Of a stretch of DNA of 64,000 bases, positions 1 to 64,000 are shown piece by piece. The position numbers were made by a program, and so were the translations under genes. The notes under the pieces were generated by a model. It had not been told where the DNA came from. It was given only the letters and a program-made list of their open reading frames with translations, and made no database searches. The stretch is from the NCBI GenBank assembly GCA_045656985.1, contig JAZOSH010000014.1:6326-70325 (forward strand). Direction: 5' to 3'. The stretch is from Eubacteriales bacterium (lineage in GTDB: Bacteria; Bacillota; Clostridia; Oscillospirales; CAG-272). Numbering within the stretch: position 1 is the stretch's first letter; every line of letters starts with the position of its first letter.

Positions 1-27
1 GATAGAGTATTAGGAAGGAAGATTTTA

Positions 28-2460
28 ATGAACAAGGATGTCCCTGTAAAGGAAGTAAAAAATGCCATAGTGGCAAAGCTTGAAAGATATTTCGGTTGTA
101 CCGCCTCTGAGGCTTCGCGCGATCAGCTTTATAAGGCAGTTGTAATGACCGTTAAGGATACACTTACTGATAAGAGAGGAAAATTCAAGCAGGAGATAAA
201 CGCAAAGGGCGAGAAAAGAGTGTACTATATGTGCATAGAGTTCTTGCTTGGTCGTTCGCTTCGCACAAGTCTCTGCAATCTCGGCGTTGCCGATAAATAT
301 AAGGAGGCGCTCGCAGAGCTTGGCGCCGACCTTGACGATATATACGAGTGTGAGCCTGACGCAGGTCGCGGCAACGGCGGTCTCGGCAGACTTGCTGCCT
401 GCTTTATGGACTCTCTTTCGTCACTTGACTACCCCGCAACAGGCTTTTCAATATGCTATGACTACGGTCTTTTCAAGCAGAAGATAGTTGACGGTATGCA
501 GGTAGAGCTGCCCGATATCTGGCTCCCCGGCGGCGAGGTTTGGCTCGTTCCGAGAACAGACAGAATATATCATGTAAAGCTTGGCGGCCGTGTCAGAGAA
601 GAGTGGAAGGACGGTCACCTTGATATAATCTATGAGGGCTATGATGAGATTGAGGCAGTTCCTTATGATATGATGATATCGGGTGCCGATTCAAAGGCAG
701 TCAGCCAGCTTCGCTTGTGGCGCGCAAGAGACACTCATAACTTTGATATGGCTCTCTTTACACAGGGACAGTATACAAAGGCACTTGAGGATAGCATCAA
801 TGCAGAAACCATCTCAAAGGTGCTCTATCCCTCCGATAATCACACCGAGGGTAAGCTGCTCCGTCTTTCACAGCAGTATTTCCTCGTCTCTGCATCTTGT
901 CAGAGCATAATCCGTGACCATATGGCGGTCTACGGCACACTTGATAACCTTGCGGATAAGGTGGCTGTTCATATAAACGATACCCATCCCGCACTCTGTA
1001 TTCCCGAGCTTATGAGAATACTCATTGACGAGTATTTCTTTGATTGGGACAGAGCTTGGAACACAGTTGTTCGTATCTGCTCTTATACTAACCACACTGT
1101 TATGCCCGAGGCACTTGAGACATGGAATGAGGATCTCTTCAAGCTCAAGCTCCCGAGAATCTATATGATAGTCAAGGAGATAAACGAGAGATTCTGTCGT
1201 GAGGCGTGGAAGAGCTTCCCCGGCAACTGGGACAGAATTTCGAAGATGAGTGTTGTAGGATACGGTCAGGTAAGAATGGCTAACCTTTCTGTAATAGGCT
1301 CTCACTCTATAAACGGCGTTTCAAAGCTTCACTCTGATATTCTTAAGCGCTCAACCTTTAAGGACTTCAATATGATGTATCCCGAGCGTTTCCACAATGT
1401 AACAAACGGAATTGCACACCGCCGTTGGCTTTGCTATTCAAATCCCGAGCTTGCAGCGCTTCTTGATGAATGTATCGGAACAGGCTACCGTCACGATTCA
1501 CTTCAGCTTGGCGAGTTTGCAAAATTTGCCGACGATAAGGAAGTGCTTCAGCGCGTAAGAGCTATAAAGCACGATAATAAGATCGCATTTGCAAAGCGCC
1601 TTTACGAAAAGGCAGGCAAGAAGCTTGATACCCACTCTATATTTGATGTACAGATTAAGAGACTTCACGAGTATAAGAGACAGCTTCTCAATGCTCTCAA
1701 TATAATCAATCTCTATCTTGATATTAAGGATAACCCTAATAAGGAGGTCGTACACAAGACCTTTATTTTCGGTGCAAAGGCAGCCCCCGGCTATATGATG
1801 GCAAAGAAGATAATCAAGCTTATCTATTGCATAGGTAAGGAGATAGAGAACGATCCCGTTGTACGCGACAAGATGTCGGTAGTATTCCTTGAGGATTACA
1901 ATGTTACAATGGCAGAGGCTCTTATTCCCGCTGCCGAGATAAGTGAGCAGATCTCTCTCTCAGGTAAGGAAGCTAGTGGAACAGGTTGTATGAAGCTTAT
2001 GATGAACGGTGCTATGACTATAGGCACACTTGACGGAGCGAATGTTGAGATGCTTGATGCGGTTGGCGAGGATAATATGTATATCTTCGGTCTTACAAGT
2101 AACGAGGTAGATGACCTCTGGCTTCGCGGATACAATTCTGTTGAATTTTATACGAATAACGACAGAATTCGTAGAATTATAAATCAGCTTATCATCGGCT
2201 TTGCAGGCGAGTCCTTTGCCGACATCGCGGCATATCTCACCACGGGCCCTGGTATTGCTGACCCCTTTATGTGTCTTGCTGACTTTGAGTCCTACAGGCT
2301 TACACATGAGCAGATGATAAAGGATTACTGCAATAAGGAAAAGTGGAACCGCATGTCGCTTATGAACATTGCCGCATCGGGATATTTCACAGCTGACCGT
2401 TCTATCGGTGAGTACGCAGAAAAATTCTGGAATATAAACAGACTTAACGAAAACAACTGA
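28..2460 (+). CDS. glgP: glycogen/maltodextrin phosphorylase (GT35)
   Basis: 810-aa ORF with the PLP-lysine signature EASGTGCMKLMMNGA and full-length alpha-glucan phosphorylase architecture. AGGAAGGA RBS precedes the ATG. Confidence 0.95.
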   Translation: MNKDVPVKEVKNAIVAKLERYFGCTASEASRDQLYKAVVMTVKDTLTDKRGKFKQEINAKGEKRVYYMCIEFLLGRSLRTSLCNLGVADKYKEALAELGADLDDIYECEPDAGRGNGGLGRLAACFMDSLSSLDYPATGFSICYDYGLFKQKIVDGMQVELPDIWLPGGEVWLVPRTDRIYHVKLGGRVREEWKDGHLDIIYEGYDEIEAVPYDMMISGADSKAVSQLRLWRARDTHNFDMALFTQGQYTKALEDSINAETISKVLYPSDNHTEGKLLRLSQQYFLVSASCQSIIRDHMAVYGTLDNLADKVAVHINDTHPALCIPELMRILIDEYFFDWDRAWNTVVRICSYTNHTVMPEALETWNEDLFKLKLPRIYMIVKEINERFCREAWKSFPGNWDRISKMSVVGYGQVRMANLSVIGSHSINGVSKLHSDILKRSTFKDFNMMYPERFHNVTNGIAHRRWLCYSNPELAALLDECIGTGYRHDSLQLGEFAKFADDKEVLQRVRAIKHDNKIAFAKRLYEKAGKKLDTHSIFDVQIKRLHEYKRQLLNALNIINLYLDIKDNPNKEVVHKTFIFGAKAAPGYMMAKKIIKLIYCIGKEIENDPVVRDKMSVVFLEDYNVTMAEALIPAAEISEQISLSGKEASGTGCMKLMMNGAMTIGTLDGANVEMLDAVGEDNMYIFGLTSNEVDDLWLRGYNSVEFYTNNDRIRRIINQLIIGFAGESFADIAAYLTTGPGIADPFMCLADFESYRLTHEQMIKDYCNKEKWNRMSLMNIAASGYFTADRSIGEYAEKFWNINRLNENN

Positions 2461-2474
2461 TAAGGAAATAGTTT

Positions 2475-4394
2475 ATGATAACCAAACTGACGCCTCGGGG
2501 CGAGCTTTTGCCGAGAATACGGAAGACCGTATCGGCAAAGGATGCCTCTCTCCTCGGCGCATTTGAATACGGAACAAAGCTTGATATTACTGTCGAGGCG
2601 CCGAGAAAGCTTGGCGCCTCGGCGGTGGTCTTGCGCGTTCGTTGCGATGACACCGGAGCCGAGAGGGATATACCTCTTGGCTTTTTGCATACCGAGGAGG
2701 GAGTTGATGTCTATTCAACAGAGCTTGACCTCGGTGAGTGGTGCGGAGAGTGCTGCTCGGGGCTTTTCTATTATGAATTGCTCTTTTTGCGCGGCTTTGA
2801 CACTCTTTTTACCGACAGCATAAATAATGTTGATTTCAACCTTTCGCCTCATTCCGCGCGCCACTTCAGGCTTCTCGTTTACGAGAAGGGCTTCAAAGCT
2901 CCTGCGTGGTTTTCGGGCGGAGTTATGTACCATATATTCGTAGACCGTTTTAAGCGCGGTGAGGGTGAGGTAGACCTTTCGCGGGAGGATGCCTTTATCA
3001 ATGAGGACTGGGACTGCGGAATACCACAGTATCCCGAAAGGCGCGGAGACCCGTTGCCGAACAATGTCTTTTTTGGTGGAAACCTATGGGGCGTTGCTGA
3101 AAAGCTTGATTATCTTGCTTCGCTTGGCATTACGGTCATCTATTTGAGCCCTGTTTTCAAGGCATATTCAAACCACAAATATGACACGGGAAACTATCTT
3201 GAGATAGATCCGATGTTCGGTGGAGAGAAGGCATTTGAGAGTCTTATTGCCAAAGCACGCGAGAAGGGAATAAAGATAATCCTCGACGGCGTTTTCAATC
3301 ACACAGGCGATGATAGCCTCTATTTTGATAAATACGGAAAGTATGGCAAAACAGGCGCATATTCAAACGAGAATTCTCCCTTCAGGGATTGGTTCTGCTT
3401 CCGCAATTATCCGGATGAATATGAATCGTGGTGGGGCATTGATATTCTGCCAAAGCTGAATCTTCACCGCGAGGAATGCAGAGAATATCTTGCACGAGAG
3501 GTTGCCGAAAAATATATAAATATGGGAATCGGCGGTTGGCGTCTTGATGTTGCCGACGAGCTTCCCGATGCCTTTCTTGACGAGCTTCGCTCAAATGTGA
3601 AGCGCGCCTCGGACGATGAAGGAATAATAATCGGTGAGGTTTGGGAAAATGCTGCAGAAAAGATGGCATACGGACATCGCCGCAGATATTTCAGAGGGCG
3701 GCAGCTTGATAGTGTGATGAACTATCCTCTGCGGAATGGTATACTTGCCTTTGTGCGTTACGGGGATGCAGAGCTGCTTTCGGATATACTCAAGGAGCTT
3801 TACTCCTCATACCCAAAGACGGTATGCGACAGTCTTATGAATATCCTCGGCACTCACGATACAGAGAGAGTGCTTACCCTGCTTGGAATGAGCGAGAGAG
3901 AGGAGAGAGGACTTTCAGATATGCCCAACGGACTGCTTTCGATAAAGAGGCTTGATGACAGGGCGTGTGCTGTAGCTGTAAAAAAGCTGAAGGTCGCTTC
4001 TGCTATTCAGTACACAGTCTTTGGTGTGCCTAGCGTATTTTACGGAGATGAGGCAGGACTTGAGGGGTATCATGACCCATTCTGCCGTATGCCCTATCCT
4101 TGGGGCAGAGAAAAGGATGAGCTCGTGTCACATTACACCGCGCTTGGCAGGCTTCGCCGAGAGCATTCGGTGTTTGCTGACGGAGAATTCAGAATTCTCA
4201 CTGCAGAGGATTCATTTATCGCATTCGAGCGGGCAAATGAGAACGAAAAAATCGTTGTGCTTGCAAATATGGGCAACCAATGTGTTGAATATTCGCTTTG
4301 CGGTAAGGAATCGCTTTCGGGTAAGGAATATGACGGCACAGTTGAGCCCGAAAGTGTGAAAATAATACTTTGCGAGAAGGAAGCGGAGGAATAA
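2475..4394 (+). CDS. cytoplasmic GH13 alpha-amylase-family enzyme (neopullulanase/cyclomaltodextrinase-like)
   Basis: GH13 conserved regions DGVFNHTG, GWRLDVADE, EVWE and LGTHDT are present. No signal peptide. Starts 14 nt after glgP. Confidence 0.85.
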   Translation: MITKLTPRGELLPRIRKTVSAKDASLLGAFEYGTKLDITVEAPRKLGASAVVLRVRCDDTGAERDIPLGFLHTEEGVDVYSTELDLGEWCGECCSGLFYYELLFLRGFDTLFTDSINNVDFNLSPHSARHFRLLVYEKGFKAPAWFSGGVMYHIFVDRFKRGEGEVDLSREDAFINEDWDCGIPQYPERRGDPLPNNVFFGGNLWGVAEKLDYLASLGITVIYLSPVFKAYSNHKYDTGNYLEIDPMFGGEKAFESLIAKAREKGIKIILDGVFNHTGDDSLYFDKYGKYGKTGAYSNENSPFRDWFCFRNYPDEYESWWGIDILPKLNLHREECREYLAREVAEKYINMGIGGWRLDVADELPDAFLDELRSNVKRASDDEGIIIGEVWENAAEKMAYGHRRRYFRGRQLDSVMNYPLRNGILAFVRYGDAELLSDILKELYSSYPKTVCDSLMNILGTHDTERVLTLLGMSEREERGLSDMPNGLLSIKRLDDRACAVAVKKLKVASAIQYTVFGVPSVFYGDEAGLEGYHDPFCRMPYPWGREKDELVSHYTALGRLRREHSVFADGEFRILTAEDSFIAFERANENEKIVVLANMGNQCVEYSLCGKESLSGKEYDGTVEPESVKIILCEKEAEE

Positions 4395-4395
4395 T

Positions 4396-4734
4396 ATGGG
4401 ACTTTTTTCAAAAATCTTTAAAAGAAAAAGCAAAAATCCCGATAGCAAGGCTTTTCGCTGGGAAATGGCAAGAAGCATTTGCGGCAAGCATATAAAATAT
4501 GTCACTGAAAAGAGAAACGGTGTTGATGAGGTAATAGGTCGCTCGGGCGGACTTAATATCCGCGATGATGAGCTTTTGGTCTTTGCCTCGGCTGATGTGC
4601 TCTTCAGATGTAAGATAGACGAGCTCCGCGCGTGGGAGCTCCTCTCAAAGGACGGCGTTGTGTTAACAGGTCCCGATCTTGAGCACGGCGGAGTTGAGAG
4701 AACGATAATAGCCTTCTATGTTTATTATAGATAA
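4396..4734 (+). CDS. hypothetical protein, 112 aa
   Basis: ATG lies 1 nt after the GH13 stop, suggesting translational coupling. I recognise no motif. Confidence 0.5.
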   Translation: MGLFSKIFKRKSKNPDSKAFRWEMARSICGKHIKYVTEKRNGVDEVIGRSGGLNIRDDELLVFASADVLFRCKIDELRAWELLSKDGVVLTGPDLEHGGVERTIIAFYVYYR

Positions 4735-4743
4735 GGGGAAGAT

Positions 4744-6108
4744 ATGGCAAGCATAAGAGATTACAGAATAGTTATTGCAAAGGATGCCACATTTAACGAG
4801 CTTCGTGCGGCAGATATAGTTTCAAGATATACAAAGCTCGTAACGGGGTATAATATTCCCATAGTAAGAGATGATACTCCCCCAATCGAGTGTGAGATAG
4901 CTATCGGAAGAACGGCGCGTGAGGCACTTGACGGACTTGCCTTTGACCGACAGGAGTGGCGCGAGTTTGATTTTCTTATAAAATATGTTGGTGAGAGACT
5001 CTACCTTGTTGGACTTGGGGTTGACCAGACCTATAAGAATGAGCCATTCCGTTCATATGTTTATATCAATGACGGAGAGTACGGAACAGTTCTCGCGGCA
5101 GAGCATTTTGTTGAGAATACGCTTGGCTGTGAGATAGTCTTTACACAGTACGATGGATTTGATGAAAAGAGTGATGTTACGATAGATGAGAGCGCCGAGT
5201 ATGACTATACTCGCGAGCGCTTTGATGCGGAACTACCCGTACGCATAGACGGAACGGCGATGTATTCCATTCCAAGCTCTAATCTTATTGCGCAGGACTG
5301 CACCGTTTTGCGAACAAAAGAGGGAAGACTTGTTGTTATTGACGGAGGCAGACATGGACAGGCAGAGCACATTGTAAGATGCCTTGAGGCACTTTCTGAC
5401 GGCAAGCCCGTTATAGAGGCTTGGCTGCTTTCACATCTTCACAAAGATCACTACGGTGTTCTTCACGATATTCTTGAGAGTGAGGAGCTCCGTTCAAGAA
5501 TAACTGTCAAGAAATTTTATCATCACCTTTTGCCCCTTGATTATTATATAGAAAAAGCCCCCGATAAGGAGGCGGTTTTTGAAGAAGTAATTGCCCGTCT
5601 TGAAACGATGAGAAATGTATGGGGGACAGAGATGTGCGAGGTCTCGGTAGGAGAGCACATAACTGTTGATGAGCTTGATTTCAAGGTGCTTCGCATACCC
5701 GTGCTTCACGAGGGAGAGCGTGTAATGGGAGTTAATGATTCAAGCGTTATCTACAAGCTTTTCACGCACGGACAGAGTGTGCTTTTCCTCGGCGATGCAG
5801 AGCAGAGATGTGACAGAGATCTTCTTGATGATTGTGCGGATGAGCTGAAGAGCGATGTTATGAAGATACCGCATCACGGAAACGGAAATCTTTCAAAGAA
5901 GTGTTATGCGGCGATCTCGCCGAAGCTTTTCTGGTTCCAGACCTGCGAGCGAGATTGGTATAGCGATGGCGGTGAGGGGCAGAGTACGAGAAATATAGGT
6001 ATGATACGCACTCATTATTACATAAAATCTCTCGGTACAGAAAGCAAGCGTATATTACGCGATTCAAAGGGATTAATCACTTTTGAATTTCCAATAAAGG
6101 GAATTTAA
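4744..6108 (+). CDS. two-domain protein: unknown N-terminal domain plus ComEC-type metallo-beta-lactamase-fold hydrolase
   Basis: MBL motifs SHLHKDHYG and IPHHGNG lie in the C-terminal half. The N-terminal ~180 aa is unassigned. Starts 9 nt after the previous ORF. Confidence 0.7.
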   Translation: MASIRDYRIVIAKDATFNELRAADIVSRYTKLVTGYNIPIVRDDTPPIECEIAIGRTAREALDGLAFDRQEWREFDFLIKYVGERLYLVGLGVDQTYKNEPFRSYVYINDGEYGTVLAAEHFVENTLGCEIVFTQYDGFDEKSDVTIDESAEYDYTRERFDAELPVRIDGTAMYSIPSSNLIAQDCTVLRTKEGRLVVIDGGRHGQAEHIVRCLEALSDGKPVIEAWLLSHLHKDHYGVLHDILESEELRSRITVKKFYHHLLPLDYYIEKAPDKEAVFEEVIARLETMRNVWGTEMCEVSVGEHITVDELDFKVLRIPVLHEGERVMGVNDSSVIYKLFTHGQSVLFLGDAEQRCDRDLLDDCADELKSDVMKIPHHGNGNLSKKCYAAISPKLFWFQTCERDWYSDGGEGQSTRNIGMIRTHYYIKSLGTESKRILRDSKGLITFEFPIKGI

Positions 6109-6160
6109 CAGTATGATTTTATCATTTTTTACAAAAAAGTAATTTTTTTTAAATAAGTAA

Positions 6161-6189
6161 TTGAAAAAGGCTACAAAATGGTGTATAAT
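6161..6189 (+). promoter_or_regulatory. SigA-type promoter TTGAAA-N17-TATAAT for the secreted-protein gene
   Basis: TTGAAA at 6161-6166, exact 17-nt spacer, TATAAT at 6184-6189, with TG immediately upstream. Confidence 0.6.
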
Positions 6190-6242
6190 GATACCATAGT
6201 TTTCTTGAAATAAAAAAATTATTATATTAAGGAGAAAGAAAA

Positions 6243-6782
6243 ATGAAGAAAATCATAGTTGTTACCCTCGCACTTGTAATGGCTCTTATGATGTGCGCAA
6301 GTGCCTTCGCAGTAGAGCATACCCAGACAGGAACACAGGATATTGATGTTAAGGCTCAGTATTCCGGCACAATCACAACCCCTAACAAGGTGTGCGTTGA
6401 CATTACTTGGGGAAAGATGGAATTCACATACAGCGAGGCAGGAACAAAGGATTGGGATGCAACCAAGCATGAGTACACAAATAACACAAGTGATACGTGG
6501 ACAGGTGAGGGCAACACAGTAACCGTTATCAATCACTCTAACATTCCTCTGACTATTTCGCTTGAGTTTAAAGCAGATGCTACTTATTCGCTTGTAACAG
6601 GTTCTTTTGGTGAAAAGGCTTCATTTGATCTTGACAGCGCGGTTAATACAAAGTATGACGAAGCTCCTAAGGATACGGCAACGCTCACACTTGACGGCCA
6701 GCTTGCAGACACTGTTTCGCAGATGACAAAGATCGGTTCTATTACAGTAACTATCGCTGAAAAGACTACAACAAATCCCTAA
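6243..6782 (+). CDS. secreted protein of unknown function, 179 aa
   Basis: N-terminal signal peptide MKKIIVVTLALVMALMMCASAFA with an AFA/V cleavage site. Strong AAGGAGAAAG RBS. Own promoter and terminator. Confidence 0.7.
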   Translation: MKKIIVVTLALVMALMMCASAFAVEHTQTGTQDIDVKAQYSGTITTPNKVCVDITWGKMEFTYSEAGTKDWDATKHEYTNNTSDTWTGEGNTVTVINHSNIPLTISLEFKADATYSLVTGSFGEKASFDLDSAVNTKYDEAPKDTATLTLDGQLADTVSQMTKIGSITVTIAEKTTTNP

Positions 6783-6794
6783 TGAAAACAATAA

Positions 6795-6828
6795 GCCCGA
6801 CAGACTTAAGTCTGTCGGGCAATTTTTT
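6795..6828. terminator. bidirectional intrinsic terminator between convergent genes
   Basis: Stem GCCCGACAGAC / GTCTGTCGGGC with loop TTAA, T-run at 6823-6828 and an A-rich 5' flank. Confidence 0.75.
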
Positions 6829-7249
6829 ATTTTCTTTCTGCCTTTGCCTCGCACCAGAGACAGCGGTAAATTCTGTGCTTCTCATCGGTGAGATTGAATA
6901 CATGGGGCAGCTCCTGCTCGGTTGATGTTATACATCTAGGGTTCTTGCAGAGAATAACATTGGTTATTCTTTTTGGCAGATCAAGCTTCTTTTTGTCAAC
7001 AAGAGTGCCGTTTTTGATGAATACGATGGTAGCGCCGGGATCAACATAACCGATAGCATCAAGGTCTATCTTAAACTCTCCGTCTATCTTGATAATATCC
7101 TTCTTGCCCATTTTATTGCTGTGGGCATTCTGAATGATAGCCACCTGGCACTCAAGCTTCTCCATTCCAAGCATGTTGTATATTTCAAGCGCCTTGCCGG
7201 CAGTGATATGGTCGATAACTATGCCGTTTACGATAGAATCTATATTCAT
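6827..7249 (-). CDS. pyrI: aspartate carbamoyltransferase regulatory subunit
   Basis: VIDHI motif and a C-terminal Zn domain (CKNPRCIT...CLWC). Overlaps the pyrB stop by 4 nt. Confidence 0.9.
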
Positions 7250-8163
7250 ATCTGTACCTCCAAAAGCTTAAGAATAAGGCTCATACGCATTATTTTTCCG
7301 TTATATACCTGCTTGAAATAGCATGCGCGGGGATCGTTATCAATGGCAACGGCTATCTCGTTTACACGGGGCAGGGGATGGAGAATGGCAAGGTCGGGCT
7401 TTGCGGTCGCAAGCTTGTCGGGAGTGAGGATGTAACTGTCCTTGAGACGAAGATAATCCTCCTCGTTAAAGAATCTCTCGCGCTGAACTCTTGTCATGTA
7501 AAGTATATCAAGCTGGGGCATAACACTTTCAAGGTCTGTTGTTTGGATATACTCAATACCACTGTTTACAATGATGTCCTTTTTGATGTAGCTCGGCACC
7601 TTAAGCTCAACTGGTGAGATGAGCACAAACTTGATGCCCGTATATCTTGACATTGCCGAAATGAGCGAGTGTACAGTACGACCGAACTTGAGGTCTCCGC
7701 AAAAGCCTATGGTGAGGTTATCGAGTCTGCCTTTCTCGCGATGAATGGTAAGGATATCTGCAAGTGTCTGTGTTGGGTGATTGTGTCCGCCGTCACCTGC
7801 GTTGATAACGGGAACAGTTGCGTTCATAGAAGCCACAAGAGGTGCACCCTCCTTGGGGTGACGCATGGCAATGATATCCGCGTAGCAGGAGATGGTCTTT
7901 GCTGTGTCTGCTATGCTTTCTCCCTTTGCGGCAGACGATGAAGCCGCGCTTGCCATGGAAATTACATTTCCGCCAAGCTCATACATAGCCGCCTCAAAGG
8001 AAAGGCGGGTGCGTGTTGAAGGCTCAAAGAAAAGTGTAGCAAGCTTTTTGCCGTGGCATGCCTCACTGTATTTCGTGGGATTGGCTATGATATCCTCTGC
8101 GACCTCAATAAGCTCTGCGATCTCCTCAACAGAAAGCTCTTGAATATCAATAAGGCTTCTCAT
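7246..8163 (-). CDS. pyrB: aspartate carbamoyltransferase catalytic subunit
   Basis: Motifs STRTR, HPTQ and HPLPR are present. Confidence 0.95.
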
Positions 8164-8810
8164 TATTTGCCGCCTCCGATCCAGGACTCGTCGGAAGGAT
8201 TATTTCTGAATGCAATAAGGCGTGCAACATCCTCGGGCTTGATATATCCCGTCTCTGCCGCAACCTCTGCGATAACATCAAAGTTTGTAAGGCTAACATT
8301 CTTGAGATCTGCTGCCGCAAGTCTGTCAATGCCCTTCTGCATGCCGTATGTGAAGATAGAAACTATACCAAGCACCTCGGCTCCAGCCTCACGAAGAGCA
8401 TCTGCAACCTCAATAACGCTACCGCCTGTTGAGATAAGATCCTCAACTATAACGACCTTGTCGCCCTTCTCAAGCTTGCCCTCAATTCTGTTCTGTCTGC
8501 CGTGATCCTTGTTGCCAGAGCGAACATAGCCCATAGGCATATCAAGAATGTGTGCTGTGATAGCAGCGTGCGCGATACCTGCGGTCGATGTACCCATAAG
8601 CACCTCGGCATCGGGGTAGTTCGCCTTAATAGTCTCTGCAAGTGCATTTTCAACATCGTCTCTTACCTCGGGAGCTGTGAGAGTGAGTCTGTTGTCACAG
8701 TAAACGGGGCTCTTTATGCCTGAAGCCCATGTGAAGGGCTCGTCGGGACGGAAAAATACTGCCTTTATTTTAAGCAGGTCCTTTGCTATAGTTACCTGAA
8801 TATCGTTCAT
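8163..8810 (-). CDS. pyrE: orotate phosphoribosyltransferase
   Basis: PRPP-binding loop [13 protein letters not shown]. Start moved to the ATG at 8810 (MNDIQVT...), which has a GGAGAA RBS. The track start at 8876 would overlap pyrF by 41 nt. Confidence 0.9.
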
Positions 8811-8835
8811 TTTTATGTTCTCCTTTTTATTTATT

Positions 8836-9540
8836 TCAGTCAACAAATTCATCAACGCATCTCTTGTAAGCGGCAACGGGGTCTGCTGCGGCGGTTATCG
8901 GTCTGCCAACAACGATATAATCCGAGCCTATTCTCTTTGCCTCTGCGGGTGTCATAACTCTTACCTGGTCGCCCTTGTCGCCATCTGCGAAGCGTACGCC
9001 GGGAGTTACAGTTACGAAATCCTTGCCGCAAACTGTGTGCACCTTTTCTGCCTCAAGGGGAGAGCAAACAACTCCGTCAAGTCCTGCGAGCTTTGCGTTG
9101 TGTGCATAATGCTCAACGACCTTGCCGATGTCCTCCTTGATAAGAAGGTCATTTTCCATTCTATCCTGTGAGGTTGAGGTGAGCTGTGTTACCGCGATGA
9201 GTATGGGGCGTGTGCCGTCAGGTCTTGTAAGTCCCTCAAGCGCTGCCTCCATCATAGCGATAGTGCCGCTTGCGTGAAGGTTGGTCATGTCGACATCAAG
9301 AGACGAAAGAACAGCCATAGCCTTCTTTACTGTGTTGGGGATATCGTGGAGCTTGAGGTCAAGGAATATCTTATGTCCTCTTTCCTTTATCTCCTTAACG
9401 ATTGCGGGTCCCTCTGCGTAGAAAAGCTCCATGCCTATCTTTACGAAAGGCTTTCTTTCTACCTCTGCGAACTTGTCAAGAAAGTTCATTACATCTGCCT
9501 TTGACGAAAAGTCACAGGCAATAATTACATCTTTTCCCAT
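8836..9540 (-). CDS. pyrF: orotidine-5'-phosphate decarboxylase
   Basis: [10 protein letters not shown] active-site motif. Confidence 0.95.
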
Positions 9541-10451
9541 TAGTGAGCACCTCCGATTATTTCACTTAAATTTTGGATTCTGTATTTATTCATAACGCGA
9601 GGAAGATCCTCGATTATTTCCTTTGCAGCCATGGGGTTGGGCAGATTTGCCGTTCCAACCTCAACGGCGGTAGCACCCGCCAGCATCATTTCAATTACAT
9701 CCTCGGCAGACGATACGCCACCCATTCCCACTATCGGTATTTTTACAGCCTCATAGACCTGATATATCATTCTGACTGCTACAGGCTTTATAGCGGGGCC
9801 CGAGAAGCCGCCCATCTTATTGGCAACGACAGGCTTTTTTGTCTTCAGATCAATCTTCATTCCGAGCATTGTGTTTATAAGGCTTATGCCGTCAGCACCT
9901 GCCTCCTCGCACGCTTTTGCGATGGATACAATGTCGGTGACATTGGGGGTGAGCTTTATGATTATAGGCTTGTTCGTGACCTTCTTTACCGCGCGGACAA
10001 CACTTGCTGCCGCTTCGGGAGAGGTGCCAAACGAAATTCCGCCGCCGTGTACATTGGGGCAGGAAACATTTACCTCAAACCATCCTATCTGCTCCTCGCC
10101 GTCAAGTCTGCGGCAGACCTCGGCGTACTCCTCAAGCGAAAATCCGCAGACATTAGCCATTACAGGCTTTGAAAAGCACTTTTTAAGCTCGGGAAGCTCG
10201 TGGGCGATAACTGCTTCAACGCCGGGGTTCTGAAGTCCTACCGAGTTTATCATGCCCTCTGCACACTCTGCGATTCTTGGGGTGGGATTGCCAAAGCGAG
10301 GCTCAAGAGTAGTTCCCTTGAAGGAAAAGCTGCCAAGACAGTTTATATCGTAAAGCTCGGCGTACTCATATCCGTAGCCAAAAGTTCCACTTGCGGGAAT
10401 TATGGGGTTATCAAGCTCGATGCCGAGCAAATTTACCTTCGTGTTTACCAC
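9540..10451 (-). CDS. pyrD: dihydroorotate dehydrogenase B, catalytic subunit
   Basis: Class 1B DHODH motifs ([14 protein letters not shown]) and pairing with pyrK. Confidence 0.95.
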
Positions 10452-11179
10452 AGTATTTCCTCCTTCTCAAAGACGGGGCCGTCCTTACAAATTCTCTTGT
10501 TGCCGAAATTGGTCTTGCAGCTGCAGCCCATGCAGGCTCCAAAGCCGCAGCCCATACGCTCCTCAAAGCTGAACTGACCGCTTGTGACGGTCGCGTTGTA
10601 TATAGCCTTCAGCATAGGCATCGGACCGCAGGTGTAAAAGTAAGTGTAGCTGTTGACTTCCTTCATCGCGTCAGTAACGAAGCCCTTTGTACCAACGCTT
10701 CCGTCGGCAGTTGCGACGAGCACACGCGCGCCGAGAGCCTCGAAATCCTCGCGGCAGAATATCTCATCGGCAGTATTAAAGCCAAGGATTACCGTAGGCT
10801 TTTTGCCCTCCGCAATGAGCTTCTTACAAAGCGCATAAAGAGGGGGAACACCAACACCGCCTCCAAGGAGTAGGGGAGCGTCTCCGCTCTTCTCGGTGTC
10901 ATAGCCATTGCCAAGACCCACGAGAATGTCGAGCTCCTTGTCCACGGGGAGAGTTGCCATATATTCGGTGCCCTCACCGACTGCCTTATAGATAAGTGTC
11001 AAAGAGTCAGCTGTGTAATCACAAACCGAAATAGGACGGCGCAGATAGTAGCCCTCAAGTGCGATGTTTACAAACTGTCCGCATCCGCCGATGCCGCTTG
11101 CATCACCCGAAAGCATCATTTTGTAGGTGTTTTTGGCAATGCACTCATTTTTTTCTATCTTAAAAATTACCTGCTTCAT
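10445..11179 (-). CDS. pyrK: dihydroorotate dehydrogenase B, electron-transfer (FAD/2Fe-2S) subunit
   Basis: C-terminal cluster motif CGFGACMGCSC. Overlaps the pyrD start. Confidence 0.9.
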   Translation of the reverse strand: MKQVIFKIEKNECIAKNTYKMMLSGDASGIGGCGQFVNIALEGYYLRRPISVCDYTADSLTLIYKAVGEGTEYMATLPVDKELDILVGLGNGYDTEKSGDAPLLLGGGVGVPPLYALCKKLIAEGKKPTVILGFNTADEIFCREDFEALGARVLVATADGSVGTKGFVTDAMKEVNSYTYFYTCGPMPMLKAIYNATVTSGQFSFEERMGCGFGACMGCSCKTNFGNKRICKDGPVFEKEEILW

Positions 11180-11182
11180 TTT

Positions 11183-12403
11183 TTAGTCCTTTCTGTAAAC
11201 GAGCCTTCCGTCATAGATGGTTGCAAGGTTTCTTCCGTATATGTGCTTGCCCTCGAAGGGAGTTGCTCTGCCGAGGGAGAGAAACTCATTGGGGTCAACG
11301 GCGTATTCATCGTTAAGATCCCATACTGAAAAACCGACATCGCTTTCAATTCCAAAGCGTACGCGTGGGTTAAGTGACATAAGGGCAACAAGTTTCTCAA
11401 GAGATATGATGCCTGATTTTACAAGATCTGTGTAAAGCACAGGGAATGCCGTCTCAAGTCCGACAACTCCCATAAGGCTCCCCGCAAGTCCGCGTGACTT
11501 TTCCTCTGCAGAGTGGGGCGCGTGGTCGGTCGCTATCATCTCAATAGTGCCGTCACAGATGCCTTCAACAAGAGCTTCTCTGTCAGCCTCCGAGCGAATG
11601 GGCGGATTCATCTTGAATCTGCCGTGCTCTCCGAGCATTGAGTCATTCATGGTGAGGTAATGAGGGCCTGTCTCACAGCTTACATCAAGTCCCGATTTCT
11701 TTGCCTCGCGGATAAGAGATACGCTTTCTTTTGTGGAGATGTGGCATACATGATAAGAACAGCCCGTTTTTGCTACAAGCTCAAGGTCGCGCGCGATAGG
11801 TCTCCACTCACTCTCGGAGCATATACCAAGGTGACCGTGCGCCTTTGCGTACTCGCCATCGTGAATATAGCCACCGCGGAGCAGGGAATTATCCTCACAG
11901 TGTGCAACTATCATCTTGCCGAGTGACTTGGCTTTTTTCATGGCTTCAAGCATCATCTCGTCGCTCTGCACACCGCGTCCGTCGTCCGAGAACGCGATAA
12001 CATCGGCTGCAAGCTTGTCCATATCGGAAAGAAGCTCGCCAAGCTGTCCTTTTGTTATTGTTCCATAGGGGTAGACAGCAATGGTGGCCTTTTCTTTTAT
12101 TGCGTCAAGCTGAAGGTCGAGGTTTTCCTTTGTGTCAGGACATGGCTTGAGATTCGGCATCGTGCAGACAGCGGTGTAACCGCCGCGAGCCGCCGAGCGC
12201 GAGCCGCTTGCAGTGTCCTCTTTATAAGAAAAGCCCGGCTCACGAAAATGCACATGCACATCGCAAAATCCGGGTAAAACACATACGGGTGAATTAAATT
12301 CAAAAGCAGAAGAAAGACCGTCATACATAACATCGGTCTCTATCTTTGTCTTTTCAAATGTCTCACCGTTATAAACTGTAGCGTTGTTAAGTAAAAGCTT
12401 CAT
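11183..12403 (-). CDS. pyrC: dihydroorotase
   Basis: DVHVHFREPG metal-binding motif. First gene of the pyr operon. Confidence 0.9.
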   Translation of the reverse strand: MKLLLNNATVYNGETFEKTKIETDVMYDGLSSAFEFNSPVCVLPGFCDVHVHFREPGFSYKEDTASGSRSAARGGYTAVCTMPNLKPCPDTKENLDLQLDAIKEKATIAVYPYGTITKGQLGELLSDMDKLAADVIAFSDDGRGVQSDEMMLEAMKKAKSLGKMIVAHCEDNSLLRGGYIHDGEYAKAHGHLGICSESEWRPIARDLELVAKTGCSYHVCHISTKESVSLIREAKKSGLDVSCETGPHYLTMNDSMLGEHGRFKMNPPIRSEADREALVEGICDGTIEMIATDHAPHSAEEKSRGLAGSLMGVVGLETAFPVLYTDLVKSGIISLEKLVALMSLNPRVRFGIESDVGFSVWDLNDEYAVDPNEFLSLGRATPFEGKHIYGRNLATIYDGRLVYRKD

Positions 12404-12415
12404 CTAAAACTCACC

Positions 12416-12437
12416 TTAATAAATACATATTTATTAA
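12416..12437 (-). promoter_or_regulatory. perfect 22-bp palindrome (10+2+10) between the pyr -10 box and RBS; candidate operator
   Basis: TTAATAAATA-CA-TATTTATTAA read directly. It immediately abuts the predicted -10 hexamer. Confidence 0.4.
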
Positions 12438-12466
12438 ATTATAGCATAACAGAGAATATAAGTCAA
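12438..12466 (-). promoter_or_regulatory. SigA-type promoter for the pyr operon (TTGACT-N17-TATAAT, extended TGn)
   Basis: Minus-strand read: TTGACT (12466-12461), 17-nt spacer ending TGC, TATAAT (12443-12438). Confidence 0.6.
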
Positions 12467-12477
12467 TAGGCGAAAGC

Positions 12478-12507
12478 AAAAAATAACGGCGCACTTTTGT
12501 GCGCCGT
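12478..12507 (-). terminator. intrinsic terminator of hpf
   Basis: Stem ACGGCGCAC / GTGCGCCGT with loop TTTT, followed on the minus strand by a T-run (plus-strand A-run 12478-12484). Confidence 0.75.
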
Positions 12508-12518
12508 ATTGTCAATTT

Positions 12519-13049
12519 TTACTCCTCGGAGGGAGTGATAAGTCCGTAATCTCCGTCGCGTCTCTTATAGACAACGCATACCTCCTCGCTCTGATCGTCT
12601 CTGAATACGAAGAAATCGTGACCGAGCAAATTCATCTGCATAATAGCCTCCTCGGGAGACATTGGCTTGAAATAGAAGGCCTTTCTGCGGATTATGAACT
12701 CATTATCCTCCTCGTAGTCCTCGCCCGTTTCAAAAATTCCTTGCTCAAATGCGCCCGAGCGTATCTTCTTTTCAAGACGTGTCTTGTTCTTACGGATCTG
12801 GCGCTCAATAGAGTATATCGTTTTATCAAGAGCATTACGGAAGGTCTCGTCCTCTGCTTCACTGCGGAAGATGGTTCCGTATGCGTTTATCGTGATCTCA
12901 AGGCTTTTGAGGTTTCTTTTTGACGAGAGTGTGGCGGTTGCTACTGCCTCATCGCCAAAGTACTTGTCAAGCTTTGCAAGCTTTGCCTCAATGGCTTCTT
13001 TCATTTCAGTCCAAACATTCATCTGTCTGCCGATAATGGTTACTTTCAT
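12519..13049 (-). CDS. hpf: ribosome hibernation promoting factor (long form)
   Basis: 176 aa with the S30AE N-domain plus the C-terminal dimerisation domain typical of Firmicutes. AAGGAGG RBS. Confidence 0.9.
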   Translation of the reverse strand: MKVTIIGRQMNVWTEMKEAIEAKLAKLDKYFGDEAVATATLSSKRNLKSLEITINAYGTIFRSEAEDETFRNALDKTIYSIERQIRKNKTRLEKKIRSGAFEQGIFETGEDYEEDNEFIIRRKAFYFKPMSPEEAIMQMNLLGHDFFVFRDDQSEEVCVVYKRRDGDYGLITPSEE

Positions 13050-13094
13050 CTTTCAATCCTCCTTGTGATAGAGTGGAGTTTTAACTCCATATTT

Positions 13095-13123
13095 ATTATA
13101 ACATTTTTATTTTTGTTTGTAAA
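13095..13123 (-). promoter_or_regulatory. SigA-type promoter for hpf (TTTACA-N17-TATAAT)
   Basis: Minus-strand read: TTTACA (13123-13118), 17-nt spacer, TATAAT (13100-13095). Confidence 0.5.
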
Positions 13124-13298
13124 TAGTATATCATAAAAAATATTTATTCAATAAAATATTGTGCAATATAAACAAAAAAGGCATGAAATGTTAACAAAAC
13201 TGGCTGTCATATTATCTGCGTTTTGTGTAAGATGTAGATAGAGGCGTAAAAGTGCTTCAAAAACGGGGAAAAATTTGCCTCTTTTCGCACGATTTATA

Positions 13299-13327
13299 TT
13301 GAAATCACACTTGAAATATGGTATAAT
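13299..13327 (+). promoter_or_regulatory. SigA-type promoter (TTGAAA-N17-TATAAT with TGn extended -10)
   Basis: TTGAAA at 13299-13304, spacer ending TGG, TATAAT at 13322-13327. Confidence 0.6.
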
Positions 13328-13365
13328 TTTTACAGACAGATTTTTTCAAAAACAGGGGGTAAAAT

Positions 13366-14499
13366 ATGGCTAGAAAGAAGAAAAAGAGCGGCTTCAGGGG
13401 CTTTTTGACAATAGTTACTCTGCTCGTGATAATCGCGGCGGTATTTTTATATGTCAATCCCGATTATGTGGGCTATATAAAGAGTCAGCTCTCAAATCTT
13501 TTCACAGATAAGGTTGAGGAAAACACCGATGTATATGTCAGCGGTGACCTTGAGATACACTTTATTGAGCTTGGAAACAAATATACAGGCGACTGTACAT
13601 ATGTCAAAGCAGGCGACATTGATCTTTTGATAGACGCAGGCTCAAAGGTCAGCTCTATTCCAACCATAAGCGCCTATCTTGATGCACATATGACCGACGA
13701 TGTTATTGAGTATGTTATAGTTACTCACGCGCATCAGGACCACTATGCGGGATTTGCCACAGGCGAGAATACAGACAGCCTTTTTGATCTTTACGAGTTT
13801 GAGGTCATCATTGACTTTTCGCAGATAGAAAAGGACAAGGAAGAGGGCGCGATGTATAAAAATTACATAAGGGAGCGTGATGCCGAGGTTGCGGCAGGCG
13901 CGACTCATTACACCGCGGCAGAGTGTAGAGAGAGTGGAAATTACACCTTTTCTCTCGGAGAGGGAATTGAATTTGAGATACTTGACAGCCTTTACTATTA
14001 TGAGGCAACATCAAGTGAAAATAATCACTCGGTATGTACCCTTATAAGTCAGGGTGACAATCATTTCCTTTTCACGGGCGACCTTGAGGAAAAGGGAGAA
14101 AAGAAGCTTGTTGAGATGAACGATCTTCCCGAGGTGGTGCTCTATAAGGCAGGTCATCACGGCTCAAAGACATCCTCAAGCGAGGAGCTTCTTTCTGTGA
14201 TAAGCCCCGAGATAGTTTGCGTTTGCTGCTGCGCGGGAAGCTCCGAGTATACAGATGTTAAAGAAAACATGTTCCCGACGCAGGACTTTTGCGACAGAGT
14301 GGCGCCTTATACCGATAAGGTCTATGTTACAACACTGTGTGTTGACTATAAAAACGGCGTATTTGAGTCTATGAACGGAGACATAGTAGTCCGTTCAAGT
14401 GCCGACGGAGTAAGTGTTAAGGGAAGCGCAAATGACACGCTTCTTAAGGATACTGAATGGTTTAAACAAAACAGAACATGCCCCGAGGCTTGGGAGTAG
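13366..14499 (+). CDS. membrane-anchored ComEC-type MBL-fold hydrolase
   Basis: N-terminal TM helix (FLTIVTLLVIIAAVFLYV). MBL motifs THAHQDHYAGF and AGHHGSKTSS. Confidence 0.75.
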   Translation: MARKKKKSGFRGFLTIVTLLVIIAAVFLYVNPDYVGYIKSQLSNLFTDKVEENTDVYVSGDLEIHFIELGNKYTGDCTYVKAGDIDLLIDAGSKVSSIPTISAYLDAHMTDDVIEYVIVTHAHQDHYAGFATGENTDSLFDLYEFEVIIDFSQIEKDKEEGAMYKNYIRERDAEVAAGATHYTAAECRESGNYTFSLGEGIEFEILDSLYYYEATSSENNHSVCTLISQGDNHFLFTGDLEEKGEKKLVEMNDLPEVVLYKAGHHGSKTSSSEELLSVISPEIVCVCCCAGSSEYTDVKENMFPTQDFCDRVAPYTDKVYVTTLCVDYKNGVFESMNGDIVVRSSADGVSVKGSANDTLLKDTEWFKQNRTCPEAWE

Positions 14500-14506
14500 A
14501 AAAAGC

Positions 14507-14541
14507 GCGGGAGGTCAAATACAGACCTCCCGCTAATTTTT
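14507..14541 (+). terminator. intrinsic terminator
   Basis: Stem GCGGGAGGTC / GACCTCCCGC with loop AAATACA, followed by TAATTTTT. Confidence 0.8.
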
Positions 14542-14573
14542 GTATACAAAATATTAAATTTATTTAAATGCCC

Positions 14574-14602
14574 TTGAAAAGTGCAGGGAATTATGGTATA
14601 TT
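14574..14602 (+). promoter_or_regulatory. SigA-type promoter of the atp operon (TTGAAA-N17-TATATT, TGn)
   Basis: TTGAAA at 14574-14579, spacer ending TGG, TATATT at 14597-14602. Confidence 0.6.
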
Positions 14603-14662
14603 TATTAAAGTGTGGTCTGCGCGTGGCGCAGATGCGGCAATAATCTTTAATAGGAGGCTCAC

Positions 14663-15043
14663 ATGAAGAAGATCGATCCAACTGTTCTGAAGGAGACGGC
14701 GTATATCGCTGCGTTTTCGTTTGTGCTCGGCGTGCTTATGCAAGCTGTCTTTCTAATTGTTGGAAGGTGGGATGTCACGGTATTGCTCGGCGGCATTCTC
14801 GGTTATCTTGCAACTGTGGGCAATTTCTTTTTAATGGGACTCACAGTACAAAAGGCTGTGACAAAGGACCAAAAGGAAGCAAAAAAGCTTATAAGACTTT
14901 CGCAGATGCTTCGATTTTTGTTCCTTGTGGCGGTAGCGGCACTTGGATATCTCGTGTCCTCCTTCAATCTTATCGCGGTGGTGATACCCTATCTTTTTTC
15001 CCGCATAGCTATTGCCGCAAGACCTCTTTTCAAGAATTTTTGA
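14663..15043 (+). CDS. atpI: ATP synthase protein I (AtpI/AtpZ-like)
   Basis: Small 4-TM protein at the first position of the atp operon. AGGAGG RBS. Confidence 0.6.
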   Translation: MKKIDPTVLKETAYIAAFSFVLGVLMQAVFLIVGRWDVTVLLGGILGYLATVGNFFLMGLTVQKAVTKDQKEAKKLIRLSQMLRFLFLVAVAALGYLVSSFNLIAVVIPYLFSRIAIAARPLFKNF

Positions 15044-15064
15044 TATATCAAGTTACTCAAGGGA

Positions 15065-16302
<1,238 letters not shown>

Positions 16303-16329
16303 TAAGCAGCTTCAGAACGGAGAAGAGCT

Positions 16330-16845
16330 ATGCAAAACTTAGATGTTATTTCGGTAAATCTCTGGCAGATGCTCGTGTCGCTCGTAAACCTCGTAATTCT
16401 TTTTCTTCTCATCAAGAAATTTCTTTACAAGCCTGTAAAGAAGATGCTTGAGAGCCGTCAGAGCACCATAGATGGTACTTACAGTGAGGCAGAGAAGGCA
16501 AAGGCGGAGGCACTTGCAGATAAGGCGGCATATGAGGAGAAGCTTTCGGGAGCTAAGGGTGAGGCAGAGGCGATCATACAGAACGCCGTAACACTCGCAA
16601 AGGCGCGCGAGAGTGAGATCGTGGCAGACGCAAGAGAGGAAGCGGCAAGCATCTTGCACGAAGCAAGAGAAAATGCCGAGCTTGAGCTGAAACGCGCAGA
16701 GGATATGATACGAGATGAGATCGTTGATGTATCGGCGCTCCTTACCGAAAAGATGCTTCGCAGAGAGATAAACGCGGAGGACCACAAAGAGCTTATTGAC
16801 TCCTTTATAGAGGAGATAGGTGACGAAGATGGCACAGATCAGTAA
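16330..16845 (+). CDS. atpF: F0 ATP synthase subunit b
   Basis: Single N-terminal TM helix plus a long charged helix. Operon position supports the call. Confidence 0.85.
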   Translation: MQNLDVISVNLWQMLVSLVNLVILFLLIKKFLYKPVKKMLESRQSTIDGTYSEAEKAKAEALADKAAYEEKLSGAKGEAEAIIQNAVTLAKARESEIVADAREEAASILHEARENAELELKRAEDMIRDEIVDVSALLTEKMLRREINAEDHKELIDSFIEEIGDEDGTDQ

Positions 16846-17356
16846 GGAATATGCCGAGGCTCTGTTTGCTCTCGCTCTTGAGGGCGAACAGGTCGCGGAG
16901 TATGAAAAAAAGCTGTCGCTTATTGACAGCGTTATGGAGGAAAATCCCGAGTATATTGAGCTTGTTGACTCGCCTGCGGTGCTTCTATCGGAGCGTCTTG
17001 GTGTGCTTGATGAGAGCTTTGGCGATATGCCCGAGTATATCCTTTCATTTCTTAAGCTGCTCTGCGAAAACAGGCATTTCGGTGAGATAAGAAGAATAAT
17101 AAGTGATTTTTCGGAGCTTGTAAGGCTTTCGGAAAATCGCGCGGAGGCGACAGTCTATTATGCGTCGCCGCTTGACGACGCTCAAAAGGCAGCTCTCATT
17201 GAGAGACTTGAGAAAAAGAGCGGCAAGAAGGTTGAAGCGGTGTATGTTTATGACGAGTCTCTTATAGGCGGCATCAAGGTAAAGCTTGACGATATAATGC
17301 TTGACGGCTCAATATCAGGACGCCTCAATAAAATTAAGGGAGTGATAGGCAAATGA
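16829..17356 (+). CDS. atpH: F1 ATP synthase subunit delta
   Basis: OSCP/delta N-terminus ([12 protein letters not shown]). ATG 16829 preferred over GTG 16820. Confidence 0.85.
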
Positions 17357-18843
17357 GTAATCCCTCGGAAATAAGCAGTATCATTAAAACTCAAATAGAA
17401 AATTATAAGTCCCGCACCCAGATGACCGAGACGGGTAAGGTAATACTTGTCGGTGACGGAATAGCTAGAGTATGGGGACTTACAAGCTGTATGGCAAATG
17501 AGCTTCTTGAATTTGATGACGGAAGCTTTGGCGTTGCGCAGAATCTTGAGGAGGAGACCGTTTCTGTTGCGGTGCTTTCAAACAAGAACGGCATTCGTGA
17601 GGGTACGGGCGTTTCAAGAACGGGCAAGGTCTTGTCTGTTCCTGTTGGCGAAAAATTTCTCGGTCGCGTTGTGAATGCACTTGGTGAGCCCATTGACGGA
17701 AGAGGCGCTATTGAGAGTAGCGCTACCCGTCCTATTGAGTCGGAGGCTCCCGGTATTATTGAACGAAAGAGCGTTCATGTGCCGCTTCAGACAGGTATCA
17801 AGGCAATAGACAGTATGATCCCGATAGGCAGAGGTCAGCGTGAGCTCATTATCGGTGACAGACAGACGGGTAAGACCGAGATTGCTATAGATACCATAAT
17901 AAATCAAAAAGACACGGGCGTTATCTGTATCTATGTCGCAATAGGACAGAAGAGTACCTCTGTGGCACAACTCGTCGGTGAGCTTACAAGAAACGGTGCC
18001 ATGAGCTATACTATCGTCGTTTCGGCAACGGCTGCCGAAAGTGCGCCCCTTCAGTATATCGCGCCCTATAGCGGATGTGCTATGGCGGAATATTTCAGAG
18101 AGCAGGGCAAGGATGTCCTCATAATCTATGATGACCTCAGCAAGCACGCTGTGGCTTACCGTGCGCTCTCGCTTCTCATTCGCCGTCCTCCGGGCCGTGA
18201 GGCTTATCCCGGAGATGTATTCTATCTCCATTCTCGCCTTCTCGAGAGAGCGGCATGTGTTGATGAGGCATACGGCGGCGGATCAATAACTGCGCTTCCC
18301 ATAATTGAAACACAGGCAGGAGATGTTTCGGCATATATTCCTACCAATGTTATCTCAATCACAGACGGACAGATATTCCTTGAGACAGAGCTTTTCCACT
18401 CTGGAATAATGCCCGCTATAAACCCCGGTATCTCGGTCAGCCGTGTCGGCGGCTCGGCGCAGCTTAAGGGAATGAAGAAGGTCTCGGGAGAGCTCAAGCT
18501 TATTTACTCGCAGTACCGTGAGCTTCAGTCCTTTGCACAGTTCGGAAGCGATCTTGATGCCGACACAAAGAAGAGACTCGCACTTGGTGAGCGTATTGTT
18601 GAGGTGCTCAAGCAGGGAAGAAACGAGCCTGTAAGAGTTGGCTGTCAGGTGGCTATCGTTTATGCAGCTATCAACGGATATCTTGACGCAGTTGAGGTAA
18701 AGCGCGTGCACGAGTATGAGGCAATGCTCTTCGCAAAGCTTGAAAATCAGTGCGGAGAGTGGCTCAAGAGAATTGAGGAAGGCTATTTTGAGGAGAGCGA
18801 CATTGAGGCACTCAAAAATATACTTTCGGAAGTGCAGGTCTGA
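17353..18843 (+). CDS. atpA: F1 ATP synthase subunit alpha
   Basis: Walker A GDRQTGKT and full-length alpha architecture. Confidence 0.97.
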
Positions 18844-18846
18844 TTT

Positions 18847-21328
<2,482 letters not shown>

Positions 21329-21330
21329 TA

Positions 21331-21368
21331 AAAAGCAGGTTTTGTATAGATTACAGGACCTGCTTTTT
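21331..21368 (+). terminator. intrinsic terminator of the atp operon
   Basis: AAAAGCAGGT ... ACCTGCTTTTT hairpin with a T-run. Confidence 0.75.
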
Positions 21369-21417
21369 ATATTTTGCAAAAAAAGCTGTAGAAAGGAAAA
21401 ATATTTGCAAAAAAGCA

Positions 21418-21446
21418 TTGACTTTCACAATGTGATGTGTTATCAT
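21418..21446 (+). promoter_or_regulatory. SigA-type promoter of the regulator-his operon (TTGACT-N17-TATCAT, TGn)
   Basis: TTGACT at 21418-21423, spacer ending TGT, TATCAT at 21441-21446. Confidence 0.55.
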
Positions 21447-21458
21447 ACTAAAGTGATA
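21425..21458 (+). promoter_or_regulatory. two inverted repeats overlapping the his promoter; candidate operators
   Basis: TCACA-A-TGTGA (21425-21435) lies in the spacer. TATCA-N8-TGATA (21441-21458) covers the -10 box and transcription start. Confidence 0.4.
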
Positions 21459-21481
21459 AAGTAAAGAAAGGGGATCATACT

Positions 21482-21772
21482 ATGAATCTCAAAGAAAATG
21501 AAGGCTACAATTTGCTCGTAAAGGCGATAATGTCACTTGAGACCGAGGAGGAATGCGAAAAATTCCTTGAGGATCTTATGACGAGAAAGGAGATACTTGA
21601 TTCGGCACAGAGATTGCTTGTTGCAAAGCTTTTGTCGGAGCAGGTGGTTTACAGTAAGATAGCAGAGGAGACAGGTGCAAGTACTGCAACCATAAGCCGT
21701 GTAAACCGCGCATATTTGTACGGCGCGGGCGGTTATCGCGGAGTGCTTGAGAAGATAAAGGAAGAAAAATAA
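21482..21772 (+). CDS. YerC/YecD (TrpR-like) family DNA-binding protein; candidate histidine-operon regulator
   Basis: 96 aa with the helix-turn-helix segment IAEETGASTATISRVNRAYLYG typical of the YerC family. Ends 14 nt upstream of hisZ. Confidence 0.8.
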   Translation: MNLKENEGYNLLVKAIMSLETEEECEKFLEDLMTRKEILDSAQRLLVAKLLSEQVVYSKIAEETGASTATISRVNRAYLYGAGGYRGVLEKIKEEK

Positions 21773-21786
21773 GCCACTCGGAGAAG

Positions 21787-22881
21787 ATGATGAAATACAG
21801 TAATGTGATACTTAAGCCCGACGAAAAGGCGGTCTTTTCGCTTCGTGAGCTTTATCTTAAGTACGGATATCTGCACTATAAGGTTGGCAAATTTGAGGAA
21901 TATGATCTTTATGCGGGAAACAAGAGCTTCCTTATAAGCGATAATATACTCACATTTACCGATACCAATGGCAGACTTATGGCGCTTAAGCCCGATGTAA
22001 CACTATCAATAGTCAAAAATGTTGGTGACGGCAGTGCAACTCATAAACTTTTCTATAACGAGAATGTATATAGAACATCGGCATCGTCAGGTGGCTTCCG
22101 TGAGATAATGCAGACAGGACTTGAGTGCATAGGAAGCATAGATATATATTCAACAGCTGAGGTACTGATGCTTGCCTGTGAGAGCCTTTCGCTTATGAGC
22201 ACCGACTCTCTGCTTGCCCTTTCGCATATGGGATATACACTCGGTCTGCTTGAGGAATGTGAGCTTGACTCTGCAAGGACCAGGGAGGCGCTTTCATACA
22301 TTGAGAGCAAGAACGCTCAGGCGATATCTGCTATGGCAGACTTATTCGATATCGAAAAGGATAAAAAAGAGGCGCTTTGCTTTGTGGCAACAAGCTACGG
22401 CGAGCTTTCTTCACTCCTGCCGAAAGTTGAAAAATATTGCTTCAATGAGAGAATGAGTGCAGCTTACAGTGAGCTTTGCAGTATAGCTGCGGCACTTCCC
22501 GAGCGCAAGCTGTATATTGATTTTTCCCTCGTCAATGATATGAACTACTACGATGGTATTATATTCAAGGGATATATCAATGGAATACCTGATTCTATAC
22601 TTTCTGGCGGTCGTTATGATAAGCTTGTCAGCAAGGTGGGCAAAAGTGCGGGAGCTATAGGTTTTGCGGTCTATCTTGACCTGCTTGAGCGCTTTGAGGA
22701 GGAGAGTACAGAGTATGATGTTGATGTGCTTCTTGTTTACGGCGAGGACGCAGATGCGGCAAAGGTCGCAGCGGAGGTGAGCTGTCTTGTGGCAGAGGGG
22801 AGAACTGTCAAGGCGGCTTCTATAGATGACGGAAGTGTAAAGTACAGAGAGAAGATAGCTCTCGGAGGTGCTTTGAAATGA
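21787..22881 (+). CDS. hisZ: ATP phosphoribosyltransferase regulatory subunit
   Basis: HisRS-paralog fold without an anticodon domain, paired with a short-form HisG. 4-nt overlap with hisG. Confidence 0.85.
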   Translation: MMKYSNVILKPDEKAVFSLRELYLKYGYLHYKVGKFEEYDLYAGNKSFLISDNILTFTDTNGRLMALKPDVTLSIVKNVGDGSATHKLFYNENVYRTSASSGGFREIMQTGLECIGSIDIYSTAEVLMLACESLSLMSTDSLLALSHMGYTLGLLEECELDSARTREALSYIESKNAQAISAMADLFDIEKDKKEALCFVATSYGELSSLLPKVEKYCFNERMSAAYSELCSIAAALPERKLYIDFSLVNDMNYYDGIIFKGYINGIPDSILSGGRYDKLVSKVGKSAGAIGFAVYLDLLERFEEESTEYDVDVLLVYGEDADAAKVAAEVSCLVAEGRTVKAASIDDGSVKYREKIALGGALK

Positions 22882-23516
22882 AACAAATGATAAATATCGC
22901 GCTTCCCAAGGGCAGACTTGGTGAGAAGGCGTATAAAATATTTGAGGAGGCGGGCTATGAGTGTCCGTCTATACGGGAGGAAAACAGAAAGCTTATCTTT
23001 GAAAATGAGGAAAAGGGTGTAAGATATTTCTGGGTAAAGCCTTCTGATGTAGTCATTTATGTTGAGCGAGGCGCGGCAGATATCGGTATTGCCGGCAAGG
23101 ATATAATTCTTGAGTATTCGCCAGACATATATGAGCTCTGCGATCTTGGCATTGGTAAGTGCCGAATGGCGGTGGCGGCAAAAAAGGATTTTCACGACAA
23201 TCGCGGAAAGACACTTCGTGTTGCCACAAAATTTCCGAATATAGCGCGGAGCTATTATAATTCCCAAAGCAGAGATATTGATATAATCAAGCTCAACGGA
23301 TCAATTGAGCTTGCGCCTATTCTCGGTCTTTCGGATGTTATTGTTGATATAGTAGAGACGGGAAAGACACTTCTTGAAAATGACCTTGAGCCAAAGACAG
23401 ATATCGTACCGATAAGTGCGAGGCTTGTGGCAAACAAGGTGAGCTACAAATTTAAAAACAGTGAGATATGTGAGCTTTGCGATAAGGTAAGCACGCTTGT
23501 CTCGGGCAAAAAATAA
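22878..23516 (+). CDS. hisG: ATP phosphoribosyltransferase, short form
   Basis: 212 aa. Begins ...LPKGRL, and carries the C-terminal ETGKTL motif. Confidence 0.9.
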   Translation: MKQMINIALPKGRLGEKAYKIFEEAGYECPSIREENRKLIFENEEKGVRYFWVKPSDVVIYVERGAADIGIAGKDIILEYSPDIYELCDLGIGKCRMAVAAKKDFHDNRGKTLRVATKFPNIARSYYNSQSRDIDIIKLNGSIELAPILGLSDVIVDIVETGKTLLENDLEPKTDIVPISARLVANKVSYKFKNSEICELCDKVSTLVSGKK

Positions 23517-23526
23517 GAGGAATAAA

Positions 23527-24810
23527 ATGATAAAGATATTCAAATACGGCGAGGTCTCAAATGACGAGATATTCGCCAGAAGCGAAGCAAAATACGATGT
23601 TGAGGGTGCTGTTGCCGAGATAATAGCAAATGTAAGACAGAATGGCGATGCGGCACTTCGTGAGTATTGTCTCAAATTTGATAAGGTCAGACTTGACGCC
23701 ATTGAGGTAAGCCGTGAGGAGATAGAGGCGGCATATGCCTCTGTTGAGCCTGAATTTATTGATATTCTTGAGAGGGCGGCAAAAAATATACACGCCTTCC
23801 ATAGCCGTCAGGTGAGAAACAGCTTCGTTATAAACGAGACGGACGGAGTAGTTATGGGGCAGAAGATAATTCCCATAGAAAAGGTGGGCCTTTATGTGCC
23901 GGGTGGTACTGCGGCATATCCTTCGTCTGTACTTATGAACTGCATTCCCGCAAAGATAGCGGGCTGTTCCGAGATAGTTATGGTTTCTCCGCCAACCTGT
24001 AACGGCGGTATAAACCCAGTGATCCTCGCAGCGGCAAAAATAGCAGGTGTTGACAGAGTGTTTGCTATTGGTGGCGCGCAGGCTGTTGCTGCACTTGCAT
24101 ACGGTACAGAAAGTGTGCCTAGAGTTGATAAGATCGTAGGACCGGGAAATGCTTTCGTTGCTGAGGCAAAGAAGCAGGTATTTGGCAGAGTGGCGATAGA
24201 TATGATAGCGGGGCCCAGTGAGATACTCGTGCTTGCTGACGGGACTTGTGACCCTGCAGTCATTGCTGCAGACCTTCTTTCGCAGGCGGAGCATGACAAG
24301 CTCGCAAGCGCGGTGCTTGTGACCGATAGCGAAAAGCTTGCAAAGCGCGTATCCAAGGAGCTCGAGAAGCAAATACCCAATCTCCTTCGTGCCGATATTG
24401 CCCGTGCATCAATAGATAATAATGGCAAGATAATCGTTGCTGACACGCTTATGGCGGCTATTGATATTGCAAATGAGATAGCTCCCGAGCATCTTGAGAT
24501 CTGTGTTGACAATCCTTTTGATTACCTTGATAAGATAAAGCATGCAGGCTCGGTATTTCTCGGCAAGAACTGCCCTGAGGCACTTGGCGATTATTTTGCA
24601 GGTCCTAATCATACACTTCCAACAAGCGGTACAGCAAGATTTTCAAGTCCCTTGTCGGTTGACGATTTTATAAAGAAAACGCAGTTCACCTATTTCACCG
24701 AAGAGGCGCTTGGCAAGGTTGCAAGAGATGTTGAGTATTTTGCAACCAAAGAGGGACTTACGGCACACGCAAGAAGCGCTGTTATAAGAGGCGAGGAGAA
24801 AAAGAAGTAA
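23527..24810 (+). CDS. hisD: histidinol dehydrogenase
   Basis: Conserved SQAEHD and GPNHTLPT motifs. ATG 23527 (AAGAGG RBS) preferred over TTG 23497. Confidence 0.95.
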   Translation: MIKIFKYGEVSNDEIFARSEAKYDVEGAVAEIIANVRQNGDAALREYCLKFDKVRLDAIEVSREEIEAAYASVEPEFIDILERAAKNIHAFHSRQVRNSFVINETDGVVMGQKIIPIEKVGLYVPGGTAAYPSSVLMNCIPAKIAGCSEIVMVSPPTCNGGINPVILAAAKIAGVDRVFAIGGAQAVAALAYGTESVPRVDKIVGPGNAFVAEAKKQVFGRVAIDMIAGPSEILVLADGTCDPAVIAADLLSQAEHDKLASAVLVTDSEKLAKRVSKELEKQIPNLLRADIARASIDNNGKIIVADTLMAAIDIANEIAPEHLEICVDNPFDYLDKIKHAGSVFLGKNCPEALGDYFAGPNHTLPTSGTARFSSPLSVDDFIKKTQFTYFTEEALGKVARDVEYFATKEGLTAHARSAVIRGEEKKK

Positions 24811-24811
24811 T

Positions 24812-25870
24812 ATGAGTCGTTTTTTTAACGAAAAATATGCACATCTTGAGGCATACACCCCAGGGGAACAGCCGCGGGATATGAAATATATAAAGCTAAA
24901 TACTAATGAGTCGCCCTTTCCGCCCTCAAAAGCGGTTATAGATGCCATTGATGAGGAGAGTGTAAAGGCGCTTCGTCTCTATCCAGACCCCGAGTGTCGC
25001 GAGCTGAAGGAGGCGATAGCAGAGCTTTACGGGGTGGAAAGAGAAAATGTATTTCTTTCAAACGGCTCTGACGATATTCTGAATTTCACATTTATGTCAT
25101 TTTTTGATAAAAATGGAGTGGTCTTTCCCGAGATAAGCTACGGCTTTTATAAGGTCTATGCCGAGCTTCACGGGATTGATTATAAGACGGTTCCGTTGCG
25201 TGCCGATTTCTCGGTAGCCGCAGAGGACTATATTGATGTCGGAAGAAATGTTGTTATCGCAAATCCGAACGCCCCTACGGGAATGGCCCTCTCACGAGAT
25301 GAGATAGAAAGGATCGTTGTGTCAAATGGCGATTCGCTCGTGCTCATTGACGAGGCATATGTTGATTTCGGTGGTGAGAGTGCGATAGAGCTTACTAAAA
25401 AATATGATAATCTTATTGTCTGCTGTACCTATTCAAAGTCTCGCTCGCTTGCTGGCGCAAGACTTGGCTTTGCTATTGCCAACAAGTCGCTCATTGCAGA
25501 TCTTGAGAAAATAAAATATTCCACAAATCCATATAATATCAACAAACTCACGATGGCGGCAGGCCTTGCTGCTATAAGGGATAATGGCTATTATATGGAT
25601 AATTGCCGCATTATTGAGGCAAACCGAGAGTATGCTACAAGCGAGCTTCGTGCGCTTGGATTTGATGTGCTGCCCTCAAAGGCGAATTTCATATTTGCAA
25701 GGAGCAGTAATATCGGTGGAGAGGATCTTTACCTTGCTCTTAAGGCAGAGGGGATTCTTGTAAGGCATTTCAAGACCGAAAAAATAAAGGATTACAACCG
25801 TATAACTATAGGAACAAAAGATGATATGGAGGCTCTTGTAGGTGCGGTGAAGAAAATTTTGGCGAGGTAA
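24812..25870 (+). CDS. hisC: histidinol-phosphate aminotransferase
   Basis: Class II aminotransferase with the PLP lysine in YSKSRSLAG. Confidence 0.9.
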   Translation: MSRFFNEKYAHLEAYTPGEQPRDMKYIKLNTNESPFPPSKAVIDAIDEESVKALRLYPDPECRELKEAIAELYGVERENVFLSNGSDDILNFTFMSFFDKNGVVFPEISYGFYKVYAELHGIDYKTVPLRADFSVAAEDYIDVGRNVVIANPNAPTGMALSRDEIERIVVSNGDSLVLIDEAYVDFGGESAIELTKKYDNLIVCCTYSKSRSLAGARLGFAIANKSLIADLEKIKYSTNPYNINKLTMAAGLAAIRDNGYYMDNCRIIEANREYATSELRALGFDVLPSKANFIFARSSNIGGEDLYLALKAEGILVRHFKTEKIKDYNRITIGTKDDMEALVGAVKKILAR

Positions 25871-25873
25871 AAA

Positions 25874-26464
25874 ATGAGAGAGGCTGTTATTGAACGCAAG
25901 ACTGCGGAGACAGAAATTTATATAAAACTTAATGTTGACGGTAAGGGAGAAAGCAAGATTGATACAGGCTGTGGCTTCCTTGACCATATGCTCACTCTTT
26001 TCGCAAAGCACGGCCGCTTTGACCTTGATGTCAAGTGTGTGGGCGACATATATGTTGACTATCATCACACTGTTGAGGATGTTGGAATATGCCTTGGCAC
26101 CGCATTCTCTCAGGCGCTTGGCGACTGCCGTGGAATAGTTCGTTACGGAAGCTTCCTTCTTCCCATGGATGAAGCCCTTGTTATGTGTGCCGTTGACTTT
26201 TCGGGAAGATATCATCTCTCCTACGGACTGAATATCCCGAGTCAGGTAGTGGGCAGCTTTGATACCGAGCTTGTTGAGGAGTTTATGCATGCGCTTTCAA
26301 GAAAGGCGGGGCTTTGCATACACCTTCGTCAGCTTGACGGCAGAAATTCGCACCACATAATTGAGGCGGCATTCAAGGCTCTTGCCCGTGCAATGTCGCA
26401 GGCGGTGGCAATCGATGTCCGCTTTGCAGATGAGATTCCCTCTACGAAAGGCGTGCTTGTATGA
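25874..26464 (+). CDS. hisB: imidazoleglycerol-phosphate dehydratase
   Basis: Motifs GFLDHML, DYHHTVED and NSHHIIEAAFKA. Confidence 0.95.
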   Translation: MREAVIERKTAETEIYIKLNVDGKGESKIDTGCGFLDHMLTLFAKHGRFDLDVKCVGDIYVDYHHTVEDVGICLGTAFSQALGDCRGIVRYGSFLLPMDEALVMCAVDFSGRYHLSYGLNIPSQVVGSFDTELVEEFMHALSRKAGLCIHLRQLDGRNSHHIIEAAFKALARAMSQAVAIDVRFADEIPSTKGVLV

Positions 26465-27072
26465 TAGCTGTCGTTGATTATGGAGTTGGAAATCTTTTTT
26501 CGCTTTGCAGTTCGCTCAAATATATCGGTGCGGATATCGTTGTGACATCAAGTGCTGATGACCTTCGCCGTGCCGACAGAATTCTTTTACCCGGCGTTGG
26601 CGCCTTTGCCGATGCATCTGCAAAGCTCAAGGCGACGGGGCTTGATAAGGTGCTCTGCGAGGAGGCGGCAACGGGTAAGACTCTTATGGGCATCTGCCTT
26701 GGTATGCAGATGCTTCTTGAGAAGAGTCTTGAGTTTGGAGAATATGAGGGACTTAGTCTTATTGAGGGGACGGTTAAGCCTATTTTGGATATTGTGCCAA
26801 AAGAATACAAAATACCTCATATAGGCTGGAATTCTTTGAAATTCTGCGGCGAGAAAAATCCTATTTTCAAATATGTGAACGAGGGTGAATGTGTTTATTT
26901 CGTGCATTCGTATTACGGTGCCGATTGTGGCGATGCTGTGATAGCCACTACGGAATACGGTGCTCCGCTTACTGCTGCTGTGGCAAAGGGAAATGTCTTT
27001 GGAATGCAGTTTCATCCCGAAAAAAGCGGAGAGACAGGGCTCAACATTCTTCGCGCATTTTGCGAAATATAA
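26461..27072 (+). CDS. hisH: imidazole glycerol phosphate synthase, glutaminase subunit
   Basis: Class I GATase with GICLGMQ and QFHPEKS. Confidence 0.95.
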   Translation: MIAVVDYGVGNLFSLCSSLKYIGADIVVTSSADDLRRADRILLPGVGAFADASAKLKATGLDKVLCEEAATGKTLMGICLGMQMLLEKSLEFGEYEGLSLIEGTVKPILDIVPKEYKIPHIGWNSLKFCGEKNPIFKYVNEGECVYFVHSYYGADCGDAVIATTEYGAPLTAAVAKGNVFGMQFHPEKSGETGLNILRAFCEI

Positions 27073-27090
27073 GTTTGGAGACACTTTTTT

Positions 27091-27813
27091 ATGAATATTT
27101 TTCCTGCTATTGATATAATCGGTGGAAAGGCTGTAAGGCTCGTTAAGGGCGATTACGCGCAGATGACCGTCTATAATGATTCTCCGCTTGCCGTTGCAAA
27201 GGAGTTTGAGGCAAAGGGTGCTAAATATCTGCACATTGTTGACCTTGAGGGAGCAAAGGACGGAACCACACCGAATATTGATGTTATAGCGCAAATAATA
27301 AGAGAGACCTCGCTTCTTGTTGAGGTCGGGGGCGGCATCAGAAGTGATGAAACGCTCAAAAAATATATTGACATCGGCGTGTGGAGGGCGATCCTCGGCA
27401 CGGCGGCTATCAGCGATCCTGCTTTTCTTGAGAGAGCGCTTGCTCTGTATGGCGACAAAATTGCCGTTGGAGCTGATCTTTCGGGCGGCATGGTTGCGAT
27501 AAAGGGCTGGCTTGAGGTAAGCTCGGTCAGCGGCAGAGAGTTCTTTGATAGAATGCAGAGCCTTGGTGTAAAGGGAATTATCTGCACAGATATTTCAAAG
27601 GACGGACTTCTCGGCGGCACGAATATTGAGCTTTACCGCTCGCTGTCGGAGAGCTTTACTATAGACATCACGGCATCGGGTGGAGTTTCATCGCTTGATG
27701 ACATTAAAAAGCTCAAGGAAATGGGACTTTACGGGGCAATTCTCGGCAAGGCACTTTATACGGGTGCGCTTGAGCTTTCCGAGGCTATTGCTCTTTGTGA
27801 GGAGGAAGAATGA
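27091..27813 (+). CDS. hisA: ProFAR isomerase
   Basis: Motifs FPAIDI.GGK.VRL and VGGGIRS. Confidence 0.95.
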   Translation: MNIFPAIDIIGGKAVRLVKGDYAQMTVYNDSPLAVAKEFEAKGAKYLHIVDLEGAKDGTTPNIDVIAQIIRETSLLVEVGGGIRSDETLKKYIDIGVWRAILGTAAISDPAFLERALALYGDKIAVGADLSGGMVAIKGWLEVSSVSGREFFDRMQSLGVKGIICTDISKDGLLGGTNIELYRSLSESFTIDITASGGVSSLDDIKKLKEMGLYGAILGKALYTGALELSEAIALCEEEE

Positions 27814-28568
27814 TAACAAAAAGAATTATACCCTGCCTTGATGTGAGAGACGGGCGCGTGGTGAAGGGAACTAACTTTGACGGACTTCGCGATGTTTCCT
27901 CTCCTGTTGAGCTTGCCAAATACTATTCGCAGAACGGAGCTGACGAGCTTGTTTTTTACGATATAACTGCGTCATTTGAGGGCCGGGCACTCTTTACGGA
28001 TATTCTCAAGGAGGTTGCCTCACAGATATTCATTCCTCTCACTGTTGGTGGCGGCATAAATACTATTGATGACTTTGACAGAGTGCTCAAGTGCGGTGCT
28101 GATAAGGTAAGCGTAAATTCGGGTGCTATCAGAGAGCCTATGCTTGTTTATGAGGCAGCAAGAAAATACGGTAGTCAGTGCGTGGTGCTATCGGCAGATA
28201 TAAAGCGTGTTGACGGCTGCTTCCGCGTTTTTTCAAAGGGAGGAAGAGAGAATACCGGCATGGAGGCTATTGAGTGGATACGGCGCTGTGTTGATAACGG
28301 CGCGGGTGAGGTAGTAGTCAACAGTATTGATACAGACGGAGTCAAGCATGGCTTTGATATTGAGCTTCTCGGTAAGGTATGTGAGGCGGTGAATGTTCCC
28401 GTTATAGCATCGGGAGGCGCGGGCTGTATTGATGATTTTGTTGAACTCTTTTGCAAAATCCCCGATATTGATGCGGGACTTGCGGCTTCTATCTTCCATT
28501 TTGGTGAGGTTGAAATTTCCGCTCTTAAGCAAGAGCTTCGGGCAAAAAATATAAATGTTAGAATTTAA
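27810..28568 (+). CDS. hisF: imidazole glycerol phosphate synthase, cyclase subunit
   Basis: Motifs IIPCLDV and LTVGGGI. Confidence 0.95.
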
Positions 28569-28578
28569 GAGGTCAGAT

Positions 28579-29229
28579 ATGCTTGATATAAATGAACTGA
28601 AATTTGATGAGAAGGGACTTATCCCTGCTATAGTTGTTGATGCGACCACCAAAAAGGTGCTTACACTTGCCTATATGAACAGAGAGAGCCTTGAGATAAG
28701 CATGAGAGAGGGCACAACCTGCTTCTGGTCGCGCTCGCGCAGTGAGCTTTGGAGAAAGGGAGAGACCTCGGGCAACCGTCAGCATATAGTGTCAATAGTT
28801 GCCGACTGTGACCGCGATGCGCTTACCGTAAGCGTAGTTAAGGATGGTCCTGCTTGCCATACAGGATCCGATTCATGCTTCAATGATACGGTTTTTGAGG
28901 GTGATATTGAGGGAGAGTTCTCTCTTGACTCGCTTATGAAGACCATTGAGGGTAGAAAGATAGAGAAAAAGGAGGGCTCCTATACCACATACCTTTTTGA
29001 AAAGGGAATTGACAAGATTCTCAAGAAGGTCGGAGAGGAGTCAACAGAGGTCATAATTGCAGGTAAGGCAAACGATAAGGCGGAGACTGTGTACGAAATA
29101 AGTGATCTTGTTTACCATGTTATGGTACTTATGATAGAGATGGGTATCTCACTTGAGGATATAAGAAAAGAGCTTGCCTCCCGTCATGTTATAGACCACA
29201 AGGTCAAGCAGGAGAAGATGACTAAATGA
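28579..29229 (+). CDS. hisI: bifunctional PR-AMP cyclohydrolase / PR-ATP pyrophosphatase
   Basis: Cyclohydrolase CHTGSDSCF plus a C-terminal PRA-PH domain. ATG 28579 (AAGAGG RBS) preferred over 28555. Confidence 0.9.
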
Positions 29230-30035
29230 TACCAAAATTCAATCTCCATACTCATACCACCTATTGTGACGGCAAAAATACCGCAGAGGAGATGGTGCTC
29301 TCTGCAATAGCTCTTGGCTGTGAGGGTATAGGCTTCTCGGGGCATTCATTTATCGGTGAGGATGACTTCTGGACGATGACCCGTGAGGGCACAGAAAAAT
29401 ATATAGCCGAAATAAATGCCCTCAAGAAAAAATACGAGGATAAAATAGAGATACTTCTCGGCATTGAGTATGATATTCAGTCAGAAGTAGACACAACACC
29501 GTATGATTACATCATCGGCTCGGTGCACCGCGTGCCCGTGGGCCAGTTTGATGTTGACCACACAGTGCCGATACTCAAAAAGATGGTAGATCAGTATTTC
29601 GGCGGAGACTTTTACGCACTTTGTGATGTTTATTACCGTGAGCTTTCAAGGGTCGTTGATAAGACAGACTGCGACATCGTCGGTCACTTTGACCTTGTGA
29701 CAAAATTCAATGAGGACGGCTCACTTTTTGATGAGAATGACATGAGATACCGCGATGCGGCATTTGGCTGCCTTGATGTTCTCGTAAAAAAGGATGTCAT
29801 TTTTGAGATAAATACCGGCGCTATTTCAAGAGGCTACCGAAAGGCACCGTATCCTTCAAAAATGATACTCAAAAGAATGGTTGAGCTTGGCTGTAAGATA
29901 ACACTTACTACTGATTGTCACAGTGCAGCCGATATACTTTGCGCCTATGATGAGGCACTTGAGTATGCAAGAGAATGCGGAGTGAGTGAGATGTATTTTC
30001 CAAAGAATAAGGTCTTCATTCCATACAAAATTTAA
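29226..30035 (+). CDS. hisK: histidinol-phosphatase, PHP family
   Basis: N-terminal [12 protein letters not shown] motif. Last gene of the his operon. Confidence 0.8.
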
Positions 30036-30041
30036 GAACTT

Positions 30042-30085
30042 CCGTTTTTGGCAAATCAGGTCAAAAACGGGGGTTCTTTCTTTTT
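30042..30085 (+). terminator. intrinsic terminator of the his operon
   Basis: Stem CCGTTTTTG / CAAAAACGG followed by a T-rich tract. Confidence 0.65.
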
Positions 30086-30151
30086 ATTTTGACTTTGTTG
30101 TCGGTTTGGCGGATATATACATAAAAAAGACAAGATTTTTGTCTAAATTGC

Positions 30152-30169
30152 TGTGACAATAATTTCACA
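30152..30169 (+). promoter_or_regulatory. inverted repeat TGTGA-N8-TCACA just upstream of the hyd-module promoter; candidate regulator site
   Basis: Read directly: TGTGACAATAATTTCACA. The half-sites resemble Rex/CRP-type sites, but the spacer is N8 rather than N6. Confidence 0.35.
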
Positions 30170-30176
30170 AAATTTA

Positions 30177-30205
30177 TGGACAATAAAGGCGAGTTGTAGT
30201 ATAAT
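30177..30205 (+). promoter_or_regulatory. SigA-type promoter (TGGACA-N17-TATAAT) for the hydrogenase regulatory module
   Basis: TGGACA at 30177-30182, 17-nt spacer, TATAAT at 30200-30205. Confidence 0.5.
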
Positions 30206-30271
30206 TAATAAGATAAGATGTATAGCTATGTCTTGTGCTCGAAAATCCGATAAGACTGCGAGGAAAGGTAT

Positions 30272-30628
30272 ATGAAAATAAGGGAAATTGCAGAGCTGCT
30301 TGATGCAAAAGTGCTTTGTGGCGAGGAGCTTATTGAGGGCGAGGTACACTCTGCCTGCGGCTGTGATATGATGAGCGATGTGCTTGCCTTTGTAAAGGAG
30401 CAGGCTGTGCTTATCACGGGCCTTTGTAATCCTCAGGTCGTAAGAACTGCAGAGATGATGGATATGCGCTGTATCGTTTTTGTAAGAGGCAAGATGCCTC
30501 AAAAGGAGGTAATAGCGCTTGCAGAGCAGTGCGGTATAGCAATTCTTGCTACAAGCGAGAGGATGTATGTTGCTTGCGGAAAGCTTTACGAGAAGGGTCT
30601 CTCGGGTGGGAGCGTGCTAGATGAGTGA
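30272..30628 (+). CDS. DRTGG-domain protein, 118 aa
   Basis: Small single-domain protein paralogous to the ORF at 32334. The family call comes from overall pattern and context. Confidence 0.6.
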   Translation: MKIREIAELLDAKVLCGEELIEGEVHSACGCDMMSDVLAFVKEQAVLITGLCNPQVVRTAEMMDMRCIVFVRGKMPQKEVIALAEQCGIAILATSERMYVACGKLYEKGLSGGSVLDE

Positions 30629-31043
30629 GAGTGTAAATTTTCATTTTGAAATAGACGGTGATAACTTTACATCTGCGGGAGAGGCATCTGTTCAGGCAAA
30701 GAAGATGCTTCGTCAGATGGGTTTTTCAGCTGACACCATACGCAGGGTCTCGGTCGCAATGTATGAGGGCGAGATAAATATGGTAATTCACGCAAACGGT
30801 GGAACGGCTGATATCAATGTTTTCTGCGATAAGATAGAGATAATCCTTGAAGATAAGGGACCCGGTATTCCCGATATTGCGCTTGCTATGCAGGAGGGCT
30901 ATTCAACTGCACCTGATAATATCCGTTCACTCGGCTTCGGAGCAGGTATGGGACTTCCCAATATGAAGCGCTACACAGATTCATTTGAAATAGAAACAGA
31001 GGTAGGAGTCGGAACGACTATTAAGATGACCGTAAATGTCTGA
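30621..31043 (+). CDS. RsbW/SpoIIAB-type anti-sigma-like Ser-kinase ATPase (HATPase_c), 140 aa
   Basis: G1/G2 boxes DKGPGIPD and GFGAGMGLPNM. 8-nt overlap with the upstream gene. Confidence 0.7.
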   Translation: MSESVNFHFEIDGDNFTSAGEASVQAKKMLRQMGFSADTIRRVSVAMYEGEINMVIHANGGTADINVFCDKIEIILEDKGPGIPDIALAMQEGYSTAPDNIRSLGFGAGMGLPNMKRYTDSFEIETEVGVGTTIKMTVNV

Positions 31044-31066
31044 TTCTTGCCGGATAAGAGGTGGAT

Positions 31067-32320
31067 ATGGCACAATATCTTCATTCGGTTACACTTGACA
31101 TTTCCAAATGTAAGGGATGTACGAATTGCATAAAGCGCTGTCCTACCGAGGCGATAAGAGTCCGTGACGGACACGCGGTGATAAAAGAAGAAAAATGCAT
31201 AGATTGCGGTGAGTGCATAAGACTTTGTCCGTATAAGGCAAAAAAGGCGATATACGAAAAGCTTGAGGATTTTGATGATTATAAGTTCAAAATAGCTCTG
31301 CCTGCGCCTGCGCTTTACGGTCAGTTTGACGAGGTTGACGAGGTTGACGAGTTGCTTGCGGCACTTCTTGCGTGTGGCTTTGATGCTGTGTTTGAGGTTT
31401 CTCGTGCTGCTGAAATTATTACCGAGTTTACAAGAAGGTATATGCGTCGCGATGACTTACCAAAGCCGATAATAAGCTCTGCATGCCCCGCAATTGTAAG
31501 ACTTATAGGACTTCGTTTTTCCTGTCTTGCAGACAATCTTTTGCCGATAATGCCTCCCATTGAGTATGCCGCAAGGCTTGCAAGACGCGAGGTGCTTGAG
31601 GCTCATCCCGAGCTTTGCGATGATGACATATGCGTGCTTTTTATCACGCCTTGTCCCGCAAAGATAAGCTATATTAAAAATCCTATCGGTGTTGAGAAAT
31701 CTGCCGTAAACGGCGCACTTCCCATCAGCGATATGTATTTCAGAATCCGTTCAAAGCGCAAAGAGATAAAGAATCCCCCCTTGCTTTCAAAGACTGGAAT
31801 TATTGGTCTTAACTGGGCGGGAACAGGCGGCGAGGCTACCTCACTTCTGTCCGATAAATATCTTGCGGCAGACGGAATTGAAAACTGTATAAAGGTGCTT
31901 GATGAGATTGAAAACGGAACCATCCGTGATCTTGATTTTGTTGAGCTGAATGCCTGCAACGGAGGCTGCGTGGGGGGAACTCTCAATGTGGAAAATCCGT
32001 ATATTGCCAAGGCAAGACTTCGTTCACTCCGCAAATTCCTGCCTATCTCAAGAAATAAGGTAGAGGAGAATATCTCTCTTGAAGAGGCAATGACAGAGGT
32101 CAGCTTCTTTGAGGAGAATGTAAGACTTTCTGCGGAGGAAAGAATGCGCGCGATAGAGAGAATGTCACGCACAGAACAGATCTACAAGGAGCTTCCGCAT
32201 CTTGATTGCGGCTCGTGCGGCGCGCCGAACTGCCACGCTCTTGCGGAAGATATAATAAATTGCGACGCTTGTGAGGGTGATTGCCTCATCAGGCTCAGAG
32301 ATGAGCATTATAAGTCGTAA
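31067..32320 (+). CDS. [FeFe]-hydrogenase-like protein, putative sensory type
   Basis: Two CxxCxxCxxxCP ferredoxin motifs. H-cluster-like motifs SSACPA, TPCPAK and ELNACNGGCVGG. C-terminal Cys cluster CGSCGAPNC...CDACEGDC. Confidence 0.8.
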   Translation: MAQYLHSVTLDISKCKGCTNCIKRCPTEAIRVRDGHAVIKEEKCIDCGECIRLCPYKAKKAIYEKLEDFDDYKFKIALPAPALYGQFDEVDEVDELLAALLACGFDAVFEVSRAAEIITEFTRRYMRRDDLPKPIISSACPAIVRLIGLRFSCLADNLLPIMPPIEYAARLARREVLEAHPELCDDDICVLFITPCPAKISYIKNPIGVEKSAVNGALPISDMYFRIRSKRKEIKNPPLLSKTGIIGLNWAGTGGEATSLLSDKYLAADGIENCIKVLDEIENGTIRDLDFVELNACNGGCVGGTLNVENPYIAKARLRSLRKFLPISRNKVEENISLEEAMTEVSFFEENVRLSAEERMRAIERMSRTEQIYKELPHLDCGSCGAPNCHALAEDIINCDACEGDCLIRLRDEHYKS

Positions 32321-32333
32321 AAAGGAGGTAACT

Positions 32334-32660
32334 ATGAAGGTAGGTGAGCTCTGCTCCGCACTTGGAGCAAAGGCAATAGCTATGCCGTCGCCCGAAAGAG
32401 AGATCAAGGGGGCGTATGTAGGAGACCTTCTCAGCTGGGTAATGGGGAGAGCAGACCTTGATAACGCATGGGTGACGATAATGTCAAATGTGAATGTTAT
32501 CGCGGTGGCATCACTTGCCGGTGTCGCCTGTGTTATATTTGCCGAGGGAGTGAGTCCAGATGCAGATGCGCTGAAGCGCGCCGAGCTTGAGGGAATAAAT
32601 CTTCTTTCGGTAGATGGCGCGGCATATGAGACCTGCGTTGCGCTCTCGGAGCTTATATGA
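32334..32660 (+). CDS. DRTGG-domain protein, 108 aa
   Basis: Paralog of 30272-30628. ATG 32334 follows an AAAGGAGG RBS; the track start at 32271 lies inside the upstream gene. Confidence 0.55.
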   Translation: MKVGELCSALGAKAIAMPSPEREIKGAYVGDLLSWVMGRADLDNAWVTIMSNVNVIAVASLAGVACVIFAEGVSPDADALKRAELEGINLLSVDGAAYETCVALSELI

Positions 32661-33394
32661 GCAGATATTATTACGATCTGCACATTCATTCCTGCCTCTC
32701 ACCCTGTGCCGATAATGATATGACGCCAAACAATATAGTGGGAATGGCAACACTTAACGGACTGTCACTGCTTGCACTGACAGACCATAACACATGCCGA
32801 AATTGTCCTGCCTTCTTTGAAGCAGCCAAAAGACAGGGAATAGTGCCTGTTGCAGGAATGGAGCTGACAACTGCTGAGGATATACATCTTGTTTGCCTCT
32901 TCAGTGAGCTTGACGACGCTATGGCGTTTTCAGATGAGATTGCAAGGCATATTATGCAGGTGAAAAATCGCCCCGAGATATTCGGTGACCAGCTTATTCT
33001 TGACGGCGAGGACAATGTTATCGGCGAGGAAGATATCTTGCTTATATCGGCGACCGACCTTTGGGTAAACGATGCGATAGCACTTGCGCGTTCATTCGGC
33101 GCGCATGTAAGACCTGCGCATATAGATAGAGAATCAAACGGAATGATAGCCATACTCGGTGATGTGCCGAGTGAATACGGCTTTAATTTCGTTGAACTCA
33201 ATGATAAGGAAAACAGAAAAGTCTATTTTGAGAATTACCCTTCTCTTGAAGGTAAAGAGGTTATTGTCTCTTCTGATGCTCACCATCTATGGGAGATAAG
33301 CGAGGCGGAGAATTACCTTGAGATAGATGATGAGCCGTATTCCTCGGCACTCGTCAGAAAAAGGCTTTTTGAGCTGCTTGAGGGCAGCATTTAA
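32657..33394 (+). CDS. PHP-domain phosphoesterase
   Basis: YYDLHIHSCLSPCAD and ALTDHNT PHP metal motifs. 4-nt overlap with the upstream gene. Confidence 0.75.
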   Translation: MSRYYYDLHIHSCLSPCADNDMTPNNIVGMATLNGLSLLALTDHNTCRNCPAFFEAAKRQGIVPVAGMELTTAEDIHLVCLFSELDDAMAFSDEIARHIMQVKNRPEIFGDQLILDGEDNVIGEEDILLISATDLWVNDAIALARSFGAHVRPAHIDRESNGMIAILGDVPSEYGFNFVELNDKENRKVYFENYPSLEGKEVIVSSDAHHLWEISEAENYLEIDDEPYSSALVRKRLFELLEGSI

Positions 33395-33449
33395 GATGTA
33401 TTTATTTAAAAAATAAATAAAATAAAAAAAACGGAGGAAATTTTTCATT

Positions 33450-33944
33450 ATGAAAAAGAATTTGACTACGGTAATGTTTCGTGGTACAAAGGCTCAAGAG
33501 GAAGAGCTCAATGCTGTAATTGAGAGCCTTCGCGACACCCCCGGTGCTCTTATGCCTATTTTGCAGAAGGCACAGGACATTTACGGATATCTTCCTATTG
33601 AGGTGCAGAGAATGATCGCACTTAAGCTTGGCGTGTCCGTTGAAGAGGTATATGGCGTGTCTACCTTCTACTCACAGTTCGCACTCAACCCCAAGGGAGA
33701 GGTTGCAATTGCTGTATGTATGGGAACGGCTTGCTATGTAAAGGGAAGCGGCGAGCTTCTTGACAGAATCTGTGAGGTTCTCGGCATGGAGGTTGGCGCT
33801 ACATCGCCCGATGGTAAGTTCTCTATTGAGGCAACGAGATGTATCGGTGCTTGCGGACTCGCTCCCGTTCTTACTATCAATAACGAGGTTTACGGCAGAC
33901 TTCAGAAGTCTGATATTGACGGTATTCTGGCTAAATACAGATAA
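33450..33944 (+). CDS. hydC: NuoE-like [2Fe-2S] subunit of bifurcating hydrogenase
   Basis: NuoE/HydC cluster motif: CMGTAC followed by the distal Cys pair ...CIGACGLAP. Confidence 0.9.
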   Translation: MKKNLTTVMFRGTKAQEEELNAVIESLRDTPGALMPILQKAQDIYGYLPIEVQRMIALKLGVSVEEVYGVSTFYSQFALNPKGEVAIAVCMGTACYVKGSGELLDRICEVLGMEVGATSPDGKFSIEATRCIGACGLAPVLTINNEVYGRLQKSDIDGILAKYR

Positions 33945-33949
33945 TCGTT

Positions 33950-34492
33950 ATGAAAGAGCTTTCGCTTCATATACTTGATGTCGCAAAAAATTCCGTTAAG
34001 GCGGGCGCAAGTCTTATTGAAATATCAATAGAGCGCACAAGCGATGGAATGATGACAGTAAGAATTTCCGATAATGGCTGCGGTATGACCGAAGAGGTCG
34101 TACGCCGTGTCACAGATCCCTTTTATACAACGAGAACTACCAGAAAGGTAGGCCTTGGACTCCCTCTTTGGAGGCTTGCGGCTGAACAGACGGGAGGCAG
34201 AATGACGATAACTTCGTCTGTGGAAGAAGGCAAAAGTGGCACAGTGGTTGAGGCGATCTTCAATACGAACAGCATTGACTGTATGCCTATGGGAGACATA
34301 ATCTCAACGGTATGCATACTTGTGGCGGGCAGTCCTGAAAAGGATTTTATCTTTACGGATAAGTCGGAAGAAAGAGCGATATCTCTTGATACACGCGAGA
34401 TGAAGGCGGTGCTTGGAGAGGGAATATCCCTTGCAGAGCCCGAGATACAGACATGGCTTGCGGAGTATCTTCGTGAACAGTATAATAATTAA
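33950..34492 (+). CDS. stand-alone histidine-kinase-like ATPase (HATPase_c), 180 aa
   Basis: N box HILDVAKNSVKAGA, G1 DNGCGM and G2 GLGLP. No sensor, DHp or TM region. Confidence 0.7.
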   Translation: MKELSLHILDVAKNSVKAGASLIEISIERTSDGMMTVRISDNGCGMTEEVVRRVTDPFYTTRTTRKVGLGLPLWRLAAEQTGGRMTITSSVEEGKSGTVVEAIFNTNSIDCMPMGDIISTVCILVAGSPEKDFIFTDKSEERAISLDTREMKAVLGEGISLAEPEIQTWLAEYLREQYNN

Positions 34493-34517
34493 AACAAAAT
34501 AAACGGAGGAAATTAAA

Positions 34518-34886
34518 ATGAAAAGTTTAGCTGAACTTGCTGCTATCAAACAAAAGATGCAGGACAAGGTAGTTATTCGTGAGGGCGTTGCAGGCGTAAG
34601 AGTAGTTGTTGGTATGGCTACCTGCGGAATTGCGGCAGGCGCGCGTCCCGTTCTTAATGCATTCGTTGCGGGTGTAACAGAGAACGGCCTTGGCGATAAG
34701 GTAACAGTAACACAGACAGGCTGTATCGGCATCTGCCAGTATGAGCCCGTAGTTGAGATCTTCGAGGAGGGCAAGGATAAGGTAACTTATGTAAAGCTCA
34801 CCGCAGAGAAGGCACAGGAGATAGTAAAAGAGCATCTCGTAGGCGGCAAGATCGTTGAAAAGTACACGATCGGCGCTAACAAATAA
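34518..34886 (+). CDS. thioredoxin-like [2Fe-2S] ferredoxin
   Basis: 122 aa with Cys at MATCG and GCIGICQYEP. Occupies the position of the small Fd subunit seen in HydABC(D) operons. Confidence 0.75.
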   Translation: MKSLAELAAIKQKMQDKVVIREGVAGVRVVVGMATCGIAAGARPVLNAFVAGVTENGLGDKVTVTQTGCIGICQYEPVVEIFEEGKDKVTYVKLTAEKAQEIVKEHLVGGKIVEKYTIGANK

Positions 34887-34919
34887 AACTGATTTTAACA
34901 TACGAAAGGAATAAAGAAA

Positions 34920-36737
34920 ATGGTAAGAACACATGTACTTATCTGTGGCGGTACAGGCTGTACCTCTTCTGGAAGCATGAAGATCAGTGATGCGCTTACA
35001 GCAGAGATTGCCGCAAAGGGACTTGAGGAAGAGGTTAAGGTAGTCGTAACTGGTTGCTTTGGTCTTTGCGCACTTGGTCCTATTATGATAGTTTACCCCG
35101 AGGGAACATTCTACAGCCAGGTTAGTGTAGAGGACGTTCCTGAGATCGTTGAGGAGCACTTCCTCAAGGGTCGTCCCGTAGAGCGTCTTGTTTACCATGA
35201 GGTAAATGACGAGGATAAGCATCACGCAACATCGCTCTCCGAGACAACCTTCTACAAGAAGCAGAAGAGAGTTGCTCTTCGTAACTGCGGAGTTATCAAC
35301 CCCGAGAATATTGACGAGTATATCGCAATGGATGGTTATCAGGCACTTGGTAAGGTACTTACCGAGATGACTCCCGATGATGTTATCCAGACAATCCTTG
35401 ATTCCGGTCTTCGCGGACGCGGAGGCGGCGGATTCCCCACAGGTCTTAAGTGGAAGTTCGCTTCGGGCAACAGAGGCAATGTTGTAAAGTACATCGGTTG
35501 TAACGCAGACGAGGGTGACCCCGGTGCGTTCATGGACCGTTCTATTCTTGAGGGTGACCCCCACGCAGTTCTCGAGGCTATGGCTATTGCCGGATATGCT
35601 ATCGGTGCTGAAGAGGGTTACATATATGTTCGTGCAGAGTATCCTATCGCTATTCACCGCCTTGAGATCGCTATCAATCAGGCTCGTGAGTACGGACTTC
35701 TCGGCAAGAATATTTTCAATACAGGATTTAACTTCGATATTCACCTCCGCTTTGGTGCGGGCGCGTTCGTTTGCGGTGAGGAGACAGCTCTTATGACCTC
35801 TATCGAGGGTCACAGAGGTGAGCCCCGTCCCCGTCCTCCTTTCCCTGCAGTAAAGGGACTTTTCGGACAGCCCACAATCCTTAATAATGTAGAGACCTAT
35901 GCTAACATTCCCCAGATCATTCTCAAAGGCGTAGACTGGTTCAAGTCTATGGGTACAGAGAAGTCTAAGGGAACTAAGGTATTCGCTCTCGGCGGTAAGA
36001 TCACAAACACAGGTCTTGTTGAGGTTCCTATGGGAACAACACTCCGCGAGGTAATCGAGGAGATCGGTGGCGGTATTCCTAACGGAAAGACCTTCAAGGC
36101 AGCTCAGACCGGTGGTCCTTCCGGTGGATGTATACCCGCATCTCTTATTGATACTCCTATTGATTACGATAACCTTATCGCTATCGGCTCTATGATGGGT
36201 TCGGGCGGACTTATCGTAATGGATGAGGATACTTGTATGGTTGACCTTGCTCGCTTCTTCCTCGACTTCACAGTTGATGAGTCCTGCGGTAAGTGTACAC
36301 CTTGCCGTGTTGGTACAAAGAGACTTCTTGAGATACTTGACAAGATCATCGCAGGAAACGGCGAGATGGAAGACCTTGACAAGCTTGAGGAGCTCTCCAA
36401 CTACATCAAGTCTGCATCTCTCTGCGGTCTCGGACAGACTGCTCCTAACCCCGTTCTCTCGACACTCCGTTACTTCAGAGATGAGTATGTTGCTCACATC
36501 GTTGACAAGAAGTGTCCTGCGGGCGTATGTAAGAGTCTGCTCCAGTTCAAGATCGATCTTGATAAGTGTATCGGTTGCGGAATGTGCGCTAAGCAGTGTC
36601 CCGCAGACGCTATCACAAGAACCGATTATGTCGCTCCCGGCCACAAGCTCGCTTCCTTCACGATCGACACTGCAAAGTGCGTAAAGTGCGGCGCTTGTAT
36701 GGATAAGTGTAAGCCTCATGCGATCTACAAAGACTAA
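34920..36737 (+). CDS. hydB: NuoF-like FMN/NAD(H)-binding subunit of bifurcating hydrogenase
   Basis: N-terminal 2Fe-2S domain, GRGGGGFPTG FMN/NADH site, CGKCTPCR N3-type cluster, and two C-terminal CxxCxxCxxxCP motifs. Confidence 0.93.
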   Translation: MVRTHVLICGGTGCTSSGSMKISDALTAEIAAKGLEEEVKVVVTGCFGLCALGPIMIVYPEGTFYSQVSVEDVPEIVEEHFLKGRPVERLVYHEVNDEDKHHATSLSETTFYKKQKRVALRNCGVINPENIDEYIAMDGYQALGKVLTEMTPDDVIQTILDSGLRGRGGGGFPTGLKWKFASGNRGNVVKYIGCNADEGDPGAFMDRSILEGDPHAVLEAMAIAGYAIGAEEGYIYVRAEYPIAIHRLEIAINQAREYGLLGKNIFNTGFNFDIHLRFGAGAFVCGEETALMTSIEGHRGEPRPRPPFPAVKGLFGQPTILNNVETYANIPQIILKGVDWFKSMGTEKSKGTKVFALGGKITNTGLVEVPMGTTLREVIEEIGGGIPNGKTFKAAQTGGPSGGCIPASLIDTPIDYDNLIAIGSMMGSGGLIVMDEDTCMVDLARFFLDFTVDESCGKCTPCRVGTKRLLEILDKIIAGNGEMEDLDKLEELSNYIKSASLCGLGQTAPNPVLSTLRYFRDEYVAHIVDKKCPAGVCKSLLQFKIDLDKCIGCGMCAKQCPADAITRTDYVAPGHKLASFTIDTAKCVKCGACMDKCKPHAIYKD

Positions 36738-36749
36738 GGAAAGGTAAGA

Positions 36750-38498
36750 GTGCAAATGGAAACTGTAAATATTAAGATAAACGGTAGAGAATATGCCGTT
36801 CCTCAGGGTTCGACTGTTCTCGAGGCAGCCAGAATTGCCAATATAGAGATTCCCACACTCTGCTATCTCAAGGATATCAACGAGATCGGCGCTTGCCGTC
36901 TTTGTCTCGTTGAGGTGTCCGAGGGCGGCAGACCCTTCAGAATGGTAACCGCTTGCGTTTACCCTGTAACTGAGGGAATGGTAGTTCTCACAAACACACC
37001 CAAGATCAATAAGTCGAGAAAGACCAACCTTGAGCTTCTTCTCTCGAATCACGACAGAAAGTGTCTCTCCTGCGTACGCAGCACCACCTGTGAGCTCCAG
37101 AAGCTCTGCAACGAGTACGGTGTTGACGAGGAAGCATTCGCAGGAACAAAGAACCACTATGAGATAGATGATAAGACACCTATCATCAGAGATAACAATA
37201 AGTGTATCCTTTGCCGCCGTTGTGTTGCTGCATGTTCTAAGGTTCAGGGCATCGGCGTTATCGGCGCAAACGACAGAGGATTTGACACACACATCGCAAG
37301 CGCATTTGAGATCCCGCTCGCAGAGACCTCTTGTATCAACTGTGGTCAGTGTATCGTTGCTTGTCCTGTTGGCGCTCTTTATGAGAGAGACGACACAGAC
37401 AAGATCCTCGATGCTATTGCTGACCCCGCAAAGAAGGTATATATCTGTACAGCTCCTTCTGTAAGAGCACAGATCGGCGAGTGCTTCGGCTACGAGCCCG
37501 GCACCGACTGCGAGGGCAAGATGGTTGCAGCTCTCAAGGCTCTCGGTTTTGACGGCGTTTACGATATGAACCTTACTGCTGACCTTACCATTATGGAAGA
37601 GGCAACAGAGTTCCTTGGTAGAGTTAAGAACGGTGGTGTTCTTCCCATGATCACCTCCTGCTCGCCCGGATGGATCAAGTACTGTGAGCACTACTATCCT
37701 GAGTTCACAGAGAACCTCTCCACTTGTAAGTCTCCTCAGCAGATGTTTGGTGCTGTTGTTAAGACCTACTTCGCAGAGAAGAACGGTATCGATCCTAAGG
37801 ATATCGTATTCGTTTCTGCTATTCCTTGTACAGCTAAGAAGTTCGAGGTAGGAAGACCCGGTCAGTCGGCAGCAGGCGTTCCCGATGTTGATATAGCGGT
37901 TACAACCCGTGAGCTCGGCAGACTCATCGAGAAGGCTGGTATCGATTTCAAGAAGCTCGGTGATGAGCAGTTCGATATTCCTTTCGATATCGGTTCTTCC
38001 GCAGGTGCTATCTTCGGTGCTACAGGTGGCGTTATGGAGGCAGCTCTCCGTACAGCAGCAGAGGTTATCGAGGGCAAGCCTCTTGAGACCCTTGAGTTCA
38101 ATGAGGTTCGTGGTGTTGAGGGCGTTAAGCTCGCATCCTACAAGCTCGGTGGCATTAACCTTAATGTTGCAGTAGCTTCGGGTACTGCAAATGCAAAGAA
38201 GGTGCTTGACGCAGTTAAGGCAGGCGAACTCGATGTTCAGTTCATCGAGATTATGGCTTGTCCCGGCGGTTGCGTAAACGGTGGTGGACAGCCCATTCAG
38301 CCCGCAAGCGTTCGCGAGACAATCGACCTTCGTGCGGTTCGTGCAGCTGTTCTTTATAACGACGATAAGCACGCAGATATCCGTAAGTCTCACGAGAACT
38401 CTGCAGTTAAGAAGCTCTATGACGAGTATTTCGGCGAGCCCAACAGCCACAAGGCACACGAGGTTCTCCATACTCATTACATCAAGCGTGGACTTTAA
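36750..38498 (+). CDS. hydA: [FeFe] hydrogenase catalytic subunit
   Basis: N-terminal 2Fe-2S and 4Fe-4S domains. H-cluster motifs TSCSPGW, IPCTAKKFE and EIMACPGGCVNGGGQP. Start is GTG 36750 or ATG 36756. Confidence 0.93.
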   Translation: MQMETVNIKINGREYAVPQGSTVLEAARIANIEIPTLCYLKDINEIGACRLCLVEVSEGGRPFRMVTACVYPVTEGMVVLTNTPKINKSRKTNLELLLSNHDRKCLSCVRSTTCELQKLCNEYGVDEEAFAGTKNHYEIDDKTPIIRDNNKCILCRRCVAACSKVQGIGVIGANDRGFDTHIASAFEIPLAETSCINCGQCIVACPVGALYERDDTDKILDAIADPAKKVYICTAPSVRAQIGECFGYEPGTDCEGKMVAALKALGFDGVYDMNLTADLTIMEEATEFLGRVKNGGVLPMITSCSPGWIKYCEHYYPEFTENLSTCKSPQQMFGAVVKTYFAEKNGIDPKDIVFVSAIPCTAKKFEVGRPGQSAAGVPDVDIAVTTRELGRLIEKAGIDFKKLGDEQFDIPFDIGSSAGAIFGATGGVMEAALRTAAEVIEGKPLETLEFNEVRGVEGVKLASYKLGGINLNVAVASGTANAKKVLDAVKAGELDVQFIEIMACPGGCVNGGGQPIQPASVRETIDLRAVRAAVLYNDDKHADIRKSHENSAVKKLYDEYFGEPNSHKAHEVLHTHYIKRGL

Positions 38499-38508
38499 TT
38501 GATATAAC

Positions 38509-38541
38509 AAAAACCCCTTGCCTCTCGGCAAGGGGTTTTTG
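38509..38541. terminator. bidirectional intrinsic terminator
   Basis: Stem CCCCTTGCC / GGCAAGGGG with loop TCTC, flanked by an A-run and a T-run. Confidence 0.85.
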
Positions 38542-38551
38542 TTATGAATTT

Positions 38552-39235
38552 TTATGAGACGGCTTTTGCGTCTGAAATAAGCTTTTGAAGCTTCTTGATA
38601 AATTCCTCTGATGATATAGTGTCATTGAACGGCGCGGAGAAAACAAGACCGTCACTATGCTTTATTATAATGCGTACAGACTTTACTTTGTAAGTGTTTT
38701 TTTCAAAGGTCAACTCCTTTTCTTCGGTTACTGTCTCGATATCTTCAATTTCTATATAGGGTATTTCAAGAAACTCGTTTTTTACTTCTATTGAGGTGAG
38801 AGAAACTGTGCGGGACGAGATAATAAGCGCATCGGTAAGTGGGTAGAGCACAGCTTTTGTGTAACTGGAAGAGCGAAGGGAAGAATCCTTGTTTTTTCGT
38901 AGCATAAGACCCGCCTCATAGTTATATCCCTCGGCTATCTTGCTTGGAATATTTTTGAGCAAACGCTTACTGTAGCGCTTGTCTTCGGCAAGCTCCTTTT
39001 CAACACCCTCAAGCGATCTTTTAAGTGCGGTGTCAATATCACTTTCGGAGGATGTTATTATTGAGCTTATTATAAATAAGGCAACACCACCGGGAAGGAA
39101 GAGCATAGTGAGGATATAGGAGATAAATCCCCAACCTACAAGAAGCAGAATTCCACCTATTATAAGCAGAATAATGGCTACCGTCTTTATTGAATCTTTT
39201 CTTTTGAAGTAGTTGATATTGTGCTTGATGTCCAT
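38552..39235 (-). CDS. membrane protein of unknown function, 227 aa
   Basis: Two N-terminal TM helices plus a soluble C-terminal domain. Own consensus promoter. Confidence 0.6.
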   Translation of the reverse strand: MDIKHNINYFKRKDSIKTVAIILLIIGGILLLVGWGFISYILTMLFLPGGVALFIISSIITSSESDIDTALKRSLEGVEKELAEDKRYSKRLLKNIPSKIAEGYNYEAGLMLRKNKDSSLRSSSYTKAVLYPLTDALIISSRTVSLTSIEVKNEFLEIPYIEIEDIETVTEEKELTFEKNTYKVKSVRIIIKHSDGLVFSAPFNDTISSEEFIKKLQKLISDAKAVS

Positions 39236-39265
39236 AATAAGATCCTTTCTTTAGTTTCTGATCTC

Positions 39266-39294
39266 ATTATAGCATCGGCAGAATACCGAGTCAA
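39266..39294 (-). promoter_or_regulatory. SigA-type promoter (TTGACT-N17-TATAAT, TGn)
   Basis: Minus-strand read: TTGACT (39294-39289), spacer ending TGC, TATAAT (39271-39266). Confidence 0.55.
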
Positions 39295-39315
39295 TAATCC
39301 GTTGGTTGATTCGTG

Positions 39316-39804
39316 TCAACCGTTAGTTAACTCATTTTCAATTGCACTGAAGGCACTTCTTTGCTCTGCGGTGTCAAGAATGGCATAGACCACATAACAG
39401 CCGTAGCGGCGCGCTTCTGCGCCCTCAAGCTTGGGTATTTCATACGGTGCATAGCTGGAGATAAAATTCACCTGTGTGACTTGCATATCCTCAAGGTATC
39501 TATAGGTTATTTGGAGGAGCTCCTCGGCACTTTTTTCGTCAGGACAGTGAAATACACCTATCTCATTTATATCACCTGAATCTGTGGAGTAGAGCAGAGA
39601 ATAAGCATCGTGAAGATGTGTGTCCTCAAAGAAATATTTTATCTGCTCGTCACCGTAGGCAGAATATCCACCCTCAACCCTGCAGATATCAGTTGCTTTT
39701 TCGGCAAGTGCAGTACATGATAGGTCGTTTCTGTATTCGTTGTTCTTCGCACAAGCGGTAAGAGCAAGTAAAAACAAGAGCATTACGCATAAAAAACGCT
39801 TCAT
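39316..39804 (-). CDS. lipoprotein of unknown function (DUF4358-like)
   Basis: Lipobox LALTAC. The family assignment is tentative. Confidence 0.6.
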   Translation of the reverse strand: MKRFLCVMLLFLLALTACAKNNEYRNDLSCTALAEKATDICRVEGGYSAYGDEQIKYFFEDTHLHDAYSLLYSTDSGDINEIGVFHCPDEKSAEELLQITYRYLEDMQVTQVNFISSYAPYEIPKLEGAEARRYGCYVVYAILDTAEQRSAFSAIENELTNG

Positions 39805-39812
39805 ACATTCTC

Positions 39813-40571
39813 CTAAATATATCCGTGTGTTCTTATATATGCAAGTATTTGTCTGTATGCCTCTGCGGTCAGATGATGTCCGTCACCTGCCTGATAATCA
39901 AGACGCAGGCGACCATTTTCATCCTTTACTGCCTCGTCAAGAGCGAGAAATCTGCACCCCTCCTCCTCGGCAAGCTCAAGTGACCAACCGTTTATTACAT
40001 CAATATAGCGGTTGAGAGTGTCAAGGTCTACAGAATAATTCGACATATTCATGTTTTCGGCAACAGGGTATGCCGAGCCGAGGATTATCTTTGTATCGGG
40101 TGAACCTTCTCGTATTGCATAAATAAGCTTTTTATAGCAGGTCTTGTAATAATCCTTGCCCTTGCGTATATTTTGTACGGCGCCGTTAAGTCCAAATGAA
40201 AGCAGAACATATTCGGGCTTTTTTCTAGCTGCTGCCTCATGGAAGGTCAACTTTTCTCCCGTTTCTGGATAGATTATCTCGGTTTCTGCAATTGTGAGCG
40301 ACATGTTAAGTGTTCCGCTTGAGTTTGCCCATACCTGTTTTGTGTCCTTACCACCCGAGAGGACTCCACGACTTTTCAGGTGGTAGGTGGTAGACTCGCC
40401 AATAAAAATAAAGCTGTCAATATAATTCTGACCTCTGTCCTCGGTTTCGGCAAGAAGTGCCGTTTCGGTAATTCCCGAGGGAATATCGCCTTGGATATTT
40501 TGAGGTGAACATGCTGCAAGTACTATTGCAAGCAGGATACACAGAATTGTTAAAGACAGCTTTATTTTCAT
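39813..40571 (-). CDS. SGNH/GDSL-family hydrolase lipoprotein
   Basis: Lipobox VLAAC. SGNH blocks FIGESTT, FGLNG and GDGHHL. Confidence 0.7.
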   Translation of the reverse strand: MKIKLSLTILCILLAIVLAACSPQNIQGDIPSGITETALLAETEDRGQNYIDSFIFIGESTTYHLKSRGVLSGGKDTKQVWANSSGTLNMSLTIAETEIIYPETGEKLTFHEAAARKKPEYVLLSFGLNGAVQNIRKGKDYYKTCYKKLIYAIREGSPDTKIILGSAYPVAENMNMSNYSVDLDTLNRYIDVINGWSLELAEEEGCRFLALDEAVKDENGRLRLDYQAGDGHHLTAEAYRQILAYIRTHGYI

Positions 40572-40609
40572 ATTTTAAAACCTTTCGGAATTCTTGGCTG
40601 ACAGGAGAT

Positions 40610-41035
40610 TTACTTTGAAAACCTCTTTTCGTACTTCTCCTCGCTTTCGCTCTGTCTCTTATATCTTGATTTGATAACAGCAATTATGCCGCTCAAGACA
40701 AAATAGAGAATGGTATAAAGAGTAATACCTACAAAAGCTGTTGAGGGAGTGGGGGATATCGGCGCCATAAAGCAAAGATAGAAGGCAAAGGCTGTCAGCA
40801 CGAAATGTATAAGTACCCTTGCAAATGTCGGGAGAATTTTCAGTGCGAAGATATAGTTCGCAACAGAGAGAAGTAGCGAGAAGAAGAGGAAAAGCATCAC
40901 TCTGCTAGCCTCAAGAAGAATCTCGCCCGCGTCAACATTTACGAATATGACGGCAAGCGTATAGAGAATAATAATTATCGTGAAATACGCGGATGCCGAG
41001 TAGAGAATTTTTTTGATATGGTCCTTAAGCTTCAT
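40610..41035 (-). CDS. small 4-TM membrane protein
   Basis: 141 aa with four hydrophobic segments and a charged C-tail. Confidence 0.6.
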   Translation of the reverse strand: MKLKDHIKKILYSASAYFTIIIILYTLAVIFVNVDAGEILLEASRVMLFLFFSLLLSVANYIFALKILPTFARVLIHFVLTAFAFYLCFMAPISPTPSTAFVGITLYTILYFVLSGIIAVIKSRYKRQSESEEKYEKRFSK

Positions 41036-41066
41036 TATTTAAGTCCTTTCGGTAGTCTTTACAGAT

Positions 41067-41095
41067 AATGTATCATATATGCGCTTCTTTTACAA
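41067..41095 (-). promoter_or_regulatory. possible promoter (TTGTAA-N17-TACATT, TGn) for the 40610-41035 gene
   Basis: Minus-strand read. The -10 hexamer is weaker than at the other promoters. Confidence 0.35.
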
Positions 41096-41176
41096 GAGTT
41101 ATTTTGTAAATTTTTAGTCTCGTGTCCAAAATAATGAATAAATGAATGAATAATTATAGAAATATTCATTTTTCGG

Positions 41177-41205
41177 TTGACTTTTAGGGTAAATAATATT
41201 ATAAT
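41177..41205 (+). promoter_or_regulatory. SigA-type promoter (TTGACT-N17-TATAAT) for the nusB operon
   Basis: TTGACT at 41177-41182, 17-nt spacer, TATAAT at 41200-41205. Confidence 0.55.
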
Positions 41206-41286
41206 AATGTAAGATGGGTTAGTATGCTTATGCATACTTTATTTTGCATAGACGAAAGGGACCGCGATGGCGGTTTGGAAAGAAAA

Positions 41287-41694
41287 ATGACAAGAAGAGA
41301 AGCAAGAGAAGAGCTCATAAACCTTTTGTTTGAGAGCGATTTCAGAAAAGACGAGGAGGCAAAGGCAATTTTTGCTACATCTGTTGAAAACAGAGAGCTT
41401 GCCGATGATGAATATTTGAGCCGCGCTTATTTTGCGATAATGGAAAATCTTGAGAAAATAGATGCAGTTATCGGTGAGAATTCGCACGGCTGGAAGACCT
41501 CTCGCCTTGGCAGAGTATCCCGTGCTGTGCTTCGTATGGGAGTTTACGAGCTGCTTTATGAGAGTGACATTCCTTCAACTGTAACGATAAACGAGGCTGT
41601 TGAGCTTACAAAGAAGCTTGATGACGAAAAGGCGCGTCCTTTTGTGAACGGTGTCCTTAATTCGGTCAAGGATAGCCTCAAGACAAAGAAATAA
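41287..41694 (+). CDS. nusB: transcription antitermination factor NusB
   Basis: NusB-family helical protein (REAREELINLLFE...). ATG 41287 preferred; the track start at 41224 lies inside a leader hairpin. Confidence 0.85.
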   Translation: MTRREAREELINLLFESDFRKDEEAKAIFATSVENRELADDEYLSRAYFAIMENLEKIDAVIGENSHGWKTSRLGRVSRAVLRMGVYELLYESDIPSTVTINEAVELTKKLDDEKARPFVNGVLNSVKDSLKTKK

Positions 41695-42659
41695 TGAAAA
41701 AGAAATGCTTTATAGGCTTTGATACGAGCAATTATACTACCTCTGCGGCGGTCTGCGATTTTGACGGCGAGGTGGTAGCAAATCTCCGTATCCCGCTTCC
41801 TGTTAAGGAGGGGGAAAGGGGATTGCGCCAGTCGGATGCTGTCTTTTCCCACATAAAAAATCTGCCCGAGCTTTGTGATGCTCTTCGCGACGCGCTTGAG
41901 GGTTATGATGTGCTTGCCGTTGGCGTATCCGCGCGTCCGCGAAGCATCAGCGGTTCGTATATGCCCTGCTTTTTGTCGGGCATCTCGGCAGCGCACGCAT
42001 TTGCGGCTGCAAGCGGTGTTCCTGTATATGAGTTTTCGCATCAGGACGGACATGTAATGGCAGCGCTATATTCAAGCGGAGAGAGGAAGCATTTTGCCTT
42101 AAGACAGCATCTTGCCTTTCATGTATCGGGAGGCACAACAGAGGTGCTTTTGTCAACGCCGAGCAAAAGTGGACCTTTTGAGCTCCTTCTTGTCGGTGAG
42201 ACTGCCGACCTTAACGCAGGGCAGGTAATAGATAGAGTCGGAGTCATGATGGGCTTGTCTTTTCCTTGCGGTGCGGAGCTTGAAAAGCTTGCGGCAGAGT
42301 ACAGCGGCAAGATAAAAAAGGCAAAGCTTTCGGTCAAATATGATGGTGATAAGCTTGTATGCAATCTCTCGGGAGTTGAAAACCTCGCAGCTAAAATATA
42401 CAGCGAGACGGGCGACAAGCAGGCTGTGGCGGCGTTTGTTTTTGAGCATATCGGTCGTACGCTTGAGGCGCTTTGCTTGTCCGCAATGGAAAAATACGGT
42501 GAAATGCCTGTGATATTCGCAGGCGGTGTTATGTCAAATAAGATAATGAGGGGAATGCTCTCGGCTCGCTTTGATGCATACTTTGCAGAGCCCTCCTTCT
42601 CAGCAGACAATGCGGCGGGAATTTCGCTTCTTTGCCGTGAGAAATATAACAGAAAGTAA
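41694..42659 (+). CDS. TsaD/Kae1-family (ASKHA fold, peptidase M22) paralog
   Basis: Motifs GFDTSNYTTS, SHQDGH, HVSGGTTE, FAGGVMSN and SADNAAG align with TsaD landmarks. Confidence 0.75.
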   Translation: MKKKCFIGFDTSNYTTSAAVCDFDGEVVANLRIPLPVKEGERGLRQSDAVFSHIKNLPELCDALRDALEGYDVLAVGVSARPRSISGSYMPCFLSGISAAHAFAAASGVPVYEFSHQDGHVMAALYSSGERKHFALRQHLAFHVSGGTTEVLLSTPSKSGPFELLLVGETADLNAGQVIDRVGVMMGLSFPCGAELEKLAAEYSGKIKKAKLSVKYDGDKLVCNLSGVENLAAKIYSETGDKQAVAAFVFEHIGRTLEALCLSAMEKYGEMPVIFAGGVMSNKIMRGMLSARFDAYFAEPSFSADNAAGISLLCREKYNRK

Positions 42660-42672
42660 TTTGGAGAGAAAA

Positions 42673-43902
42673 ATGAACGGAGGATTTCTAACTGTTTCAC
42701 AGCTGAACGGTTATATAAAGGGCCTTTTTGAGCGCGATGATGTGCTCGGCGGTATCAGCGTTTGCGGTGAAATATCAAATATTAAATATCACGCCTCCGG
42801 TCATGTTTACCTGACACTCAAGGACGAGAGCTCGTCGCTCTCGGCTGTAATGTTTAGGGGAGACTTCTCAAGGCTTACCTTCAGGCCCGAAAACGGAATG
42901 AGGGTGATAGCCGCAGGCAGAGTAAGTGTTTATGAACGGAGCGGACAGTATCAGCTTTATATATCGTATATGAAGCCCGACGGTATAGGTCAGCTTTATA
43001 TGATGCTTGAGGCACTAAAGAAAAAGCTTGCCGCAGAGGGACTTTTTGATGCGGCAAGAAAGAAAAAGCTTCCCGAATTTCCAAAAAGGATAGGAGTAGT
43101 AACCTCGTCAACAGGCGCGGTGATAAGAGATATAATCAAGGTTACAGGGCGCAGATACCCACTTGCCGACATCGTTCTCTTTCCCGTACATGTACAGGGG
43201 GACGAGGCTGTCCCCGAGATATGCGCGGGCATACAGTATTTCAACATTGAGAAGAATGTTGATGTTATGATAGTTGGGCGCGGTGGTGGCTCTGCAGAGG
43301 ATCTTTGGGCATTTAACAGTGAGGCGGTGGTGCGTGCGATCGCTGCATCGGAGATACCTGTTATCTCGGCAGTGGGACACCAGACCGACTTTACTCTTTG
43401 CGATATGGTAGCGGATGTAACTGCAGGAACTCCCTCTATGGCAGGAGAGCTTGCCGTGCCTGATGCGGCGCTCCTTAAGGACACGCTTGTGCGCGAGCTT
43501 GCACTTATGTCGCGAAAGATGCAAAAGAAGATTGACGATAACAGGATATACCTTGACGAACGCTCGGTAATAGTTGAGCTTAATTCACCTAAAAACAGAC
43601 TTAAACAGATCTCCCTCACGCTTGATGCTACAGAGAAGAGAATTCTCTCGCTTGCATCAGCAGGACTTGCGAGAGGTGAAGCGGCACTTGGCGAGGGAGC
43701 AGCAAGGCTCTCGGCGCTCAGTCCCTTGGCGGTCCTTGCAAGAGGCTACGGATATGTTCAGGACGGTAATGGAAAAACACTCTGCCGTGCCGAGCAGATG
43801 CAGGCGGGTGGAGAAATAAAGATAATTATGGCTGACGGAAGCGCTCTTGCTGAGGTAAAGGGCGTTAACCTTAACGGTGACGGAGGAAAAGAAAATGGCT
43901 GA
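42673..43902 (+). CDS. xseA: exodeoxyribonuclease VII large subunit
   Basis: N-terminus LTVSQLNGYIKGLFE with an OB fold, then the catalytic domain. ATG 42673 follows a GGAGAG RBS. Confidence 0.9.
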   Translation: MNGGFLTVSQLNGYIKGLFERDDVLGGISVCGEISNIKYHASGHVYLTLKDESSSLSAVMFRGDFSRLTFRPENGMRVIAAGRVSVYERSGQYQLYISYMKPDGIGQLYMMLEALKKKLAAEGLFDAARKKKLPEFPKRIGVVTSSTGAVIRDIIKVTGRRYPLADIVLFPVHVQGDEAVPEICAGIQYFNIEKNVDVMIVGRGGGSAEDLWAFNSEAVVRAIAASEIPVISAVGHQTDFTLCDMVADVTAGTPSMAGELAVPDAALLKDTLVRELALMSRKMQKKIDDNRIYLDERSVIVELNSPKNRLKQISLTLDATEKRILSLASAGLARGEAALGEGAARLSALSPLAVLARGYGYVQDGNGKTLCRAEQMQAGGEIKIIMADGSALAEVKGVNLNGDGGKENG

Positions 43903-44143
43903 TAAAAAGCTTGAAAATATGGATTTTGAAACGGCAATGGCTCGCATAAACGAGATAGCCGCAAGACTTGAGGATACAGGCCTTAAGCTTGATGAGTCAC
44001 TTGCTCTTTACGAAGAGGGGGTGGCACTTGTTGCCCTCTGCCGAGGCAAGCTTGATGAAGCGCAGAGAAGAATAGTTGTGCTTTCTCCCGATGAGAACGG
44101 CGAGATGCGAGAAATTAATTTCTCGGCTCCCGAGGCAGAATAA
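43895..44143 (+). CDS. xseB: exodeoxyribonuclease VII small subunit
   Basis: FETAMARINEIAARLED...LDESLALYEEG signature. 8-nt overlap with xseA. Confidence 0.85.
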   Translation: MADKKLENMDFETAMARINEIAARLEDTGLKLDESLALYEEGVALVALCRGKLDEAQRRIVVLSPDENGEMREINFSAPEAE

Positions 44144-44152
44144 GGTGTAGCT

Positions 44153-45037
44153 ATGACCGATATAAAGAACCTGCTTGCCGAGAACGCAAGCCTTACAGAT
44201 AGGGCACTTGCCGAATATTTTACAGAGAGTGATGAGGACTTCGGGCTTATTATTGATGCCGAAAAATACTCTTTACTTGCGGGCGGAAAGAGAATAAGAG
44301 CCTTTCTTGCGCTTGAATTTTGCAGACTCTTCGGCGGAGATGCAGAAGGTGCGCTACCGCTTGCCGCTGCTGTCGAGATGATACACGCTTCTTCTCTTAT
44401 ACATGATGATCTTCCTTGTATGGACGATGACGATATGCGTCGTGGAAAGCCTACAAACCACAAGGTCTATGGATATGCGAATGCTTTGCTTGCGGGTGAC
44501 GCCTTGCTTATACGGGCTTTTGAGACTATCTCGTCGTCGGCACTTTCGGATAAGGCGGTGCGTCACGCAACACTTGCACTTTCCTGTGCGGCGGGAGATT
44601 TTGGCATGATAGGCGGACAGATAATGGATATAAACGAGGGAGAGGACAAGCTTCCCCTTGAGAAGCTCTTGAAGCTCCACAGAAAGAAAACGGGGGCGTT
44701 GATAAGATGCTCGGCGCTCCTTGGCTGTATTGCTGCGGGACTTGAATGGGATTCACCTGAAGCGCAGGCGGCGTGCGAATATGCCGAGGCGATAGGACTT
44801 GCCTTTCAGATAATTGACGATATACTTGATGTAACGGGTGACAGTGTCCTTATGGGCAAGAACACAGGTTCTGATGCCGAGCAGGGAAAAACCACATTCT
44901 TGAGCTATTATTCCCCCGAGGAGGCGCGCGCAGAAGCTGCAAAGCTTACAGAAAAAGCTGTTGAGGCGATCTCGAAGTTTGACGGCTCGGAGACACTCAT
45001 TTCCCTTGCAAAATATTTACTTGACAGAAGCTTTTGA
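44153..45037 (+). CDS. ispA: (2E,6E)-farnesyl/geranylgeranyl diphosphate synthase
   Basis: FARM motif DDLPCMDDDDMRRG and SARM motif IIDDILD. Confidence 0.9.
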   Translation: MTDIKNLLAENASLTDRALAEYFTESDEDFGLIIDAEKYSLLAGGKRIRAFLALEFCRLFGGDAEGALPLAAAVEMIHASSLIHDDLPCMDDDDMRRGKPTNHKVYGYANALLAGDALLIRAFETISSSALSDKAVRHATLALSCAAGDFGMIGGQIMDINEGEDKLPLEKLLKLHRKKTGALIRCSALLGCIAAGLEWDSPEAQAACEYAEAIGLAFQIIDDILDVTGDSVLMGKNTGSDAEQGKTTFLSYYSPEEARAEAAKLTEKAVEAISKFDGSETLISLAKYLLDRSF

Positions 45038-45055
45038 TTGATTTTGGAGGAAATT

Positions 45056-45523
45056 TTGGATTATATAGGAAGTTTTTTTGGAAATTATATGCTCGTTAGC
45101 GCAGGTCTTGGCTGGCTAGGTGCACAGATAATAAAGGTGTTTACAGGAATGTTCAAGGAGAGAGCGTTCAAACTCACCACCCTTCTGTTTTCAACAGGGG
45201 GAATGCCCAGCTCTCATGCGGCAGTTGTTTGCGGACTGTCTGCGGCAAGCGTTATACAGAACGGATGGGGCGCGGGAATTACCGCAGTGTGCTTTGTCCT
45301 CTCAATAGTGGTAATGGTGGATGCCTCCGGCGTTCGTTATGAGACGGGAAAGCAGGCGGTGATAATCAATGATATCGTTGAGGAGATCTTCTCCGGCAAT
45401 CCTGATAAGGTAAATACAGGACTTAAGGAGCTTGTAGGTCACACGCCCTTTCAGGTTGCTGTGGGCGCAGTATTTGGTGTAGCAGTTGCCGTTCTTATGG
45501 GCTTTTTGATGGGACAGTTATGA
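45056..45523 (+). CDS. divergent PAP2 / DUF212 membrane protein (acid-phosphatase-related)
   Basis: Motifs GGMPSSHAA and DASGVR. The start is uncertain: TTG 45056 follows GGAGG, with TTG 45038 and ATG 45089 as alternatives. Confidence 0.65.
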   Translation: MDYIGSFFGNYMLVSAGLGWLGAQIIKVFTGMFKERAFKLTTLLFSTGGMPSSHAAVVCGLSAASVIQNGWGAGITAVCFVLSIVVMVDASGVRYETGKQAVIINDIVEEIFSGNPDKVNTGLKELVGHTPFQVAVGAVFGVAVAVLMGFLMGQL

Positions 45524-46302
45524 GAATTGATAAATATCTTGCCGAGGCTAGATACACGAAAAGCCGCAAATTTGCGCAGGACCTTATTGATGCAGGTGCT
45601 GTCAAGATCGACGGAGAGCTTGTAAAAAAGTCATCGCAGGAAATAGATCCAACAGTGCCTCATAAAATAGAGCTTGAGGAGCTTTTTAAGTATGTAAGCC
45701 GCGGAGGAATGAAGCTTGAGGCGGCTCTTGATACTTTTGGTGTAAATGTCTCGGGACTTCGCGCCGTTGATGTGGGTGCGTCAACAGGCGGATTTACCGA
45801 TTGCCTTCTCAAAAGAGGTGCAACACTCGTATATTCAATAGATTCGGGAATTGGTCAGCTGCATCCCGACCTTGCTTCTGACGCAAGGGTTTGCTCGGTT
45901 GAAAAATTCAATGCCCGTGATCTTAATCCTTCTGTTACTGAGGGTGAATGTGATGTGGCGGTGGCTGATGTTTCCTTTATTTCGCAGACCTACCTCATAG
46001 CTCCGATATGCTCGGTGCTTAAGGACGGCGGCGTGTTTATAAGCCTTATTAAGCCACAGTTTGAGGCAGGTGCTTCTGCGCTTGGCAAAAACGGAGTGGT
46101 AAAGAATGCGGCGTACAGATACCTTGCGGTAAAGCGAGTGCTCAATTCAGCTCATGAAAACGGACTTGACTGCCGTGGACTTATCGCATCACCGATAACA
46201 GGTGGTGACGGAAATAAAGAATATCTCGCCTATTTTGTCAAATCTGCGGTGCTTTTGCCGAGGATAGATGATAAGACAATAAAGAAAATAACCAATGCTT
46301 AA
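45520..46302 (+). CDS. tlyA: TlyA-family rRNA 2'-O-methyltransferase
   Basis: N-terminal S4 domain (MRIDKYL...) plus an FtsJ-type SAM site DVGASTGGFTD. Confidence 0.85.
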   Translation: MRIDKYLAEARYTKSRKFAQDLIDAGAVKIDGELVKKSSQEIDPTVPHKIELEELFKYVSRGGMKLEAALDTFGVNVSGLRAVDVGASTGGFTDCLLKRGATLVYSIDSGIGQLHPDLASDARVCSVEKFNARDLNPSVTEGECDVAVADVSFISQTYLIAPICSVLKDGGVFISLIKPQFEAGASALGKNGVVKNAAYRYLAVKRVLNSAHENGLDCRGLIASPITGGDGNKEYLAYFVKSAVLLPRIDDKTIKKITNA

Positions 46303-46326
46303 TTGCATTTTGTGTGTGAGGAAAAA

Positions 46327-47196
46327 ATGAGAAATATCGGACTGATAGCAAATTTTAATATCAAGGAGAAGGCTGATGCAGCATATACCGTTGCGGAAAA
46401 GCTCTCGGCACACGACGCAAAGATACTTATACCAATTCAATATAAGGAGAGGATTTTCAGAGCGTTGAAGCATAGCTCAAACTTTGAGTATCTCTCTTAT
46501 GATGAGATCTACGAAAAAGCCGAGCTTGCGCTTGTGCTTGGCGGTGACGGATTTATTCTTGATGCTGCACGCCGCGCTGCACCCATGGGTGTGCCGATAC
46601 TTGGCATAAATCTTGGCAGGGTAGGGTATATGACCGAGCTTGAGACAGACGAGCTCGACCTGCTTGATAAATATTTTGAAGGAGAATACCGCATAGATGA
46701 GCGCGCAATGCTCGGTGTCACTGTAATTTCCTCCGCAGGCTCAAAGAAGTTTTCGTCATACGCGCTTAATGATGTAGTGGTGGCAAACGGAAGCACTGCA
46801 AGAATAGTTGACCTTTTACTTATGGAGGACGGAGAGAATATCTCCAGCTATCGCGCAGACGGACTTATCGTAGCAACACCTACAGGCTCAACTGCGTATT
46901 CGCTTTCTGCGGGAGGACCTATTATTGATCCAAAGCTTTCCTGCTTTTGTGTAACACCTATCTGTCCCCACTCTCTTGGTGCGCGTCCTATCGTTTTTCC
47001 CGATACGGCAAAGCTTCAGGTAAAGAACATATGCTCAAGGGAAAAGGTGCTTCACATCACGGTTGACGGCAAAGCAACCTTTGATATGTTCTACGGTGAT
47101 GTGGTTGAGATAACAAAATCAGAGCTTACAACAAAGCTCGTGCGCATAAAATCGGGCGGCTTTTATTCGAAGATAAGAGCAAAAAAATTCGTGTAA
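46327..47196 (+). CDS. nadK: NAD kinase
   Basis: GGDGF motif and TPTGSTAYSLSAGGP. ATG 46327 follows a GAGGA RBS. Confidence 0.9.
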   Translation: MRNIGLIANFNIKEKADAAYTVAEKLSAHDAKILIPIQYKERIFRALKHSSNFEYLSYDEIYEKAELALVLGGDGFILDAARRAAPMGVPILGINLGRVGYMTELETDELDLLDKYFEGEYRIDERAMLGVTVISSAGSKKFSSYALNDVVVANGSTARIVDLLLMEDGENISSYRADGLIVATPTGSTAYSLSAGGPIIDPKLSCFCVTPICPHSLGARPIVFPDTAKLQVKNICSREKVLHITVDGKATFDMFYGDVVEITKSELTTKLVRIKSGGFYSKIRAKKFV

Positions 47197-47212
47197 TTTA
47201 GGAGAATAGAAA

Positions 47213-47668
47213 ATGAAATCCGAAAGACAGGCGGCAATAATAGACCTGATAACGAGATATGAGATAGAGACCCAGGAGGATATGATAGAGAAGCTTCGCT
47301 CTGCGGGATATGAGGTAACGCAGGCAACTGTCTCAAGAGACATAAGAGAGCTTAAGCTTACAAAGTCACTCTCAAGTCACGGAACATACAGATACATGAA
47401 GAGTACCGCAAGGCAGAATGCGGGAAGTGTTAAGTTCAACAATGCTGTAGTTGACTCAATAACAAGTGTTGATTATGCAGAGAATATTATAATTCTTAAG
47501 ACATATCCGGGACTTGGAATGGCTGTGGCTTCTGGTGTTGATGCACTCAATCTGCCTAAAATCCTTGGTTGTATCGGTGGAGATGATACGATAATGATAG
47601 TCACACGCGACAAGGAGTCGGCAAAGGATATCAGCGAGAAGATACACGATCTTATGAAATCCTTTTGA
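47213..47668 (+). CDS. argR: arginine repressor
   Basis: Winged-helix N-domain TQATVSRDIRELKL and C-terminal GTIAGDDT-like motif GCIGGDDT. Confidence 0.9.
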   Translation: MKSERQAAIIDLITRYEIETQEDMIEKLRSAGYEVTQATVSRDIRELKLTKSLSSHGTYRYMKSTARQNAGSVKFNNAVVDSITSVDYAENIIILKTYPGLGMAVASGVDALNLPKILGCIGGDDTIMIVTRDKESAKDISEKIHDLMKSF

Positions 47669-47679
47669 GGAATTAAAAT

Positions 47680-49359
47680 ATGATCTGCGGACTTCACATT
47701 GAAAATATAGCCGTTGTAAAGAGCCTTGACATAGAGCTTGGCAGCGGACTTAATGTGCTCACGGGAGAAACGGGAGCAGGAAAATCAATAATTATAGATA
47801 GCCTTAACCTTCTTCTTGGTGCAAGGGCAGATAAAGAGCTTATCCGCCGCGGAGAGACGAGCGCAACAGTGTCTGCAACCTTTGGCGATATAGGCGATGC
47901 GGCAGAGGCTGTGCTTCGCGAGATGGGATTTAGTGTTGAGGAAGGCGCGATTATGCTCTCTCGCACTATAAGTACAGACGGAAAAAGCACATCAAGGCTT
48001 GACGGAAGAACGATAACCCTTTCGGTGCTTCGCGAGATCTCGTCATACCTTTTCAATATTCACGGACAGAATGACAACCAGAAGCTTCTTCACGCCGCAA
48101 GTCACGCGGGGATACTTGATAGCTTTGCGTCAAGCAGTGAGCTTTTGAGTGAATATTCTGTACTCTACCGCGAGGTGCTTCATCTTCGCACGGAAATTGA
48201 TTCATTGAATAAGGATTCAATGGAAAAGGAAAGACTGCGTGAGATGCTCACCTATCAGGTGGAGGATATAGATGCGGCAGCCCTTAAGGAGGGCGAGGAG
48301 GAAAAGCTCGCTGATGAGCAGAGAAGGCTTGAGGGGCTTGAGAGAGTAAATAAATGTACGGCTCTCGTTCGTCGCGCAATGCTCGGCTCGGAAAAGGGGG
48401 CCGGAGCAACATATATGTGCGACAGGGCTGCTACGGCACTTATGCAGATAAGCGACAGCTTCCCAGAGGCAAAGGAACTCTCGGAGAGACTTGTTAGTGT
48501 AAAATACGAGCTTGAGGATATTGCCGAGAGCGCGGAGAGTCTTGCTGATATTGATGAGGCAGATCCCACAGCAAGACTTGATAAGATAGGTGCAAGACTT
48601 GAGGTTATAACAAAGCTAAAGAGAAAGTATGGCGCAACTGTTGAAGATGTTCTCTCATTCAGGGAAAATGCAGCCAAGCGACTCGAGGAGCTTGAAAACT
48701 CGGAGGAGCTTGCGGCAGAGCTGACAGAAAGCCTTAAGGTGTCAGAGAAGAAGGCAAGAGATGTTGCCGACAGACTTTACGAAAAGAGAAAGAAGGCGGC
48801 ACTTGAGCTTCAGCAGAGAGTGACCGAAAGTCTTGAATTTCTTGATATGCCCAAGGTTCGCTTTGAGGTGGGAATTGAGCACGGCAGTGAGCTTTTTGCA
48901 AACGGAACAGATAAGATAGAATTTCTTATTGCTACAAATGCAGGTGAGCCTCTTATGTCTATGATAAAGATAGCGTCGGGCGGTGAGCTCGCAAGAATAA
49001 TGCTCTCACTGCGTAGCGTTCTCAATGCTTGTGACGGCACAGGAACCGTCATATTTGATGAGATAGATACGGGAATCTCGGGCAAGACCTCGCGCAAGGT
49101 CGGTATCAAGCTTGCGGGAATAGGAAAAGAAACGCAGGTAGTGTGCGTAACGCACTCGGCACAGATAGCCTCCCTTGCCGACTCCCATTTCTTCATATCA
49201 AAATCCGAGGTTGACGGGCGTGTGCAGACCGCGGTAAAGATACTTGACGGTGACTCTCGTGTTGAAGAGATCGCGCGTATTCTCGGCGGCATCAACATCA
49301 CCGAGGCGCAGAGAACAGCTGCGAGAGAAATGATTGAGGATAAAAAGGGAATTATTTAA
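47680..49359 (+). CDS. recN: DNA repair protein RecN
   Basis: SMC-like protein with Walker A GETGAGKS, a long coiled coil and a C-terminal signature region. Confidence 0.93.
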   Translation: MICGLHIENIAVVKSLDIELGSGLNVLTGETGAGKSIIIDSLNLLLGARADKELIRRGETSATVSATFGDIGDAAEAVLREMGFSVEEGAIMLSRTISTDGKSTSRLDGRTITLSVLREISSYLFNIHGQNDNQKLLHAASHAGILDSFASSSELLSEYSVLYREVLHLRTEIDSLNKDSMEKERLREMLTYQVEDIDAAALKEGEEEKLADEQRRLEGLERVNKCTALVRRAMLGSEKGAGATYMCDRAATALMQISDSFPEAKELSERLVSVKYELEDIAESAESLADIDEADPTARLDKIGARLEVITKLKRKYGATVEDVLSFRENAAKRLEELENSEELAAELTESLKVSEKKARDVADRLYEKRKKAALELQQRVTESLEFLDMPKVRFEVGIEHGSELFANGTDKIEFLIATNAGEPLMSMIKIASGGELARIMLSLRSVLNACDGTGTVIFDEIDTGISGKTSRKVGIKLAGIGKETQVVCVTHSAQIASLADSHFFISKSEVDGRVQTAVKILDGDSRVEEIARILGGINITEAQRTAAREMIEDKKGII

Positions 49360-49368
49360 GCAAATCCC

Positions 49369-49397
49369 TTGAAAATATAAGTGATTTATAGTATAAT
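49369..49397 (+). promoter_or_regulatory. SigA-type promoter (TTGAAA-N17-TATAAT) for argS
   Basis: TTGAAA at 49369-49374, 17-nt spacer, TATAAT at 49392-49397. Confidence 0.6.
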
Positions 49398-49433
49398 TAA
49401 AAGGTTGGATTACTTTAAAGAAAGGCTTGTTTT

Positions 49434-51158
49434 ATGATAGAGATAAAAAATTTAATTTCAGAAAAAATAGCCGAGAAGCTTGGTAACGAAGAGATAAAGG
49501 CAGAGATGCTTGCGGGAATGCTTGAGTACCCGCCCGACGATAAGATGGGCGACCTCGCACTCCCTTGCTTCAAGCTCTCAAAGCTTATGCGCTGCTCGCC
49601 TGTTCAGATAGCGGCAAGTATTGCCGAGGATTTTAATTGCGAGGCAGTAAGCTCCTGTGAGGCGGTAAACGGCTACTTAAATATAAAAATTTCAAGTGAT
49701 TATCTTGCGGGGAAAGTGCTTCCCGAGATACTTACTAAGGGTGAGAATTACGGCGCACCCGATATGGGCAAGGGTAAGACTGTAGTGCTTGACTACTCCT
49801 CGCCGAATGTCGCAAAGCCCTTCCATATTGGTCACCTCGGTACAACTGTTATCGGTCACGCCCTCAAGAGACTTCATGAGTTTGCGGGATATAAGTGCGT
49901 GGGTATCAACTATCTTGGCGACTGGGGCACACAGTTTGGTAAGCTTATCGTGGCTTACAAGCTCTGGGGCGACAAGGAGCAGATAGAAAACGGCGGAATA
50001 GACAAGCTTGTTGAGCTTTATGTCCGCATCAATAACACCATCAAGGGCGACGAGGAGAAGGGTATCCCCGCGCGTAACGATCTCGCGGACGAGGCAAGAG
50101 CAGAGTTCCGCAAGATGGAGATTGGTGACGAGGAGAACATCGCTCTTTGGAAGTGGTTTGTTGAGATAAGTCTTAAGGAATACGAAAAGACATACAAGCA
50201 GCTCGGTATTGAATTTGACAGCTACAAGGGTGAGAGCTTTTATACCGACAAGATGCCCGCACAGGTTGAGATCCTTCGTGAGAAGGGACTTCTTAAGCTT
50301 GACGACGGCGCGTCTATCGTTGATCTTGAGCCTTACGGAATGCCCCCCTGTCTCATTCTCAAGCGTGACGGCTCAACACTTTATCCCACGCGTGACATTG
50401 CTGCTGCGGTCTATCGCAAGGGCGAGTATGACTTTGATAAGTGTATTTATGTTACAAGCACACAGCAGATACTCCACTTTGAGCAGTGGTTCAAGGTTGT
50501 AGAGCTTATGGGCTATGATTGGTACGATAAGCTCGTTCACATTCCCTACGGAACTGTTTCCCTCAACGGCGCAAAGCTTGCTACAAGAACAGGAAATGTA
50601 GTTCTTCTCAAGGACCTATTTGCGGCGGCAATAGAGAAGGTAAAGGGCATTATGGCAGAGAAGAACCCCGACCTCGCGGGTAACGACGAGGTTGCAGAGG
50701 CTGTAGGTGTTGGTGCAATTGTATTCTATTACCTCACCAATAACAGAATAAAGGACATAAATTTCAATCTTGAGGATGCACTTTCGTTTGACGGAAATAC
50801 AGGACCTTATGTTCAGTACACATACGCGCGCGCTTGCTCGGTGCTTGAAAAGGCGAAGGGTGAGACACTCGGTGACGAGATAGCTATCACTACCCCCGAG
50901 GAAGCGACACTTCTTAAGGTTATGTCGCAGTATGAGGAGAGGGTGCTCACCGCAATCCGCGATTATGAGCCCTCTGTTATCACAAGATTTATTCTTGATG
51001 TTGCTGTCGCATTCAATAAGTTCTATCACGAGTGTAAGATAGCGACCGAGCCCGACGAGAAGATAAGGGCAACGAGAATTAAACTTACAGAAGCGGCAAA
51101 GCATGTGCTCGGCAGTGCCTTCTCGCTCATCTGCCTTAAGAAGACAGAAAGAATATAA
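49434..51158 (+). CDS. argS: arginine--tRNA ligase
   Basis: Class I HIGH motif PFHIGHLG, with the N-terminal Arg_tRNA_synt_N and C-terminal DALR regions. Confidence 0.95.
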   Translation: MIEIKNLISEKIAEKLGNEEIKAEMLAGMLEYPPDDKMGDLALPCFKLSKLMRCSPVQIAASIAEDFNCEAVSSCEAVNGYLNIKISSDYLAGKVLPEILTKGENYGAPDMGKGKTVVLDYSSPNVAKPFHIGHLGTTVIGHALKRLHEFAGYKCVGINYLGDWGTQFGKLIVAYKLWGDKEQIENGGIDKLVELYVRINNTIKGDEEKGIPARNDLADEARAEFRKMEIGDEENIALWKWFVEISLKEYEKTYKQLGIEFDSYKGESFYTDKMPAQVEILREKGLLKLDDGASIVDLEPYGMPPCLILKRDGSTLYPTRDIAAAVYRKGEYDFDKCIYVTSTQQILHFEQWFKVVELMGYDWYDKLVHIPYGTVSLNGAKLATRTGNVVLLKDLFAAAIEKVKGIMAEKNPDLAGNDEVAEAVGVGAIVFYYLTNNRIKDINFNLEDALSFDGNTGPYVQYTYARACSVLEKAKGETLGDEIAITTPEEATLLKVMSQYEERVLTAIRDYEPSVITRFILDVAVAFNKFYHECKIATEPDEKIRATRIKLTEAAKHVLGSAFSLICLKKTERI

Positions 51159-51186
51159 GTAAAAACTTGAAAGGAAAATATAAATC

Positions 51187-51912
51187 ATGTCAGGACATAG
51201 CAAATGGGCTAATATCAAGCACAAAAAGGAAAAGACCGACGCGCAGAGAGCGAAGGTCTTCACAAAGATAGGTAAGGAAATTACTATTGCCGTAAAGGAA
51301 GGCGGCGGAGATCCTAACTCTAACTCTAAGCTCCGCGACCTCATTCAGAAGGCAAAGTCAAATAATGTTCCCAATGATAATATTGAGCGTACCATAAAGA
51401 AGGCTCTCGGAAGCACAGGTGAGAGCTATGAAGAGGTCGTTTACGAGGGTTACGGTCCTGCGGGAGTTGCAGTAATCGTTGAGGCAACGACTGACAACAG
51501 AAACAGAACCGCAGGTAATGTTCGTTCCTACTTCTCAAAGTATCACGGAAATATGGGACAGACAGGCTGCGTAAGCTTTATGTTTGAGGAGAAGGGCGTT
51601 ATCATCGTGTCAAACGAGGATGGCGATGTTGACGAGGACAAGCTTATGGAGACATCCCTTGAGGCAGGTGCAGAGGACTTTGCGGCAGAGGGTGAGATCT
51701 TTGAGATATACACCGTTCCCGATGATCTTTACGCTGTAAAGGAAGCTATCGAGGCGGCAGGCTTTGCTATCGCTTCGGCAGAAAAGGACAAGATAGCATC
51801 CACATATGTCGCGCTTGATAACGAGGATGACATAAAGTTTATGGAATTACTCATTGAGCATCTTGAGGATGACGATGATGTAATGAATGTATATCACAAC
51901 TGGGAAAACTGA
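51187..51912 (+). CDS. yebC: YebC/PmpR-family transcriptional regulator
   Basis: N-terminus MSGHSKWANIKHKK. Confidence 0.93.
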   Translation: MSGHSKWANIKHKKEKTDAQRAKVFTKIGKEITIAVKEGGGDPNSNSKLRDLIQKAKSNNVPNDNIERTIKKALGSTGESYEEVVYEGYGPAGVAVIVEATTDNRNRTAGNVRSYFSKYHGNMGQTGCVSFMFEEKGVIIVSNEDGDVDEDKLMETSLEAGAEDFAAEGEIFEIYTVPDDLYAVKEAIEAAGFAIASAEKDKIASTYVALDNEDDIKFMELLIEHLEDDDDVMNVYHNWEN

Positions 51913-51927
51913 TAGAAACTGATAAAG

Positions 51928-53337
51928 ATGGATAAGTATAAGAGGCTTGTATCAAACGCATTTATCTTTGCGGCGGGTACCTTTACATCAAAGCTGCTCG
52001 TGCTCTTGCTTATGCCGCTTTACACGAGCATACTCTCAACAGATCAGTATGGTGTATCCGATCTCATCACGCAGACGGCAAATCTTTTGATACCGCTTGC
52101 CTGCGTGGGAGTTTGCGAAGGAATTTTCAGATTTGCCATTGACAGTGAGAATAAGAAAGGAATTTTCTCAAGCGCGCTTTGCGTGATATTTGCGGGTTCG
52201 GCAGCACTGCTTCTTCTTTCACCTCTATTTATCTTTTTCAAGGTGCTTGAAGGATATGGCTGGCTTATTTGCGCTTATGTTATTTGTGCAAATCTGCACA
52301 GTGCCTGTGCGCAGTATGTAAGGGCAAGGGGAAATACAGTCACCTTTGCGGTGCAGGGAATAGCCAATACCGCGCTCACCATCATATACAATCTTGTATT
52401 TCTTATCGTATTTGATATGGGGGTCACGGGATATGTGCTTTCGGTGGTCTGTGCCGATCTTACTGTAACTATCGGACTTTTCCTTTTCTCAAAGCTTTAC
52501 AGAGATTTTTCTTTCTCTCGCTTTGAGTGGAGGACTGTGAAGGAAATGCTGAAATTCAGCATTCCTTATATCCCAACAACTATGCTTTGGCTCGTTGTCA
52601 GCGCATCTGACAGATTTATGGTCACTTATTTCCACGGTGAGGATGCCAACGGACTTTATGCTGCCTCATATAAGATACCAACACTACTAACACTTGTTTG
52701 CGGCATATTTATTGAGGCATGGCAGATCTCCGCAGTAAGCGACGGGGGAGACGAGAACGCAAGAAACGACTTCTTTTCAACGGTCTATAAAAATTATTTG
52801 AGTGTAATGGTGGCAGGTGCCGCGTTTTTGATAGCCGGCTCGCGTATTTTTACGGGAATATTGCTTGCGGACAGCTATTATTCCTCATGGGAATATATTC
52901 CCGTGCTAACATTGGCGACAATGTTCTCGGCACTAGTGTCCTTTATGGGAAGCGTTTATTTCCTTGAGAAAAAAAGTGTTTTCTCAATGTTCACGGCACT
53001 ATCGGGTGCGGTGGTCAATGTGGTGCTGAATCTTTTAATGATACCTGCGCACGGAGCGATGGGCGCGGCTGTGGCAACACTTATAAGCTATGTCGCAGTC
53101 TATGCTATACGCGCGATAGATACACAGAATTATGTAAAATTCAATACAAGAAGCGGGTGGCTTATAATAAATGCGGTCTTGCTCTTGATTGAGACGCTTA
53201 TTATGTGCTCGGGCATAAGATATTCGCAGTATATTGCAATCGCGCTGTTTTGTGTTATTGCAATAATAAACCTCAAGGGTATAATTGAGACAGTTGTTAA
53301 GGTGCTTGGTACTTTTATAAAAAAATTAAAAAAATAA
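51928..53337 (+). CDS. MOP-superfamily polysaccharide/oligosaccharide flippase
   Basis: 469 aa, roughly 12-14 TM helices, with a Polysacc_synt-like N-terminus (LVSNAFIFAAGTFTSKLL). Confidence 0.7.
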   Translation: MDKYKRLVSNAFIFAAGTFTSKLLVLLLMPLYTSILSTDQYGVSDLITQTANLLIPLACVGVCEGIFRFAIDSENKKGIFSSALCVIFAGSAALLLLSPLFIFFKVLEGYGWLICAYVICANLHSACAQYVRARGNTVTFAVQGIANTALTIIYNLVFLIVFDMGVTGYVLSVVCADLTVTIGLFLFSKLYRDFSFSRFEWRTVKEMLKFSIPYIPTTMLWLVVSASDRFMVTYFHGEDANGLYAASYKIPTLLTLVCGIFIEAWQISAVSDGGDENARNDFFSTVYKNYLSVMVAGAAFLIAGSRIFTGILLADSYYSSWEYIPVLTLATMFSALVSFMGSVYFLEKKSVFSMFTALSGAVVNVVLNLLMIPAHGAMGAAVATLISYVAVYAIRAIDTQNYVKFNTRSGWLIINAVLLLIETLIMCSGIRYSQYIAIALFCVIAIINLKGIIETVVKVLGTFIKKLKK

Positions 53338-53348
53338 TTAAAAAACTC

Positions 53349-53377
53349 TTGCATTTGGCTTATATATATGTTATAAT
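53349..53377 (+). promoter_or_regulatory. SigA-type promoter (TTGCAT-N17-TATAAT, TGn) for rplS
   Basis: TTGCAT at 53349-53354, spacer ending TGT, TATAAT at 53372-53377. Confidence 0.6.
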
Positions 53378-53465
53378 ATAGAGCAATGTGTGCAAAAACA
53401 CGAAAAAAAGGGCAGTCCGCTGCGCAGCTCTGCATGAATGCCCCGAATTTAAGGAGGACTGAAAA

Positions 53466-53807
53466 ATGGATTTGATTCAGGCTTTTACAAACGAGCAGAT
53501 CAAGACAGAGGTTCCTGTGATCAGAATTGGTGACACTATCCGTGTTCACAACAAGATCAAGGAGGGAAACAGAGAGAGAATTCAGATGTTTGAGGGTACT
53601 GTAATCGCTAAGCATGGCGGCGGCATCTCCGAGACATTCACTGTAAGAAGAGTTTCCTATGGTTGTGGAGTTGAGAAGACATTCCCCATCCATTCCCCTA
53701 ATGTAGCCAAGGTTGACATCATCCGTGTAGGTAAGGTTAGACGCGCTAAGCTCTACTACCTCCGTGATAGAGTCGGTAAGGCATCCAAGGTTAAAGAGAA
53801 GATCTAA
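53466..53807 (+). CDS. rplS: 50S ribosomal protein L19
   Basis: Conserved [35 protein letters not shown]. Confidence 0.95.
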
Positions 53808-53819
53808 CTTTGACTTACA

Positions 53820-53854
53820 AAAAGAGAGAAACCTCATGGGTTTCTCTCTTTTTG
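53820..53854. terminator. bidirectional intrinsic terminator (rplS / mnmA)
   Basis: Stem GAGAGAAACC / GGTTTCTCTC flanked by an A-run and a T-run. Confidence 0.8.
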
Positions 53855-53855
53855 T

Positions 53856-54926
53856 TTATTCAATAATTCCACCACCCACAAGGATGTCGCCGTCATAAAG
53901 AACGACCGACTGTCCTTTTGCAGGTGCACGCTGTGGCTCATCAAACTCAACAACAAAGGTGTCTTGCGAGGTTTGTGTGACCGTTGCCCACGCAGGCTCG
54001 TGACGGTAGCGTATCTTTGCCTTGAGGCGAGTTGGTTCTGTGAGTGCCTCTACGCCCGAGAAAACCGCGCTGTGTGCCGCGACGACAGATTTATAAAGCT
54101 CGGCATCGTCGCAAAGTGTTACCGTGTTGTTGGTAGGATTTTTGGCGCATACGAAGGCGGGCTTGCCGAGTGCGATGCCGAGTCCCTTGCGCTGACCTAC
54201 TGTGTAGCGGATAATTCCTTGGTGCTTGCCAAGTATATTTCCATTTGTGTCAATGAAAGCGCCGCTCGGGAACTCCTCGTCGGTTGTTTTTTCAATAAAG
54301 CCGATATAATCTCCGTCGGGAATAAAGCATATGTCCTGACTGTCCGACTTGTGAGCGTTTACAAAGCCGTGCTCGGCGGCAACACTGCGTATCTCATCCT
54401 TTGCCATATCTCCAAGAGGGAATATCACACGGGATAATTCGTTTTGCGTGAGCTGCCAGAGAAAATATGACTGGTCCTTTGACTTGTCTTTTGCACGCAA
54501 AATACGGTATCTGCCGTTATTATCTTGCTCAATTCTTGCATAATGTCCTGTTGCAAGCTTATCGTAACCGTGTGAGAGGGCAAACTTGAGAAGCTTGCCA
54601 AATTTTATCGTGCGGTTACACTCAACACATGGGTTGGGTGTACCGCCCTTTTTGTATTCGTCAATAAATCGGTCTATTACACAGCTTCGGAAGCTTTCCC
54701 CGTACTGAACGGCAAAATGCCCGATGCCAAGTGTGCTGCATATGGCTTTCGCATCGTCAATATCGGGTGTTGTTTCGGTGACTCTCTCGCTATCGCAAAG
54801 GGGATTTTCGGCATCATATAGCTTCATGGTGACACCTGCGGTCTCATACCCCGCATTCTTTATAAAGAGTGCCGCCACCGCGCTGTCAACACCGCCACTC
54901 ATAGCGACCAAAACCTTTTCCTTCAT
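53856..54926 (-). CDS. mnmA: tRNA 2-thiouridine(34) synthase
   Basis: PP-loop VAMSGGVDS. ATG 54926 preferred; the track start at 55007 would run into trmL. Confidence 0.93.
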   Translation of the reverse strand: MKEKVLVAMSGGVDSAVAALFIKNAGYETAGVTMKLYDAENPLCDSERVTETTPDIDDAKAICSTLGIGHFAVQYGESFRSCVIDRFIDEYKKGGTPNPCVECNRTIKFGKLLKFALSHGYDKLATGHYARIEQDNNGRYRILRAKDKSKDQSYFLWQLTQNELSRVIFPLGDMAKDEIRSVAAEHGFVNAHKSDSQDICFIPDGDYIGFIEKTTDEEFPSGAFIDTNGNILGKHQGIIRYTVGQRKGLGIALGKPAFVCAKNPTNNTVTLCDDAELYKSVVAAHSAVFSGVEALTEPTRLKAKIRYRHEPAWATVTQTSQDTFVVEFDEPQRAPAKGQSVVLYDGDILVGGGIIE

Positions 54927-54936
54927 ATCTTTTTCC

Positions 54937-55434
54937 TTACCATTCAAATTTTGTAAGCTGACCCTCACCCGAAAGTCCCTCAAAGTTGCGCTGGCGGAAT
55001 ATCTCATAAACAGCTATCGCCACAGAATTTGAAAGATTAAGTGAGCGCAATGTGTCACGCATAGGTATCCGTACGCAGTGCTCACGGTTTTTATAGAGAA
55101 GCTCCTCGGGAAGTCCGCGTGACTCTTTACCAAACATGATAAATACATTTTTGGGGTAGCTTACCTCTGTATATGTCTGTGGAGCCTTGGTTGAAAAATA
55201 AAAGACCTCGGCCCCTTCATTTTTTGAATAAAAATCCTCAAGCCCGTCGTAATATGTTATATCAAGCTTGTCCCAATAGTCAAGGCCTGCGCGCTTAAGC
55301 TTTTTATCGTCAACAGTAAAGCCCATAGGCTTTATCAGGTGAAGAGATGCGCCTGTTGCGGCGCAGGTGCGGGCAATGTTTCCCGTATTCTGCGGTATCT
55401 CGGGCTCGTGAAGTACAATGTTTATCTTACTCAT
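54937..55434 (-). CDS. trmL: tRNA (cytidine/uridine-2'-O-)-methyltransferase TrmL (SpoU family)
   Basis: 165-aa SPOUT protein with motifs NTGNIARTC and LNLSNSVAIAVYE. Confidence 0.9.
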   Translation of the reverse strand: MSKINIVLHEPEIPQNTGNIARTCAATGASLHLIKPMGFTVDDKKLKRAGLDYWDKLDITYYDGLEDFYSKNEGAEVFYFSTKAPQTYTEVSYPKNVFIMFGKESRGLPEELLYKNREHCVRIPMRDTLRSLNLSNSVAIAVYEIFRQRNFEGLSGEGQLTKFEW

Positions 55435-55462
55435 ATATATGTCCTTACAGTTTAATAAATAT

Positions 55463-55491
55463 ATTATATATCGTTACGGCTTATTTTGCAA
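55463..55491 (-). promoter_or_regulatory. SigA-type promoter (TTGCAA-N17-TATAAT) for trmL-mnmA
   Basis: Minus-strand read: TTGCAA (55491-55486), 17-nt spacer, TATAAT (55468-55463). Confidence 0.55.
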
Positions 55492-55541
55492 GTATTAGTA
55501 AAAAATTTACAAAAGCGAAGGACAGGCTTTTCAAAAAATTC

Positions 55542-55570
55542 TTGCAATAAGAGCGTATATGTAGTATAAT
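55542..55570 (+). promoter_or_regulatory. SigA-type promoter (TTGCAA-N17-TATAAT) for secA
   Basis: TTGCAA at 55542-55547, 17-nt spacer, TATAAT at 55565-55570. Confidence 0.6.
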
Positions 55571-55602
55571 TAAATAAATATGATTATTTTTCGGAGGTTT
55601 CA

Positions 55603-58329
55603 ATGGGACTTATAGAAAAGCTCTTCGGAACATACAGTGAAAGACAGCTAAAGAAGCTTACAAAGCTTGTTGATAATATAGAGGATCTTGCACCGAAATA
55701 CAAGGAGATGAGCGAGGCAGAGCTTTCGGGCACAACCGCGCTTCTCAAGGAAAGACTCGCAAACGGCGAGACGCTTGACGATATTCTTCCCGATGCCTTT
55801 GCCGCTATCCGTGAGGCAGATGACAGGGTGCTTGGCAAGCGTCCCTTCCGTGTTCAGCTCATAGGCGGTATAATTCTTCATCAGGGCCGCGTTGCAGAGA
55901 TGAAAACGGGAGAGGGGAAGACTCTTGTTGCGACAATGCCCGCATACCTCAATGCACTTACAGGCAAGGGCGTGCATATTGTTACAGTTAACGACTATCT
56001 TGCAAGACGAGATAGTGAGGAGATGGGAAGAGTCTTTGAGTTTATGGGACTTACAACAGGTCTTGTCGTTCACGGACTTTCGCATGAGGAAAAGCAGGCG
56101 GCATATCTCGCTGACATAACCTACGGAACGAATAATGAGTTCGGCTTTGATTATCTTCGTGACAATATGGTCGTGTATAAGCATAAGATGGTTCAGCGCG
56201 GACATAATTTCGTTATCGTTGACGAGGTTGACTCTATCCTTATTGACGAGGCTAGAACTCCCCTTATTATATCAGGTGCAGGTGAAAAGTCTACCGATAT
56301 GTATGACAGAGCTAACTCTCTTGCAAGAAGCCTGCGCAAGCATGTGATAAAGGAGATGGACTCAAAGGCAAGCTATGATGATGTTGATGCCGATTATATC
56401 GTCGATGAGAAGGCAAATAATGCGCTCCTTACCCCCAAGGGAACAGAAAGGGTTGAGGAATTCTTTGGAATAGAGAACCTTTCCGATGCGGAAAATGCCG
56501 AGATAGCGCATCATGTAAATCAGGCTATCCGAGCACATGGCATAATGAAGCGTGATGTGGACTATGTTGTAAACGAGAACGGCGTTATGATAGTTGATGC
56601 CTTTACGGGCAGACTTATGCCGGGCAGACGCTTTTCAAACGGCCTTCATCAGGCGATAGAGGCAAAGGAGGGCGTTACCGTTGAGAAGGAGAACAAGACT
56701 CTTGCCACCATCACCTTCCAGAATTATTTCAGAATGTATGCAAAGCTCTCGGGTATGACGGGAACTGCACTTACAGAAGAAACTGAATTCAGAGAAATAT
56801 ATAACATTGATGTTGTTGAGATCCCTACCAACAGACCGATGATAAGGTGTGACCACCCTGACACGGTTTATAAAACGGTAGCGGGAAAGTACGATGCGGT
56901 TGTTTCCGAGATAATAAGGTGTCACGAGAAGGGACAACCCGTGCTTGTAGGTACTGTTTCCATTGATAAATCGGAGGAGCTTTCAAGGAGACTTCGCAGA
57001 GAAGGAATTCCTCATAATGTCCTTAATGCAAAGCATCACGATAAGGAGGCGGAGATAGTAGCACAGGCAGGTAAATACGGTGCTGTAACAATCTCTACCA
57101 ACATGGCAGGACGAGGCACCGATATTATGCTTGGTGGAAATCCCGAGTATATGGCGAAGCGCGAGATGCGCAAGATGGATATTGATGAAGAGCTTATCGC
57201 GATGGCAACAGGTACTGCCGAGCTTGATGATGAAAATGTTCGCGAGGCAAGGGCGACCTTCCGTAAGCTTTTTGAAAAGTATAAGGCAGAGATCGCGCCC
57301 GAAGCAGAGCGCGTAAGGGAAGCGGGTGGCCTTTTCATTCTCGGTACAGAAAGACACGAGAGCCGCCGTATAGACAATCAGCTTCGCGGTCGTTCGGGTC
57401 GACAGGGTGATCCAGGTGAGTCAAGATTCTATCTTTCGCTTGAGGACGATCTTATGCGTCTTTTCGGCTCTGACAGAATGATAGGAATGGTAGATAGGCT
57501 CGGTATTCCTGATGATATGCCTATTGATGCAAAGCTGCTTTCAAATACCATTGAGTCAGCACAGAAGAAGATAGAGGATCAGAACTTCCGCCGCCGTAAA
57601 TATGTGCTTACCTATGATGATGTGATGAATCAGCAGAGAAATCTCATCTATAAGCAGAGAAATGAGGTTCTTGATGGTGAGGATATAAGTGCGACCATCA
57701 AGAAGATGATATATGGCACGGTGGGCGAAACTGCCCACAAATACCTTGCGGGCGATGACGCGTCTCTTTGGGATGTTGAGGGGCTTCTTGATAATTTCAA
57801 GGGACTTATTGTTTCGGAGGGTGAGTTTGACGCTGAAGAATTGAGAACTCATTCAAGAGATGAAATAATAGAGATGCTCTGCGAAAAGGTAGACAGCGTA
57901 TATCACTCCAAGGAAATGTTGCTTGGTGAGGAAAAGTTGAGAGAGATAGAGAGGGCTATCCTTCTTCAGAATGTTGACAGAAGCTGGATGGACCATATTG
58001 ATGCAATGGATGACCTCAAGGACAGCATAAGGCTTCAGTCCTACGCACAGCGTGATCCCGTATCTGAATACAGAATTCAGGGTGCAGATATGTTTGATGC
58101 TATGATAGAGGAGATACGCAATAAGACCACACGAATGATCCTCTCAATCACAGTAAAGGCGCCTGCAGTCAAGCGCGTTCAGGTTGCAAATCCTATTTCT
58201 GAGGGCTTTGACGGAGAGTCAAGGTCTCAAAAGAGAGTAACTGTTAAAAAGAAGGAAAAGGTCGGTCCCAACGAGCCTTGTCCCTGCGGCAGCGGAAAGA
58301 AATACAAGATGTGCTGCGGCTTGAAATAA
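55603..58329 (+). CDS. secA: preprotein translocase ATPase SecA
   Basis: Walker A MKTGEGKT, DEAD-like DEVD, and a C-terminal Zn finger CPCGSGKKYKMCCG. Confidence 0.97.
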   Translation: MGLIEKLFGTYSERQLKKLTKLVDNIEDLAPKYKEMSEAELSGTTALLKERLANGETLDDILPDAFAAIREADDRVLGKRPFRVQLIGGIILHQGRVAEMKTGEGKTLVATMPAYLNALTGKGVHIVTVNDYLARRDSEEMGRVFEFMGLTTGLVVHGLSHEEKQAAYLADITYGTNNEFGFDYLRDNMVVYKHKMVQRGHNFVIVDEVDSILIDEARTPLIISGAGEKSTDMYDRANSLARSLRKHVIKEMDSKASYDDVDADYIVDEKANNALLTPKGTERVEEFFGIENLSDAENAEIAHHVNQAIRAHGIMKRDVDYVVNENGVMIVDAFTGRLMPGRRFSNGLHQAIEAKEGVTVEKENKTLATITFQNYFRMYAKLSGMTGTALTEETEFREIYNIDVVEIPTNRPMIRCDHPDTVYKTVAGKYDAVVSEIIRCHEKGQPVLVGTVSIDKSEELSRRLRREGIPHNVLNAKHHDKEAEIVAQAGKYGAVTISTNMAGRGTDIMLGGNPEYMAKREMRKMDIDEELIAMATGTAELDDENVREARATFRKLFEKYKAEIAPEAERVREAGGLFILGTERHESRRIDNQLRGRSGRQGDPGESRFYLSLEDDLMRLFGSDRMIGMVDRLGIPDDMPIDAKLLSNTIESAQKKIEDQNFRRRKYVLTYDDVMNQQRNLIYKQRNEVLDGEDISATIKKMIYGTVGETAHKYLAGDDASLWDVEGLLDNFKGLIVSEGEFDAEELRTHSRDEIIEMLCEKVDSVYHSKEMLLGEEKLREIERAILLQNVDRSWMDHIDAMDDLKDSIRLQSYAQRDPVSEYRIQGADMFDAMIEEIRNKTTRMILSITVKAPAVKRVQVANPISEGFDGESRSQKRVTVKKKEKVGPNEPCPCGSGKKYKMCCGLK

Positions 58330-58339
58330 TATAAATATC

Positions 58340-58363
58340 ATGCCCTGCGGTGACGCAGGGCAT
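58340..58363 (+). terminator. GC-rich hairpin after secA (weak or partial terminator)
   Basis: Stem ATGCCCTGCG / CGCAGGGCAT with loop GTGA. The T-run arrives only after an 8-nt gap. Confidence 0.4.
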
Positions 58364-58376
58364 AGAAAGAGTTTTT

Positions 58377-59096
58377 ATGGGCTTTGGACTTTTATTTACA
58401 GGATATTTTATGGCGCAGCTTATGTCTGTGCATAGCTATGGCTTTTTGATTGAGCTTTTTGGCTATGCCCTTATTGCCGTGTCCTGCGTAAAGCTCCGCC
58501 GCTATAACGATGCTTTTGGATATCCTCTTGTAGGCGCTATCCTTATGTCACTCTGCTCGGTGACAACGCTTGCTATCGCTTTGTGGAATTTCCTGTATGA
58601 CAGTCTTATTATCAGCATTCCGCTTGTCTCATTCCTTGAGAACGATTCTCTGCTTATGCATATAGGAATGTTGTCAGAGATATTCTTCCACGCATCGCTC
58701 CTTATAGCGGTAAGAAGGATATCGCGTGAGACAGAGGTGGAAAAGACAGCATATGCATCGGTAAGAAATCTTATATTTCTCGCGGTGTATTATGTTATGT
58801 TTTATATAGCATATATACCATTTGAGGCAAGGGAAGACTATATACGGGCTTTTGGACTTCCCACTATTCTTGTCTATTATGTGTGTGTAGTTCTCAATCT
58901 CATTCTTTTCTTCAACTGCTACGCGAGGATATGCGATGAGAGCGATGTGAATATGGAGCGCAAGCCCTCAAGATTCGACTTTATCAATAGGCTTCGAGAG
59001 GAAAGTGACAGGCGCGAGAAAAAGGCTATAGACTCAACAAATGAGTATATTGAAAAGAAAAAGGCAGAGCGAGAGGCTCGCCGAAAGAAAAAATAA
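58377..59096 (+). CDS. polytopic membrane protein of unknown function, basic coiled C-tail
   Basis: About 6 TM segments. ATG 58377 follows AGAAAGAG; the track GTG 58350 lies inside the hairpin. Confidence 0.6.
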   Translation: MGFGLLFTGYFMAQLMSVHSYGFLIELFGYALIAVSCVKLRRYNDAFGYPLVGAILMSLCSVTTLAIALWNFLYDSLIISIPLVSFLENDSLLMHIGMLSEIFFHASLLIAVRRISRETEVEKTAYASVRNLIFLAVYYVMFYIAYIPFEAREDYIRAFGLPTILVYYVCVVLNLILFFNCYARICDESDVNMERKPSRFDFINRLREESDRREKKAIDSTNEYIEKKKAEREARRKKK

Positions 59097-59109
59097 TGGG
59101 AGGAAGACT

Positions 59110-60480
59110 ATGGAAAAAGCGAAAAACAGCTTTGCTTTATGGCAGCTACCTGTGGCATTTTTGTTTCTCTTCAACCCGAATGTTGCGGTAATTGATCTTC
59201 TGCCCGATGCAATAGGATACCTGCTTATTTGCGCGGCACTCTTCCGCCTTTCGGACATGAACGGAGCGCTTTCCGAGGCACATAAGCTTTTCGGCAGAAT
59301 GGTAGCTGTGGATATCGCAAAGCTTTTGTCGGTATTTATGATATTCGGACTTTCATATGGCGGAGAGCAGAGCACCTTGCTTCTTCTCATTTCCTTCGCG
59401 TTTGGCGTTATTGAGCTGTTTTTGCTTATTCCTGCATATAACAATCTTTTTACGGGATTTTTACAGCTTGGATATAAGTATGATAACAATTCAATTATGG
59501 GCAGCCCGAACGGAGGTCATGCTAAAAAGAATTACACCGAGAGAGCAGCGGGGATCACCTCATTTTACATAATTTTTAAGGTCATAATGTGTGTCCTCCC
59601 CGAGTTTTCAGTGCTCGCAACACAGTCGGCAGATACGGCGGTATCAACGGTCAATCTTTATGATTTTATAAGTCTGCTTCGCGGTGCGTCGATACTCCTC
59701 TGTACGGTGGTTGGACTTGTATGGCTCGCGAAGATGATCTGTTACTTTGCAAGAATAAGAAGGGATAGATCGCTTATTGCTGAAATTTCAAATGATTACA
59801 CTAAAAATGTTCTACCTAACAAGAGTATATTTCTTCGCAGGCGTCTTAAGAATGCCTTCTTCCTTATTGGCGGGTTCGCTTTGCTCTCGCTTGATGTAAA
59901 GCTTGACAATATAAATGCTATACCCGATGTGTTTTCTGCCTTACTGTTGTTGATTGCACTTATTTGCATAAGGCGGGAGATCGTATCTTATAAAAAGTAT
60001 CTCGGTGTTACTTTTATATACGCTATCATCTCAATTATGGCGGGATATGTTGAAAACGGTTTCTTTGAAAAATATTATTACAGCGCGGTGATAAGGAGTG
60101 AGGAGGCGGCAAGCCATTATATGACGATGCTTTCGCTTTCCGTTCTTGAGGCAGCGTTCTTTCTCTTGTCGGTATTCTGTGTCATCCGTCTTTTAAAAAC
60201 TGTTATCCGTGAATATACGGGATTTTCAGTAGAAGGTGCCGAGACTCTGGCAAAGCAGCGTGTGGCTCTGCTTCATAAGGAGCTTTCGCGCAAGCTTTAT
60301 TTCCTTGCAGGCGGTGCGATAATTTCTGTAGCTGCCGACCTATTTTATGATTTCAGCGCGCATGCCTACGGCTTTGCTGGTCTTGCACGGTGTGCAGGCT
60401 CGCTCGTGTTCTTCCTGACAGCGGTCTACGCACTTGTCGGAATTTATGAAGAGGTAGAAGCAAAATATATGCTTGATTAA
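59110..60480 (+). CDS. polytopic membrane protein of unknown function (two tandem copies of the module in 58377-59096)
   Basis: About 12 TM segments. ATG 59110 follows GGGAGGAAG. The motif LPDAIGYLLI...L recurs as IPDVFSALLL...L. Confidence 0.6.
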   Translation: MEKAKNSFALWQLPVAFLFLFNPNVAVIDLLPDAIGYLLICAALFRLSDMNGALSEAHKLFGRMVAVDIAKLLSVFMIFGLSYGGEQSTLLLLISFAFGVIELFLLIPAYNNLFTGFLQLGYKYDNNSIMGSPNGGHAKKNYTERAAGITSFYIIFKVIMCVLPEFSVLATQSADTAVSTVNLYDFISLLRGASILLCTVVGLVWLAKMICYFARIRRDRSLIAEISNDYTKNVLPNKSIFLRRRLKNAFFLIGGFALLSLDVKLDNINAIPDVFSALLLLIALICIRREIVSYKKYLGVTFIYAIISIMAGYVENGFFEKYYYSAVIRSEEAASHYMTMLSLSVLEAAFFLLSVFCVIRLLKTVIREYTGFSVEGAETLAKQRVALLHKELSRKLYFLAGGAIISVAADLFYDFSAHAYGFAGLARCAGSLVFFLTAVYALVGIYEEVEAKYMLD

Positions 60481-60484
60481 AATA

Positions 60485-60512
60485 AAAGCTCCGTGTATAA
60501 CGGAGCTTTTTT
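60485..60512 (+). terminator. intrinsic terminator
   Basis: Stem AAAGCTCCG / CGGAGCTTT with loop TGTATAA, followed by TTTTTT. Confidence 0.75.
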
Positions 60513-60616
60513 CGGTAAATAATTATCTTGTCCGAGAGATCGGACTCTTGCAGTCATCCGCCGTCGGCAGTGGCTGTAAAAAATACCGTAGGAGCCGACG
60601 GAGAAACGGAGCGGTT

Positions 60617-60781
60617 ATGCAGAACGAACAGAACAAGAAGAATGAACAGAACAATCTGAATAAGAACAATCAGAACAATCAGAACAACCAGAACAACCAG
60701 AACAACCAGAACAACCAGAACAACCAAAACAACCAGAACAACCAAAACAACCAGAACAACCAGAACAACCGCAACAGATAA
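60617..60781 (+). CDS. possible 54-aa Asn/Gln-repeat micro-protein, (NNQ)11
   Basis: ATG preceded by GGAG (60608-60611). The downstream terminator's T-run is on the plus strand, favouring plus-strand transcription. Low-complexity sequence, so coding status is uncertain. Confidence 0.4.
   Translation: MQNEQNKKNEQNNLNKNNQNNQNNQNNQNNQNNQNNQNNQNNQNNQNNQNNRNR
60665..60772 (+). repeat. 9-bp tandem repeat (AACAAYCAR) x 12
   Basis: Counted directly: 11 NNQ units plus one NNR unit, with a few synonymous variants (AAT/AAC, CAG/CAA). Confidence 0.95.
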
Positions 60782-60794
60782 GCTTGTTGACAGA

Positions 60795-60829
60795 GGCGGC
60801 GCAAAATTTTTTGCGCCGCCTTTGCTTTT
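60795..60829 (+). terminator. intrinsic terminator
   Basis: Stem GGCGGCGC / GCGCCGCC with an A/T loop, followed by TTTGCTTTT. Confidence 0.8.
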
Positions 60830-60833
60830 GTCC

Positions 60834-60862
60834 TTGAAAATTTGTGTAAGTTATAGTATAAT
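60834..60862 (+). promoter_or_regulatory. SigA-type promoter (TTGAAA-N17-TATAAT) for pcrA
   Basis: TTGAAA at 60834-60839, 17-nt spacer, TATAAT at 60857-60862. Confidence 0.6.
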
Positions 60863-60892
60863 ATTTATACAACAATTTTTCAAGGATGAATT

Positions 60893-63313
60893 ATGGATAT
60901 AACGCAAAGATACCTGAATACAAAACGCAAGCTTTTTGAGAAGGTCTATTCCTTTCTCAATCCTGAACAGAGAAATGCAGTATTTACGATAGACGGGCCT
61001 CTACTTATCCTTGCAGGCGCGGGAAGCGGCAAGACAACGGTGCTTGTAAACAGAATAGCCTTTATCTTGAAATACGGCAATGCTTATTATGATGAGTATG
61101 TTCCCGCATATGTTGATGAGAGTCATATAAATATGCTTGAGGACGCGATTTCTCTTTCAAGAGAGGAAATAGAGGAGAGGATCCTTCCTCGCTTTATCTG
61201 TGAGCCTTGTCCTCCTTATGCTATGCTTGCCATCACCTTTACGAATAAGGCGGCAAATGAAATAAAGTCAAGGCTTGTCAAGAGTCTCGGTAATGATGAT
61301 GTTGCAAAGGCTGTCTGGGCGGGCACCTTTCACTCGATCTGCGTGCGTATACTGCGTATGTATGGGGACAGAATAGGCTATAACACATCAAGCTTTACGA
61401 TATACGATACAGACGACACAAAGCGTGCAATGCTTGCCGCGATGAAGGCGCTCAAGATAGATGAGAAGAGCATGCCTATAAAGAGTGTTATGAGTCTTAT
61501 TAGCAGAGCAAAGGACAAGCTCATTACACCCCAGGAATTTCAGTCGGAGCATAGTGAGGATTACAGACTTCGCAAGGTAGGCGAGATCTATGCAGAGTAT
61601 CAGAAGAATCTTGTTGCCTCAAATGCCCTTGACTTTGACGATATCATAATGCAGACAGTCCGTCTTTTGCGTGAGCATGAGGATGTGAGAGCCTATTTCC
61701 AAAAGAAATTCAAGTATGTCTGCGTTGATGAGTTTCAGGATACTAACGAGGCGCAGTTCGTTCTCACCGCACTCCTTTCGGGAAAATACCGCAATTTAAT
61801 GGTAGTCGGCGATGACGACCAGAGTATATATAAGTTCAGAGGCGCAACTATTGAGAATATTCTCTCGTTTGACAGAAAATACAGTGATGCAAGGGTAGTA
61901 AAGCTTGAGCAGAATTATCGCTCAACTCAGAACATTCTTGATGCCGCAAATGCCGTTATCAACTGCAACCGTATGCGTAAGGGAAAGGCGCTCTGGACCT
62001 CGGCAGGCGAGGGTGATAAAATAGAGGTGCATCTTTGCGACGAGCAGAATGCAGAGGCAAGATATATCGTTGATAAAATTGTTGAGACAGTTGCAAGAGG
62101 AGATTTCAGCTATAGGGATTTTGCGGTGCTTTACCGAACCAATGCACAGTCAAACACAATTGAGCGTATCTTCGCGAAAAGTGGAATTCCGTACAGAATG
62201 CTTGGCGGTATGCGCTTTACTGATCGCAAGGAAATACGCGATATCATTGCATATCTTCAGCTTATCAATAATCACGCAGATACAGAAAGGCTTTTGCGTA
62301 TCATAAATGAGCCCAAGCGAAAGATAGGCGACAAAGCGGTTGAAACAGTCCGTGCGATAGCCCAAGAGCAGGGAACAAGCCTTTTTAATATCATAGAAAC
62401 GGCAGACAGATATGCAGCTCTCGGTCGCTATAAGGATATCCTTCTTGATTTTGCGGGGCTTATCAACCGACTCACACATATACTTGAGGACGGCTGTTCT
62501 CTCGACTCATTTGTAAAGCAGGTGCTTGATCTTTCAGGCTACAGGCAGATGCTTGTTGATGCGGGCGAGGAGGAAAAGGAGCGCCTTGAAAACCTTGACG
62601 AATTTATTTCGGGCGTTATTGAATATCAGGAGTCAACCGAAGAGCCTACGCTCCGCGGATTCCTTGAGGAGACAATGCTTATTGCTGATGTTGACAAATA
62701 CGATGAAAATGCCGATGCCGCTGTAATGATGACGATACACTCGGCAAAGGGACTTGAATTTCCCGTTGTTTTCCTTCCCGGAATGGAGGAGGGAATCTTC
62801 CCCGGTCAGCAGACGATTACCTCCGGTGAGGCTGATATGGAGGAGGAGCGCAGACTTGCTTATGTTGCGATAACAAGAGCAAAGAAAAAGCTTTACATAC
62901 TGCATACGCGCAATAGAATGCTTTATGGCAGAACTTCATACAATCCTATCTCACGCTTTGTTGGAGAGATACCTGAAAAGCTTCTTAAAAAGGATCTTCC
63001 TCCCAAGCGTGACGGTTACGGAGGCTCATATTCATCGGGCTTTGGCTCACAGAGCACACCAAAGACATACATTTCCTCATCAAAAAGCGGTGTTGGTGAT
63101 GATGTAACTATAGGCAAAACACTCTTTAAGCAGCAGAACTCGTCAAGCATGACAAGGTTCTGCGAGGGTGACAGAGTTTCGCATATGACCTTCGGTGAGG
63201 GAGAGGTTATTTCTGTGAAGCCGATGGGTGCTGACATTCTCTATGAGATAATGTTTGACAAGGTTGGCACAAAGAAGCTTATGGCAACCTACGCAAGACT
63301 GAAGAAAATATAA
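60893..63313 (+). CDS. pcrA: ATP-dependent DNA helicase PcrA/UvrD (SF1)
   Basis: Motif I AGAGSGKT, motif II VDEFQDTN, motif VI VAITRAKK. Confidence 0.95.
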   Translation: MDITQRYLNTKRKLFEKVYSFLNPEQRNAVFTIDGPLLILAGAGSGKTTVLVNRIAFILKYGNAYYDEYVPAYVDESHINMLEDAISLSREEIEERILPRFICEPCPPYAMLAITFTNKAANEIKSRLVKSLGNDDVAKAVWAGTFHSICVRILRMYGDRIGYNTSSFTIYDTDDTKRAMLAAMKALKIDEKSMPIKSVMSLISRAKDKLITPQEFQSEHSEDYRLRKVGEIYAEYQKNLVASNALDFDDIIMQTVRLLREHEDVRAYFQKKFKYVCVDEFQDTNEAQFVLTALLSGKYRNLMVVGDDDQSIYKFRGATIENILSFDRKYSDARVVKLEQNYRSTQNILDAANAVINCNRMRKGKALWTSAGEGDKIEVHLCDEQNAEARYIVDKIVETVARGDFSYRDFAVLYRTNAQSNTIERIFAKSGIPYRMLGGMRFTDRKEIRDIIAYLQLINNHADTERLLRIINEPKRKIGDKAVETVRAIAQEQGTSLFNIIETADRYAALGRYKDILLDFAGLINRLTHILEDGCSLDSFVKQVLDLSGYRQMLVDAGEEEKERLENLDEFISGVIEYQESTEEPTLRGFLEETMLIADVDKYDENADAAVMMTIHSAKGLEFPVVFLPGMEEGIFPGQQTITSGEADMEEERRLAYVAITRAKKKLYILHTRNRMLYGRTSYNPISRFVGEIPEKLLKKDLPPKRDGYGGSYSSGFGSQSTPKTYISSSKSGVGDDVTIGKTLFKQQNSSSMTRFCEGDRVSHMTFGEGEVISVKPMGADILYEIMFDKVGTKKLMATYARLKKI

Positions 63314-63315
63314 AT

Positions 63316-63348
63316 CAAAAATCCACCCGAATATACGGGTGGATTTTT
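63316..63348. terminator. bidirectional intrinsic terminator
   Basis: Stem ATCCACCCG / CGGGTGGAT flanked by an A-run and a T-run. Confidence 0.8.
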
Positions 63349-63353
63349 CTATG

Positions 63354-64000
63354 CTATTCTATGCCCTCATTTTCCGTGAGCTCTGCTATCTTCATCATAG
63401 AGAATGCGACATGTATCTGGCAGTTGATCCAATAATTGCGTTTGCCCTCGGAGCAATCTTCTCCTATCCAGAATGTAGGGGACTGACCTGTCTTTATATC
63501 TATTCTTCTCGTTACAGTGTCGGCAAGAGTCAGTGCCTTTTCAAGATAGAGGCGATCTTTTGTCAGGCGGTACATATTTGTAAAGCCCGTCATTATAGTC
63601 ACGGTGCTCGAATCGATAGGTCCATAGCAGAAATACTGCTCAAGTCCTGCGGGCGTGTGGTGGGGAACGAATTTTGCATTGGGATTCCAGCGTGGGAACT
63701 CTCCCCAAAGAACGAACTGATCCTCGATGAAGCGCATAAGATCAATAGCCTCGGCAAGCATTTTTTTGTCATCAGAAAGATTGTCTGCGATATAACCTAT
63801 CATATTGTTTGCAGCAAAATGCGTCAGATTTTTGTAATTGCCCGAAACCTTAACATCCTCAAACTGACCTTCCCATTTATATGTTTTGAGGCATGCCTCT
63901 TTTATGTAATTAAAATGCGCTATCTCAAGCTCGTGCCAGCATTCATCATTCGTCATTTTATAGAGTCTTGCAAAAAAATTAACGAATCTGAACTCTATGC
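63354..64000 (-). CDS. uncharacterised protein, C-terminal part only (gene continues past the window edge)
   Basis: The reading frame stays open upstream of the track's Met at 63956 all the way to position 64000. I can name no family with confidence. Confidence 0.6.
   Translation of the reverse strand, partial: IEFRFVNFFARLYKMTNDECWHELEIAHFNYIKEACLKTYKWEGQFEDVKVSGNYKNLTHFAANNMIGYIADNLSDDKKMLAEAIDLMRFIEDQFVLWGEFPRWNPNAKFVPHHTPAGLEQYFCYGPIDSSTVTIMTGFTNMYRLTKDRLYLEKALTLADTVTRRIDIKTGQSPTFWIGEDCSEGKRNYWINCQIHVAFSMMKIAELTENEGIE

Follow-up and report, generated by a model that had tools for sequence, protein, structure and literature searches.

A conserved cassette of two DRTGG proteins, a SpoIIAB-type kinase-like ATPase, a putative group D sensory [FeFe]-hydrogenase and a PHP phosphoesterase opens a hyd operon in an Oscillospirales bacterium

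Five co-directional genes on the + strand, at positions 30272-33394 of the window (the whole stretch of 64,000 nucleotides analysed here), encode DRTGG1, a kinase-like ATPase, HydS, DRTGG2 and a PHP-family phosphoesterase, and they open a ten-gene operon (Table 1). We regard this cassette as the regulatory front half of the hyd operon, made up of a HydS sensor, a kinase arm and a reset arm, a reading for which we judge the chances to be even. Since HydS has the group D features and the cassette is both abundant and rigid, it belongs to a published class whose mechanism is unsolved. A preliminary description of this DNA had also called the mechanism not worked out, in agreement with the literature, where as of 2026 the proteins with which group D HydS interacts still await identification (PMC13104023).

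Table 1. Features of the ten-gene hyd operon and its boundaries (positions in the window)
Feature	Position	Strand	Basis or remark
Terminator-like hairpin	30034..30078	+	19-bp stem and T run; ends the his operon and bounds the unit on its left
Sigma-70-type promoter, TGGACA-17-TATAAT	30177..30205	+	11/12 match
DRTGG1, stand-alone DRTGG-domain protein, 118 aa	30272..30628	+	Pfam DRTGG
SpoIIAB/RsbW-type GHKL Ser-kinase-like ATPase, 140 aa	30621..31043	+	HATPase_c_2
HydS, putative sensory group D (M2e) [FeFe]-hydrogenase, 417 aa	31067..32320	+	Pfam domains and cysteine motifs
DRTGG2, DRTGG1 paralogue, 108 aa	32334..32660	+	Pfam DRTGG; hhalign
PHP-family trinuclear-metal phosphoesterase, 245 aa	32657..33394	+	Pfam PHP
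Spacer, 55 nt, 85% A+T, SD site for hydC	33395..33449		No terminator found in the spacer
HydC / NuoE-like 2Fe-2S subunit	33450..33944	+	PF01257 E 2e-48
Second, orphan HATPase_c protein (histidine-kinase CA-type), 180 aa, without DHp domain	33950..34492	+	HATPase_c E 4e-16
Small thioredoxin-like 2Fe-2S ferredoxin, HydD-like	34518..34886	+	Domain search
HydB / NuoF-like flavoprotein subunit	34920..36737	+	TIGR01959 E 1e-152
HydA, NADH-dependent group A [FeFe]-hydrogenase catalytic subunit	36750..38498	+	NF040763 851.7 bits, cut-off 765
Strong terminator	38503..38546	+	20-bp stem and T run; closes the ten-gene operon

The operon is preceded by the his genes (hisZ, hisG, hisD, hisC, then hisH, hisA, hisF, hisIE and hisJ) and followed by three minus-strand genes whose products are assigned to DUF4358, to GDSL lipase or to no Pfam family. 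Its promoter retains in close relatives the form T[AG]GACA...TA(T/G)AGTATAAT with an A-rich tract upstream and, as no conserved operator was found upstream of the operon, autoregulation is not indicated. The DRTGG1 and kinase genes overlap by 8 nt and those of DRTGG2 and PHP by 4 nt, with gaps of 23 nt between kinase and HydS (17 nt if a GTG start is taken for HydS) and of 13 nt between HydS and DRTGG2. For HydS, we followed the homologues in choosing ATG 31067 over the GTG at 31061 of the automatic ORF call; for DRTGG2, homologues and a GGAGG site back ATG 32334 over the automatically called GTG 32271. The ORF coordinates thus confirm the tight packing given in the preliminary description (overlaps of 8 and 4 nt, gaps of 13-23 nt), while Pfam and conserved motifs agree with its parts list of two DRTGG proteins, a SpoIIAB-like kinase, an H2-sensor-type hydrogenase and a PHP protein. 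Its remark that the cassette has no gene for a STAS protein, sigma factor, response regulator or HTH protein holds as well, since Pfam detects neither STAS nor sigma, receiver or HTH domains in the five products. No PP2C (SpoIIE-type) or sigma domain is encoded by the ten operon genes, the upstream his genes or the three downstream genes. HisKA is absent from both HATPase proteins and no Response_reg domain was found (Pfam), which argues against a two-component system. HydABC had also been placed directly behind a 55-nt AT-rich spacer; the spacer is there, but the real order is hydC (nuoE), the orphan HATPase_c gene, the 2Fe-2S ferredoxin gene, hydB (nuoF) and hydA. The orphan protein matches the CA domain of KinB in the PDB (E 2.5e-9), and in relatives its gene accompanies those of NuoE and NuoF. 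By gene content, the joint presence of hydA, hydB (NuoF-like) and hydC (NuoE-like) predicts an electron-bifurcating HydABC of group A3/A6.

By all sequence criteria of PMC8163306, HydS is a putative sensor of group D (M2e). Pfam recognises two Fer4 domains, Fe_hyd_lg_C (3.2e-27) and FeS (PF04060), and all cluster cysteines (8+4+4) are conserved at 99% or more: C15, C18, C21, C25 and C44, C47, C50, C54 of the N-terminal clusters at 100% in 81 sequences, C140, C196, C297 and C301 of the H-cluster at 99-100%, and C381, C384, C389 and C406 of the C-terminal Cx2Cx4Cx16C at 100%. Besides a NACNGGC motif, HydS displays Ala in L1 (SSACP) where the proton-relay cysteine C299 of CpI stands and Thr in L2 (TPCPAK) at the place of CpI M353, and its proton relay is predicted to be disabled. 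No PAS domain was matched at E<=0.01 (Pfam) and only 11 residues follow the last cluster cysteine; as its fourth cluster is not followed by a C-terminal PAS domain, HydS was ruled out as a member of group C (M2f). The protein resembles TamHydS, the group D enzyme of Thermoanaerobacter mathranii, in its two N-terminal [4Fe-4S] motifs, H-domain, C-terminal Cx2Cx4Cx16C and lack of PAS, as well as in the replaced proton-relay cysteine and the hydroxyl residue in place of CpI Met353. TamHydS catalyses a reversible but slow H+/H2 interconversion and behaves like a sensor (Land et al. 2020, PMC8163306). The two genes are also alike in lying upstream of a HydABC of the bifurcating type and adjoining a histidine-kinase-like ATPase. 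This ATPase and an AraC-family regulator are the only neighbours mentioned for TamHydS (PMC8163306; PMC13104023), whereas the present locus has no AraC gene and HydS is regularly accompanied by PHP and two DRTGG proteins. A full-text literature search returned no relevant paper linking DRTGG with a hydrogenase.

The kinase falls into HATPase_c_2 (Pfam E 1.7e-10, 41.4 bits for a cut-off of 27.4). It scores E 4.8e-17 against the NCBIfam SpoIIAB model, under the model cut-off, and also stays under the RsbW equivalog cut-off; the nearest solved structures in the PDB are SpoIIAB (E 5e-8) and RsbW (E 7e-4). Its N-box (E49/N53), G1 (D78xGxG) and G2 (GFGAGMG) are 100% conserved in 80 sequences, and the protein is predicted to be competent for ATP binding. 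The flanking small proteins belong to Pfam DRTGG, DRTGG1 clearly (E 6.5e-9, 36 bits for a cut-off of 25.2) and DRTGG2 barely (E 1e-5, 25.7 bits for the same cut-off), and are paralogues (hhalign probability 99%, E 4.6e-18). The AF2 model of DRTGG1 (pLDDT 86.9) matched AF1212 (PDB 2IOJ) with a TM of 0.81, 3L31/3L2B with 0.7 and 1KO7 with 0.66 in Foldseek. The model thus resembles the N-domain of HPrK/P (PDB 1KO7, 1KNX) and also LpxD and a pseudomurein (Mur-type) peptide ligase, again in their N-terminal domains. The predicted fold is of the DRTGG / HPrK-N / LpxD-N type and not STAS, a fold absent from the top 50 Foldseek matches of the model. Ser35 and Thr49, invariant in DRTGG1, align with 'AMS' and 'TGG', generic motifs that unrelated DRTGG proteins carry as well, AF1212 among them, and give no evidence of a phospho-acceptor.

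The PHP protein (Pfam PHP E 2.6e-11) has an intact metal site, with the superfamily ligand set HxH, (D)H, E, H, H, DxH complete and its residues H9, H11, D43/H44, E69, H77, H155, D207 and H209 invariant in 73 sequences. C13, C17 and C80 are conserved across relatives, and close homologues bear the JGI label 'PHP family Zn ribbon phosphoesterase'. The nearest folds of the predicted structure are Bad1165, RNase AM, Cv1693 and EndoQ, at low TM-scores (0.35-0.49) for a model of moderate quality with a poor C-terminal third; sequence and fold together place it nearest to the Cv1693 pAp phosphatase, RNase AM, EndoQ and the PHP domains of Pol III. The PHP-type protein phosphatases CpsB/YwqE appeared neither in sequence searches, even at E<=10, nor in the top 50 fold matches of this moderate-quality model, and a closer kinship to them than to other PHP branches was rejected on these grounds. 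No PHP enzyme is known to act as a Ser/Thr protein phosphatase. Two roles assigned in the preliminary description are consequently weakened: that of the DRTGG proteins as phospho-substrates, by a fold other than STAS and the generic nature of Ser35 and Thr49, and that of PHP as the phosphatase of the module, by nearest relatives whose substrates are nucleotides or nucleic acids.

About 100 independent loci share this gene order, more than chance would give, and the cassette is very frequent among Clostridia from guts and digesters. The conserved neighbourhood that had been expected was indeed found in our gene-neighbourhood survey: DRTGG1 and the kinase lie upstream of HydS in all 74 testable relatives, DRTGG2 and PHP downstream of it in 72 of 76, and the order is kept in a second sample at 44-52% identity. 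In 22 of 65 relatives the cassette is embedded in the hyd operon. The overlaps recur too, with 8 or 4 nt between DRTGG1 and kinase in 39 loci and 4 nt between DRTGG2 and PHP in 38. Median identities to the proteins of this locus are 68% for DRTGG1, 71% for the kinase and 58% for HydS, and DRTGG1 and the kinase appear, from sequence comparison, to evolve as slowly as the catalytic subunits. Two loci (L039 and L040) keep DRTGG1-kinase-HydS and miss both DRTGG2 and PHP. In Thermovenabulum, a natural DRTGG1::HATPase_c_2 fusion with a 23-residue charged linker is found on at least nine contigs and in one NCBI record, in an otherwise identical operon. This fusion supports a direct DRTGG1-kinase partnership and fits equally well if DRTGG1 is to the kinase what the DRTGG-like N-domain is to HPrK/P, a regulatory domain; together, fusion and joint loss newly favour a signalling complex. 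Translational coupling links the fusion gene to a rex gene that has a perfect Rex box, and in L039 an AraC gene abuts the cassette, as reported for T. mathranii. The absence of a DNA-binding output, claimed for the module as such, is therefore only local: no regulator is present in cis in this window, yet rex or AraC adjoins the cassette in other lineages.

While the order of the genes, their domains, the intact catalytic motifs, the conservation figures, the fusion and the co-loss are observed, we infer all signalling steps, from the binding partners and the phosphorylated protein to the substrate of PHP and the output. HydS, a PAS-less hydrogenase expected to bind an H-cluster and to combine slow H2 turnover with high H2 affinity, would report H2 or the redox state through a conformational change, by analogy with TamHydS. 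The putative DRTGG1-kinase complex would receive this signal and spend ATP to phosphorylate a Ser or Thr, most likely in a DRTGG paralogue. DRTGG2 and PHP, encoded by overlapping genes that are usually gained or lost together, would reverse or antagonise the kinase arm. Here the output would not be in cis and may act directly, at the post-translational level, on the co-translated NuoE/NuoF/HydA enzyme or through a trans regulator of the Rex or AraC type, as carried beside the cassette in relatives.

In the same cassette the roles could be distributed otherwise: DRTGG1 would serve the kinase as a regulatory or adaptor subunit, and the substrate would instead be HydS, a subunit of Hyd or a regulator in trans, for example Rex; DRTGG2 would likewise target or regulate PHP. 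This option, which we consider possible but somewhat unlikely, draws on the natural fusion with its charged linker, the match of the DRTGG1 model to the HPrK/P N-domain (1KO7 and 1KNX), the pairing of every DRTGG gene with one enzyme gene by overlap, the generic Ser and Thr motifs and the coupling of rex to the fusion gene. However, it points to no particular substrate, substrate-kinase fusions are possible too, and the order of small protein, kinase and third gene mimics spoIIAA-spoIIAB-sigF, in which antagonist, kinase and target follow each other.

Two further accounts depart from a protein phosphorelay led by a sensor. In a nucleotide-based signalling or housekeeping system, PHP would hydrolyse a nucleotide or short nucleic acid (pAp-like, an oligoribonucleotide or a second messenger), ligand binding would fall to the DRTGG proteins and the GHKL protein would be an ATP-dependent switch and not a protein kinase. 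The proximity of PHP to the Cv1693 pAp phosphatase, RNase AM, Bad1165, EndoQ and polymerase PHP domains, the JGI label and the resemblance of the DRTGG1 model to the N-terminal domains of LpxD and the Mur-type ligase, which bind nucleotide sugars, are in line with it. We nevertheless find it improbable, as the fold matches of PHP have low TM-scores and the C-terminal third of its model is poor, the cassette has no nucleotide cyclase or synthase, and in CBS-pyrophosphatases the nucleotide is bound by the CBS domains and not by DRTGG. HydS might otherwise be not, or not only, a sensor, and join the NuoE/NuoF flavoprotein module as a slow hydrogenase for catalysis or electron input, in an enzyme that the small proteins would tune or assemble. 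Nine distant loci carry the cassette with NuoE, HATPase, (Fdx) and NuoF but without hydA; the M2e protein is their sole H-cluster protein, which does not fit a pure role as sensor of an adjacent HydABC. NuoE also lies upstream of the cassette in the 22 relatives with the embedded arrangement, and TamHydS does interconvert H+ and H2 reversibly, though slowly (PMC8163306). Against this stand cassettes without any NuoE/NuoF (L063, L066, L069, L077 and L080), the predicted loss of the proton relay, and kinase and phosphoesterase partners that are not among known hydrogenase assembly factors. The M2e protein also lacks the NuoG-like N-terminal domains (Pfam) by which HydA docks to HydB, and we give this account little credence.

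The cassette has parallels in known systems. Group C (M2f) proteins, i.e. TmHydS, R. albus HydS and Thermoanaerobacterium HfsB in hfsABCD, are putative H2 sensors that share the N- and C-terminal clusters of our HydS. Their genes accompany those of a kinase or phosphatase and of fermentation hydrogenases, and genetics showed a regulatory phenotype for hfsB. They differ by a C-terminal PAS, missing here, and by pairing with a Ser/Thr kinase and the serine phosphatase HfsC (taken as PP2C-type), in place of which we find PHP. Partner-switching modules (SpoIIAA-SpoIIAB-SigF/SpoIIE, RsbV-RsbW-SigB/RsbU and the sigma-less SiaABCD) share the small HATPase_c_2 kinase of SpoIIAB/RsbW type, the overlapping genes for a small protein and then the kinase, and an opposing phosphoesterase gene, but our cassette has no STAS antagonist, PP2C phosphatase or sigma factor and its candidate switch proteins have the DRTGG fold. 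The latter share fold and 'AMS' and 'TGG' motifs with the DRTGG domains of CBS-pyrophosphatases, AF1212 and the N-domain of HPr kinase/phosphorylase; unlike them, they are free-standing proteins of about 110 aa, present as two paralogues each paired with an enzyme gene, and the family 'GDR' is replaced by LCN or MSN. Finally, HoxBC-HoxJ-HoxA, the [NiFe] regulatory hydrogenase system of Cupriavidus necator, likewise uses a crippled hydrogenase to sense H2 and control a kinase, but its proteins are unrelated and HoxJ is a true histidine kinase with the response regulator HoxA, whereas neither DHp nor receiver is found here.

To conclude, the most far-reaching form of our proposal is a partner switch free of STAS and PP2C, in which a group D H2-sensing hydrogenase would control a SpoIIAB-type kinase that writes a phospho-switch of free-standing DRTGG proteins and PHP would erase it as a Ser/Thr protein phosphatase, with direct post-translational control of the electron-bifurcating hydrogenase as output. 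Taken with all these details it is unlikely; if true, it would be the first signalling role for a DRTGG domain and the first Ser/Thr-phosphatase role for a PHP protein. Besides, the cassette names concrete candidates for the partners of the HydS sensor.

Comparison of the relatives of HydS, the PAS-less group D [FeFe]-hydrogenase paralogue (M2e protein) of the window, defines a conserved quartet of companion proteins (DRTGG1, a SpoIIAB/RsbW-type kinase, DRTGG2 and PHP) with a two-arm structure. In the window, the cassette formed by these five genes heads a series of ten co-directional genes on the + strand, bounded by the terminator of the his operon and a second one after hydA. The gene order and tight packing given in the preliminary description (overlaps of 8 and 4 nt, gaps of 13-23 nt) proved correct by ORF coordinates and by Pfam and NCBIfam, which confirmed the domain of each cassette protein; the two gaps measure 23 and 13 nt. 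The same searches found no STAS, sigma, receiver, HisKA or HTH domain, in line with the claim that the module lacks a STAS partner, sigma factor, response regulator or HTH protein. DRTGG2 is shorter than its mechanical ORF, which begins at 32271, and the mechanical GTG start of HydS at 31061 is probably not the true one, since homologues start at ATG. The AT-rich spacer between PHP and hydC (55 nt, 85% A+T, without terminator) was described correctly, but what follows is not a bare HydABC: this part comprises hydC (nuoE-like), the genes of a second HATPase_c protein (an orphan) and of a small 2Fe-2S ferredoxin, then hydB (nuoF-like) and hydA, whose product scores above the NCBIfam cut-off for the NADH-dependent group A6 hydrogenase.

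Features of the operon and its surroundings in the window, with median identity of relatives to each window protein (59 loci)
Feature	Position	Strand	Remark	Median identity
his operon (hisZ, hisG, hisD, hisC, then hisH, hisA, hisF, hisIE, HisJ)	21787-30035	+		
HisJ-type PHP histidinol phosphatase	29226-30035	+	last his-operon gene	
Terminator	30034-30078		closes his operon	
Imperfect palindrome TGTGACAATAATTTCACA (TGTGA-N8-TCACA)	30152-30169		just 5' of -35 hexamer	
Promoter TGGACA-17-TATAAT	30177-30205		near-consensus, ahead of the ten genes	
DRTGG1	30272-30628	+		68%
HATPase_c_2 protein (kinase), 140 aa	30621-31043	+	8-nt overlap with DRTGG1	71%
HydS, 417 aa	31067-32320	+		58%
DRTGG2	32334-32660	+		49%
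PHP	32657-33394	+	4-nt overlap with DRTGG2	53%
HydC				68%
Orphan histidine-kinase-type ATPase, 180 aa	33950-34492	+	between hydC and small ferredoxin	
Stop-free frame, 1334 codons	34527-38531	-	antisense to small ferredoxin gene, hydB and hydA	
HydA				67%
Terminator	38503-38546		strong, after hydA	

Some other features of this region deserve mention. The orphan ATPase has no DHp/HisKA, a conserved C-terminal extension of ~70 aa and no obvious SD site, and it occurs alongside NuoE/NuoF in nearly all relatives, also where hydA is missing. The long antisense frame is a mechanical ORF whose translation is of low complexity; most likely it merely mirrors codon usage on the sense strand. The PHP gene that ends the his operon was rejected as a module member, as it encodes HisJ and is parted from the cassette by the terminator; two unrelated PHP proteins are therefore found within 3.5 kb. 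An Rfam search of the window gave no match, and no meaningful repeats are present.

None of the component classes in the window is new. Judged by its sequence, HydS shows precisely the traits that Land et al. [quoted passage not shown] Indeed, across 81 sequences, the eight Cys of the two N-terminal [4Fe-4S] motifs, the H-cluster Cys (C140, C196, C297 and C301) and the C-terminal Cx2Cx4Cx16C are essentially invariant. The L1 motif reads SSACP and thus places an Ala at the proton-relay Cys (C299) of CpI, while L2 (TPCPAK) places a Thr at CpI M353. The last Cys lies only 11 residues from the C-terminal end, and the absence of a PAS domain sets HydS outside group C. No group C or D structure was found in the PDB by sequence search. 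HydDB holds a 'histidine kinase-linked' sensory class (C1), and group D was termed functionally undefined in a 2024 survey. A 2026 study of TamHydS (PMC13104023) ruled out that the C-terminal cluster changes its redox state, and stated that the proteins with which TamHydS interacts have yet to be identified, which agrees with the earlier remark that the mechanism has not been worked out. A full-text literature search on the combination of DRTGG and hydrogenase returned no relevant paper.

The cassette is both abundant and conserved. At E<=1e-10, the database clusters of HydS relatives number more than 8000, the best 120 of which are all at least 73% identical and bear the names of Clostridia or Ruminococcaceae MAGs; a scan with one genome per species found a relative in at least 594 genomes. 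For the 80 best loci (49-80% identity), the ten window proteins were scored against all reading frames. DRTGG1 and the kinase lie directly 5' of HydS at 74 of the 74 loci with enough sequence, DRTGG2 and PHP directly 3' at 72 of 76, and hydB no more than 4.5 kb downstream at 43 of 50. The layout of the window, with nuoE after PHP, occurs at 43 loci. At 22 others (L022, L023, L041, L043-L046, L050-L060, L062, L065, L070 and L075), nuoE/hydC stands ahead of DRTGG1, so that the five-gene cassette is embedded in the hyd operon. Flanks vary, the upstream gene being polA in one relative versus the his operon in the window, which indicates that the ten genes move as a unit; cassettes standing alone without hyd genes are found at L063, L066, L069, L077 and L080. 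In a second, more distant sample seeded with the Thermovenabulum HydS (digester and environmental metagenomes, 44-52% identity), the five-gene order was identical every time, and the neighbourhood is thus conserved as anticipated. The median identities show DRTGG1 and the kinase to be as constrained as the catalytic subunits HydC and HydA, with HydS, DRTGG2 and PHP less so.

Within the cassette, each DRTGG gene is coupled by overlap to one enzyme gene: DRTGG1 and the kinase overlap by 8 or 4 nt at 39 loci, and DRTGG2 and PHP by 4 nt at 38. By hhalign (99%, E 4.6e-18), DRTGG1 and DRTGG2 are paralogues of each other. Two loci (L039 and L040) keep DRTGG1-kinase-HydS while both DRTGG2 and PHP are missing, and a third (L048) keeps DRTGG2 without PHP. 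A DRTGG1 profile search of 1.8 billion representative proteins matched 1843 clusters; among the 150 listed, almost all are free-standing proteins of ~105-130 aa and one is a genuine fusion. This protein (P0482, 270 aa) joins DRTGG1 to HATPase_c_2 through a charged linker of 23 residues; at 90% it belongs to a cluster of three, one of them an NCBI Thermovenabulum record. The cluster occurs on at least nine contigs, and the operon around the fusion is otherwise identical. The other long matches (with ArgJ, Peptidase_M3, ABC_tran or domain-less tails) were judged to be chimeric or frameshifted gene calls, because their DRTGG portion breaks off near residue 85. The fusion speaks for a direct partnership between DRTGG1 and the kinase, and fits DRTGG1 as a substrate and as a regulatory domain equally well.

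How do these parts work together? The preliminary description proposed a sensor, a kinase and a phosphoesterase, with the DRTGG proteins as phospho-substrates, PHP as their phosphatase and a post-translational output. The parts list is sound. Besides the Cys set of HydS, the kinase has intact ATP motifs in all of 80 sequences (N-box E49 and N53, G1 D78-x-G-x-G, G2 GFGAGMG), with SpoIIAB (E 5e-8) and RsbW as closest solved relatives, and PHP retains all canonical metal ligands (H9, H11, D43/H44, E69, H77, H155, D207 and H209). By sequence and fold, however, the closest relatives of PHP are the pAp phosphatase Cv1693, RNase AM, Bad1165, EndoQ and polymerase PHP domains, the fold matches reaching a TM of only 0.35-0.49 with a poorly modelled C-terminal third. 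PHP-type protein tyrosine phosphatases and HisJ are absent from these closest matches, which lend no support to a CpsB/YwqE-like protein phosphatase. Conserved Cys occur beside the metal site of PHP (C13 95%, C17 100%, C80 93%) and in DRTGG1 (C29 91%, C67 100%, C102 97%), and could be redox-sensitive or metal-binding sites.

The DRTGG fold is genuine in the AF2 model of DRTGG1 (pLDDT 86.9), whose best match is AF1212 (2IOJ) at a TM of 0.81, followed by the DRTGG domain of CBS-pyrophosphatase and the N-domain of HPr kinase/phosphorylase; N-domains of LpxD and of the pseudomurein (Mur-type) peptide ligase also match. A cryptic STAS fold was ruled out, STAS being absent from the top 50 Foldseek hits. 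Model confidence is low in one segment only, residues 31-44, which is also the most conserved motif (D-M-M-S-D-V-L). The alignment to AF1212 equates its Ser and the later T-G with the family-wide 'AMS' and 'TGG(DR)' motifs, so the invariance of Ser35 and Thr49 is uninformative on phosphorylation and these residues were dismissed as specific phospho-sites. A substrate role of DRTGG and a phosphatase role of PHP remain hypothetical, and some indications speak against them. The full model, with a DRTGG phospho-switch, a PHP protein phosphatase and a post-translational output, seems unlikely to us, while we are evenly divided on the general signalling reading of the cassette.

The module was described as having no DNA-binding output. 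The window indeed has no regulator gene near the cassette (the his operon lies upstream, lipoprotein and membrane genes downstream), but this lack of a DNA-binding partner is lineage-specific. In 73 upstream regions of relatives, a promoter and an A-rich tract are the sole common elements; no conserved operator, dyad or Rex box was found there, and dyad and k-mer counts recovered only the promoter. At L001-L021, L025, L026, L028 and L042, a strong promoter of near-identical sequence (TAGACAtttt...TAtAGTATAAT) is conserved together with an A-rich UP-like tract; the 5' UTRs behind it differ in length (30 to 110 nt) and have no element in common. Rex control of the window operon was ruled out: phmmer found no rex in the 64-kb window or at the 80 best loci, and no Rex-box match lies upstream of the operon. 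The palindrome ahead of the promoter was rejected as a Rex or CRP-type site owing to its wrong spacing and lack of conservation in the 73 regions. In Thermovenabulum (L084/L085, 7372-8813), rex and the fusion gene share 4 nt, a perfect Rex box (TTGTTAAAAATTTAACAA, L084:7269-7286) stands ~100 nt 5' of rex, and hydA is followed by an rnf operon. At L039, an AraC-family HTH gene (4563-5378, -) abuts and converges on the HydS gene, and an AraC-family gene near T. mathranii HydS has been reported in the literature. L040 carries an ECF-sigma/zf-HC2 fusion gene (6300-7580, +) ~800 nt downstream. The output may run either through a regulator acting in trans or through direct control of the enzyme that is translated with the cassette.

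The role of HydS itself may also extend beyond sensing. Nine loci of the distant sample (L088, L089, L091, L093, L094, L096, L098, L099 and L101) carry the complete cassette together with NuoE, HATPase, (Fdx) and NuoF, and end at nuoF without hydA; ~4.5-6 kb downstream of the M2e gene, nuoF is followed by a CAP-domain gene, or by DUF3189 and then rnf genes (rnfCD). M2e is the sole H-cluster protein encoded there with NuoE/NuoF, which keeps alive the alternative that it exchanges electrons with this flavoprotein module instead of serving purely to sense for an adjacent HydABC.

To conclude, the comparison adds to the group D family a partner quartet, its two arms, one natural fusion, and Rex, AraC and hydA-less variants. 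Clostridia of the gut, the rumen and digesters abound in PAS-less group D [FeFe]-hydrogenases, with a presumed role in sensing H2 and directing fermentation towards H2 and acetate or reduced products, and with relevance to rumen methane, gut gas and biofuel yields; their signalling route is an acknowledged gap. The hydA-less variants question whether 'sensor' is their full role, and the near-invariant quartet, the DRTGG1-kinase fusion and the Rex- and AraC-linked variants provide a small set of candidate partners and outputs that can be tested.
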